Below, in pieces: positions 1 to 64,000 of a stretch of 64,000 nucleotides of DNA. The position numbers and the translations under genes are program-made. The DNA is from Mesotaenium endlicherianum (Eukaryota), in the NCBI GenBank assembly GCA_009602735.1, contig WELA01001229.1, positions 106,820-170,819 of the forward strand, in the 5' to 3' direction. Under the pieces are notes generated by a model. That model saw only the letters and a list, made by a program, of their open reading frames with translations. It did no database searches and was not told where the DNA came from. The number at the start of each line of letters is the position of its first letter. Position 1 is the first letter of the stretch.

Positions 1-1299
1 ACCTCTACCTCTAGACTGAATAGCATTGTACTCATACTCATATTCATCACCCTGATTATCCTCAGCCTGGTCTCCTTCAACTGCATTGTAGGAACCGTGG
101 GGCTTTTTGACAATCTTAGACACCAAAGCGTTACTCTGGCGCTTGTGATTGAACTGCTGTTGATCCCAGGCGTCAGCATCCTGGATCAAGTCAGCCAGTT
201 TCTCATACTTTTTCTCAGCAAAATGACCAGAGACCTCGGATTTCAAGCCATACCTGAAGTATGCTATCCTATACCGTTCTGGCAAATCAGGCTGCTTCAT
301 CATGTTCTCTTGGAACTTTTGAGCAAACTCAGCAATTGAAGTGGTCTGCTTCAGCGTCAGGGAGATCATCGCATAGATAGCTTTCTCCTGCTGGTTGATG
401 ACATCAAATTTCTCATGCAACTTCTCGACAAACTCTACCCACGTAGGGTCACCGAGTTGCCGAGCCTTACGCTCTCCTTTCCAGTAAAGCCACGAGTCTG
501 CGGCACTGACTTTCATTAGCGCACCGACGTGCCTGACCTTCTCGTGATCTTGCAGCTCTGGGTAGTTCTCCAGCCACTGCTCAACATCCGCGAAAAACTT
601 AAACAGGTAATATTTTCTGTTTCCCTCAGGATCATATTCCTGGGGAGGTTTCGGCTTGGGCTTACTAGGCCCTCGGCCACCACCACTAGTGGTTTGAGAC
701 CCCAGTTGGTCTCTGTCCCGCAGTGGGGACATTATGATTCTTTTGTCCTCCTGTTGGGACTGATACATGGTCGCCATTTGCGACTGCATCTGAACGGACA
801 ATGCTCCCAAGTCTACACTCTGGGGTGGTAGATTAGCAAATGCAATAGCAGCATTGACCTCTACTCGCTGAGTAGTGTCCTCAACAGTCCCTCTCGCTCT
901 TGCAGCTGCAATTCTCGCCGCATTCAGCCGGTCACGTATTTGACCTAGGGTTACATTGAGTTGTACAGCAGGGGGTGGGTTAAGAACATTGGCCCTTGAT
1001 GCCATGAGTTCCTCGACAATGCGCTTGTCAGCTGGCTGTCTTTCCCTCCTTTTTGTATCTTCAGCGGCCTTTGCTCCTTGTTCAGCTTCTAGCCTGGCTC
1101 TCTCCTCCTCAGCTTGCTGAGCTGCGACTGCGGCAATAGCAGCTGCCTCATCTGCAGCCTCCCTACCTGCAGTATCCGCTATCGCTTCCGAATAGGTACG
1201 GTTTCCCGCTACATGGCTTTCCGCCTGGTTTTCGACATTCTCGTTGACCTGGTTCTCCATGTCTCGGGAGTTGCTAGTTTGAGACCTTGTCCTTACCAT
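1..1299 (-). CDS. gag: Gag of A1 (partial, runs off window)
   Basis: Starts MVRTRSQTSNSRDMENQ at 1299; colinear with the 492-aa Gag at 52046-53524. Confidence 0.85.
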   Translation of the reverse strand, partial: MVRTRSQTSNSRDMENQVNENVENQAESHVAGNRTYSEAIADTAGREAADEAAAIAAVAAQQAEEERARLEAEQGAKAAEDTKRRERQPADKRIVEELMASRANVLNPPPAVQLNVTLGQIRDRLNAARIAAARARGTVEDTTQRVEVNAAIAFANLPPQSVDLGALSVQMQSQMATMYQSQQEDKRIIMSPLRDRDQLGSQTTSGGGRGPSKPKPKPPQEYDPEGNRKYYLFKFFADVEQWLENYPELQDHEKVRHVGALMKVSAADSWLYWKGERKARQLGDPTWVEFVEKLHEKFDVINQQEKAIYAMISLTLKQTTSIAEFAQKFQENMMKQPDLPERYRIAYFRYGLKSEVSGHFAEKKYEKLADLIQDADAWDQQQFNHKRQSNALVSKIVKKPHGSYNAVEGDQAEDNQGDEYEYEYNAIQSRGRG

Positions 1300-1320
1300 A
1301 CAAAGAAGACTGTGATAACT

Positions 1321-1332
1321 GCTCCAATACCA
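1321..1332 (-). other. Primer binding site, tRNA-iMet type (TGGTATTGGAGC)
   Basis: Lies 1 nt from the LTR end; close to the canonical TGGTATCAGAGC. Confidence 0.85.
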
Positions 1333-1333
1333 C

Positions 1334-1985
1334 TGAAATGAATCGACTTACCAAATAGGCAATTTAACAATTAATAAAGATCTTTATATCAGCAAGTAAT
1401 CTTTATGGTAATTCCGTTAACTGGTTTAACGGCAAAGGACAACACACTAGCAGTGAATAATACTCGTCAGTCAAATGCGAGTAAACTAGCATCAATAATG
1501 CAAATCAGTAAACTCATACATAAGCAAGGTTAGAAGACAGTGCGTATCAATGGCTTCTCGCCTTGGATTCAGATCTCTCTCAGTAAGCTGTACAAGAGAG
1601 TTGGCCTCGTTTCCGAATGCCGAACTCGAGAGCAATGCCTAGCATATGTACATGGAATGAGTTTACTGTTCAACGGTCAGTGCGATGGCACCGCCTACCC
1701 GGGAGTTAACCACGTTGGTAGGACCTCGGTTAACCAAATCCACCGCCATCTCCCATCATCCCGAATCGCCATCCATCATAGGGATGTCATTTGGCGATTC
1801 ATCTAGCATACCACACTTAGATGCATCTCGAGGCAGTTCGCTGCTACCGAGTACGGAAGTCAGCTGGCTGTCAAAGAATGTGTCAGCAAGCTGACTTAAG
1901 TTGACTTCAGCCTGTTGCTTTCGGCCGAGTCATTAAATTGATATTAGATATGAAGTCCAGCAGACTGATTATTAACTAGAGTTCA
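1334..1985 (-). repeat. Family A LTR, truncated (~70 bp missing at its 5' end)
   Basis: Matches other A LTRs up to ...ACTAGAGTTCA, then a second LTR starts immediately. Confidence 0.9.
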
Positions 1986-2705
1986 TGAAATGAATCGACT
2001 TACCCAATTGGCGATTAACAATTAATAAAGATCTTTATATAAGCAAGTAATCTTTATGGTATTTTCCGTTAACTGGTTTAACGGCAAAGGACAACACACT
2101 AGCAGTGAATAATACTCGTCAGTCAAATGAGAGTAAACTAGCATTAATAATGCAAATCAGTAAACTCATACATAAGCAAGGTTAGAAGACAGTGCGTATC
2201 AATGGCTTCTCGCCTTGGATTCAGATCTCTCTCAGTAAGCTGTACAAGAGAGTTGGCCTCGTGTCCGAATGCCGAACCCGAGAGCAATGCCTAGCGTATG
2301 TACATGGAATGAGTTTACTGTTCAACGGTCAGTGCGATGGCACCGCCTACCCGGGAGTTAACCACGTTGGTAGGACCTCGGTTAACCAAATCCACCGCCA
2401 TCTCCCATCATCCCGAATAGCCCTCCATCATGGGGACGTCATCTGGCCATTCATCTAGCAGGTGGTACTTAGATGCATATCAAGGCAGTTCGCTGCTACC
2501 GAGCACGGAAGTCAACTGGCTGTCAAAGAATGGGTCAGCAAGCTGACTTATATGGGTTTCAGCTTGCTGCTTCCGGCTGAGTCATTAAACTGATAATTAT
2601 GTAAAGTCCAGCAGACTGACTATTAACTAAAGTTCAGCAAGCTGAACTTAATTAACTATTATATTTAAATGAATATTCTATCCACTAATATACTGATTCA
2701 TTACA
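1986..2705 (-). repeat. Family A LTR, full length (~720 bp)
   Basis: + strand TGAAATGAATC...GATTCATTACA terminal inverted repeats; homologous to 38796-39517. Confidence 0.93.
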
Positions 2706-3396
2706 CAAATGGGCAAGTAAGCAAGGGGAGAAAGACATGTATGCGGTCAGGACCCAGCAACCCCCACCTGTACCCAAAAGGGGGAGGTCAGCAGAATACT
2801 CTTTTTTTGGGAACGGCTGGAGGAGATGACCAAAGAGACTCCAGAAGTCTCAGAGGAACAGGAGGACAAATAGGAGGAAGGCGCCGGAGAGGGATCTAGT
2901 CCTGTTGAGGCACAGACCCCTGCTGCATCCCCCACTCTACAGCAGACTGGAAGAGCCTTTGCACAGGCAAACTCTGCAGCAGCTTGGGGATACCAGCCCA
3001 CCAAGAGACCCAGATCTCCAGTGGCTAGGGAGTTTCAGCAGGACGAGTCCCACCCCAGGAGGTGAGACTCGATCAGATAGAGCAGACAGAACGGCTGCCA
3101 AGAAGGCAACCAGAGGGCAGCCAGCATCCCCCTCTCATAGAGGGCATGTACCCTTAGCCCATGTCATGCAGCACCCCTCCGGTATGCCAGTATATGTCCT
3201 TGTCAGTTTGAGAGCTGCACAAGAGAGAGCAGTCTTCATCGACATGCAGACTGTGCAAGAGCAGGATGCCCAATTGCTGCGTTCACCGCTTGGTTCACCC
3301 TGGTCTGAGCCCCCAAGTTTTAGGAGGCCATCAGACAGGAGAAGGAGATCCAGTTCCAGGTCTCGCTTCCCAGAAGATAGAGCCCCTGGTACTTAG
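2706..3396 (+). pseudogene. 3' fragment of family A accessory ORF3 (frameshifted)
   Basis: Encodes KWASKQGEKDMYAVRTQQPPP...GHVPLAHVMQHPSGMPVYV...LRSP...RAPGT*, homologous to 11750-13411 and 46415-47993. Confidence 0.85.
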
Positions 3397-3752
3397 TATG
3401 CTGTTGTCTTTGTTTTAAAATCAGTTGATTGTGTTTCATGTGTGTTACCCTGTTGTAAATAATAGTAGGAAGTATTGTCGAGTCGACAACAATATAAGTT
3501 GGAGGGATTGTAATGAATCGGTATATTGGATAGATATAGTATTAATTTAAATATAATACTTAATTGAGTTCAGCCTGCTGAACTTTAGTTAATAGTAAGT
3601 CTGCTGGATATTTGATACTTAGTTAAATGACTCAGCCAAGAGCAGCAGGCTGAAGTCAATTAGGTCAGCCTGTTGACTTGGGTCAGCTTGCTTACACATT
3701 CTTTGATAGTCAGCTGGCTGCCGTACTCGGCAGCAGCGCACTGCCTAGCTAT

Positions 3753-4254
3753 TGTAGTGATTTAAATTATAATATATTAATTTGCATATATTTTAATGCT
3801 TTTGAATGTATTTGGAGTAGTATTGTGTAGAGTCAAGTGTGAATCGATACTCTAGTGACTTGGTTCATGTCCTTTGAACTCTCTAAGGCATTTTCAAAGT
3901 TGGAGGAAGGACCTAGAAGAACTCCATGCGGCAAAAGTCTAATGTGCCATTTTTAGGTCAATAGGACATGTGTACATTATTCTTGAAAGAGGTGGCAAGT
4001 TTTGGGATGTGTTGGGTGCCAACACATCAGCATGCACCTTCCTAGGATTACTTATGTAGCAAGTATATAAACAAGAGCTAGAACATAGAAAGACAGTCCA
4101 GAAGCTCTCTTATACTTGCCAAATTCCAGAAATATATTAACTTTCAAGAAGCCATCTCTCTTTCAAGAAGCTACGACTTGTGTTCAAAGATCCTTGTCTT
4201 GAATAGATAAAGTATTGTATTCTACTAAGTAATTTATCTATCTGTTTCACTTCA
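3753..4254 (+). repeat. B1 5' LTR (~500 bp)
   Basis: TGTAGTGA...TCACTTCA, followed by the PBS; homologous to 23736-24238, 39734-40236 and 45911-46414. Confidence 0.92.
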
Positions 4255-4291
4255 ATGGTATCAGAGCTAGGCACTTTGGTAGCACAAGAAG

Positions 4292-7200
4292 ATGGCCGAT
4301 CCTCAAGACCAACAGCAAGTTTTTGAAGGAAACACTTCATCTCCAAAAGACCTTCCTCCAGCGCCGACCAAAGAGCACACTCAAGAAAATCTGCAATAAC
4401 AAGAAGCACCACAAGGAGAAGCACCGTCAAATCTCGTGGCAGCCGCTATAGCAAAGTTGACGCCACCACAAGGAGTTCCCGCAAATGAGTGGGCAGCCTT
4501 CCTAATGACTGTCCACAACCAAGTGGCCTTGGCCACCTATGAAGCAACCGTGCAAGCGTCAAGAGAAGCTATGGCTGCCATGGTAGCCCCTATTGCAAGC
4601 AACGCTCAAGATCCAGCCCCGGCTCAAGCGCCTCCACAAGAGCCTACGAGAGCAAGGAAACTCATCAAGCCCGGCAAACCCGACACTTTCAATCCCCGGA
4701 AAGGAGCCAACCTGAATTTATGGCTCTACCAAGTGGAGACGTACCTCGCATTCCTTGAAGTACTCGAGGAGGACTACGTTCCCTTTGCCGTTACCTTACT
4801 TAGAGGAGCAGCAACATCATGGTGGCGTAACTATCAAGCGGCTATATATCAAGCTATGGCGCACTCTGTGTTCGGCAAAGAGCCCCCACCATCATATGCA
4901 AGATGGGCAGATTTTCGTGAGGCCCTCAAGAACAAATTCATGCGCATCAATGCGGAGAAGATTGCCCGAGGAAAGCTCCACCATCTCAAGCAAACGACGT
5001 CCGTTCAAGAGTATACATCCAGATTTCACGCCCTCATTCTTGAGATCCCCAACATGTCTCTCGAGGAGAAAATTGATCGCTACATCTTTGGCCTCAAGCC
5101 CAAGGTGGCAAAGGAAGAGGAATTACGCAACTTGACGAACTTCTCAAAGATTATTGAAGTAGCTCAAAAGGTGGATACCTTGGATTTCAAGCACTCCTTG
5201 CCTTCATCTTCACGGGCACCGGCGACGCGGGTGTACGCAACCCCTTCCACATCCGAATCTGGACCCACACTCATGGAAATCGGTGTTATTAAAAGGGACC
5301 CCGCAGCTGCCCGGAAGAGTGGAAGACCCTCCAATGACACTTATGATGCAAGAAACCAGTAGGGAGTGAAAGCAAGACTCTCTCGGGCTGAAAAAGAAGC
5401 TCTCATGACGGCTGGACTATGCTTTTATTGCAAGAGAAAGGGCCATCGTGCACTCTCATGCCCCAAAAAGTTGTCCAAAAGCGGACAGCGCCGGTAGGCC
5501 AGGAGCCTACCACCCCAAGACCCACTTCACGAGAAGGCAACAAGCCAAGTGAGGTGGAGACCCCCGTTGAAGACGACGTTCCTGCCCCAATGAGTTTGAG
5601 AGGTTACCTTGGAGGAGAGAAGGTTCACATCTTGGTGGATAGCGGAGCTCAAGGCAACTTCATGGCTGCAGATTTTGCCACCAAGCACGGTATTACTATG
5701 CGAACTCTTGACCACGACGAGGAGATTATGATGCCCGATGGATTCTCCTATACTACCCCTTCCAAGAAGACGTACCCCTTGGCACTCTCTATCAAGTCCT
5801 TCAAGGATAGAGTAGTGTTCTCCCCCATGCAATTGGGCAAGTACGACGTCATCCTAGGGACGCCTTGGTTGACCAAGCACAATCCCCAAGTTGATTGGAG
5901 GGACGGTACCATCAAGATCAAGAACGACATCACTTCAAGAATCTGTNAGATCAAGAATGACATCACTTCAAGAATCTGTATTTTGCGCGCAATGCAGAAT
6001 ATCCAGACCCAAGGCATCAAGAAGCCGGCACGCGAGATACTATTATCTGCCCTCCAACTCAAGAGACTTGTGACGAAGGGACACGAGCTTCTTTTGGCCT
6101 TGATCACGCCAAAAGACATCAAGAAAGACATCGAGAGTCAAGAAGGCAGCCCCATTCCCAAGGAGATACAAGAAGTCTTGGAGGACTACAAAGAAGTATT
6201 CTCTCCGGAATTGCCCAAGGGCCTACCCCTCAAGAGATTCGTAGACCACAAGATAGAGTTGGAGCCAGGAAGCAAACCCATCTCTCGGCCTACGTTTAAG
6301 ATGTCATACACGGAGCTCGACGAAGTCAAGAAGCAAATCAAGGAGCTACTGGAGCATGGCTTTATTCGACCTAGCAAGTCGCCATTTGGAGTCCCGGTGC
6401 TATTTGTCAAGAAAAAGGATGGTACCTTGAGGATGTGTGTGGACTATCGCGCCCTCAACAAGATCATCATCAAGAATCGATACCCGCTGCCGCGCATGGA
6501 TGAGCTCATGGACCGGCTGGTTGGAGCCAAGTACTCACGAAGGTGGACTTGAGAAGCAGGTATCACCAGATTTGCACCGCTAAACCTGACATAGAGAATA
6601 CGACATTCAGGACAAGATATGAACATTTTGAGTTCATGGTCTTGCCATTTGGACTCACCAACGCGCCAGCAACTTTCATGACTATGATGAACACCATAAT
6701 TCAGCCCATGTTGGACAGCCTTGTGGTGGTAATCATCGACGACATCCTTATCTACAGCGAGACCCTTGAAGAGCATGCAAGACCCTTGAAAGAAGTCCTC
6801 GAAGTATTGAAGAAAAACAAGCTATTCGCAAAGGAGTCGAAGTGCGAGTTTGCCAAACAAGAAGTGGAGTTCCTAGGTCTCCACGTGACTGCTGATGGCA
6901 TCAAGATGGACCCCAAGAAGACCATGGTGGTGGAGGAATGGCCAACCCCCACTACCAAGAAAGAACTCCAGTNTACCAAGAAAGAACTCCAATCATTCTT
7001 GAGATTTGCCAATTGGTACAGGAGATTCATCCAGAGCTTCTCGCACATAGCCGCCCCCCTCACGGATCTACTCAAGAAGGACAAGCCATACATGTTTGGA
7101 CCAAAAAAGAGGAGGAAGCGTTCCAATAGTTGAAGCAAAGATTGACGACATCCCCGGTGCTTACACTCCCAAGTCCATATCCAAATTGGCTCTTCCACGT

Positions 7201-8938
7201 CATCACCGATGCATCTTTTTATGCAATAGGAGCAATCATGCTTCAAGACCAAGGCAAGGAACTGCAGCCCATTGCCTACAAGTCAAGGAAGCTAAATCCA
7301 GTTCAGCAAAATTATACAATCACGGAGCGAGAGGCGTTGGCGATTATACATCCCTTGAAGGTTTGGCGCTGCTACATTGAAGGACGCAAGGTGCTGGTCA
7401 TTACGGACCACGAGGCGTTGAAGCACCTCCAGACGCAGCCATATCTCTCAAGAAGACAAGCAAGATGGAGCGGATATTTGCAACAATACAACTTCACAAT
7501 TTAGTACCAGGTTGGCAAGACAAACCCGGCTGACCCCCTCTCAAGACTGCAATTAAACGCAGTGATGACATCTCTGACAACAGATCTGGAAGCTCGATTT
7601 TCAGCCGCCTATGAAAGAGACCCTTACAACAAGAATGGAGAAGCGGCCTTGGACCCATACAAGAAGCAAGAAGGCAGTTATTGGGTGAGGCAAGACACGG
7701 GCCAGAGATGTGTTCCTAATGACTTAGACCTCCGGCTCTTGCTTCTACGAGAAGCACCCGACAACCCTCTTGGAGGACACTTGGGAATCCTAAAGACCAC
7801 AGGCGATCTAGCCAGGACTTATTGTTGGCCAGGCATGTCTAAGCAAGTCAGGGAATACTGCAGGGGCTGTGACACATGCCAAAGAATCAAGCCATCATTG
7901 CAAAAGGTGGGAGGATTCCTTCAACCACTACCGATCCATGAAAGACAATGGACGGACATCTCAATGGACCTTATCGTAGACCTGGCCGTGACACCTCGAG
8001 GCCATAATGCAATACTCACGGTGGTGGACAGACTTACCAAGATGGCTCATTTTATTCTCACAACGACTAAGGCTACAGCACCACAACTTGCAAGACTCAT
8101 CTTTGACAACAACTTCCGACTCCATGGACTACCATCGAGAATTGTGTCGGATAGAGATCCAAGATTCACAAGCCATTTTTGGAAAAATCTATTCAAGAAC
8201 TTGGGAACATTGCTAGATATGTCCACTGTCTACCACCCGCAATCAGATGGGCAAACCGAGCATATGAATCGTACCCGAAAGACCTCGCTAAAGGCCTACG
8301 TGTCTATTGTGGAGCAAGATTGGGACATGTACTTGACCCCCCTGGAGTTTGCCTACAACAACACAACGCAGGCCTTTACCCAAGAGTCCCCATTCTTCCT
8401 CAACTATGGCTTCCATCCAACCACGCCGCTAAGCTTCACGGCTGGCCATGATGAAGTACTTGCAGCAAGAGATTTTATGGAGACATTAGAAGCGACCCTT
8501 ACAGCAGCGAAGAAAGCTCTACAACAGGCGCAAGATGCTCAAGCAAGAGTCGCAAACAGGTCCAGAAGAGAAATTACGTACAGAGTGGGTGACAACGTGT
8601 TACTATCATCCACGAATATTTCCCTGAACAACAGGCCTGCCGGCACCAAGTTCTCACCCAAGTATTTGGGACCCTTCAAGATTATCCAGCAAGTCAACCC
8701 TGTTGCTTTCAAGCTAGAACTTCCCCAGACTATGCACATCGACCCCGTATTCCATGCTTCCCTCTTCAAGCCATATGTGCAACCCGACAGCAAGTTCCCA
8801 GGACGTGTGACAACCCCACCAGCCCCAACAATAGTGGATGATCATTTGGAGTACAAAGTGGAAGACATAGTGGCTATGAGAAATTTCAGGAGACAGCAGC
8901 AATACTTGATCAAGTAGAAAGGATATCTAGACTTGGAG
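4292..8938 (+). pseudogene. B1 gag-pol (Gag, protease, RT, RNase H, integrase, start of chromodomain) with stops and frameshifts
   Basis: Fragments 4436-5362, 5419-6552, 6543-7133, 7130-7504 and 7562-8917 match intact B2 (LVDSGA protease motif, [11 protein letters not shown] motif). The pol tail resumes at 22768. Confidence 0.93.
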
Positions 8939-9675
8939 TGTAAGGTCATAGGTTTATAAAGTGCATTTTTGAGTTTCATGAAAGTATGTTTTGTATAGTA
9001 GTGTAGAATGCATATATGAAATCATTTTGATATAAAGTTCATCGAATTTGGTCAAGTGTTGAGAGAGTTATGGATTTTCGAAGTTTAATTAGCTTTGAGG
9101 TCGGTCGACGACTATTCTTAATTTTGGTGAGCGCGACCGTCGGATTGACCGACAGCGTCGAGCGATCTGGCCCGTTAGAGTGAACTCGAATCTTCACGTA
9201 AGTTCGGCTGACGCGGAGTGCCGACTAGGTCGATTTACCTAGAGGTTTCAGTTTAGCCTAGCGCGTCTAAGATAGAATATTCTAGTAATGTTGATGCATG
9301 TATGTGGACGTCAATTCAGCCCGACACGTCAGATGAGACTGATCTGGCTTACTCACAAATATTCTGGAAGGGACAATTTGACGAACACTTAAGAAAATCC
9401 GTAGCTTCCTCCTAGAGAGGAGCTCTTAGGCAAAAAATTATGAATAGGCATAACTTCTTTGTTTCTTATCAATTTTCACTTCTGTAAATTTCGACGGGTT
9501 TGTAATGACAAGGCCTTTCATCCTACATCATTTGTGAGCACTTTCTTGTTACTCAAAATGTTGAGTATTTCCTTAGCTTTCTTAGTGATATGCCGCTGCA
9601 CTCTTTAGTATGATTGCAACCAGTTTCTTTCCTCGTGAGTCACTATGCTTCCACTAGAGCACTTTGCCCCCTTCA
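8939..9675 (+). repeat. C1 5' LTR (~735 bp)
   Basis: TGTAAGG...CCCCTTCA; direct repeat of 22028-22762. Confidence 0.92.
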
Positions 9676-10011
9676 TCTTGTATCGGAGCTGGGCTAGTTT
9701 GCATATTATATTATGGAGTCGCAGTCGGCAACTGGAGGAGGCAAACATGTCGAGCATGTTGAGCACGTGGAGAGCGTGAATCGCCACCTGTTCATCAATG
9801 GATTTTTGGAGTGAAGAAGTTTATGGAGTATTCTGTGCTCACGCCCGACAGGCAAGTCGCCTTTGTCATAACTTTGTTGCAGAAGAGTGCTGGAGTTTGG
9901 TATGAGTGAGAGGAGCAGCTGTCCGGGATTCCTACTACTGTTGATCAGCTCTTTGAAGGCTTGAAGAGGCAATGCTAACCTATTGCACTCGAGGCTACCG
10001 CACGAGATCTA

Positions 10012-10914
10012 TTGGTGCGCCTTCGTCAACGAGGAAGCGTTCAAGAATATGTATCGCGCTTCAACGAGCTGGTGCTTCAATGTCCATCCATGCATGAGTC
10101 GGAGATGATGGACAAGTTCAAGAGGGGACTCAAGCCAACTGTGGCCAAGGAGGTGGCGCTCAAGGACCCTACCAGTCTTGGAGAAATGATGGCATTAGCA
10201 ACCAGGGTCGACACTGTGGAGCATAGTCAGAGGCAGTGGGGCAGCCACAACTGTGGAGGATATCGACATTTTGGATCTCAAGGGCCAAGCACGAGTGTTC
10301 AAGGTCCAGTTTCTATGGAGTTGGGACTTGTTCAGTACCAGCGCAGGCAGCAAAACTCTAAGCCGAGAGGACCTTGCTATGATTGTAACAAGCTTGGACA
10401 TCTGGCTCGAGACTGTCATGTGAAGGCGAAGCAACCTCAACAGCCGAAAAAGGAGGATGCCAGTAAGTCATTTTGAGGTGTCTACTGGCGTGAAGACGAG
10501 AACTCACAAGGAGGTTATCCCCAGGAGCCTGCTGAGAAGCAAAGGGCGAGACGTTGACAAGCCTATCATCGTGGAAGGAGTAGTCGACGGCTACAAGGCG
10601 AAGTGTATGGTCGACAGTGGCGCAAGTGCACACTTTGTGCACAAGAAGCTGGTGAAAGAGTGGCAAATCCCTGTGCAGACGCATTATGAGCCTGAGGAGG
10701 CAATTTTGGCGAATGGGCAGAGACTCAAGTGTGGTGCACCTACGGAAGCTAATCACGTGGAAGTAGCGGGGCACCGGAGTAAGGAAGCTATGGAAGCAGG
10801 CAGAGTTAGGTCACCATGAGGTGATATTGAGCCGACCATGGCTGAGGAAAGCCAACCCTCAAGTGCACTGGAGCACAGAACAAGTGAAAGTCCAAGGGCG
10901 TGATAGTCGAATGG
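10012..10914 (+). pseudogene. C1 gag C-terminal half (CCHC zinc knuckle) and aspartic protease
   Basis: LRQRGSVQEYVSRF, CYDCNKLGHLARDC and MVDSGASAHFV motifs. Confidence 0.85.
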
Positions 10915-11631
10915 TGAAATGAATCGACTTACCAAATAGGCGATTAACAATCAATAAAGATCTTTAAATCAGCAAGTAATATTTATGGATTTTCCGTTAA
11001 CTGATTAAACGGCAAAAGGACAACACACTCGCAGTGAACAACACTCGTAAATCAAATGCGAGTAAACTAGCATCAATAATGCACTCAGTAAACTCATACA
11101 TAAGCAAGGTTAGAAGACAGTGCGTATCAATAGCTTCTCGCCTTGGATTCAGATCTCTCTCAGTAAGCTGTACAAGAGAGTTGGCCTCGTTTCCGAATGC
11201 CGAACTCAAGAGCAATGCCTAGCATATGTACATGGAATGAGTTTACTGTTCAACGGNAATGGCACCGCCTACCCGGGAGNAGTTAACCACGTTGGTAGGA
11301 CCTCGGTTAACCAAATCCACCGCCATCTCCCATCATCCCGAATAGCCATCCATCATAGGGATTTCATCTGGCCATTCATCTAGCATACCACACTTAGATG
11401 CATATCGAGGCAGTTCGTTGCTACCGAGTACGGAAGTCAGCTGGCTGTCAAAGAATGTGTCAGCAAGCTGACTTAAGCTGACTTCAGCCTGCTGCTTCCG
11501 GCTGAGTCATTAAACTGATATTAAATATAAAGTCCAGCAGATTGATTATTAACTAGAGTTCAGCAGGCTAAACTTATTTAACTCTTACATTTAAATGAAT
11601 ATTATATCAACCAATATACTGATTCATTACA
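10915..11631 (-). repeat. A2 3' LTR
   Basis: Direct repeat of 19396-20115; adjacent to the PPT. Confidence 0.93.
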
Positions 11632-11749
11632 ATCCCTCAAACTTAACATGTTGTCGCCTCGACAACACTGACACAGGGTACATAGGTTTCTCCAACTGAA
11701 ATTACTGATCCCTCTCCATCCAGCATAATGTCCCCTTGGCCCTCCACCT

Positions 11750-13411
11750 TTATGAGGGAGATGCCCCTGGGGCCCTATGGTCAAGGGAGTTAGTCCTCCT
11801 CCTGTCTTGGGGTCTTCTGAAGCCTGTCAGAGAGGGAGGTTTCGTGTAGGGACCCGGCGGAGAACGCAGTAACTGTGCTGTTTCCTCCTGCACGGTCTGA
11901 AATTGAATGGAGGCAGCCTTCTGCTGGGCATCCCTCAAACTGACTGGTACATATACCGGCATCCCAGAAGGATGTTGCATGACATCAGCTAAGGGTACAT
12001 GCCCTCTCTGCTGGCTATTTCTCTAGCAGCCCTCCTGTTTGCCCTGTCTGACTGGGTCTCCGTGCCTGGAAATGGGTTTTGTCCTCTGGCAGTTCCCAGC
12101 GAAGTGATATCCTCCTCTTGAGCGAGTTGCTGCAGGGCCAGCCCCGTCTTCTCCCTTACAGGGGATGTGGCAGGTGTCAGGATCACGGCGGGGCTAGTGT
12201 CCTCCTCCTCGCCTTCCTCCTCGTCTTCCTCTGACTCCTCCTCCTCTTCGTCCCCGGGTTCCTCTGAGACTTCTGGGGTCTCTTCTGTCAGCTGCTCCAG
12301 TTTTTTCCGAGAAAAAGAATATCCCACTGACCTTCTCCTTTTGGGTGCTGGTGGGGGCTGCTGAGTCCGGACCGCATACAGGTCCTTTTCCCCCTGCTTG
12401 CTTGCCCATTTGGCATAAGCGTGCTTTCCTTTTGAGAATGACTCTCGGGCCCTGCTTTTGTCCCCCTGTATTTCTTGGCTCATGCAGTCTCTGACTCCAT
12501 CCAATCTTGGGTCCCAAGCCGCAATGTGAGGGGGCACTACTATGTTCCCCTTTAGGTCTGTCAGGAAATCCTCATCCGTCGCCCTGTCATTCTGTTGGTC
12601 CCTCATGTTGATGGTCATTCACCGCCAATTGGTGAGCTTTTGGAAGAAGGCAGGGTCTGTCCTTTTAAAAGTACAAGGGTACCAGTGCCCTGCAAAGTCT
12701 AGCTGACTGGTCTCCCTGGCCAAGAATTTCCAGCTCCTTCTCATTATACATGGCCTTGAACCTGTTATAGGATGTAGAGTCCTTGAACCTGTTATGGGAT
12801 GTAGAGTCCTTAAAGCTGTCCACGTCCATGGGGATCATCCTGATGACCCTATCTTCCCCCCAGATCCCAGGAATTGATACAGCCCCTGCTTCGTTCACCT
12901 GGACCATTGCCTTGGCCTCTCTGACCGTATATCCTACCATCCTGGCGTAATCGTGGTAGAGGAGGAGCCCCGTGCTGACCTCCATATACTTGTCAAAAAT
13001 TTTGGATGTCTCCCCTTCCCTCTGGAGGATGTCAATCTGTGACTCACAGCGACTTCTCTGAGCATACTTGAAGGCCTCCTCCAGTAGATCGAAGCCCTTG
13101 CCCAGTACTGTGTAGCGGTAGCTGCTGATTCAACTCTGCTCTTCTTCAGCCTGCTGCTTCCACTTCTCCTCAGCTTGCCTCTCCTCCTCTGCTTTCTTGG
13201 CCTCCTCTGCAGCTTTTCTGTCCAATTCTTCCTGCCTCAGTCTGGCTTGTTCCTCCTCCTCCTTCTTCTTCTGTGCCTCCCGTTGTTGTTGGAGTCGTTG
13301 TGATTCTCGAGCGGAGATAGAGGATGATTCAATGTCTCCACGGAGTTGCAAGTATTCTGCATGTGCCTCTTCCGCCCTTCTCTTCCTCTTGAGTTCCGAC
13401 TTTTGAGTCAT
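11750..13411 (-). pseudogene. A2 accessory ORF3 (unknown function; stops and frameshifts)
   Basis: Pieces 13130-13420, 12665-12985, 11989-12618 and 11750-11980 align in order with the 535-aa ORF at 46410-48017. Confidence 0.85.
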
Positions 13412-13759
13412 CTTGCTCAATCATAAACACAATGCAGTTAGTGAAGTCATGATGTTTTGCCGCTACTGACTGCCCTTGATGAAGAGGAACGCGATCGGGA
13501 GAGTTCCTAGTGTGAAATACCTCGTGTGAGTGAACATAAGGGAAAATTGAGTTAGAGAGAAAGTAAGTGTGAACGCAGGTTGAGTGTGTAATATGGTTAT
13601 CAGAGTTTTTCCGGTTGATCTCGAAACAGAATACCACTCCCTCCAACTTAATTTTAAAATGGGGCTGCCTGTCACAACCGTCACTTACTGTCACATCCCC
13701 CTCCAACTTATATGGAGACAGGACCTCCTGTCACCTTCCCATGTCTACTGAAGGGACAG

Positions 13760-16700
13760 TTAGGGCGGTGCCCCCGCTGCCCGAAGGTGGAACCGTTTCA
13801 ACGCCCTTTTGGCATTGGTCAGCTGGTCTTTGAACTCCCAAGTGTCCCCAGAGGCATCGTAACCCTTCCAGCGGATGAGGTACTTTATGACATATTTAGC
13901 TGATCGACGGATCGAGCGAGCGTCTAAAATCTCATCAACCTCATATTCCTCAGGGTCGCCGTCCCGGACAGCGGGGACCGGTCCCGGTTGGACAGGTAAC
14001 CGACCTGTGAACAGTGTATCACGTTTGATGTATGGTTCCAGGAAGGAGACATTAAAGATCGGGTGACCCTTGTAGTCCGCTGACATGTTCAGTTTGTAAG
14101 CATTCTGACCGACACGACGTACCAGCGAATATGGACCGACCCATACAGGNATATGAACCGACCCATACAGGGCCAAGCTTTTTCTTGAGCACATCAGGGA
14201 GGTACAGGTGCTGAGAATGCAGTTTGACTAAATCGCCCTTAGAAAATGTCAGCTCCCGACGGTGATTAGCATATGTTTGTTGGTTTTCTTGGGCTTTGTG
14301 CAGGTTTTGTTGGACTTCTGACAGGGTGTCAGCAAACTCCTGAGTTAACTGGAGGGAGACCGGGTTGTCAATCCCTTCAGGGTCAGTTAAAGACTTTCCC
14401 AGTACATCTAAAGGAGACTTAGGGACTCTACCCAGGCTGAGTTCAAAAGGAGTCTTGCCCGTTGACGCGTGCACCGCACTGTTGACCGCAAACTGAATTT
14501 GAGGCAACAGGTCATCCCAATTATCTTGTTTCTGGTTAATATATGCTCTCAGCACCTCCTGCAGAACTCGGTTAGTTCTTTCAATCCGGCCATCAGTCTG
14601 AGGGTGGTTTGCTGTGCTGAGCAGCTGTTTGACTTCCATTAACCCCATTAAAGCTCTCCAGAACTTAGAGGTAAATTTTGAGTCTCGCTCTGAGATGATA
14701 TTAGAGGGTAGCCCATGTTGGCATACTACATGGTTGTAGAACTGTCTCGCTGTTTCGAGTGCAGTTGCTTTGACAGTTGTGGGGATGAAAATGACCATTT
14801 TTGTCAGTTTATCCACGACTACCAATATTAAATCATGCCCATTAGCAGTTCGTGGCAGTGTGACCACCCAGTCCATGAATATAGTTTCCCAGCGTCCCGC
14901 TGGGATGGGCAGCGGTTGCAAGAGACCTCCCGGTGGTGTGTGCCTAGACTTATTTCTCTGACACTGGTCACAGGACTTGACATATTTCAAGACCTCCCGG
15001 GGTAACCCCTCCCAATGATAATGTTTTGCCAGTTTACCAACAGTTTTGGCCTGCCCCAAATGCCCACCCAGTAAATTGTCATGCGCTTGACTCAGTAAGA
15101 GAGACCTTATTTTCAAGTTATTAGGAATGACCAGCTTCAGCCTTCCTGAAGTGGTTTCAGTCACCCAGACCCCTCCCTTAAGCTTATACCCGAGTGCGGT
15201 AGCACGACACATACCAGTAGTGGGGCTGGGCTCAAATGTTGGGTCAGAAAGGTAGGCTTTCCTAAGTTGTTCAAGGAAGGACTTTTTCACCTTTAGTGAA
15301 GTGAGTGCACACAGGACTTTATCTACAGCATGCTGACTAAAGTTCCTTTCTTGCAAGTCAGGTCTTCTAGAGAGTGCATCAGCAGGATTCAACTTCCCTG
15401 GTTTGTAGTCGATCTGGACTTGGAACTGCTCCAGCATCTGGCTCCAGCGGTTCTCCCTCCTCGACAGCTTGGACTTCTTCTGAAAGTGGGTCAGAGCTAG
15501 ATGATCTGTAATCACCTTAAAAGCTTTACCATGTAAGTATGCTCTCCACTGTTTGAGTACATGAATGATAGCTAGCAGCTCTTTATCATGCACTGAGTAA
15601 TTAATCTCCGCTGGATTAAATTTCATAGACTCATACAACACAGGATGCCACTCCTGCCGTACCTTACCATCCTTTGTGGTTTTGTCAGCAGGCTGCAACA
15701 AAATAGCACCCATGGCAAAATCAGAGGCATCAGTAACCACCTGCACCGGTTTGCTGGGGTCATACACGGCTAGCACTGGGGCAGAACAAAGGGCATCTTT
15801 AAGGGTCTGGAAGGCAGCCTGCTGCTCTTCCCCCCACACATACCCGATGTCTTTCTTAGTAAGGTCAGTCAGTTTACTGGCCTTTGTGGAATAATTCTCA
15901 ATAAATCTCCTATAGTAGTTAGCCAACCCGAGGAAGGATCTAACTTCAGAGACAGACTGTGGTACTGGCCAGTCCCTTATGGTCTGGACTTTCTTAAGGT
16001 CCACACTGATGCCCTCTTTACTGACAACGTGGCCTAAGCATTCAATACTTTCCTTAAAGAAATCACACTTGCTCATTTTAGCATATAACTGATTTCTTCT
16101 CAAACTGTCCATAACTGTCTTTAAGTGTTCAGGGTGCTGAGTCTCATCTTTAGAGTAAATTAAAATATCATTCAGGAAAACTTGCACAAACTTATCCTTG
16201 TAAGGTCTGAAAATGTCATTCATAGCACCCATGAAGGTAGCAGGAGCATTAGTCAGTCCAAATGGCATCACGTTGAACTCATAGTGTCCATAACGTGTGC
16301 GGAAGGCAGTCTTGTGTTCATCCCCCTCAGCAATTCTGATTTGATGATAACCACTCTTGAGATCTATCTTACTGAACACCTTAGCACCAGACAGGGTATC
16401 AAGCAAGTCGTCTATTCTGGGTAAAGCATACTTGTTCTTTACTGTAATTCTGTTCAGGGCTCTGTATTCCACACATATCCGCATACTGCCATTTTCTTAA
16501 CAAATAGGATGGGTGCGCCGTAAGGTGATTTACTAGGGGAAATATAACCATTTTTGTTAAGCTCTGCAATCTGTGTTTTCAACTCCTCGCACTCCATATA
16601 AGACAAGCCATAAGTGCGTTGCCAGGGTGGCTGACTTCCAGGTAATAAATCAATCCTATGATCTACTTCCCTTTAAGGGGGTAGTCCTGGAGGCATATTA

Positions 16701-17584
16701 AATACATCCGTGTACTGAGCAACAATTTTCGCAGCAGTAGGGTGCTCCTGAGGACTTACCTTTTTCTCCACCACTTCTTCAGGTTGAGGAGGTACCTCTT
16801 TTAGCAGCAGACATAACATTCTGTCTTCCTTCTGGTTCCAGCTTTTGACGAACTCCATTGCATTCAGCAACTTGCATCCTTCTGGAAGCCTCTTCTTTTC
16901 CTTCATTTGCCATCCACACAGGACAAGAGGAAAAGCACTGGTGGGTGCCAAGTCAGTCTGCCCATCACTGGCTCCTCTCACTTTAACTGTACCTCTGCTC
17001 CAACACACTTCAGCTTGATGTCTATTAAGCCAGGACCTGCCTAGCACGAGATCATAGAAGCCAGTGTTGAGTACCTCAAATGTAAGCGTTTCAGTTAGAA
17101 TTGCAATGCCAGAACCCAATCGGACCTCAATAGGCTTGGTTATAACTCCTCCCGGGATACTTGAGGCATCTCTAAGGAGCATTTTTCTATTCTTTTGGGT
17201 GACAGTAGGCAACCTTAGCCGCTTAACTAAGTCCTTGTGGATAAAAGTATGTGACGCCCCTTCGTCAACAAATGCCCTCACCTTCCTACCTGCAATCATG
17301 CAATGCAGTAGGATAGGGGGGACTGTCTTTTCTTGACTTTCGCATTGTTCTCCTGACTAAGCAAAGAAATGTTGGACATCAGGTGGAACAAGAGCATCCA
17401 GAGTGTGCACTCTCTGGATGTCTATATTGCTGATGGTCTCCTTTATCTGGTTGTCAGGCATGCATAGTGAATCCAGTTCAGCAGGACCCATAATACCTGC
17501 TACGAGGGCAGCTAGTGACGACTCACTATCTCTAGCATCCTCACAGTCAGTAGACTGGATTACTGACTGTTGTTGTCTTTTAAA
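13760..17584 (-). pseudogene. pol: A2 pol: protease-RT-RNase H-integrase-chromodomain (disrupted)
   Basis: ORFs 16673-17299, 14052-16484 and 13760-14194. RT motif reads FLNDILIYS (catalytic D changed to N versus A3). Chromodomain [19 protein letters not shown]. Confidence 0.93.
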
Positions 17585-18810
17585 GGCTGGTCTTTTCTCT
17601 CAACTTTTGGAAGGTGCTTGTCTGGACACTGCTCTCTGAAGTGACCTGACTGCTGGCATTGGAAGCAAATCGATTTTGCTGAGGCTGGTCTCGGCTTAGT
17701 CCTACCACCACCTCTTCCATAGCCGCCTCGAGAGAATCCACCTCTACCTCTGTATGGCATTATACTCAAACTCATATCCATCACCCTGATTATCCTCAGC
17801 CTGGTCTCCTTCAATTGCATTGTAGGAACCGTGGGGCTTTTTGACAATCTTAGACACCAAAGCATTACTCTGGCGCTTGTGATTAAACTGCTGCTGATCC
17901 CAGGCATCAGCATCGTGGATCAAGTCAGCCAGTTGCTCATACTTCTTCTCAGCAAAATGACCAGAGACTTCGGATTTCAAGCCATACCCGAAGTATGCTA
18001 TCTTATACCGTTCTGGCAAGTCTGGCTGCTTCATCATGTTCTCCTGGAACTTTTGAGCAAACTCAGCAACTGAAGTGGTCTGCTTCAGTGTGAGAGAGAT
18101 CGTCGCATAGATACCTTTCTCCTGCTGGTTGATGACATCAAACTTCTCATGCAACTTCTTGACAAACTCTACCCACGTAGGGTCACCGAGTTGCCGAGCC
18201 TTACGCTCTCCTTTCCAGTAAAGCCACCAGTCTGCGGCACTGCCTTTCAGTAGCGCACCGGTGTGCCTGACCTTCTCGTAATCTTGCAGTTCTGGGTAGT
18301 TCTCCAGCCACTGCTCAACATCCGCGAGAAACTTGATCAAGTAATATTTTCTGTTTTCCTCAGGATCATATTCCTGGGGAAATTTCGGCTTGGGTTTACT
18401 GGGCCCTCGGCCACCACTCCTAGTGGTTTGAGACCCCAGTTGATCTCTGTCCCGCAGTAGAGACATTATGATTCTTTTGTCCTCCTGTTGGGACTGATAC
18501 ATGGTCGCAGAGTCGTGCTCCCCCCTCCCCCGCCCCCCCCCACCCCCCACCCGCCTCTCTCTCTCTCTCNNNNNNNNNNNNNNNNNNNNNNNNNNNNNNN
18601 NNNNNNNNNNNNNNNNNNNNNNNNNNNNNNNNNNNNNNNNNNNNNNNNNNNNNNNNNNNNNNNNNNNNNNNNNNNNNNNNNNNNNNNNNNNNNNNNNNNN
18701 NNNNNNNNNNNNNNNNNNNNNNNNNNNNNNNNNNNNNNNNNNNNNNNNNNNNNNNNNNNNNNNNNNNNNNNNNNNNNNNNNNNNNNNNNNNNNNNNNNNN
18801 NNNNNNNNNN

Positions 18811-18850
<40 letters not shown>

Positions 18851-19361
18851 GCGACTGCATTTGAACGAACAATGCTCCCAAGTCTACACTTTGGAGTGGT
18901 AGTCTAGCAAATGCAGCAGCAGCATTGGCATCTACTCGCTGAGTAGTGTCCTCAACAGTCCCTCTCGCTCCTGCAGCAGCAATTCCTGCCGCATTCAGCC
19001 GGTCACGTATTCGACCTAGGGGTACAGCAGGAGGTGGGTTCAGAACATTGGCCCTTGTTGCCATAAGTTCTTCAACAGTGCGCTCGTCAGGTGGCTGTCT
19101 TTCCCTCCTTTCTGTATCTTCAGCGGCCTTTGCTAATGTTTCAGTTTCTAATCTGGCTCTCTCCTCCTCAGCTTGCTGTGCTGCGATTGCGGCAATAGCA
19201 GCTGCCTCATCAACAGCCTCTCTAGCTGCAGTATCTGCCACTGCTTCAGAATAGGTACGGGTTCCGCCCGCTACATGGCTTTCCGCCTGGTTTTCGACAT
19301 TCTCGTTGACCTGGTTCTCCATGTCTCGGGAGTTGCTAGTTTGAGACCTTGTCCTTCCCAT
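17560..19361 (-). pseudogene. gag: A2 gag (frameshifted; interrupted by a microsatellite and an N gap)
   Basis: Homologous to 52046-53524; CCHC knuckle CFQCQQSGHFREQC. Confidence 0.88.
18520..18850. repeat. Poly-C/(TC)n microsatellite flanking an assembly gap
   Basis: Directly visible; N run at 18570-18810. Confidence 0.9.
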
Positions 19362-19395
19362 ACAAAGAAGATTGTGATAACTGCTCCGATACCAC

Positions 19396-20115
19396 TGAAA
19401 TGAATCGACTTACCAAATAGGCGATTAACAATCAATAAAGATCTTTATATCAGCAAGTAATATTTATGGATTTTCCGTTAACTGATTAAACGGCAAAAGG
19501 ACAACACACTCGCAGTGAACAACACTCGTAAATCAAATGCGAGTAAACTAGCATCAATAATGCACTCAGTAAAATCATACATAAGCAAGGTTAGAAGACA
19601 GTGCGTATCAATGGCTTCTCGCCTTGGATTCGGATCGCTCTCAGTAAGCTGTACAAGAGAGTTGGCCTCGTTTCCGAATGCCGAACTCGAGAGCAATGCC
19701 TAGCATATGTACATGGAATGAGTTTACTGTTCAAGGGCCAGTGCGATGGCACCGCCTACCCGAGAGTTAACCACGTTGGTAGGACCTCGGTTAACCAAAT
19801 CCACCGCCATCTCCCATCATCCCGAATCGACATCCATCATAGGGATGTCACCTGGCCATTCATCTAGCATACCACACTTAGATGCATATCGAGGCAGTTC
19901 GCTGTTATCGAGTACGGAAGTCAGCTGGCTGTCAAAGAATGTGTCAGCAAGCTGACTTAAGCTGACTTCAGTCTGCTGCTTTCGGCTGAGTCATTAAACT
20001 GATATTAAATATAAAGTCCAGCAGACTGATTATTAACTAGAGTTCAGCAGGCTGAACTTATTTAACTGTTATATTTAAATGAATATTATATCAACTAATA
20101 TACCGATTCATTACA
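19396..20115 (-). repeat. A2 5' LTR
   Basis: Adjacent to PBS TGGTATCGGAGC. Confidence 0.93.
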
Positions 20116-20120
20116 AATGG

Positions 20121-21990
20121 AGACAGCGAAACAGGTGGAGGTAGATACGATCACAAGTAACTGTCTTCTGTCGAGCCTGCAAGTTAAGAAGCTATGCAGG
20201 ACGAATCAGGTGAAGGAGATGTACCTTGTTTTGGTGGCTCTGGCCAAGTCATCAGACGAAGCAGGCGTGAATCCTAACAGCCTGGGCAAATGTACATCGC
20301 CGGAGGAGCAAGTGGTGTCTGATCCCCTTGCTCAGAAGGAGCAGAGCCCAACTGCTCATGAGAAGAAGCCTGCTGAGATGCCTGCCCAAATAAGGCGCTG
20401 TTGGAGGAGTTCAAGTGCGTTTTTCCTGAGGAGCTACCTGCAGAATTACCTCCACAGAGAGCTATGGAGCACAAGATCCAGATGAAACCAGGGAGCAAGC
20501 CACCAGTGAGACCCGCCTATCGTCAATCGTTTGCGGAGTTGGATGAGTTGAAGAAGCAGCTGACAGAGTTGTTGGAGAAGGGATTTATCTGACCTAGCGA
20601 GTCTCCATTTGCAGCGCCAGTCTTATTTGTGAAGAAGAAGGATGGGACTATGTGTGTCGACTATCGGGCGCTGAACAAGGTCACCATCAAGAACAGGTCC
20701 CCACTTCCACGAGTGGACGAGTTGATTGACAGGCTTGCCGGGGCGAAGTATTTTTCGAAGATCGATTTGAGGAGTGGCTATCACCAGGTACGGATTGCGG
20801 AAGGAGACGTTCAGAAGACTGCTTTCAGGACTCGCTATGGTTTGTTCGAGTTCACAGTCATGCCTTTTGGGTTGACTAATGCACCTGCTACATTCATGGG
20901 GCTCATGAATAGTATCTTCAGACCCTGTTTGGACCAGTTTGTGGTGGTATTTTTGGAGGACATCTTGATCTATTTGAAGACCTTGGAAGAGCATGTGGAG
21001 CATCTGAGGAAGGTGTTGGAGGTCTTGAGAGATCAGAAGCTGTATGGGAAGATAAGCAAGTGCGACTTCTGTCTCAAGGAAGTCGAGTTTCTTGGACATA
21101 TAGTGGGAGCTGAAGGAGTCATGGTGGAGCAGAAGAAGGTGCAAGCAATTAGAGATTGGCCGGTACCTGCTGATATTCGACAACTCAGGAGTTTCCTCGG
21201 CATGGCGAATTATTATTGACGTTCCATTGAAAGATTTGCCAAGGTGTGTGCACCGCTGACGGACATGTTGAAGAAGCAGGAGAAGTGGCTATGGGGTGAC
21301 AAGGAGTAGCAAGCCTTCGAGAAGATTAAGGAGCTGTTGACACAGGCACCTGTGTTCGCATTGCAAGTCCAGAGCTTCCTTTCACCATCATCACGGATGC
21401 ATCAAATTTTGCTGTGGGAGCCATTCTTCTCCAGGATCAGGGCAAAGGATTGCAGCATGTGGCATATGAGAGCAGGAAGCTGAGTCCTGCGGAGCAGAAC
21501 TATGCAGCACACGAGCGGGAGATGTTGCCTATTATCCAGGCTTTGAGAATTTGGCGATGTTAAGTGGACGGCCGGAAGGTGTTCATCAAGACCGACCACA
21601 AGAGCTTGGAGAAGTTTATGACGCAGCCAACATTGACACTAAGACAGGCAAGGTGGATGGAGTTCTGCAACAGTTTGACCACAAGATTGAGTATTTACCT
21701 GGGAAGACCAAACCTGCAGACGCTTTTATCCAGGAGGTCTGACCTTGCAGCTGTCTCGGTCATCAAGGAGAATATGGACTTCAAAAAGAAGCTTCAGAGA
21801 GGTTATGAGGAGGACCAGAATTTGGAGTATGAAGTGGAGGCGATTGTCGGCGATTGAAGAGTCAAGCGAGGTCAACGATTTGTCCAAGAGTATCTGGTCA
21901 AGTGGAAAGGCTACCATGCGGACAACAACACTTAGGAGCCGGAGGCCAACTTGACTCATCGTAAGAGTAAGTTGAGATGTTATCTGCAGA
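20121..21990 (+). pseudogene. pol: C1 pol remainder: RT, RNase H, chromodomain; integrase core deleted
   Basis: [24 protein letters not shown] and TDASNFAVG motifs. RNase H is followed almost directly by YEVEAIV..YLVKWKGY. Confidence 0.85.
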
Positions 21991-22027
21991 ATGCGTCGAG
22001 GATGTCACATCCTGAGGAGGGGGATGA

Positions 22028-22762
22028 TGTAAGGTCACAGGTTTATAAAGTGCATGTTGAGTTTCATGAAAGTATGTTTTGATTGTATAGTAGTGTAGAA
22101 TGCATTTTTTTGATCATTTTGATGTAAAGTTCATCGAATTTGGTCAAGTATTGAAAGTTATGGATTTCCGAAGTTTAATTAGTTTTGAGGTCGGTCGACG
22201 ACTGTCCTTAATTCGCGGTGAGCGCGACCGTTGGATTGACTAACAGCGTCGAGCGATCTGGCTCGTTAGAGTGAACTCGAACCTTCACGTAAGTTCGGCT
22301 GACGCGGAGTGCCGACTAGGTCAATTTACCTAGAAGTTTCGGTTTAGCCTATCGCGTCTAAGATATAATATTCTAGTAATGTCGATGCATGTATGTGGAC
22401 GTCAATTCGGCCCGACACGTCAGATGAGACTGATCTGGCTTACTCACAAATATTCTGGAAGGGACGATTTGACGAACACTTAGGAAAATCCGTAGCTTCC
22501 TCCTAGAGAGGAGCACTTAGGCAAAAAATTATAAATAGGCATAACTTCTCTGTTTCTTATCAATTTTCACTTCTGTAAATTTCTACGGGTTTGTAATGAC
22601 GAGGCCTTTCATCCTACATCATTTGTGAGCAGTTTCTTGTTACTCAAAATATTATTTCCTAAGCTTTCTTAGTGATATGCCGCTGCACTCTTTAGTAAGA
22701 TTGCAACTAGTTTCTTTCCTTGTGAGTCAATACGCTTTCATTAGGGCACTTTGCCCCCTTCA
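22028..22762 (+). repeat. C1 3' LTR
   Basis: Direct repeat of 8939-9675, preceded by the PPT. Confidence 0.92.
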
Positions 22763-23735
22763 TGGAGAATAGTTGGCTGGCGGCGCACTACCTTGACAAA
22801 GTTCAGAGAAAGTTGAGACGCTTCCATGCCTTTAACCCCCATCTTGGACCAGATCCAAGTCTCTCTAGTAGAAGCGCATAGGCTTTAAGGAGGCAGCCTG
22901 CCACCATCAAGACGCAGCAGAAGACCCCTTGGAGGCAGGCTGCAAGAACCAGAAAGAGAAAAAATCGACATTAGACACTCTTCTCTTCTCGCAGTTTTTG
23001 GACAGCAAAATAAAATTGATACTGTTGATAGGTCTTTGCATATTCAGTTCTGAAATTTTACCTGGGTGTAGTCCATGAGTAGCCGGTCATTAGGGTCCAA
23101 GTTTGCTCAATTTGGAGCACTGATCAGAGGGATATGATACTCTGAGTAGAAGGAGGTCAGGCTGCTGGCATTATTAGGGCAGAATATGCCTCCTGACATT
23201 GTGCCCTCCCCTGAATTTGGAATGCTTTGAAACTGAAAACTAAGGTAGACGATCTTACTGCGCCCATTTAGAAATTAACTTTGCAAAATTTGGAGAAGTA
23301 TACGAGGACTTATGATTTTCAGAAGTTCCCGCACTGATTTGGAGGAGTACCTACTCTCTGTGCTCTTTACGACACTCCAAAGGTTGGAATGCTCTCAAAT
23401 TTGATGACCTGGTAGATTTCTTTGACGCGCTCCGTTTGGCACTAGAATTTTTCAATTTGGAGCAGTTCTGTGAATGTAAGAATTTTTGAATTTGTGGCAG
23501 ATTCTGGGCCAACTTGTACTCTTTTCCTTATCATCAAGGAGTAGGCTAGCCAATAGGGTCACACCACCCACGACCTTGCCTAGTCTACCTTACATGTGTA
23601 GCACCTGACTTGGCGCCTTTGAATAACCCTCTTCACATGTGTGGCACCTGACTTGACCCTGTTGACTAGTCTGCTCCATATGTGTAAGACCTGACTTGAC
23701 GCGCCGAGACGTCCCTTTTTCCGTCGGGGAAGTGA

Positions 23736-24238
23736 TGTAGTGATTTGAGTCATAATACATTAGTTTACTTTTATTTTTATGCTTTTGAATATATTTAAAG
23801 CAGTATTGTGTGGATTCAAGTGTGAATAGATACTCTAGTGACTTGGTTCATGTCCTTTGAACCTTCTAAGGCAATTGTTGAAGTCAGAAGAAGGACCTAG
23901 AAGCACTCCATGTGGCAAAATTCAAATGTGTCATTTTTAGATGAAAAGAACATGTGTACATAATTCTAGAAAGAGATGGCAAGTTTTGGGATGTATTGGG
24001 TGCCAACACATCAACATGCACCTTTTTAGAATTATTTATGTGGCAAGTAAATAAACAAGAGCTAGAACATAGAAAGGCAATCCAGAAGCACTCTTGTACT
24101 TGCCAAATTCCAGAAATATATTAACATTCAAGAAGCCATTTCTCATTCAAGAAGCTACCACTCGTGTTCAAAGATCCTTCTCTTGAATAGATAAAGTATT
24201 GTATTTTACTAAGTACTTTATCTATCTATTTCACTACA
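23736..24238 (+). repeat. B1 3' LTR
   Basis: TGTAGTGA...TCACTACA, followed by TSD GCTAT. Confidence 0.92.
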
Positions 24239-24727
24239 GCTATGCTTCTAAATGTGGTGTGCTAGATGAGTGGCCAAATGACACCCTTGAGGTGGATGGC
24301 GATTCAGGATGGGAGATGGTTGTGGATTTGGTTAGCCGAGGTTCTACCAATGTGGTTAACTCCCGGGTAGGCGATGCCATCGCTCTTGCCGTTGAACAGT
24401 AAACTCATCCCATGTACATATGCTAGGTATTGCTCTCGAGTTCGGCATTCGGAAATGAAGCCAACTCTCTTGTACTGCTTACTGAGAGATATCTGAATCC
24501 AAGACGAGAAGCCGTTGATACGCACAGTCTTCTAGCCTTGCTTATGTATGAGTTTACTGATTGCATTATTGATGCTAGTTTACTTGCATTTGACTTACGA
24601 GTATTGTTTGCTGCTAGAGTGTTGTCTTTTGCTGTTTAATCAGTTAACAGAAAATGCCATAACAATTACTCGCTGGTATAAATATATTTATTAATTGTTA
24701 ATCGCCTTGGTAAGTCAATTCATTTCA
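24239..24727 (+). repeat. Distal part of the A0 3' LTR
   Basis: Reverse-complement homology to family A LTRs; continues the 3509-3752 piece. Confidence 0.88.
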
Positions 24728-25806
24728 CAATGGAACGATACGAACAGAAAGGTAACTTGAGGTACTTTAATTGCGCGCCAATTGTACTTATACACCTTCA
24801 AACTGATAATTCCGGTTGCATTCCGCGACGTGTCCCACGCGCCGCATCCAGCCACGTGGCGGACCGTTACATTTGCTCTTTTTCTCCTTCGCTCCCTTCT
24901 GGCAAATGTGCGAGGCAAGAATGAGGGCAGAGTGTGCGAGGCTCGTGCCTATCTCAGGCACTACGCAAGCACGTCCCTTTCGGGAGTATCGTGTCTAAGT
25001 CACAGCTGCATGCATGCATGTTCCACCTCGTGGGTGTCATTGCATGTCTTAAGCTATGTCGCATCACTCAGTCTGCATGCAGGCCTCGTGACGGTTGCGT
25101 GACGGCTTAATTTTCCAGTCAGTGCACGCCTATGTGGCCATCAGGCCCACGACTCGTGAAGTGGCATCTCGGCAGTGGCTGCCGAGTTTGGCCCGCTTAC
25201 CCAGCGTGGCCTGACTTGTTCAGTGCTAAGCTTGCTGCTTGGTCAGCTTGTTTGACCTGGTAGCTGCTGACATGGACCTTTTGAAGGTCTTAGTGGGGTC
25301 AGCTTCCCAGATGATCGGGCTGTCGAATCCCACCCACTACTGAGTGTCGGTTTTGACCCATTGTAGGCACTCTTTCGTGTGACTTTGACCTTGACTCTCA
25401 AATGCTCTTTGCACAGATCAGCAATTTAGTCAGCCGGTCAACGCTGACTCTCCGTACCTGAACGGCCATGACTTGCGTCATGCGTGCTGCGCCGTCAAAC
25501 TTAGAGCAGTCGCCACACTCGGCCCGTTTCAGTTCCCCCGAATTATAAACATTAGCGCAGTATTCCACAAGCGCGTGCCTGCGCGAGTAGAAGGAGGCGC
25601 TAGCGAAGCTACCATGTTGCACCATGTGACAAATGGAGGACGTAGCTAGGTCCAATGCCCGGGAAGTTGGGGATCTGCGCTCGTTTGCTCTGGTCTGCTT
25701 GGCCTCGCTAGCTTCCCCATTCTGATCGGCCTTAGACAAGCACTTCTTATTAATTCTGCATGACACACGAATTATAAGACTTCCACTTCAGCATAGCCAG
25801 TCTGTA

Positions 25807-28800
25807 ATGAGAATGGACGCGGTTGCCATTATATGTCTCCTGCTTACGGTTCCTGGTTTTATCAAGTGTGATGATGTGGTTGCCAGCTCTGCAAGTGCCG
25901 AGGACTCAGTGGTTGTAGGTAAAGGGGAGCCCAGCATAGAGCAGGTCAACGATGCGCTTAGCCAATGGAAGGCGTATGGAGAAAAGTTATCAAGGGACTA
26001 CAATGATGTTGCCAGTGCTTATGAAGTCTTGAGGAAAGACCAAGCGATAGTAGCCTCTGATAAGATTGCCTTAGAAAGCTTCGTTAAGTCCCTCCAGACG
26101 GAGGTCGTTTCCTTACAGAGTGAAGTAGCATCGTCTAAGCTAAAAGTATCTGAACTAGGTGAGGCCACTTCCGCTCTCATGAATCTAACCTTGGACAAGA
26201 AGGGCATGCAAATGTGTCTTAATGAAAGCAGGTCGTGCCTCAGCCACTACCTGCCAATGTTCCCGGCAGATCGCTCGCTTATGCCTGCTGCTATTCGTGG
26301 GATACAATTTCACTGGAAGTTCAGATGCTGACTGCTGAATCATATGATGCGACGGCCGATAGTGGTTATTGGGGTCAATATGCTTTTCAATAGATTTTTT
26401 TTAGAGATCCAGTTAAGGCTTTAAGTTTGGTGTGGATGGAGTAATGTTGGCAGAGGGAGTAGTTTTGGAAAAGGCAGATGTTTTGAAAGGCCTGGAGAAA
26501 GAGTTAAGTTCAATCACGGTAATATTCTCTAACCACGTCCTCCATGTTACACTCCTGGAGGGCAAGTTCAGTAAATACTCGAAATTTTGGTGTTAGTCGT
26601 CAACGTGCACCTTATTCACTTCTCGTGGAGAGGGTTTATGGATCAGGAGGGGAGCACTGGGGGAGAGAAGGGGCTTCATGCCCAGCTCAAGGATGCCCTC
26701 TCTCAGGCTGCTCGCGCTTCTGCTCTTGTAAGTATCTTATGAATCAGATGTGTAGGGCGTTGTGGTGCCACGTGCATGAAAGTAGACATGCGTAGAGGTC
26801 CTTGCCATTTCAATATAATCGGCTTCTAATGCTGACCTGGTAGGTGGTGCAGGATAAGCAGCTAGCTGATGCGTTTGCTGAAGCTGCGCGACTTAAAGAA
26901 CAACTGAAAGCTGCAGATAAATATAAAGAGGATGTCGTGAAGGTGAGCTCTATATATTGTCGTGACCGTTGTGCCTCATCTTCCATCATACCTGCTCCGG
27001 CAGACGAATTTGCTGCACGTGTGTGCATAAATATCGAGGTGAAGTAGCAACGGGAACGGAGGGCATAGAATATTGTAGATTTTGGTGGCAGCGAATGCAC
27101 TGCAGTTGCTTTATAGATATGTATTCAATGCACTGCCGTCGGTAAGGCAGATGGTACGAATGACTTTGAAGAATGTTAGTGACAGCTATATGTCTCTGCA
27201 AGATGTTTGTGGGCTTAGCAGCTGGCAGCGGAGTTGGAGGTGATGAAGGCTAAGCTTCTCGATTCCGAGTATGCTCTCAGCTTTGCTAAGGTAATTGATT
27301 TGCTGCTGTGTATCTTGGATCCAGACTCTAGTCTTTATGGCGTAGGCAAATTTCGCACACCCTGCTTGGTGCTTCACATATATGCATGCTGATAGATTGT
27401 TTGTGCCTCTATTTTGAGGAGTTCCTGTATACAGAAGTCAGTCTTGAAGGCGGAGCAGGACTCAGCTGCGCACCAGAATGCCCTCCACACGGTGCTCTCA
27501 CGCTCCTGTCTCTCCGGCTATATAATGGCTATACTTTTCTACTTTACTACTTTGTCTGGGCTTTATTGCCCTTCCATGAGAACAACTGATTGAGGATTTT
27601 AGTTATCTGGTGTAGGTCATGGTCGGCCCTTAACATCGTTACTGATAGTAGGCAATTTGCTGCTTTGGCAACGGCAGACGTCGCAGCAGTGGTTGCCTCC
27701 ATGGCTTGCTATGGCCGTCGTCAAGCTGCAGGCAATCTCTTCTCCTTTCTCAAAGAAGTAGTGCATAATATGTTCAATAGTTTATATTTGTCCCAGGACT
27801 ATGCCACAAGCTTCTTCTTTATATTGAGTACGAGGTGTCGTTAATAGAACCAGCAGAGGAATTACGAGATGTACCTCTGTGGCTTGGATTGACGCTGTTT
27901 GGGGAGTGATGCAGGGTGATGCCAGTCACACATGGGCAAATTATGGGCAACCTGCTCTTGCTGATGTGCGCAGACAGGTGAGTCTCTGTTCTCACTAAAT
28001 GTGTAGCAGGTGGATATTGGAAGGAACACTCATTTTACCCGTAGTAAAGTTGCAACATTGCCACATCATATATGGTATGCCGGTCACTGTTGCGCAATGC
28101 CTACGCAATTCACTTGTCATAAATCTCACAAACAAGGTGGATTGGGGGGGGAGCAGGCAGGAGAGAGCTCGCAGGCTGCGCTCAAATGGGCTCAGCCACA
28201 CCTTGCCACTGTCGTATCTGTATGGCCTCCCTCCCCTCCACCACGCCTCTGTCCCTAAAAGGGCTCTTAAGATGTACCACGTCAGGCTCTGCACTGGTGG
28301 TTGCTTTATGTGTGCATAACAAGCGAGTAGAGGATGCTGCTAATTGCCTGTGCCTCCGGTTGCCTGCCGGTCATGCTCAGGCTACCAGAAGTGTGGCGGG
28401 CTCCGCAGTGCAAGTGTTGAAGCCCGCGACTGACTACGTGCGAGAACAGCACAAGGTACCTGATGTCATGGAGGATTGTGTTCTATCTTACTCGTGTATT
28501 TACACATACAGGGTATCAAGTTGGAATCTATTCTTGCGTGCTTGTGCAAGTGCAACACGGAGTGCCCTTCAACACACAGTCTCTTCACAGCTGCTTCTCC
28601 TACATTCTGGGCTTATGCTTGCTAGGCATGCACTTTTTAGAGAACCACCTTGATTTCAATGTAGAGGATTTAGATGTGTGCTTAGGTTAGAAAGCAGAGT
28701 TGTCTGCATGTTGGTCGTGCACACACGTGGTGTGCAGGTGGACTAGCAGCCTCCTCCTCCCCCTCCTTTTTCTGATGGTGCCTCAATGCCCCTGCGACTA

Positions 28801-30004
28801 TGCAGAAGCTGAGCCCAGAGGTGGAAAAGCAGTGGAAGGCCGCCCAGAGAGTGGTTCACCCGCACTTTGTCGCCACCCAGAATGCTGCAGCTTCTGGCAT
28901 CGAAAAAGCTCGCAATATGGCTGCACCCCATGTTGACAAAATGTCCCGTTTGGCTGAACCTTATTTAAAGGTAAGTGTCTTTCAATGGGCACATTAAAGT
29001 GTTGTCATTTTATGTCACTTCCAGCACTAGTAAGCTGCAGCTTTGTGATGCAAGTGCGGGAACTGTTGCAGGGGACTAGTAGTTGCACCCCTACTGCACT
29101 GCCCTTCATGTATGTAAGGACAATTGTGTTAAGACCGGAGTAAGTCAGTAGTCCACTGTGAGCAGGGAGCCAGTGGATTGAAGGTGAACAATTGCGATGG
29201 TGCAGGTGGTTAGGGAACATACACGGCCTTATGTGGAGAAGGTGGCTGATGTGGCTGCCCCCCATGTGGCCAGAGCACAGAAGCACGTGGCAGCTGCCAG
29301 GCAGTATTCCGAGGAGTACCACGTACAGCTGCAGGCAAGCGTCAAGGACGCGTTGCTCGCCTCTGGCTACAGCAAGCCCTCTGCGTCTCTCATTTGGTTC
29401 CTGGTCAGATTTTCTCCTTCTTACTGCTGCAAATGTGACATCCTCATTGTGGAAGTTACGGTTCGGAGAGTGACCAGAATCTCTGAAGTTTTTGAGGTGG
29501 CTCACTGATCTAGGATAGTTTGTTGAAGCAGCATGTTACGTTTCTGTCATGGAATTAATACTCCACATAGTATGCTGCAATGATGTGGCAGTGATGTCTA
29601 CATTGGAGCGATTAAAACATATCTTGAGTTGGAACCAGATAGTGGCAACTTAAGCCGCACACAACTGATTGGCCTCTTGCGGTTCGTTTGTGTGGTATTG
29701 TCTGCAGGCATTGGTAGCACTCCTGTTGCCCTTTGTAGTGGTATTTCTTATCAGTTGGCCATTGATGAGGTAAAGTTACTATCTGACCATGTCAACTTTG
29801 TGGTGTCCTTGAGAACTATTGCAGTTTCCAAAGGTAGTTGGTACTTGTGCTTGCAACACAATGGCGTTATAAGTGTGGGCCTTTGTTCTCATTCTCACGA
29901 TACTGTTGGGTTCTTTGGGTCGCAGAGGTGGAGACAGCTTACAGAAGCCAAAGCCTGTCTCATCAGCCCGTAGGAGAAAGCATCATGGACAGGCAAAGCA
30001 CTAG
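25807..30004 (+). CDS. Multi-exon gene: signal peptide, coiled coil, C-terminal TM helix and basic tail (plant myosin-heavy-chain-related coiled-coil membrane family)
   Basis: N-terminal hydrophobic MRMDAVAIICLLLTVPGFIKC. GT-AG exons encode QWLPPWLA, WANYGQPAL, HTRPYVEKVADVAAPHV, IWFL/ALVALLLPFVVVFLISW and a RRRKHHGQAKH* end. Family assignment is recalled from the WLPPWLA motif and architecture. Confidence 0.75.
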
Positions 30005-31422
30005 CCGTGTTTGGCTTTTCTGCCTAGATGTCTTCTTTAATCGTATCTCTGTAGTATGGCACAACAGTTATTAACTTCTGTATTTGATGAAGAAAAATAT
30101 ATCCACGTTACTGTCAACTTTTAAGTAACTACAGCCTGGAGAGGTTTATTGATGGAAGGATGTGTGACCCAGTATCATCCTCCATCTTACGTCCACTGTG
30201 GTGCCAAGACGAACTGTTTTTTTATCAGACCTAACTTGGTCAGGTTTACTTGCTAACGCCTTCAGTCCGAGGATAAAAAGGCCAGCTGGAAACGCAAGCC
30301 GAAGTCTCTGCCGCTTGAAGACACAACATTGCCTTCTGTGTGCAGCATAGCTGCAAGATGTTGAAAAAATCGACGAGTAGAAGACACATAAGCAGAGTGA
30401 CAAGTGCAGCTAGCTAATTGCACTAGTGAGACTGAACGCTTGGCAGAGTCCTCTCGTGGGCCCCATTGCCTTGTATCATATGTCAAGAGAGTCACCAGTC
30501 AATTAGTTGAATCCATTTACAACTTCCAGCCTTCTTGCCAGGGGAATCCTCCAAGTCACGTGTGATTGTAGAGAGATCTCCCTCTTTTTTGGCCCCTTGC
30601 AAGTGTTTCTGGGCTGACTCCCAAATCTATTTTAAGGCCTTGGAGTCGCAATGTCGTCAGGCCTCGTATTTACGACAGAAGCCATCGACAAGTTGATTAA
30701 GGGAGCTCTTTAAGCAAGCAAACTTCTTCATCAGTTACGCAGCTGAATGATAATTGATGCTTGTACACACATGATATTCACATTCAATAATTGTGCACAC
30801 TTAATAGAGCACAGATGACTGAAATGTGATATGAAATGTGTAGCACAATAGATATCCACATTTCAACAGACTGCATCCACCGCAAGTTGTAATCTGCATG
30901 TGAATATATTACTGTACTTGGTTAACTCCCAAAATATCCACCATCACCAAGGTTGCAGTTTGTCCAATTGAGTCGTTACCCAGGAAATGATGTTACTTCG
31001 CTTATGCTACTGCTTTCTCTGATTGTTTTTCATGCATGCAGGGGTCGCAGTGCATCTGCTGCCAAAAGCCATCCAGCTGAAAAAACAGTACGGTCAGCTA
31101 AGCAACAGGGGAGCAACTCTATGGTTTGAATAATAATGAAGGGTGCACAGCTTGAACACTACAACCCAGGACTAACGACTCCCTTGGTCCAGTCCCTATT
31201 GTGAACAACCTAGCTAACTACTGTTCTTGTCAATAACAAGAAGCTAAAAGCAGAAAGCATGCATGCAGAGGTCATAGCTATACTATCTCCCCAAGGTGAC
31301 TTCAAAAGAGCCTCATGTGTTCACCTGAATAGATACAAGCAGACGCTTGCTTGCTTGTCATCAAGCACACAGCTCCACAAGAAATAAATGTTGCTCATCA
31401 GGCAGGTGACTATTTCCTGCAG

Positions 31423-34400
31423 CTACTGCCACCAGGGAATGAATGCTCCAGGCCCACAATGGAAGTCACTCTCTGGCAGGGAAGAAATATTAGGTAACTG
31501 AAGCCTCCTTGGGGACGGCACAGGACCATAAGCAGAGGATGGATTCTGATAATTCAAGCTTGGGAGCCTCGGCACATTTTCTTTCTCATGGAGGCTTCGA
31601 GAGTCGTACATGGTGGATAGGCTTCGAGCACTCTCACCCTGCCCAAAACAAGGTCTAACCAAGCCGCCAACGTGGACAGGCGGAGCATCCCATAAACTGT
31701 AATTTCCGCTGGTAGGTAGACCAGCAGTATGAGGTTCACGTGCACGAAAAGTCCTGTGCACGTTGTTGGGCACCTCGGGTACACGAGCTGGACCATTGTA
31801 AAGGGTTGATCCAAGAGTGGAATCGAAACTCGAGGGAAAGAAGCCCTGAGTTTGATTGTTGCTACTTGCAGGGCAACGAGCATGGTATGGGAAGGTTGGA
31901 GAAGCTGCCTGCCTGTATGGAGAAAAGCTCACCCTGTATGGCAGGGATGAGAGAGGGGAACTAAAGCTGAAACCTTCCTGTGATGAATCTTTTGTGCTAC
32001 TGCCATCAGTACAGGCACATGCCTCCGAATCTGATACCCTGAGAGGGGAAAGAGATTCGGCAAGTGCAGAACCAGGGCTAAGACCTATTGTCGAGAGACT
32101 TGGTGCAAGTGAAGCGGGAGGACTCACGCATAGGCTACGCGTATTAGCTCCTTCACTGGCAGAGGGTGTTTCTGGAGCAAAAGAATCTGAGCTCCTTCTT
32201 TCATTGTTTTTTAGCCATTCGGCCTCATAGCCAGCAGTTAGCCTATTCCCCTCTTGGTTGTCACTCCCACCATCAGCCACTTTATCATAGCTCAAATCCC
32301 CCTGCTTATTCAGATGGCTGTCATGATCACCATAAATGGCTGCCGCATATGAACGGGTTCCGTCCACCAGAGCCGGTCTGAAAGACGTTCTAGCAGCAGC
32401 GGTGCGAACTGCAGGCAAAGAGGAGACACATTGTCAGCCACCTCAGGTACTGTGAGTGACCACAGGATGGTCTTTTAGAATGTACATTTATACTGTGTAG
32501 CACCACCTCTTCATTCTTCACACATCACATGAGGTAGTGTCAGCTTGGACCAATCCTACCTGAGCTATGTGTCAACGATTTGGTACACCACACAAACTAT
32601 TATGTAACTCCAACCACTACAGAGCGGCCTGTTACTCAGCAGTCTTTTCACAGCTATACATCATCAAAATGGCAAACAGAGCTGAATGCCCTCATACCTT
32701 ACGTGATTATAGTATAAATAGGAAAGCCATTACACACATACACTCTAGAGGACATTCACTGACATGACATAACTTGTCACAGCACCATACCTGGTGGAAG
32801 AAGAATCATATGAGTTGCAGGACCTCTGCCAACTGGAACAATCTTCATCCTGCAAATATCGCTCAAAGAGCGTACAAAATCACTAAGTTTTGGGTAGCCG
32901 ATGGCCACATGGTCCAATTCCAACCCGCAGGTGGCACGAAAATCCCCTTTTAATGACGACAGAGGGTACCACTCGCCTTCCTTAAGGCGAGTGGAAACTG
33001 AGAGAAGGAAATTTGGAAGCCACTGGCGAAGTTTCTTGAGCCAAGCGGGTGCTTGGCCAGGGGAAAACGTGCTGAGAGCAGGAAGAGGTGCTCGAGGCTG
33101 GTCCCTAAAGAGCTCATCAGGAAAATCAGGTGACATTTCAGTGAACTTTTTGTTCACTCCTAGCATGCCAAATGATAGTGAGCTATCCAGCAGGTCCTTC
33201 GAAGGTGAATCAGGGGAGGAACTGGAGGTGAGCTCTTCCGTGGTAGTGACAATGTTCTCCTTCGGAGGAGTCACAGGTTTGGAAGAGCTGCCCTGAAAGG
33301 GTGACCCTCCAGAACTCTCTGCACCAAGCAACACAGTGCGTGGTACAGCACTTTTTATTTCAACCTGCAAGACACAGCGCAAACATGTAAATTTAAAACA
33401 GACCCAGCAACCTTCATCCACAAAAGGTACTCCCATCAAACCTCAGCAACCGACCTTCCAATTCCAACTATTATCTGCTCCAAAAATTATGATGACTTTA
33501 TGTGAACGGAAAAGTAGTGCAGCAAAGTTTCGAGCGCAATCAGGCCACTAGAGATGATTTCTAAGATTGAAGCCCAAACCTTGGCTAGTGCAGATTCCCA
33601 ATGAGCTTAAGAGACAAGAGACCTGCTGCTTTTAATAAGTGATTTTCATAGGCAATAGACAAGAGTTTGTACCTTCTTCCCTAGTATGACAACGAAGTGC
33701 TCTTTGACTGCTGCAGTCACGGATTCCTCATATTTAAATGTGACAAAGCCAAAGCCTCGAGACTGCACGTGGTCCCCAGACTGGCTTCCAATGACAACAG
33801 CATCTGATACTGGCCCAAAATTCTCCTCAAAAAAATCTTGAAGATCATCTGAACACAGACCAAGTACTCAAAGCTTAGTACATCGAACTAATAACACATG
33901 CTCAACTGCTCAATAGAATTTCAGCGCTACTTGATTGATATTCCTTACCTGAGTCTACAGCAGGTGAAAGGCCACCGATGAAGATTTTTTTGCCGAGATC
34001 CTCAGTCCCACGCTACAAGATGGAGAACGGGCACAAGGAGATTAGATACTGTCAGACAACACAAAACCAGTACTCCAATTGACCCACGTATACAAACGAC
34101 AACACCAAACAAGCGGCATGGCAGCAAAGTCTTTACCTTTGGATAGTCCCCTCCGATTTTCTGCTCATGTGAATATGACCTCGGTCGGACCAGCTCTTTC
34201 TCTCCATGAGCAAAGAAGCACGCATCACCTCTTACACACCTGCCAACCAAGCTCTCAGAATGTGGTAATGCGAGTTTATAGTGAAAACGTTCTATTTGTT
34301 TCCCCAACAATGATCATAACGCCAACATTTCCAGCTTATGTTGTGCCAAAAACAAGGAGGCTATGTAGGAATGTACCCGCCAGCCATCCCATAATAACGG

Positions 34401-36398
34401 CAGAGTTCCGTCTTAGCTGGTGCTGAAGTCTTCTGCTGAGATATGCCCATGCCTTGGAGTGCACTGCATACAATTTGAACATCTTACAATCTCAAAGTGG
34501 GCTTTTCCGTACATCATGATAAAAGAACACAATGCCTCACAGCTTCCTGCTACAGATTTGACACCAGAAAAAGCGAGAATACTGCAAATAAGTGCTGCAA
34601 AGGTGAAACTTGCCAAATTAGGTGCAAGTGAGATGTGTATAGGTAGTGGTGAAAAAAGGGAGCTCACATATCGGAGCTACAAGCACTTTCCACCTTCCTT
34701 CTCCTCAACTTTATTTCGTTGGCAAAGATGTCCTCTTGAGCTTCAGCAAGACTATGGTTCTGCCTGCGGTCCGGTAAGCTGGGGCAAAGGAGATCTTTGC
34801 TAGCTCCTGTGTAGTACATAATTTGTCAACACTGTAAGTAAAAATCGTGACTCAAAAGACTTCGACATTTAATCAGTTTGCTCCTCCTAAAAAACCATTG
34901 CCACATCACATAGGTGAAAGAGACTAACCAGTTCCAGAGTAATCTTCCAGCACATCTTTCATGTCAAGGGTCACTGCAAAATCAATGGGTCGTTGCTTCC
35001 TGGCCAACCACAGGCAATAGGGGAGCATGAGGCATTTGCGTAACATTTGCAGGAGGCCACTAATCACATATGAAGGCCCAAAGATGACTGAATTGTGATA
35101 ATTTTACTCCTACTGACAATATTCAGACTGTCAGCTGATACGCAGCCCTTGCCATACCTGAGATTTGCAACATTCCGATCGGCACCATTCGATAAGAGGA
35201 CTCGGACACAATCAACATGATTGCTTTTTACAGCACAAAAGATTGGCGTCTCTTTTATGACTGTCATTGCATGCACTGCTGAAGGTTCGCAAGAAAGTAG
35301 AACCTGCACGTCAAAACGGCAGTGACGGAGAACTGTTACATATTTTCAGATATATTGCACTCTGCTACGAAAAACGTCAACAATTGAAATTATCTGCAAA
35401 TGACATGCCTTCAGAAGAAAACCGGGCGAGCAATTTTAGTACCTTCAACGCATCTAAATGACCCTGACCAGCCGCAATATGCACTGGCGTTAGACCCAAC
35501 TTGTTGCCTGCAGACACAGAGGCTCCTTCCTGGACAAGTCTCCACACCATCCTGCATACTCAACACATATGTATTCAAGGATCAGATTAGGAAGGTGAAA
35601 CCGCAACAGGTGCCTCGTGCAAGTGTATGATAAAGCACGACACCAAGTCAACAATCAATCACCCTTAATATGCATAAGGATTCACACATGTCTGCATATG
35701 ATAAAACTCACTGTTTGCTGCAAGACTATACAACTAAATACAAATTGCCGCTTTCCTAAACGCGGGTGCATTACCGAGCACTTGTTTCCGTGTCAGATGA
35801 TCGTAAGCACCAGTGAAGAACCGTATTGCCATCTGCATCTCTCTCCTTCACAGATGCTCCAGAGTTAACTAGCATACCAACAAGGGCATCGTACTCTTTA
35901 GGCTGCACCTGCGAACAAATGAACATGTTTCAAAAAGGGCCAGTCCAGCAACATACATGCATTCAAGCCGTGGAAGCCAGCTCCATTGGGCATATGCACA
36001 TTGATTGCTGGAAAGAGCTACGGTCATAGCAGCAAGCTCCAAAAACTGCAGATCAAGGATAATCATGACCGTCAACAGTTAAGCTAAGATCTCTTATTAA
36101 GCATTGAAGGTCGCACATCACGTGGCAAAGGACATGTTTGCAGCAGCTACAGCGATGATCAACATACCATAGTTTACAAGTAGACACGTTTTTGAAGACG
36201 GGACAATTCTCTCTTATCAGATTGCCTCACGGCTATAAACTTCAGCTCCCTAAACTGGTCACGAGTGTTTGCTAGAGCTTCCAGCCCCTTGTCCGAGGTG
36301 CAGACGCCAAAATATATTTGCCCTGACGAGGAAGCAGCCGCATTTTCGAAACCACTATCCTTCTTTCTCCGGAGGGCAGGTTTGACGCAGTAACCCAT
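31423..36398 (-). CDS. Multi-exon RNA-binding protein: ankyrin repeats, CCCH zinc finger, RRM, LOTUS/OST-HTH and Ser/Pro-rich tail
   Basis: Exons encode DADGNTVLHW, GLTPVHIAAGQGH and ETPIFCAVKSNHVDCVRVLL (ankyrin); KTELCRYYGMAGG|CVRGDACFFAH (C-x8-C-x5-C-x3-H); KIFIGGL and RGFGFVTF (RRM RNP2/RNP1); YPLSSLKGDFRATCGLELDHVAIGYPKLSDFVRSL (LOTUS-like). The start codon is tentative. Confidence 0.82.
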
Positions 36399-36996
36399 CA
36401 ATTGGGTCACTTTTATGGGGCCTGGCTGGTCTGTGAGTTGGCCAAGAGAGCGCTAACTCATGATGCTGACTCTCTTAATTATGTGCGATGAGATGTCAAA
36501 GCCACGTGTGAGTAAGAGGGAAAGTTCAATTTTATGTGCCCACGAGATTGTTTTCCAGCAACACGATAAATAGCATCTAAAGGAAGACACGAAGAAAGGG
36601 CTACTACGATTGTGGAGAGTTGCGTGCTTTAAAAAATATGACTGCATGCGCATGCACACATGTAAAGACAAACCATATCTGTAACGTATCCTGCAGAGTG
36701 GGTGGGCAACATCTGGGATACGGTCTGTACTCGGTTGTCCAAATCAAGTCATGCTTGCGACCTTTTAATTCTTAAATACGTACTTGGCACGTCTGGTGAA
36801 GGACTTCATAATCAAGCTAATTAGGCGCCAGCATTTTTAAAGTATTTAGTACACGTCAGAGGTACCACCGCGCTTAGTGCCTGGGACCATGATATGAACC
36901 GAAAGTCGCCCTTTTTATTTGCGAGCACCATTAGCTCTGCTACGACAATCTCGAAAGTCGCGAGGTGCATATAACATGGCATCACAACTCACAGTG

Positions 36997-38038
36997 GGGA
37001 GAATACAAAACTACCCCTCCCAACTTTCATAATTACAAAATCTACCCCTGTTTTCAAGTTAATTACAAAACTACCCCTCGCGCATGTGAACGGCGTCCAC
37101 GTAGACCTTACACGACGTGCCACACGAATTCGCACGAAACGCCACCTGACACTCCCTTTTCTTTTTCGTTTGCAACTGGTTTCCAAAATCTGCCATAACC
37201 ACACTTTTAACTGACCCACCATCACGTCCACACTGCCCACAGACGCCAAATTTTGGGCGCACTCTCTTTCCGCTACCTCGCTCTCTGCCTTTATTAAACT
37301 CTTTTGTCGTCATGGTACACAAACAAGGAAATAAAATGCCTCTCCTTGTATACACAGTGCTTACTAAATATAGCAGAAAAAGGATGCAAACCCAAGGCCT
37401 AACACATTGCTCCAACAAGATACTTCTTATGCTGAATATATGTAGGTGGATGGAGGTAAGGGGGTGAACTTGCATACTACCTCTGCATTCTTTCTCCACC
37501 CAGACACGAGTGTAACTAATGTCCTTCAGTTCCCATGGATGCGCACTTAGAAACGGCGCGGCATGCTTAGAAAGAGGAAGAAATAGCCAGAAGCATCCTC
37601 AACAGCAATGTGCCATTAGATACTAACCCCTTTGCTAGGCCTCTACACTTAGCTTGTTGTGACTCCGTTGCTATGCGAAATAGCAGGGAATGAGATGAAT
37701 ATAGTCTGTGAACATACAGGATTTAGAAAATGAAGACGCAAGAAATAGGTGAAAAAAATAAGAAGGACAAAAATTTGGTGTCTGTGGGCACTTTGTTTCG
37801 TGATGGTGGGTCAGTTAAAAGTGTGGTTATGGCAGATTTTGGAAACCAATTGCAAACGAAAGAGAAAAGGGAGTGTCAGGTGGGGTTTCATGCGAATTCG
37901 TGTGGCACGTCATTTGTTCGTGTAAGGTCTACGTGGACGCCATTTACATGCGCGCGAGGGGTAGTTTTGTAATTAGTTTGAAACAGGGTTAGATTTTGTA
38001 ATTATGAAAGTTGGGAGGGGTAGTTTTGAAATTCTCCC
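36997..38038. mobile_element. Non-autonomous Mutator-like (MULE) DNA transposon
   Basis: ~260-bp terminal inverted repeats (GGGAGAATACAAAACTACCCC... / ...GGGGTAGTTTTGAAATTCTCCC) and a 9-bp TSD, CTCACAGTG (36988-36996) / CTCACAATG (38039-38047). No transposase. Confidence 0.87.
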
Positions 38039-38795
38039 CTCACAATGCCTACACATTAGTGTCACGGCAGTAAATAAATGACGGTCTTGCACGCATGGGG
38101 GAAGTCACAGCGAGCCAAGTACGATGCAACGACCGTTGACCACAATTGACCATAACAGACCAAGCCAGGATGACCTGTCAAGGTTAGCACAGGATTAAGG
38201 TTCGCGTTTTTCCACACGTGCAGAGTGACGATTACACTCTAAGCAACCCCAACACCTAGGGTTGGGTAGGGAAACGCGAGCAAAATAAGTCGTGAGGTCG
38301 CTTACAGCAAGGCTAGGGATAATGAATCATTTCATTAGATGTATGAGTTCAGTTAAATGTAACAGTTAATGAGGTTGTCATGACTCATTAGGTCGGGACC
38401 GTCGCCCAAGCCGAGCCACACGTGTGTCGACCATCGACCTAGAAGGGCCGACTTTGACTTTGCTTTACGCATTCATATGTTGACCTTTGCTAGCATTCCA
38501 ATCGCTAAAGTGTGGAGCGTCGCGTCACCTTTCAATGGCACCGGTTTTGCGCCATTTGGTCAAGTGGCGAGTGAGATGTTCGCAACTAGTCCGCGCCACC
38601 TACCGGCCCCTAGCGGAATTTCACCAAGGGCCACTTTATGACTCAATGTGCCCAAAGGTCACATTGTTGGCTCTTCGCGACTCCAAGGACCTACAGCCAT
38701 TAGCGTACAAATCCGCGAGCTTGATGAAGTACACTTAGCATGCATTAGCATAGCATATGAGCACCATTTGAGCCATAACTTGGTAACTGCATCAC

Positions 38796-39517
38796 TGAAA
38801 TGAATCGACTTACCAAATAGGCGATTAACAATTAATAAAGATCTTTATATCAGCAAGTAATCTTTATGGTACTTTCCGTTAACTGTTTTAACGGCAAAAG
38901 GACAGCGCACTAGCAGTGAATAATACTCGTCAGTCAAATGAGAGTAAACTAGCATCAATAATGCAAATCAGTAAACTCATACATAAGCAAGGTTAGAAGA
39001 CAGTGCGTATCAATGGCTTCTCGCCTTGGATTCAGATCTCTCTCAGTAAGCTGTACAAGAGAGTTGGCCTCGTTTCCGAATGCCGAACTCGAGAGCAATG
39101 CCTAGCATATGTACATGGAATGAGTTTACTGTTCAACGGTCAGTGCGATGGCACCGCCTACCCGGGAGTTAACCACGTTGGTAGGACCTCGGTTAACCAA
39201 ATCCACCGCCATCTCCCATCATCCCGAATAGCCATCCATCATAGGGATGTCATCTGGCTATTCATCTAGCATATCGCACTTAGATGCATATCAAGGCAGT
39301 TCGCTGCTACCGAGTACGGAAGTCAGCTTGCTGTCAAAGAATGTGTCAGCAAGCTGACTTATATGGACTTTCAGCCTGCTGCTTTCGACTGAGTCATTAA
39401 ACCGATAATTATGTAAAGTCCAGCAGACTGACTATTAACTAAAGTTCAGCAGGCTGAACATAATTAACTATTATATTTAAGTGAATATTATATCCACTAA
39501 TATACTGATTCATTACA
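38796..39517 (-). repeat. A3 3' LTR
   Basis: Near-identical to 53559-54274. Confidence 0.95.
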
Positions 39518-39630
39518 ATCCCTCCAACTTAACTTGTTGTCGCCTCCACAACATTAAACTGCAGAAATTTTAAATAAGGGAATTGAATCCGACCAGCCTC
39601 CCTTACTGACTGCCTCTTCAGCGTGTCACC

Positions 39631-39728
39631 TTAAGGGGTTGTTCCTGGGGCTTCAGGGTCAGGAGACGGAGATCTGGACCTAGATCTGGACAGCCCTCTA
39701 GGTCTGTCAACTGGCCTTCTAAAGAACC
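39631..39728 (-). pseudogene. Displaced C-terminus of A3 ORF3
   Basis: After removing B2 and one TSD copy, the frame continues LEQT|GFFRRPVDRPRGLSRSRSRSPSPDPEAPGTTP*, matching the ends of the other ORF3 copies. Confidence 0.85.
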
Positions 39729-39733
39729 CTGTT

Positions 39734-40236
39734 TGTAGTGAAACAGATAGATAAAGTACTTAGTAAAACAGAATACTTTATCTATTCAAGACAAGGATCT
39801 TTGAACACAAGTGGTAGCTTCTTGAAAGAGAGATGGCTTCTTGAAAGTTAATATATTTCTGGATTTTGGCAAGTACAAGAGTGATTCTGGAATGTCTTTC
39901 TATGTTCTAGCTCTTGTTTATATACTTGCTACATAAGTAATTTCTAGGAAGGTGTATGTTGATGTGTTGGCACCCAACACATCCCAAAACTTGCCACCTC
40001 TTTCTAGAATAATGTACACATGTCCTTTTGACCTAAAAATGGCACATCTGACTTTTGCCACATGGAGTTCTTCTAGGTCTTTCCTCTAACTTCGAAAATG
40101 CCTTGGAAGGTTCAAAGGACATGAACCAAGTTACTAGAGTACCTATTCACACTTGACTCCACACAATACTACTCCAAATATATTTGAAAACATTAAAATA
40201 TATGCAAACTAATATATAATAACTCAAATCACTACA
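39734..40236 (-). repeat. B2 3' LTR
   Basis: Near-identical to 45911-46414. Confidence 0.95.
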
Positions 40237-41005
40237 TCACCCCCCCGATAGAAAAAGCGACGTCTCGGCGCGTCAAGTCAGGTCTTACACATGTGGAGCA
40301 AACTAGTCAACAGTTTCAAGTCAGATGCCACACATGTGAAGAGGACTAGTCAAAGGCGCCAAGTCAGGTGCTACACATGTAAGGTAGACTAGGCAAGGTC
40401 GTAGGTGGTGTGACCTTATTGGCTAGCCTACTCCTTAATGATAAAGAAAATTGTACAAGTTGGCCCAGAATCTGCCACGAACTCAAAAATTCATAGCGGC
40501 CACAGAACTGCTCCAAATCTGAAAATTCGAGTGCCAGACGGACCGCGTCGGAGAACTCTACCGGGTCACCAAATTTGAGAGCATTCTCATTTCTGGAGTG
40601 TCGTTGAGAGCTGAGAGAGTAGGCACTCCTCCAAATCTGTGCAGAAACTTCTGAAAATCATAAGTCCTTCTATACTTCTCCAAATTCTGCAAACTAAGTC
40701 TCAAACTGGGCGCTGTAAGATGTTCTACCAGAGTCTTGAGTTTCAGAGCATTCCAAGTTCAGGGGAAGGCACAATGTCAGAAGGCATATTCTGTCCTAAC
40801 AATGCCAGCAGCCTGACCCCCTTCTACTTAGAGCATCATATCTCTCTCACCAGTGCTCCAAATTGAGCAAACTTGGACTCTAAATGACCGGCTACTCATG
40901 GACTACAGCCAGGTAAATTTTCAGAATTTATTATGCAGAGACCTATTACCAGTAGCAGTTTTAGTTTTCTGTCCAGAAACTGCGAGAAGAGAAGAGTGTC
41001 TAATG

Positions 41006-44000
41006 TCAATTTTTCCTCTTTCTTGTTCTTGCAGGCTGCCTCCAAGGGGTCTTCTGCTGCTTCTTGATGGTGGCAGGCTGCCTCCCTGAAGTCTTCGGGC
41101 TTCTAGTAGAGAGACTTGGGGCTGGTCCAAGATGGGGGTTGGCGGCATGGAAGCGCTTCAACTTTCTCTGAACTTTGTCAAGGTAGTGCGCCGCCACCCA
41201 ACTATTCTCCGAATCTGGATATCCTTTCCACTTGATCAAGTATTGCTGCTGTCTCCTGAAATTTCTCATAGCCACTATGTCTTCCACTTCGTACTCCAAA
41301 TGATCATCCACTATTGTTGGGGCTGGTGGGGTTGTCACACGTCCTGGGAACTTGTTGTCGGGTTGCACATATGGCTTGAAGAGGGAAGCGTGGAATACGG
41401 GGTCGATGTGCATAGTCTGGGGAAGTTCTAGCTTGAAAGCAACGGGGTTGACTTGCTGGATAATCTTGAAGGGTCCCAAATACTTGGGAGAGAACTTGCT
41501 GCCGGCAGGCCTGTTGTTCAGGGAAATGTTCTTGGATGATAGTAACACGTTGTCACCCACTCTGTACGTAATTTCTCTTCTGGATCTGTTCGCCACTCTT
41601 GCTTGAGCATCTTGCGCGTGTTGTAGAGCTTTCTTCGCTGCTGTAAGGGCTGCTTCTAATGTCTCCATAAAATCTGTGGCTGCAGGTACTTCATCATGGC
41701 CAGCCGTGAAGCTCAGTGGCGTGGTCGGATGGAAGCCATAGTTGAGGAAGAATGGGGACTCTTGGGTAGAGGCCTGCGTAGTGTTGTTGTAGGCAAACTC
41801 GAGGGGGGTCAAGTACATGTCCCAGTCTTGCTCGAGGGTAGACACGTAGGCCTTTAGAGAGGTCTTTAGGGTACGATTCATACGCTCGGTTTGCCCATCT
41901 GATTGTGGGTGGTAGGCAGTAGACATATCCAGCGATGTACCCAAGTTCTTGAAGAGATTTTTCCAGAAATGGCTTGTGAATCTTGGATCTCTATCTGACA
42001 CAATTCTTGATGGTAGTCCATGGAGTCGGAAGATGTTGTCAAAGATGAGTCTTGCAAGTTGTGGTGCTGTAGCCTTAGTCGTCGTGGGAATAAAATGAGC
42101 CATCTTGGTAAGTCTGTCCACCACCGTGAGTATTGCATTATGGCCTCGAGGTGTCACGGGCAAGTCCACGATAAGGTCCATTGAGATGTCCGTCCATTGT
42201 CTTTCGGGGATTGGTAGTGGTTGGAGGAGTCCTCCCGCCTTTTGCGATGATGGCTTGATTCTTTGGCATGTGTCACAGCTCCTGCAGTACTCCTTGACTT
42301 GCTTAGACATGCCTGGCCAACAATAAGTCCTAGCTAGAACGCCCGTGGTCCTTAGGATTCCAAAGTGTCCTCCAAGAGGGTTGTCGTGTGCTTCTCGTAG
42401 AAGCAAGAGCCGGAGGTCTAAGTCATTAGGAACACATCTCTGGCCCGTATCTTGCCTCACCCAATAATTGCCTTCTTGCTTCTTGCATGGGTCCAAGGCT
42501 GCTTCTCCGTTCTTGTAGTAAGGGTCTCTTTCATAGGCGGCTGAAAATCGAGCTTCCAGATCTGTCTTCAGGGATACCATCACTGCATTTAATTGCAGTC
42601 TTGAGAGGGGGTCAGCCGGGTTTGTCTTGCCGGGCTGGTACTGAATCGTGATGTTGTATTGTTGCAAGTATCCGCTCCATCTTGCTTGTCTCCTTGAGAG
42701 ATACGGCTGCGTCTGGAGGTGCTTTAACGCCTCGTGGTCCGTGGTGACCAGTACTTTGCGTCCTTCAACGTAGCAGCGCCAAACCTTCAAGGCATGTACA
42801 ATCGCCAATGCCTCTCGCTCCGTGGTTGTATAATTTTGCTCGGCTGGATTTAGCTTCCTTGACTCGTAGGCGATGGGCTGCAGTCCCTTGCCTTGGTCTT
42901 GAAGCAGGATTGCTCCTATTGCATAGGAAGATGCATCGGTGATGACGTGGAAGGGCCAATCTGGGTTTGGACTTGGGAGTGTGAGCACCGGGGATGTGGT
43001 CAATCTTCGCTTTAACTCTTGAAATGCCTCTTCCTCTTTCTCGGTCCATGTATATAGCCTGTCCTTCTTGAGTAGATCTGTCAGGGGGGCTGCTATGTGC
43101 GAGAAGCCTTGGATGAATTTTCTGTACCAATTGGCAAATCCCAAGAATGACTGGAGTTCTTTCTTGGTCGTGGGGGTTGGCCATTCCTCCACCACCGTGG
43201 TCTTCTTGGGGTCTATCTTGATGCCATCAGCAGTCACGTGGAGACCTAGGAACTCCACTTCTTGTTTGGCAAACTCGCATTTTGACTCCTTCGCAAACAG
43301 CTTGTTTTGCTTCAATACTTCAAGGACTTCTTTCAAGTGTCTCGCATGCTCTTCAAGGGTCTTGCTGTAGATAAGGATGTCATCGATGAATACCACCACA
43401 AATCTGTCCAACATGGGCTGAAATATGGTGTTCATCATAGTCATGAAAGTTGCTGGCGCGTTGGTGAGTCCAAATGGCAGGACCATGAACTCAAAATGTC
43501 CATATCTTGTCCTGAATGCCGTCTTCTCTATGTCCGGTTCTGCGATGCGAATCTGGTGGTAGCCGCTCCGTAAGTCAATCTTCGTGAAGTACTTGGCTCC
43601 AACCAGCCGGTCCATGAGCTCATCCATGCGCGGCAGCGGGTATCGATTCTTGATGGTGATCTTGTTGAGGGCGCGATAGTCCACACACATCCTCAAGGTA
43701 CCATCTTTCTTCTTGACAAATAGCACCGGGGCTCCAAATGGCGACTTGCTAGGTCGAATGAAGCCATGCTCCAGTAGCTCCTTGATTTGCTTCTTGACTT
43801 CGTCTAGCTCCGTGTATGACATTTTGAACGTAGGCCGAGAGATGGGCTTGCTTCCGGGCTCCAACTCTATCTTGTGGTCTACGAATCTTTTGGGGGGTAG
43901 GCCCTTGGGCAATTCCGGGGAGAACACTTCTTTGTAGTCCTCAAAGACTTCTTGTATCTCCTTGGGAACGGGGCTGCCTTCTTGACTCTCGATGTCTTTC

Positions 44001-44614
44001 TTGATGTCTTTTGGCGTGATCAAGGCCAAAAGAAGCTCGTGTCCCTTCCTCACAAGTCTCTTGAGTTGGAGGGCGGACAATAGTATCTCGTGTGCCGGCT
44101 TCTGGATGTCTTGGGTCTGGATATTCTGGATTGCGCGCAAAATACAGATTCTTGAAGTGATGTCATTCTTGATCTTGATAGTACCGGTCCTCCAATCAAC
44201 TTGGGGGTTGTGCTTGGTCAACCAAGGCGTCCCTAGGATGACGTCGTACTTGCCCAATTGCATGGGGGAGAACACTACTCTATCCTTGAAGGACTTGATA
44301 GAGAGTGCCAAGGGGTACGTCTTCTTGGAAGGGGTAGTATAGGAGAATCCATCGGGCATCATAATCTCCTCGTCGTGGTCAAGAGTTCGCATAGTAATAC
44401 CGTGCTTGGTGGCAAAATCTGCAGCAATGAAGTTGCCTTGAGCTCCGCTATCCACCAAGATGTGGACCTTCTCTCCTCCAAGGTAACCTCTCAAACTCAT
44501 TGGGGCTGGAACGTCGTCTTCAACGGGGGTCTCCACCTCACTTGGCGTGTTGCCTTCTCGTGAAGTGGGTCTTGGGGTGGTAGGCTCCTGGCCTACCGGC
44601 GCTGTCCGTTTTTT
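41006..44614 (-). CDS. pol: B2 Pol: protease-RT-RNase H-integrase-chromodomain (in the -1 frame relative to gag)
   Basis: Uninterrupted 1221-aa ORF (41006-44671) with [31 protein letters not shown] and [22 protein letters not shown] motifs. Confidence 0.95.
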
Positions 44615-45873
44615 GACAACTTTTTGGGGCATGAAAGTGCACGATGGCCCTTTTCCTTGCAATAGAAGCATAGTCCAGCCGTCATGAGAGCTTCTTTTTC
44701 AGCCGGGGAGAGTCTTGCTTTCACTCCTTGCTGGTTTCTTGCATCATAAGTGTCATTGGAGGGTCTTCCACTCTTCCGGGCAGCCGCGGGGTCCCTTTTA
44801 ATAACTCCGATTTCCATGGGTGTGGGTCCAGATTCGGATGTGGAAGGGGCTGCGTACACCCGCGTCGTCGGTACCCGTGAAGATGAAGGCACGGAGTGCT
44901 TGAAATCCAAGGTATCCACCTTTTGGGCCACTTCAATGATCTTTGAGAAGTCCGTCAAGTCGCGTAACTCCACTTCCTTTGCCACCTTGGGTTTGAGGCC
45001 AAAGATGTAACGGTCAATCTTCTCCTCGAGAGACATGTTGGGGATCTCAAGAGTGAGGGCGTGAAATCTGGATGTATACTCTTGAACGGACGTCGTTTGC
45101 TTGAGATGGTGGAGCTTTCCTCGGGCAATCTTCTCCGCATTGATGGGCATGAATTGCTTCTTGAGGGCCTCACGAAAATCTGCCCATCTTGCATATGATG
45201 GTGGGGGCTCTTGGCCGAGCATGGGGTGCGCCATAGCTTGATATATAGCCGCTTGATAGTTACGCCACCATGATGTTGCTGCTCCTCTAAGTAAGGTAAC
45301 GGCAAAGGGAACGTAGTCCTCCTCGGGTACTTCAAGGAACGCGAGGTACGTCTCCACTTGGTAGAGCCATAAATTCAGGTTGGCACCTTTCCCGGGGTTG
45401 AAAGTGTCGGGTTTGCCGGGCTTGATGAGTTTCCTTGCTCTCGTTGGCTCTTGTGGAGGCGCTTGAGCCGGGGCTGGATTTTGAGCATTGCTCGCAATAG
45501 GGGCAACCATGGCAGCCATAGCTTCTCTTGACGCTTGCACGGTTGCTTCATAGGTGGCCAAGCCCACTTGGTTGTGGACGGTCATTAGGAAGGCTGCCCA
45601 CTCATTTGCGGGAACTCCTTGTGGTGGGGTCAACTTTGCTATAGCGGCTGCCACGGGATTTGACGGTGCTCCTCCTTGTGGTGCTTCTTGTTGTTGCAGA
45701 TTTCCTTGAGTAGGCTCTCCCATCGACGCTGGAGGAGGGTGTGCTCCTCCTTGTGGTGCTTCTTGTTGTTGCAGATTTTCTTGAGTGGGCTCTCCCATCG
45801 GCGCTGGAGGAGGGTGTCTTGGAGAGGAAGGGCTTCCTTCGAAAGCTTGCTGTTGGTCTTGAGGATCGGCCAT
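44593..45873 (-). CDS. gag: B2 Gag (426 aa)
   Basis: ATG just after the [24 protein letters not shown] and [14 protein letters not shown] motifs. Confidence 0.95.
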
Positions 45874-45910
45874 CTTCTTGTGCTACCAAAGTGCCTAGCT
45901 CCGATACCAC

Positions 45911-46414
45911 TGTAGTGAAACAGATAGATAAAGTACTTAGTAAAACAGAATACTTTATCTATTCAAGACAAGGATCTTTGAACACAAGTGGTACCTTCTT
46001 GAAAGAGAGATGGCTTCTTGAAAGTTAATATATTTCTGGATTTTGGCAAGTACAAGAGTGATTCTGGAATGTCTTTCTATGTTCTACCTCTTGTTTATAT
46101 ACTTGCTACATAAATAAATTTCTAGGAAGGTGTATGTTGATGTGTTGGCACCCAACACATCCCAAAACTTGCCACCTCTTTCTAGAATAATGTACACATG
46201 TCCTTTTGACCTAAAAATGGCACATTTGACTTTTGCCACATGGAGTTCTTCTAGGTCTTTCCTCTAACTTCGAAAATGCCTTGGAAGATACAAAGGACAT
46301 GAACCAAGTTACTAGAGTACCTATTCACACTTGACTCCACACAATACCACTCCAAATATATTTGAAAACATAAAAATATATGCATACTAATATATAATAA
46401 CTCAAATCACTACA
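45911..46414 (-). repeat. B2 5' LTR
   Basis: Adjacent to PBS TGGTATCGGAGC. Confidence 0.95.
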
Positions 46415-47993
46415 CTGTTTGCTCTAAAGTTGGCCCTCGAGGAGAACGGAGGATGGTGGCCTGCTCTTCAACCACTTGGGTGTTGATTCCCACATAGACA
46501 GGCATTCCAGTAGGATGCTGAAATACATTGGCTAGAGGTACATGCCCCTGAGCGGAGGAGGAGGCTGGCATACCTCTGGCCCACCCGCGTGTCCCTCTTC
46601 TGGCACCCCTGTCCTCTGGGGATTTCTGTCTGTGTCTGCTGCCCAGTACAGTCAGATCAGCTTCTTCCCCTGCTTGGGCAGGTGGGCTGGGGGAGCGAGC
46701 GCGGGGTCCAGTTGTCGCCATAACGGGGATCACATTCCACACACCTGATCGTGGTTCTTTAGGAAGTGCCACTGCCTGTCCCTGGGTATCCTGAGAACCT
46801 GCTGCTGATGATTCTCCTCTGCTTTGTTCTTCTTCCTCATCCTCCTCATCCTCCTCCTCGGAGAGAGTAGGGGTCTCGTCCACTAAGTCGTCCTGCTCCC
46901 TAGTAGACATGGAGTAGTCTACCGACCTCCCTTTCTTAGGGCGCGCTGGAGGTTGCTTGGCCTTCAGCCTGCTGATATCTATCCGGCCTGCATTCTTTGC
47001 CCATTTGACAAAGGCATGCTTTCCCTTAGAGAAGTAGTCTCTTCCCCTCCTCCTATGCTCCTTGGTCTCTGCATTCATATTGCTCAGGCATCCATTCAGC
47101 CTGGGGTCCCAAGGGGCAATGTGAGGTGGTAGGATGAGATAGCCGTCTAGGCCATAGTGGAAGTCATCCGGTTGGGCTCGGTCACACTCCTGCTTCTTAT
47201 TTGTGACGGTCATCCACCTCCAGTCTGTTGGCTGCTGGTAGTACTGGGGTCCGTGCTCAGCCTTCCTCAGTTTACACGGGAACCAGTGGGGAGAGAACAT
47301 CTGCTGTCCTGCTTCCCTGGCCAAGTACTCCCAGCTCCTTCTCTCAACTTCATTGTAAGCTGGCAGGAGTGTGAGGTAGAATACCGTATCCTTAAAGCTA
47401 TCGGGCCGCATGCTCACCATCCGGATGAGTCTCTGATCTCCCACTATTCCCGGTATGGGGACCGGCTTGTCCTCTGAATCATCTGCGAGATACCGGGCCT
47501 GCTCTGCTGTATAGCCCACCATCTTAGCATAATCTTCGTAAAGGACCACGCCGGTGTGTGTCTCGATGTACCTGTCCAGTGCTGTAGCTCCTTCCTTCTG
47601 TAGCAGTGTTGTCTGTTCCAGCCTGTTGATCTCCTGGGCTGCCAGCAATGCTTCCTTCAGGTTATCGAAGTTTTGGCCACCCACCACAGTATACCTGTAA
47701 GTGGCCAAGCTCTTCTGTCTGTCCGCTTCAATCTTTTTTCTTTTCTCCTCTTCTGCCGCTGCCGCTTCTTCTTGCTGTTTCTTCTGTCTCTCCTCCTCAG
47801 CCTTCCTGAGGTTTTCCGCTTCCTGATCCTTCTTCCTCTGTGCCTCTTCTGCCGCCTCTTGTTGTTTGCGGACCCTTTCTTGTTCTCTCCTGGTGAGGGA
47901 CGTCGCCGCCAGCTCCTTCTGGTATTGCTCCATTGTCCTCCTGGCTTCTTCTGCCTTGCGCTTTCTGTCCTCCTTTTGTGTGGTGGGCGCCAT
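46415..47993 (-). CDS. A3 accessory ORF3, protein of unknown function (last ~32 codons displaced by B2)
   Basis: Open frame 46410-48017. Likely ATG at 47993 (MAPTTQKEDRKRKAEEA aligns with A2 MTQKSELKRKRRAEEA). Homologs occur in A2 and A0. Confidence 0.87.
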
Positions 47994-48260
47994 CCTGCAC
48001 ATGTAACCAGGGCACAAGTTAGTAGGATATGGACCTTTGTCATAGGGATTGCAGGAAGTATGTTAGTATTTAGTATAGTGGCTTCGCTGCTGTTTACCTT
48101 ACAGGATGATTGCTAAAAGTTGACGTAGTTGCGATGCGCTACACATAAACGTATGAGTGTGTTTTTATCGCTCTCGCTCACTAACTGTCATATATTTTCC
48201 CCTCCAACTTAAATGGAGACAGGACCGCCTGTCACCTTCCCGTGTCAACTGAAATGACAG

Positions 48261-51200
48261 TTATGGAGGGACTCCAGCGGCCCGAAGGTGGAACCGTGTC
48301 AACGCCCCTTTGGCATTGGTCAAGTGGTCCTTAAACTCCCAAGTGTCCCCAGAGGCATCGTAACCCTTCCATCGAATGAGGTATTTCATGACATATTTAG
48401 ACGATCGACGGACCGAGCGAGCGTCTAAAATCTCATCGACCTCATATTCCTCAGGGTCGCCGTCCCGGACAGCGGGGACCGGTCCCGGTTGGACAGGGAA
48501 CCGACCTGTGAACAGTGTATCACCTTTGATGTACGGTTCCAGGAAGGAGACATTAAAGACCGGGTGCCCCTTGTATTCAGCTGACATGTTCAGTTTGTAA
48601 GCATTCTGACCGACACGACGGACCACCGAATATGGACCGACCCAGACAGGGCCAAGCTTTTTCTTGACCACACCAGGGAGGTACAGGTGCTGAGAATGCA
48701 GTTTGACTAAATCCCCCTTGGAAAATGTCAGTTCCCGACGGTGTTGATTAGCGTATTTTTGTTGGTTTTCTTGGGCCGTGTGCAAGTTTCGTTGGACTTC
48801 TGACAGGGTGTCAGCAAACTCCTGAGTTAACTGGAGGGAGACCGGGTTGTCAATCCCTTCAGGGTGAGTTAAAGATTCCCCTAGCACATCTAGAGGAGAC
48901 TTAGGGACTCTACCCAGGCTGAGTTCAAAAGGAGTTTTGCCCGTTGACGCGTGCACCGCACTGTTGACCGCAAACTGAATTTGAGGCAACAGGTCATCCC
49001 AATTATCTTGTTTTTGGTTAATATATGCTCTCAGCACCTCCTGCAGAACTCGGTTAGTTCTTTCAGTCTGCCCATCAGTCTGAGGGTGGTTTGCTGTGCT
49101 GAGCAGCTGTTTGACTCCCATTAACCCCATTAAAGCTCTCCAGAACTTAGAGGTGAATTTTGAGTCTCTGTCTGAGATGATATTAGAAGGGAGCCCATGT
49201 TGGCATACTACATGGTTGTAAAACTGTCTCGCTGTTTCGAGTGCAGTCACTTTGACAGTTGTGGGGATAAAAATGACCATTTTTGTCAGTTTATCCACGA
49301 CTACCAGTATTGAATCATGCCCGTTGGCAGTTCTTGGTAGTGAGACCACCCAGTCCATGGATATAGTTTCCCAGCGTCCCGCTGGGATGGGTAGCGGTTG
49401 CAAGAGACCTCCGGGTGGTGTGTGCCGAGACTTATTTCTCTGACACTGGTCACAGGACTTGACATATTTCAAGACCTCCCGGGGTAACCCCTCCCAATGA
49501 TAATGTTTTGCCAGTTTGCCAACAGTTTTGGCCTGCCCCAAATGTCCACCCAGGAGACTGTCATGAGCTTGACTCAGTAAGAGAGACCTTATTTCCAAAT
49601 TATTAGGAATGACCAGCTTCAGCCTGCCTGAAGTGGTTTCAGTCACCCAGACCCCTCCCTTGAGCTTATACCCGAGTGCGGTAGCACGACACATACCAGT
49701 AGTGGGGCTGGGCTCAAATGTTGGGTCAGAAAGGTAGGCTTTCCTAAGTTGTTCAAGGAAGGACTTTTTCACCTTTAGTGAAGTGAGTGCACACAGGACT
49801 TTATCTACAGCATGCTGACTAAAGTTCCTTTCTTGCAAGTCAGGTCTTCTAGAGAGTGCATCAGCAGGATTCAACTTCCCTGGTTTGTAGTCGATCTGGA
49901 CTTGGAACTGCTCCAGCATCTGGCTCCAGCGGTTCTCCCTCCTCGACAGCTTGGACTTCTTCTGAAAGTGGGTCAGAGCTAGATGATCTGTAATCACCTT
50001 AAAAGCTTTACCATGTAAGTATGCTCTCCACTGTTTGAGTACATGAATGATAGCTAGCAGCTCTTTATCATGCACTGAGTAATTAATCTCCGCTGGATTA
50101 AATTTCATAGACTCATACAACACAGGATGCCACTCCTGCCGTACCTTACCATCCTTTGTGGTTTTGTCAGCAGGTTGCAACAAAATAGCACCCATGGCAA
50201 AATCAGAGGCATCAGTAACCACCTGCACCGGTTTGCTGGGGTCATACACGGCTAGCACTGGGGCAGAACAAAGGGCATCTCTAAGGGTCTGGAAGGCAGC
50301 CTGCTGTTTTTCCCCCCTCACATACCCAAGGTCTTTCTTAGTAAGGTCAGTCAGTTTACTGGCCTTTGTGGAATAATTCTCAATAAATCGCCTATAGTAG
50401 TTAGCCAACCCGAGGAAGGATCTAACTTCAGAGACAGACTGTGGTACTGGCCAGTCCCTTATGGTCTGGACTTTCTTAGGATCCACACTGATGCCCTCTT
50501 TACTGACAACGTGGCCTAAGAATTCAATACTTTCCTTAAAGAAATCACACTTGCTCATCTTAGCATACAAGTGATTTTTCCGCAGAGTGTCCACGACTGT
50601 TTTTAAGTGTTCAGTGTGCTGAGCTTCATCTTTAGAGAAATTTAAAATATCATCCAGGAAAACTTGCACAAACTTATCCAAATAAGGTCTGAAAATGTCA
50701 TTCATAGCACCCATGAAGGTAGCAGGAGCATTAGTCAGTCCAAATGGCATCACGTTGAACTCATAGTGTCCATAACGTGTGCGGAAAGCAGTCTTGTGTT
50801 CATCCCCCTCAGCAATTCTGATTTGATGATAACCACTCTTGAGATCTATCTTACTGAACACCTTAGCGCCAGACAGGGTATCAAGCAAGTCCTCGATTCT
50901 GGGTAAAGCATACTTGTTCTTTACTGTAATTCTGTTCAGGGCTTTGTAATCCACACACATCCGCATACTGCCATCCTTCTTCTTAACAAATAGGATAGGT
51001 GCGCCGTACGGTGATTTACTGGGAGAAATGTAACCATTTTCCTCCAGCTCTGCAATCTATGTTTTCAACTCCTCCCTCTCCAAATAAGACAAGCCATACG
51101 TGCGTTGCCAAAGCGGCTGGCTACCAGGTAATAAATCAATCCTAGGATCTATTTCCCGCTTAGGGGGTAGTCCTGGAGGCATATTCAACACATCCGTGTA

Positions 51201-52070
51201 CTGAGCAACAATGTTTGCAGCAGTAGGGTGCTCTGGAGGGTGTACCTTTTTCTTAACCACTTCTTCAGGTTGAGGAGGTACCTCTCTTAGCAGCAGACAT
51301 AACATTCTGTCTTCCTTCTGGTTCCAGCTTTTGACGAACTCCATTGCATTCAGCAACTTGCATCCTTCTGGAAGCCTCTTCTTTTCCTTCATTTGCCATC
51401 CACACAGGACAAGAGGAAGAGCACTGGTGGGTGCCAAGTCAGTCTGCCCATCACTGGCTCCTCTCACTTTAACTGTACCTCTGCTCCAACACACTTCAGC
51501 TTGATGTCTATTAAGCCAGGACCTGCCTAGCACGAGATCATAAAAGCCAGTGTTGAGTACCTCAAATGTAAGCGTTTCAGTTAGAACTGCAATGCCAGAA
51601 CCTAACTGGACCTCAATAGGCTTGGTTATAACTCCTCCCGGGATACTTGAGGCATCTCCAAGGAATATTTTTCTATTCCCTTGGGTGACAGTAGGCAGCC
51701 TTAGCCGCTTAACTAAGTCCTTGTGAATAAAAGTATGTGACGCCCCTCCGTCAACAAATGCCCTCACCTTCCTACCTGCAATCATGCAATGCAGTAGGAT
51801 AGGGGGGACTGTCTTTTCCTGACTTTCGCATTGTTCTCCTGACGTAGCAAAGAAATGTTGGACATCAGGTGGAACAAGAGCATCCAGAGTGTGCACTCTC
51901 TGGACGTCTATATTACTGATGGTCTCCTTTATCTGTTTGTCAGGCATGCATAGTGAATCCAGTTCAGCAGGACCCATAATACCTGCTACGAGGGCAGCTA
52001 GTGACGACTCACTATCTCTAGCATCCTCACAGTCAGTAGACTGGATTACTGACTGTTGCTGTCTTTTAAA
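48261..52070 (-). pseudogene. pol: A3 pol: protease-RT-RNase H-integrase-chromodomain, with one in-frame stop
   Basis: ORFs 51057-51977 and 48261-50966 are in the same frame, separated by TAG at 51057-51059 (CAG in A2). FVDGGASH, FLDDIL, TDAS, SDRD and chromodomain motifs present. Confidence 0.93.
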
Positions 52071-53524
52071 GGCTGGTCTTTTCTCTCGACCTTAGGCAGG
52101 TGCTTGACCGGACACTGTTCTCTGTAGTGGCCTTTCTGCTGACAATGGTAGCAAGTAGATTTTGCTGAGGCTGGTCTCGGCTTAGTCCTACCACCACCCC
52201 TTCCATAGCCACCTCGAGAGGGACCACCTCTACCTCTAGACTGAATAGCATTGTACTCATACTCATATTCATCACCCTGATTATCCTCAGCCTGGTCTCC
52301 TTCAACTGCATTGTAGGAACCGTGGGGCTTTTTGACAATCTTAGACACCAAAGCGTTACTCTGGCGCTTGTGATTGAACTGCTGCTGATCCCAGGCGTCA
52401 GCATCCTGGATCAAGTCAGCCAGTTTCTCATACTTTTTCTCAGCAAAATGACCAGAGACCTCGGATTTCAAGCCATACCTGAAGTATGCTATCCTATACC
52501 GTTCTGGCAAATCAGGCTGCTTCATCATGTTCTCTTGGAACTTTTGAGCAAACTCAGCAACTGAAGTGGTCTGCTTCAGTGTCAGGGAGATCATCGCATA
52601 GATAGCTTTCTCCTGCTGGTTGATGACATCAAACTTCTCATGCAACTTCTCGACAAACTCTACCCACGTAGGGTCACCGAGTTGCCGAGCCTTACGCTCT
52701 TCCTTCCAGTAAAGCCACCAGTCTGCGGCACTGCCTTTCAGTAGCGCACCGGTGTGCCTGACCTTCTCGTAATCTTGCAGTTCTGGGTAGTTCTCCAGCC
52801 ACTGCTCAACATCCGCGAGAAACTTGATCAGGTAATATTTTCTGTTTCCCTCAGGATCATAGTCCTGGGGAGGTTTCGGCTTGGGCTTACTAGGCCCTCG
52901 GCCACCACCACTAGTGGTGTGAGACCCCAGTTGGTCTCTGTCCCGGAGTAGGGACATTATGATTCTTTTGTCCTCCTGCTGGGACTGATACATGGTCGCC
53001 ATTTGCGACTGCATCTGAACGAACAATGCTCCCAAGTCTACATTTTGGGGTGGTAGATTAGCAAATGCAGCAGCAGCATTGGCATCTACTCGCTGAGTAG
53101 TGTCCTCAACAATCCCTCTTGCTCCTGCAGCAGCAATTCCTGCCGCATTCAGCCGGTCACGTATTTGACCTAGGGGTACATTGAGTTGTACGGCAGGAGG
53201 TGGGTTCAGAACATTGGCCCTTGATGCCATAAGTTCTTCAACAGTGCGCTCGTCAGCTGGCTGTCCTTCCCTCCTTTGTATATCTTCAGCGGCCTTTGCT
53301 ACTTGTTCAGCTTCTAGTCTGGCTATCTCCTCCTCAGCTTGCTGAGCTGCGACTGAGGCAATAGCAGCTGCCTCATCTGCAGCCTCCCTAGCTGCAGTAT
53401 CCGCTACTGCTTCCGAATAGGTACGGTTTCCCGCTACATGGCTTTCCGCCTGGTTTTCGACATTCTCGTTATCCTGGTTCTCCATGTCTCGGGAGTTGCT
53501 AGTTTGAGACCTTGTCCTTACCAT
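52046..53524 (-). CDS. gag: A3 Gag (492 aa)
   Basis: LKQTTSVAEFAQKF, RGG-rich segment and CYHCQQKGHYREQC knuckle; ATG just after the PBS. Confidence 0.93.
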   Translation of the reverse strand: MVRTRSQTSNSRDMENQDNENVENQAESHVAGNRTYSEAVADTAAREAADEAAAIASVAAQQAEEEIARLEAEQVAKAAEDIQRREGQPADERTVEELMASRANVLNPPPAVQLNVPLGQIRDRLNAAGIAAAGARGIVEDTTQRVDANAAAAFANLPPQNVDLGALFVQMQSQMATMYQSQQEDKRIIMSLLRDRDQLGSHTTSGGGRGPSKPKPKPPQDYDPEGNRKYYLIKFLADVEQWLENYPELQDYEKVRHTGALLKGSAADWWLYWKEERKARQLGDPTWVEFVEKLHEKFDVINQQEKAIYAMISLTLKQTTSVAEFAQKFQENMMKQPDLPERYRIAYFRYGLKSEVSGHFAEKKYEKLADLIQDADAWDQQQFNHKRQSNALVSKIVKKPHGSYNAVEGDQAEDNQGDEYEYEYNAIQSRGRGGPSRGGYGRGGGRTKPRPASAKSTCYHCQQKGHYREQCPVKHLPKVERKDQPLKDSNSQ

Positions 53525-53558
53525 ACAAAGAAGACTGTGATAACTGCTCCGATACCAC

Positions 53559-54274
53559 TGAAATGAATCGACTTACCAAATAGGCGATTAACAATTAATA
53601 AAGATCTTTATATCAGCAAGTAATCTTTATGGTATTTTCCGTTAACTGGTTAAACGGCAAAGGACAACACACTAGCAGTGAATAATACTCGTCAGTCAAA
53701 TGAGAGTAAACTAGCATCAATAATGCAAATCAGTAAACTCATACATAAGCAAGGTTAGAAGACAGTGCGTATCAATGGCTTCTCGCCTTGGATTCAGATC
53801 TCTCTCAGTAAGCTGTACAAGAGAGTTGGCCTCGTTTCCGAATGCCGAACTCGAGGGCAATGCCTAGCATATGTACATGGAATGAGTTTACTGTTCAACG
53901 GTCAGTGCGATGGCACCGCCTACCCGGGAGTTAACCACGTTGGTAGGACCTCGGTTAACCAAATCCACCGCCATCTCATCTCGAATAGCCATCCATCATA
54001 GGGATGTCATCTGGCTATTCATCTAGCATATCGCACTTAGATGCATATCAAGGCAGTTTGCTGCTACCGAGTACGGAAGTCAGCTTGCTGTCAAAGAATG
54101 TGTCAGCAAGCTGACTTATATGGACTTTCAGCCTACTGCTTTCGACTGAGTCATTAAACTGATAATTATGTAAAGTCCAGCAGACTGACTATTAACTAAA
54201 GTTCAGCAGGCTGAACTTAATTAACTATTATATTTAAATGAATATTATATCCACTAATATACTGATTCATTACA
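53559..54274 (-). repeat. A3 5' LTR
   Basis: Adjacent to the PBS; followed by TSD ATCAC. Confidence 0.95.
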
Positions 54275-55037
54275 ATCACTCATTCCTAGAGGAAGCTTCC
54301 TTACGTTTCATATCTACTTTTGAGGCGTTATCTAGGTAGCATTGGTCGAGGTAAGCTCCGCCAATGAGAGTCATGCATCCTCTTCCTTGCACTATATTTG
54401 ATTGGTATGTGTTGTGCTTAGCCAGTAAGAGAGCTAGTATTTGCCTTGCCTCCACTTTTGTGGACCTAGGAGAGCCTCCTAGAGTGACTGTGTGCATTGA
54501 ATCCGCCGCCTTCCGCGCCGATTTTGCAGGGAGTATATAACAGTTGATGCCCTTAGAAAGACATCTTTTTAGAAGTCAATTATGCCAGTTGTAAGCCACA
54601 GAGTTATCAGTAAAACTTACACTTTTACCTCTTGTGTTTTCAGGACCACTTAGTCTCTCTCTTGTGAAGAGCAAGCCCTCCTGGCTTCCAGTCACTTGAA
54701 GAACTTCACAAGTGGTGAGCAAAATCATAGCTTAAACCCTGCCATAGGACTACTCGTGAAGATCATGATGTGCTTCCTGTGATCTTTTGGGCCAGACCTC
54801 AATGGTTGTTTTCCTACCAGATTGCAGTCTTGAGGTGCTCACTCTAGAGAGTACACACTCCCTAATTAAAATATTTGGGAGTTTACCTTCTTTTTGGCCT
54901 TAAGGCCACATGCATTTCCGCTTTCACCATAGCACATCTTGCTTGCCTACTTGTGTGTGGCCTATATCGATCAGACACGCCCAACCCCATAATGCACAAC
55001 AAGGTTCGTTCTATTGAACTTCGGTTCATCTTTAGGA

Positions 55038-56640
55038 GAATGACTCAGCCGAGAGTAGCGGGTTGAAGTCTACTTAAGTCAATTGAAAATGCTAACACGT
55101 TTTTTAACAGCCAATTGACTGCTTTAAGCGAAATGAGCGAATCGCCAATGATGCCAGTAATGCAGTAAGTTAGTAATGCCAGTAATGCAGTAACTGTGAT
55201 ATGCTGAATGAATGGCTGTATGACGCCACACGCGGATGGCAAATCGGTATGATGGGAGATGGCTGCGGATTTGGTTAGCCGATGTCTTACCAACGAGGTG
55301 AACTCCTGGGAGAATGCGATGACTTGGCATTGAACGGTAAACTCATTCCATGTACATATGGTACGCTATCGAGTTCGGATCTGAAAACAAGGCCACCTCT
55401 CTGTACAGACTATTGAAATCCAAGGCTACAAGCCGTTACAAATTGCTTACTAACCTTGCTTATGTATGAGTTTACCGATTGCAGCAGTGATGCACGTTAC
55501 TCGTATTTGACTTGTGAAAATGGCTTACGTCAATTGTGTTGTGTTTTTGCTGTTTAATGAGTTAATAAGGAAACACCTAAAGATTAGTTGCTGATATAAA
55601 TTTAAAAACTCAATTATTCAATAAGCATATTAATGACATGATTAATTGCTAATTGGGAAATCAATTTATTTTAGTGGCATCGGAGCTCTTATCACAGTTT
55701 TCTCAATGGTAGCACAGACTAGGTGTTAGACTAGCAATTTGGATAACGTGGAAGGTCAAGGAGAGAATCTCTTTGGTCCCCTCATTGACGTCGAGGTTGT
55801 GGAAGCTGCTGCAATGGTAGCGGAAGCAGCCCAGCAGGCTGACAAAGAGCATGCCAGAGTAGAAGGTGAATGCTTAGCTAAGGCAGAAGAGGATGAAGTA
55901 AGAGAGAGGAGATGTTTGACTTATGCAAAAACTGTCGAGGAGGACGTGGCACTCAGGGCCAATCATAACCCTTTTGCAGTACCCAGTATTGTGCCAAATA
56001 CAATTGTTCAAGGGCAACCGAGCCAAACGAGAATGGCTAACGCAACAGCAAGAAGAAATGCCAAAGATGCTGTCGATCGCCTCAATGCCGCTGCTGCTGA
56101 TCTACCTGCTCAAAATGTTGATGTTGGAATTGAGATGCTGCAAATGGCCATGATGTTGCAGAATTAGCTGGAGGATAGAAGGATCATGCTTGGAATAATG
56201 CAAGGGAGAAACCAAGTTGGTTCTTAACTGACCAGAGCGGTGACCATATCGGTGGCAGAGAGCCTAGTAGGCCGAAGCCAAAGGCACCTCAAGACTATGA
56301 CCCTAAGATTGGATCAATTTTCTTGGTGATATTGAGCCGTGGTTGGAGAACTATCCCCACTTGCAACACTCCGAGCAAATCATGCACACAAGTACTTTGT
56401 TGAAAGGCGGCGTAGCTGGTGGCTGTATTGGAAAGAGGAGAGGAAATCTAAACAACTCAATGATGCCCCGTGGGAAGAATTTGTTCAGCAATTGCATGAC
56501 AATTTTGATGTCAGTCATCTGAAGAAAAAGCTATCTATACGATGATCTCTTTGACAGTTAAGTAAAACATTTCAGTGGTGGCGCAGTATGCCCCTAGATC
56601 CGATGCAAATCATGATGAAGCAACCAGCCTTGCCCGAGCT
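55038..56640 (+). mobile_element. Old family-A-related relic: diverged partial LTR, PBS and decayed gag
   Basis: 55038-55673 resembles the A LTR; TGGCATCGGAGC at 55675-55686; peptides VAEAAQQADKE, LPAQNVDVG and WWLYWKEERK resemble A Gag. Confidence 0.75.
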
Positions 56641-57059
56641 GTATATGATACTATATAATACCATACTTTAGGTCGGGTCTGGCTTGATCCTCAATGCTTT
56701 GGCTACCAACAAGCAATGTGGTGTAGTGTTACCACTTTCGATTTCATGGTACTTATATACACCCAGTTTGTGAATAAATTCTCTTATTCTTATCCTTGTT
56801 TGGATGTGTTTTTGAGGTTGAGTACTACTATCTTTGTCCTGCAGCTGTACTAATGATCCAAAAAACACATTAACATGTTAGTCTTCAACATGCTTATGTC
56901 TCTAAGGTGCATGCACATCAGCATAAACAACAGTTTACTCACATTTGTGCCTACTACCCCTCAAATGTCGTATTGTATATGAAGTATTGTCATACACAAT
57001 TTAATGACAATCACTTCTAGCCTGTTTTAGTATGGTGTATCACTTATACATCTGTTTCA

Positions 57060-57430
57060 TGCACACGGTCACCGCCTCGAGAGGCTTGGAGCCCTCGTTG
57101 AGGTGCTTACGTACCAAAGAAGTGAGCTCAGGAAGTCATTCAAGAAGTTGATTCAGTGCTTTATCGACCATCGAAAGACATCGCAGAATCACCCTCAAGC
57201 CGGCGGACTGGCTAAGCGGATAGTGCACATTATACAGATGGCTCTCTTGCAAATACTGCCTGGGGCACAACAAGAGAACTTGGAACCAAGTCTTGCCTTG
57301 GCTGGTCATGAGGTACAAGTACATCGAGCAAACTACACTGGCAAACTTTTTGCCATACACTATCCTCTTTGGACCATTCCCAGTGGTTTTCACAAGCCTG
57401 CACTTTGAGGTCGAGCGCGTGGACTTCATC
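57060..57430 (+). pseudogene. Degenerate retroelement integrase fragment
   Basis: HRKTSQNHPQAGGLAKR resembles the integrase HPQxxG.xER motif; WNQVLPW and PYTILFG occur in another frame. Confidence 0.55.
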
Positions 57431-58278
57431 AGTTAGACGAGCTACTGCATTGTCGCAGCTTAAGTTGTCGAGAGCCTACAGCCTACAGTATCGTAGATAG
57501 GTCCTAGGTGGCAGTAGGTAAAAACCCCCTTGAGACTAAAAATGGGGGAAAAGCCATTGCCCTTCCTAAAAAGCAGGAAAGCGAGAAAATGTTAATGTAA
57601 CTACTAACACCCTATAGAGAGAGAATGTCTACAGAGAGTCTATCCTAATGGTAAAGCTATGAAACAATTTCAGAAGGGGAGCCTGCGGGAAAGCACGTTA
57701 ATCTGTTATGGCTGCATTTGCGTACGAAAGGAGGGAAGGAGTCGGCAGGACGCTCCACCTCACAAACTGGCAAGCTGGAGTCTCGGCTAAGGGGACACTT
57801 CCTAGCTCATCCAATCGTGGAGCGCCGAGAGAGAGTTTTTGGGAGTCAGATAGAGGCACTGATAGAGAGTAGAGTGGAGTATTGTATTGAAGATGGAAGC
57901 AGACATACAGAACTAATGCTCAAGTGCTCAGTGAGCAGCCTTAGTGATTTCTAACACAGACTCTCTACTACCTCTCTCTAACTGCCTACAGGATCTCTCA
58001 CGGGGGCTAAGAAGACGCATGAGTCAAGCAACGCGTCTTACTGGTAATGGCATGAATGGGTTCACGAGAAAACAGCAAGACCAACGAGATAAGCAAGCGC
58101 AAAAATTACCAATAACTTAAGGCCATTAATTTTGACAAGTTGCAAAATGTATGCCTTGTCCTACTTGTTCAAGCTACTAGCGTTCAAAGGAAAGGGTTCA
58201 AAGAAGGTTAAAAAACTCCCGCAAAAGAATCTTCCCTTAGCATTGCAAGCTTAACCAGCTCGCAACAAATTAGTTATA

Positions 58279-61200
58279 TTAGGCTGTCCCTAGTACGTCA
58301 AGCTCAGCATCGTGAAGGTCTTTGAAAGGCAGGGGCACAGTTTTAACAGCCCGGAACCGACCTACGTTGTTCAGGTGCTCATTTTCCAGCCTGCCCAAAC
58401 ACCAGGAAGGCAAAACTGTCAAAAACAAAATGATTCACACCAAGGTCCATATACATGCGCGGAGAAGGCCCCCCTTGCATGACCTGGAGGCGCTTCAACC
58501 TCCGCTGGGGGTTAGTGGTGGTGGTGGGTGGTGGGTGGTGGGTGGGNNNNNNNNNNNNNNNNNNNNNNNNNNNNNNNNNNNNNNNNNNNNNNNNNNNNNN
58601 NNNNNNNNNNNNNNNNNNNNNNNNNNNNNNNNNNNNNNNNNNNNNNNNNNNNNNNNNNNNNNNNNNNNNNNNNNNNNNNNNNNNNNNNNNNNNNNNNNNN
58701 NNNNNNNNNNNNNNNNNNNNNNNNNNNNNNNNNNNNNNNNNNNNNNNNNNNNNNNNNNNNNNNNNNNNNNNNNNNNNNNNNNNNNNNNNNNNNNNNNNNN
58801 NNNNNNNNNNNNNNNNNNNNNNNNNNNNNNNNNNNNNNGGGTGGTGGGTGGTGGGTGGGGGGGAGAAAAGTTGCAATCACCTGTAAAAATTCCAGAGGGC
58901 TCGCCTGAAGACCTCCAGGGCAGCGTAGGTAACATCAACGACAACGTCATTTGCCTGTCCAAAGTGCAGGCGCGTGATTGTTTGGAGCCACGCAAAGCGT
59001 AGCGCCACGTTCAAGACCTGCCCCGCCCCCGTACACCCCAACCGCACCCACAGGAAAACAATTGAGACGGAGATGTCGAACGTGGTAACAACGTACAACT
59101 GATCCACATTGCCCAAATGCACCTTCTCCCCTATTCCACCTGTACATTGTCATACGAGAACCAACAAACGATGGGGGAAGGAGCAGAGGCTGGCAGAAGT
59201 GGGAACCATGTCACGGCACGGAGCTGTGATGTCAGGGGGGAGCTAGAACAGAATAGGATACCATGGAGGCAAAGTAGATCCACTTGTGCCGCAGCACCAG
59301 GGCGTCCCGCAGCCAGGGGTTGCGCGACTTGCGCTGCAGAAGCCCCCAGTCGCGCACGAGGTCCCAGTACACCTGGTACAGCGTGGCCACGCTGGACGCC
59401 AACACAAAAAACACCAGCGTCGTCTCCGTGCGCTTGTTCTTGTACGTCACCTTCAGCGCCACGGCGACCATGGCCGACAAATACTTGAGGCCATTGTACA
59501 CATGTGCGCGCTCGCCCTCGTCAACCCACCGCCTCGCGCACTGGCCCCGGCCCATCCATCCCCCTTCGTCAGAGCGTGTACGGCTGGTGGCATAGGCGCA
59601 GCCACAGGCACATCTGCGTCGCGTCATGGAGGCGGCAAATGACTGGCCAAAAGAAGAGCCAAATTTGATAGCGGAGTGGTCAGAAGTACACAGAGAAGTC
59701 GACGAGCTCTACCACCCCCACCTCCAGCTGTTTTCCTCCACTGATTTCGAAGGCCCGCCAAGCCCAAAGAAGGGCAAGGCAACTGCGGCAGCGAGCCTAA
59801 CCCACCTGCATGAGGCGGCACCAATAGGGCGCGCCTGCCAGCAGGTAGTAGACCACAGTGAAGGAGGTGCTGCTGCTGCCACATGGCTTGCTGTTGCGCG
59901 TGAGGAAGAAGCCGCCCGCGTAGAAGCACACCGTGTACTCCAAGAAGCGCAGCATCTGGACCTGAGAGCACCCAGTCCCTCCCTCCCTCGTGAGCCACAC
60001 AACAGCAGGCGGGGTGGCAGTGCAAGCAGTGAGGGAGCAGCTGCTACCGCATGGGTCCTGCTCAGAAAGCAGCGCCCTCACCCTCACCTGGCTGCACATC
60101 TGATCCGCGAAGAAGAAGTCTGCCAGTGTCACCTGGCATTCCCCCCAACCCCGAGACCAGCATAAAGATGTCAGGCCCCCCTTGCTGGGACTGGGAGGAG
60201 CCCTCCAGGCACTCCCTCTGATGCAGCATGAGTGCATCATGCACGCACGCACGCCATCCTCGCGCAACGACTAGACTGCTCCTGGCATCCGGACACCTGG
60301 CACCTGCAGAGTCAGACAAGAAGTGGATGCGAAAAGGGATACGGGTGGTGCAGCGGAGATGGTACCTTGTAGAGAGGGGCCAGCAGGCTGTGCTTGATGC
60401 AGCGCAGCAGAAACATCCGGCTGCTTCTGTACACGAGGTTGAGCGGCAGCAGCAGCACCGCCACAAACACCTGCAGCAGCCAATCGGACAGGAAAATCAC
60501 GTCAGGTTTAAGAAGGCAATTCCAAGAAAGGGGGAGAGGGAGGATGTGATGGCGCATAACCTCCTCGTTTCAGAAACAAATGGAGAAAGCTCACACCGGC
60601 TCACAGAAGTCTCTGAGTGGCCGACAGGCTTAGAGCTGCTGGCACTTATCACAGAAGCAAGAAGGGTGCCGCAAGAGGAGGTGAACTGAAAGAAACAACA
60701 TGTGAGGTGTGGACGCAGCAGGGACGGCTTTGACTAGGGGCAAGGGGGGGAGGGAGAAGGGGGAGGGGGCCAGCGTGCGCGCGTACACAGAAGGTGACGA
60801 GGGGGATGACCTCCTTGGCTGAGCGCGGAACATGCTGCAGCTGCAGCAGACCCGAGGGCGAGGGCGAGGGCAGGGCCAGGTGGAGTGCCATGCCGCCCAG
60901 CAGCACCGCAGTGAGGCCCGTGGAGAGCAGCAGCAGCTGGCGGTGGCGCAGCTCCGTGCCAGGGCTGAACTCAAAGATGAAGGCGTAGTTGATGAGCTTG
61001 TAGCGCCACAGCCACACGTTGGCCGCGTAGAGGTACACGTGCAGCAGCACCAGAGCCAGCCCGCTGCACCCGCCGCCCAGCCGACCGGCCAGCCATGCGT
61101 GCATTCTCACCGGAGCCAGTCAGGCCTGCAGTCCCTGCTGGCTGCCGTACTCCCTTTGCAGCATCACATGCTGCTGGCAGGCTTGGCACTGTCCATGCAC

Positions 61201-62297
61201 ATCCTATTCTCTTGATATATGAGGAGACCAGAAACAAGCCCCAAATAAAGCCGCTAGCTGAAGCCATCATGAAGTAGGACAGCGAGCGCCGCCACTACAT
61301 CACCGCAGGATATTACGGCATGAAGCTGTCATGACAGGCACTGCCTGCTTCAGGCTGCAGTCCGATAGTAGAGCCGTGACCCTGTCCTGTACGAGTGCCT
61401 CATGGTGACCAGCATGCTCACTGCCACCGGCTTGGAAGGCCGCATGGGGGAGGGGGGGGGGAGGGAGAGGGCAGGGCACCTGAAGACGGGCAGCACAGAG
61501 GACATGTAGGTGCCGCTGCTGGCCCGCTTTATGTACAGCAGGGCGCCAATAGTGAGGACGAGCGCGATCGACACGCCCACGAACAAGCCTGCATGCACCC
61601 CCCCCCCCCCCCNNNNNNNNNNNNNNNNNNNNNNNNNNNNNNCCCCCCCCCCCCCCCTTGGGCAGTCCATTATGCACTCTCTGTCCTGCGTCCAGATTAA
61701 GTCTTGGGGGGAGTAAGAGGGCAGAATGAGAGAGGCTGCACGCGGGGGTAGCCTGAAGGTGAAGGGTGCAGGACAGTAGTTTCAAGGCGGGATCCGCAGC
61801 ACCTGTGAAGAAGCTGACAGTGTGGGAGGCCGACTGGTGGTTGGGGCGGAGAGCGCGCATGGCGGACGGGCGGCTGCGCTCGGCAAAGTGCTCCGTGAAC
61901 AGCGCCTCCAGCCCACTCATGGTCTTGGCCACCTGGCACCCCCTTACGGTGACACGTGAGGGGCGTCAGAGCTTGCAGACCAAACTCTCATGGCCCTGGC
62001 TAGCTCGCACCACACGGGTTGCATGCCTGCATACACGCGAGCGTGCGCCCTGGAGCAGCAGCTGCTGCCGAGGGGCACAGGCACAGGCACAAGCACACGC
62101 CCACCCGCCCACCCATGCGTAGGAAGTGCTGACCTTGTCGGAGCATGTGAAGTGGGCGAGGTCGACAGTGCCGCCCTCCCCCACATAATGATGCAGCACG
62201 CTCCAGCCCGTCACCTGCCCCCATCCATGCGCGTGTGCCTCAGACTCGCAAGCAAGCAGTGCCACCTGCCGGTAGGAGAGACTTCCCTCTCTTCCTC

Positions 62298-62342
<45 letters not shown>

Positions 62343-64000
62343 TCTGATACACACTGTTGAGCTCACCTTGTCATGCTTCTTCAGGATTTTGGCGAACGCA
62401 GTTGTGTTAAGAGCGCTGCTCGAGTGCCCTCCGCCCGCCCACACAGAGCCTCCCCCACCATCTTCCAGAGGTCAGCTCCACACAGCCTCCACACAGCCGT
62501 CAATGGACAGTCAGTCAGTCAGTCAGTCAGGCGCGATGCACCCCCCCCAAGCGAAACCTCAATGCTGTCGCCCTCATGTCAACGCGCGTGCCTCTCTCTC
62601 GTCACGCACAGAGAGAGAGGCCTGCCCATACCCGCCCTCACCTGTAGCTGTGCAGAAAGGAGAGGCCGTGGTAGAGCTCCACGAGCGCCGTGCGCACCAT
62701 CTTGTCCGCCTGCCGCACCTCGCGGGCGCGCGGCGCCATGGTCGACGACAAGAAGGAGCCCTGGGGCTCAAGGGCGCCGCTGCTCAGGCTGCCCGAGGGG
62801 GGGGCGCGCGCACTGGGGCCTGCAGAGGTGGGGGCGGGGCCCCGGCCGAGGTCCTCCAAGAGCGTGTGGTAGAGCTTGCGCAGCGTGGCTCGCGGCGTCG
62901 TTGCCGGCAGATCCATCTTCACCTGCACCTCCTCCCTTGCCACGCCCACCTGTCAGCTACCCAGTGGCTGCTCTGCTACGGCCGCTAGTTGGGCAGCAGA
63001 GCCAACAGAGTACTTAGGATGACCTGACCGTCCCCCCGCCTCCCTGCCCTCTTTGATGCAGGCATGCATGCCCCTCAACTTCGCACCAACATTGCACGCT
63101 GGTTTGGTGGGGTGGCAACTGCAGAGAGCAGACAGGCGGACGAATGCAAGAGAGCAAGATGGCACACAGACACACAGAAAGAGCCTGGCCCCGCAGCCCC
63201 TCCCATCCCCACAATGCCAGAAAAAGCAACACATGACTGCAACGCATCTCACCCTTATATATTTCATATACACATACACATATACACATCAACACATGCA
63301 TATTCATATATATAACCAATATGTATGAATGTGTCAACATATGTATGTCTATGTGTAGATAAATATGGGAATGAATGTGATTGTTCACACACACACATAC
63401 ATGTGTATATGCAATCATGAGAGTATACACATAGCCAGGGACGCACAACAAACCTGCTGGAGGATGGACGGTGACCCCATTGCCGCCAGGTGACGGCTGC
63501 TGCTGTTGTTCCTCCTGGCCCTCAGCGCCACCAGGTGGCTGCCCGGCTTGTGCTGGACCGGAGAGGTGCTGGGGGCGGGCACATCGGAGAGCAAGTCAGG
63601 CTTCTAGCCCAGCAACCCCACGACAACCCCGTCCCCCCAGCTTCAAAATGTGGGCACCAGCAGACCACGGCGAGATCCGTCTGTCAGTTTGGCCTGCCTG
63701 TGCCAGCTGGGCCATCCTCAAACTCATCCACAAGAGAGAGGGAGGGAAGGGGGAATTGGTGGGAGGGGGGAGGGAGTAGGAAGGCCTCACAGATGCGGCA
63801 TGCAGTGGCGAGAGGGTATCCCTCGAGGCTGATGCCTCCGTGATAGCATCTGTGCTGGCATTGCTGGCCGCTTCTGCGGCTTCTGCTGCTGTGGCCATGT
63901 CTTTGTCCCTGGAGTTGGCACTGCGCGGGGACGTGGGGCTCACGCCAGGGCTGTCATCATCAGCGTTGTAATGCCCCCCTCTGCCAGAGTCGTCATTCCC
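58279..64000 (-). CDS. PHO1: PHO1-family SPX-EXS phosphate exporter (multi-exon; 5' part beyond window end)
   Basis: Exons encode [32 protein letters not shown] (SPX end), [42 protein letters not shown] and [35 protein letters not shown] (EXS); stop at 58279-58281. Confidence 0.92.
58513..58863. repeat. (GGT/GGGT)n low-complexity repeat around an assembly gap, intronic in the PHO1-like gene
   Basis: Directly visible. Confidence 0.85.
62300..62342. repeat. (TC)n(CA)n compound microsatellite, intronic
   Basis: Directly visible. Confidence 0.85.

What the first reader, a model, noticed from the sequence alone, without database searches (positions are those of the whole stretch)
46415..47993. 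Chromovirus carrying a third, sense-strand accessory gene (ORF3) of unknown function between integrase and 3' LTR
Seen: all three family A copies with a visible 3' region carry a homologous ORF after the pol stop and before the terminal PPT (A3 47993-46415 plus 39728-39631; A2 13411-11750; A0 2706-3396). The reconstructed protein is ~560 aa. It has an E/K/Q/R coiled-coil N-terminus and an aromatic-rich core (YRYTV.G, TG..LY.DYA.MVGYT, IPGI.G..R.IRM, DSFKD, PPHIA.WDPRL, FSKGKHA..KWA). It continues with a basic NLS-like patch (PKKGR/PKRRR), an acidic tract, a QHP.GMPVYV motif and an RS-rich tail. There is no signal peptide or TM helix, so it is not env-like. Known: extra 3' ORFs occur in Athila, Tat and SIRE lineages, whereas chromoviruses normally end with the chromo-integrase. 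I do not recognise this domain. Inference: a nuclear accessory factor, possibly anti-silencing (by analogy to VANDAL VANC proteins) or RNA-binding.
Basis: partly seen in the sequence, partly recalled or inferred. Interest (0 to 1): 0.88.

Follow-up and report, generated by a model that had tools for sequence, protein, structure and literature searches.

The report
Swappable orphan gene inside a retrotransposon
A jumping gene of a non-seed plant or alga carries, behind its usual genes, an extra gene of about 560 codons that matched no known protein, has long been kept functional and has been exchanged between related elements as a block; it likely makes a nuclear helper protein, but what that protein does is untested.

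Summary
Confirmed. A3 is an intact chromovirus with a target-site duplication. ORF3 (558 aa, split by nested element B3) lies between pol and the 3' PPT. A2 and A0 hold broken homologues; A0's link to pol is not visible.

New here:
- ORF3 is under old purifying selection (A2 v A0 dN/dS 0.13; A3 v A2 47% aa identity, silent sites saturated).
- It moves as a cassette: pol dS between A2 and A3 is only 0.11, LTR and ORF3 relationships disagree, and the breakpoints sit at a second PPT just after pol and at the terminal PPT.
- Both visible leaders have an intron-like donor, branch site and AG before the ATG. Splicing was not seen in reads, and expression is low.

No homologue or fold was found in any search. 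Function is inferred only: a nuclear accessory factor, most likely handling the element's unspliced RNA (Rev/CERV-like, ~0.35), with anti-silencing next (~0.25).

Extra ORFs are common in plant gypsy elements, including 18% of Tekay chromoviruses, so this is a new variant of a known kind. The scan noted an extra ORF behind pol in another genome (unchecked).

The parts
38796..54274 (-). A3: full-length Ty3/gypsy chromovirus, interrupted by element B3
   Evidence: LTRs 98.3% alike over 714 nt, TSD GTGAT, tRNA-Met-type PBS at the 5' LTR
53557..54274 (-). A3 5' LTR
52046..53524 (-). A3 gag (Ty3 capsid, zinc knuckle)
   Evidence: Pfam
48261..52091 (-). A3 pol: protease, RT, RNase H, integrase, chromodomain; one in-frame stop at 51057-51059
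48200..48211 (-). internal copy of the family's PPT (TAAGTTGGAGGG), about 50 nt after the pol stop; A2-A3 homology ends about 20 nt further on
47995..48097 (-). predicted 103-nt leader intron (AG|GTA ... CTAAC ... AG just before the ATG); not seen spliced in reads
   Evidence: absent from the joints
46415..47993 (-). ORF3 of A3, codons 1-526: coiled coil with basic patch (1-97), conserved core (98-345), NLS-like patch, acidic tract, disordered linker, QHP motif
39734..46414 (-). B3: nested chromovirus of another family that splits ORF3
39631..39728 (-). ORF3 of A3, last 32 codons and stop (RS-rich tail)
39516..39553 (-). terminal hairpin and PPT of A3; homology among copies resumes here
38796..39515 (-). 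A3 3' LTR
11750..13411 (-). ORF3 homologue in A2, broken by two stops and by frameshifts; 47% aa identity to A3's
13412..13710 (-). A2 leader: two internal PPT copies (13710, 13650) and a predicted 109-nt intron (13520-13412)
2707..3396 (+). C-terminal half of an ORF3 homologue in A0, frameshifted; followed by PPT (3495) and LTR (3509)

Best explanation
ORF3 is a selected accessory gene of a chromovirus family, carried on a cassette between two polypurine tracts that has been exchanged between related elements, and it likely encodes a nuclear protein, predicted to be made from a spliced message, that would bind the element's own RNA and help the unspliced genome escape splicing or leave the nucleus. 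Shown: the gene, its place in the element, purifying selection, discordant ancestry of cassette and backbone, and the two PPTs at the breakpoints. Inferred: exchange by template switching during reverse transcription, favoured by plus-strand priming at the inner PPT; expression through the leader intron; nuclear import by two basic patches; oligomerisation by the coiled coil; RNA handling, because a retroelement that keeps an intron in its genome must package unspliced RNA and the protein ends in an RS/R-rich tail. My odds: real selected cassette 0.9; nuclear accessory factor 0.65; RNA-handling role in particular 0.35.
For: Selection: A2 v A0 dN 0.23, dS 1.78 over 156 codons; A3 v A2 pN 0.34, pS 0.79 over 413 codons, identity by codon position 0.60/0.68/0.41. 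A neutral simulation at the same nucleotide identity gave 29% aa identity (max 35% of 300 runs) and 20 stops, against 47% observed. Exchange: A2-A3 pol dS 0.11 and 95% aa identity against saturated dS in ORF3. LTRs pair A2 with A3 (90-95% v 84-89%), but ORF3 pairs A2 with A0 (75-82% v 57-60%). Identity falls from 86-99% to about 60% at 48200. TAAGTTGGAGGG occurs 5 times in the window, all in family A: twice as terminal PPT, three times just after pol. Leader: donor, CTAAC and AG at like spacing in A2 and A3 although the leaders are otherwise unalignable (p 0.39); all three signals together in 2 and 0 of 20,000 shuffles (criteria chosen after seeing the data). A CTGAC branch-like word lies in the last 60 nt of 5 of 12 introns of the neighbouring host gene. 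Precedent: CERV of C. elegans Cer1, a 517-aa spliced nuclear protein needed for genomic RNA export (PMC10309623).
Against: No read spans the predicted intron or joins an LTR donor to ORF3 in 3 RNA runs, and ORF3 depth is 0-18x, patchy, and zero in one run (only 6-24% of each run was read, at 90% likeness or more, so A2-type transcripts could not map). No RNA-binding fold or domain was found. The RS tail is weak in A2. An acidic tract and deeply diverged, swapped alleles fit a chromatin or host-conflict role just as well. All three copies in the window are broken or split. A3 also has an in-frame ATG 9 nt upstream that needs no splicing. Three copies are a thin base for placing breakpoints.
Confidence: 0.35

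Rival explanations
1. ORF3 is a chromatin or anti-silencing factor (works like VANC): it binds DNA or nucleosomes of its own family and lowers methylation or heterochromatin there, and the diverged alleles are swapped in an arms race with host silencing.
For: NLS-like patches, an acidic tract of net charge -16, and a coiled coil (VANC21 is predicted to dimerise by one, PMC13547354). Alleles are far older than the backbone and exchanged. The N-core model shows a beta-hairpin plus helix at pLDDT 60-71, a shape seen in some nucleic-acid binders (recalled).
Against: No PMD/MAIN-type or other chromatin domain in Pfam and no fold match. Family A is weakly transcribed in the runs laid. No tandem arrays of target motifs were looked for.
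Confidence: 0.25
2. The cassette is the remnant of a second unit fused behind the original 3' end (pol-PPT-[decayed LTR or promoter]-ORF3-PPT-LTR). It is transcribed from its own internal promoter and rides along as a partly selfish or dispensable passenger, or helps at integration or particle assembly rather than with RNA or chromatin.
For: The inner PPT sits exactly where an ordinary chromovirus would end and is followed by TG. One contig loose end at 39557 shows a different sequence upstream of the terminal PPT that resembles the post-pol stretch, a 30-letter hint of ORF3-less variants. Grande gene23 has its own promoter (PMC7264820).
Against: The leaders match no LTR in the window. Selection long enough to saturate silent sites implies a benefit to whatever carries it. 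This reading explains origin, not function, and can hold together with the best explanation.
Confidence: 0.2
3. ORF3 is a captured host gene (or a gene of another, unsampled mobile element) whose selection signal predates capture.
For: An intron-like leader would fit capture from DNA. The host genome could not be searched.
Against: No homologue in 5.8 billion proteins (word-based, 289-923 aa) although that collection holds at least one of this host's gene models (P0122), nor in 1.84 billion representatives. Three deeply diverged alleles all lie in the same slot of the element, so they diverged there.
Confidence: 0.1
4. ORF3 is an env-like or cell-to-cell movement protein.
For: Position and sense match env, and env messages are spliced (PMC7264820).
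Against: No TM helix (maximum hydropathy 0.73) and a charged N-terminus; no env or movement-protein family hit.
Confidence: 0.05

Closest known systems
Extra ORFs (eORF-3'F) of plant Ty3/gypsy elements, incl. Tekay chromoviruses (REXdb, PMC6317226)
   Same: Long sense ORF between pol and 3' LTR, lineage-restricted, no known domain. REXdb lists 3372 gypsy elements with eORFs in 314 groups, and 18% of 782 Tekay elements with eORF-3'F.
   Different: Family A lies outside the angiosperm clade in the RT-RNase H tree. REXdb shows no eORF for Chlamyvir, Tcn1, Galadriel, Reina or CRM. None of the eORF-linked Pfam families named there matched. A second PPT and block exchange are not described in the passages read.
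CERV of C. elegans Cer1 (PMC10309623); retroviral Rev/Rex (recalled)
   Same: Orphan accessory protein of similar size (517 aa) with coiled-coil part, NLS and globular core, made from a spliced RNA of an LTR retrotransposon.
   Different: CERV shares exons with gag and is shown to export genomic RNA. ORF3 lies after pol and neither its splicing nor its function is shown. The two were not compared directly; the database searches gave no link.
VANC anti-silencing proteins of VANDAL DNA transposons (PMC13547354)
   Same: Fast-evolving accessory gene of a plant transposon with a coiled coil.
   Different: VANC derives from MAIN/PMD and belongs to dicot MuDR elements; ORF3 shows no PMD match.
ORF3 cassettes of bdelloid LTR retrotransposons (PMC5408684)
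   Same: Family-specific, non-env ORF3s gained, lost and shared as modules, and described as expressed from spliced messages.
   Different: Those encode recognisable GDSL esterases, DEDDy nucleases or TM proteins; this one is unassignable.
Grande gene23 and Retand/Ogre 3' ORFs (PMC7264820)
   Same: Accessory gene between pol and 3' LTR; gene23 is nuclear and has its own promoter.
   Different: Those are antisense and in non-chromovirus Tat elements.

Membership tests
Chromovirus (Ty3/gypsy) | gag-PR-RT-RH-INT order with C-terminal chromodomain | tested here: met
   Pfam on A3: Ty3_capsid, protease, RVT_1, RNase H, integrase parts, SH3_Tf2-1, Chromo E 1.4e-8
Chromovirus (Ty3/gypsy) | LTRs with TG...CA, PBS, PPT, 4-5 bp TSD | tested here: met
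Tekay clade | RT groups with seed-plant Tekay elements | tested here: inconclusive
   A2/A3 fall outside the clade of 8 angiosperm hits (support 100) on a long branch among Closterium and unnamed hits, but those hits carry no clade labels
Tekay clade | found in seed plants; chromodomain without aromatic cage | tested here: not met
   Host PHO1 exon is closest to Sphagnum (65%) and moss/lycophyte (61%), at most 60% to named seed plants; A3 chromodomain keeps Y/W/Y at the cage positions (positions recalled)
Chlamyvir / Tcn1 clades | RT placement with reference elements; Tcn1 mostly self-priming | not testable with these tools
   No labelled references held. A has a tRNA-Met-type PBS, seen in 41% of Chlamyvir and 5% of Tcn1
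env-like ORFs (Athila, SIRE, errantivirus) | transmembrane helix / signal peptide | tested here: not met
   maximum 19-residue hydropathy 0.73; charged N-terminus
Described Athila/Retand/Ogre eORF proteins | Pfam ATHILA ORF-1, Transposase_28, PMD, DUF390 and the like | tested here: not met
   none among Pfam hits at E up to 0.1 or 5; list
VANC-type anti-silencing factor | PMD/MAIN-derived domain | tested here: inconclusive
   no Pfam hit; models too poor for a fold test
VANC-type anti-silencing factor | sequence-specific binding and loss of silencing at cognate elements | not testable with these tools
   needs ChIP and methylome data
Rev/CERV-type export factor | made from a spliced element RNA | tested here: inconclusive
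   signals present in 2 of 2 visible leaders; no spliced read in 3 RNA runs at depth 0-2x over the leader
Rev/CERV-type export factor | nuclear, binds genomic RNA, needed for its export | not testable with these tools
   NLS-like motifs only

The most novel reading that the evidence does not exclude
A PPT-bounded, exchangeable accessory slot in a streptophyte chromovirus: plus-strand priming at the inner PPT lets elements trade very old alleles of a protein of new fold, each allele travelling with its own leader and 3' UTR (its cognate target) as a self-contained regulator or counter-silencing module, much as phages trade cassettes. It would be a plant-lineage LTR retrotransposon with a Rev-like or anti-silencing gene.
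Probability: 0.2. Interest if true: 0.85.

Novelty: new variant of a known kind. Interest (0 to 1): 0.55.

Why it matters
The function of extra ORFs in plant LTR retrotransposons is a standing open question (PMC7264820). This case gives an orphan protein with clear conserved motifs, natural alleles at 47-68% identity on near-identical backbones, and a definite cassette boundary, so allele-swap and localisation tests are direct. It also extends 3' accessory genes to a non-Tekay chromovirus of a non-seed host, and suggests a route (a second PPT) by which retrotransposons exchange 3' modules.

Tried and rejected
Homologue searches for ORF3, all empty:
- word-based search of 5.8 billion proteins, residues 90-350: 0 of 3682 candidates
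- phmmer over 1.84 billion representatives, residues 90-527: 0
- metagenome contigs: 0 of 69 pattern hits; viral contigs: 0 of 3
- PDB sequences: 0 at E 10
- Pfam and PHROGs: only weak hits under cut-off (Borrelia_P83 on the coiled coil, Obc1_C E 0.007, TALPID3 on the acidic part), not shared between copies and rejected
- ESM Atlas: best score 0.76, noise level

Structure: AlphaFold2 gave pLDDT 36 for the core and 53 for residues 97-205. Fold searches of the latter gave no E below 0.2 and a best Z of 3.4. This says nothing on whether the fold is new.

Other dead ends: no whole genome is held, so copy number, linkage and a host paralogue are untested. No RNA holder was listed by the run search. 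The leader is not a recognisable LTR relic. A likeness of the N-core to Arm/AP2-type or RNase H1 hybrid-binding domains (recalled) got no support from Pfam or fold search.

Literature: searches listed no paper that, by title or abstract start, describes this element or a PPT-bounded ORF cassette. Steinbauerova 2011 and REXdb Additional file 1 (per-element eORFs) could not be read and may hold closer chromovirus precedents.

Full report
Element. A3 runs from 54274 to 38796 on the minus strand. Its LTRs are 98.3% alike, it is flanked by the duplication GTGAT, and it has a tRNA-Met-type PBS. Pfam finds gag, protease, RT, RNase H, integrase parts and a chromodomain, so it is a chromovirus. Pol carries one in-frame stop. 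A host PHO1 exon in the window is 65% identical to Sphagnum and at most 61% to other named plants, which points to a non-seed streptophyte; the species was not determined. In an RT-RNase H tree of 124 sequences (120 database hits and 4 window elements; quick method, midpoint root) A2 and A3 sit on a long branch outside the clade of the 8 angiosperm hits, among Closterium and unnamed sequences, with no resolved sister.

The ORF. It starts at 47993, is open for 526 codons, is cut by element B3 (TSD AACAG) and ends at 39631: 558 aa in all. Shuffles gave at most 251 codons. Uninterrupted A3-type copies exist elsewhere: 3 reads in run X13 cross 39728/46415, and 2 contigs of X1 continue at 46415 with the 39728 sequence. 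One X1 contig covers 46865-48257 with 4 other letters and a single gap, and the one gap listed there lies in the leader. X1 may be the source sample. A2 and A0 hold broken homologues; for A0 only the 3' half is visible.

Selection. A3 v A2: 47% aa identity over 413 aligned codons, pN 0.34, pS 0.79 (saturated). A2 v A0: 68% over 156 codons, dN/dS 0.13. Protein-guided alignment lowers pN somewhat, but a neutral simulation at equal nucleotide identity reached at most 35% aa identity, with 20 stops on average. The gene has been functional for a long time, even though the copies here are decaying.

Cassette exchange. The same A2-A3 pair has pol dS 0.11, and nucleotide identity drops from 86-99% to about 60% at 48200 and returns about 40 nt before the 3' LTR. 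LTRs group A2 with A3, while ORF3 groups A2 with A0, which a single tree cannot give. The 12-mer of the terminal PPT recurs about 50 nt after the pol stop in A3 and twice in A2; all 5 occurrences in the window are in family A. A contig loose end at 48199 in X1 matches the A2-type leader in 28 of 30 letters (read by eye), so both leader types follow this pol end in that sample. I infer that the inner PPT marks the ancestral 3' end and acts as a recombination point; priming there is untested.

Expression signals. The A2 and A3 leaders do not align beyond the PPT (p 0.39), yet both have AG|GTA 103-109 nt before the ATG, CTAAC about 30 nt before it and AG at it. The joint pattern arose in 2 and 0 of 20,000 shuffles, on criteria chosen after the fact. 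Against this, three RNA runs of the same species label show little ORF3 RNA: summed depth per bin 0/0/0 (X10), 18/2/0 (X13), 0.4/0.6/1.9 (X16), and no joint at the predicted intron. X13's signal comes with 16 reads that join ORF3 at about 46574, where AG|GTATG is a donor on the sense strand, to an acceptor of family B in the opposite orientation, so probably from another locus. A2-type transcripts were not tested.

Protein. Residues 1-97 are a charged, helix-prone stretch with a basic patch kept in A2; 98-345 an aromatic-rich conserved core; then a basic patch kept in all three copies, an acidic tract, a variable linker, a GHVPLA-V-QHP-GMPVYV motif kept in all three, and an R/S-rich tail. There is no TM helix. 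Every homology search was empty and the models were too poor to place a fold.

Mechanism. Shown: gene, selection, exchange. Inferred: a nuclear accessory factor. I favour handling of the element's own unspliced RNA, because an element that keeps an intron must export unspliced genomes, and CERV is a precedent of like size and build (PMC10309623: abstract and section 9 read). Anti-silencing is a close rival; the acidic tract and old swapped alleles fit it, but no VANC-type domain matched (PMC13547354: passages).

Comparison with the known. REXdb (PMC6317226: passages, section 9, supplements 4 and 5) found eORFs in 3372 gypsy elements in 314 groups, forward 3' eORFs in 18% of Tekay, and none in the other chromovirus clades. 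One row of that table (Athila) looks column-shifted, but the Tekay row is fully filled; the per-element file was too large to read. The review PMC7264820 (parts 1-2 of 3) calls function and origin of such ORFs unknown. PMC11728184 (passages) describes NLS-bearing aORFs in Tekay (5') and Athila (3'). PMC5408684 (passages) shows modular ORF3s in rotifers. PMC2864245 (passages) marks an added ORF of unknown function in a figure of fungal elements, and PMC2774666 (passages) notes the odd reversed integrase part of the algal chromovirus REM1. So the kind is known; the protein, the clade and the PPT-bounded exchange are, within my 8 searches, new.

Verdict. Real, selected, orphan and mobile within the family, with function untested. 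Interest 0.55; new variant of a known kind.

Noticed in passing
window 40600-45980 (+ strand, inside element B3): Family B makes an abundant spliced ANTISENSE RNA. Six GT-AG joints lie on the strand opposite gag-pol (40909>41032 with 189/335/105 reads; 41180>41684 with 196/502/179; 43695>44423; 44480>44830; 44909>45698 and >45773), and the two stranded runs put the first mate on the minus strand. All six have canonical donors and acceptors; the first three exons give no ATG-ORF over 54 codons. It may be a regulatory non-coding RNA like that of micropia and deserves its own follow-up.
   Followed up: partly
window 48096-49139: Reads over the end of family A pol are mostly antisense-oriented in the stranded runs and differ from A3 at many fixed sites, so a diverged A subfamily is transcribed antisense from near the pol end.
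   Followed up: no
window 53456-53837: Antisense-oriented reads over the A 5' LTR and gag start run into unrelated AT-rich sequence at 53456 in all three RNA runs (22, 48, 98 reads): a chimeric transcript from another locus.
   Followed up: no
window 39557: One X1 contig has a different 246-nt sequence upstream of the terminal PPT; its 30 shown letters resemble the stretch after the pol stop, a hint of ORF3-less or third-type variants.
   Followed up: no
window 39530-39550, 11645-11665, 3475-3490: A short palindrome (TTGTCGAG-CGACAA type) just before the terminal PPT is kept in A0, A2 and A3 and folds as a hairpin in A0 and A2, less neatly in A3.
   Followed up: partly
window 46414 and 3753: Family B has inserted into family A twice in this window: into ORF3 of A3 and into the 3' LTR of A0. 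The region 1-24700 is a multi-layer nest.
   Followed up: no
window 55191-56650 (+): Old, diverged family A relic (about 70% identity): part of an LTR, PBS and broken gag, with no pol or ORF3 visible.
   Followed up: partly
window 58282-64000 (-): Host PHO1-type SPX-EXS phosphate exporter gene with G-rich introns. Exons of further host genes lie at about 25700-36000, one with ankyrin-, CCCH- and RRM-like stretches (read by eye).
   Followed up: partly
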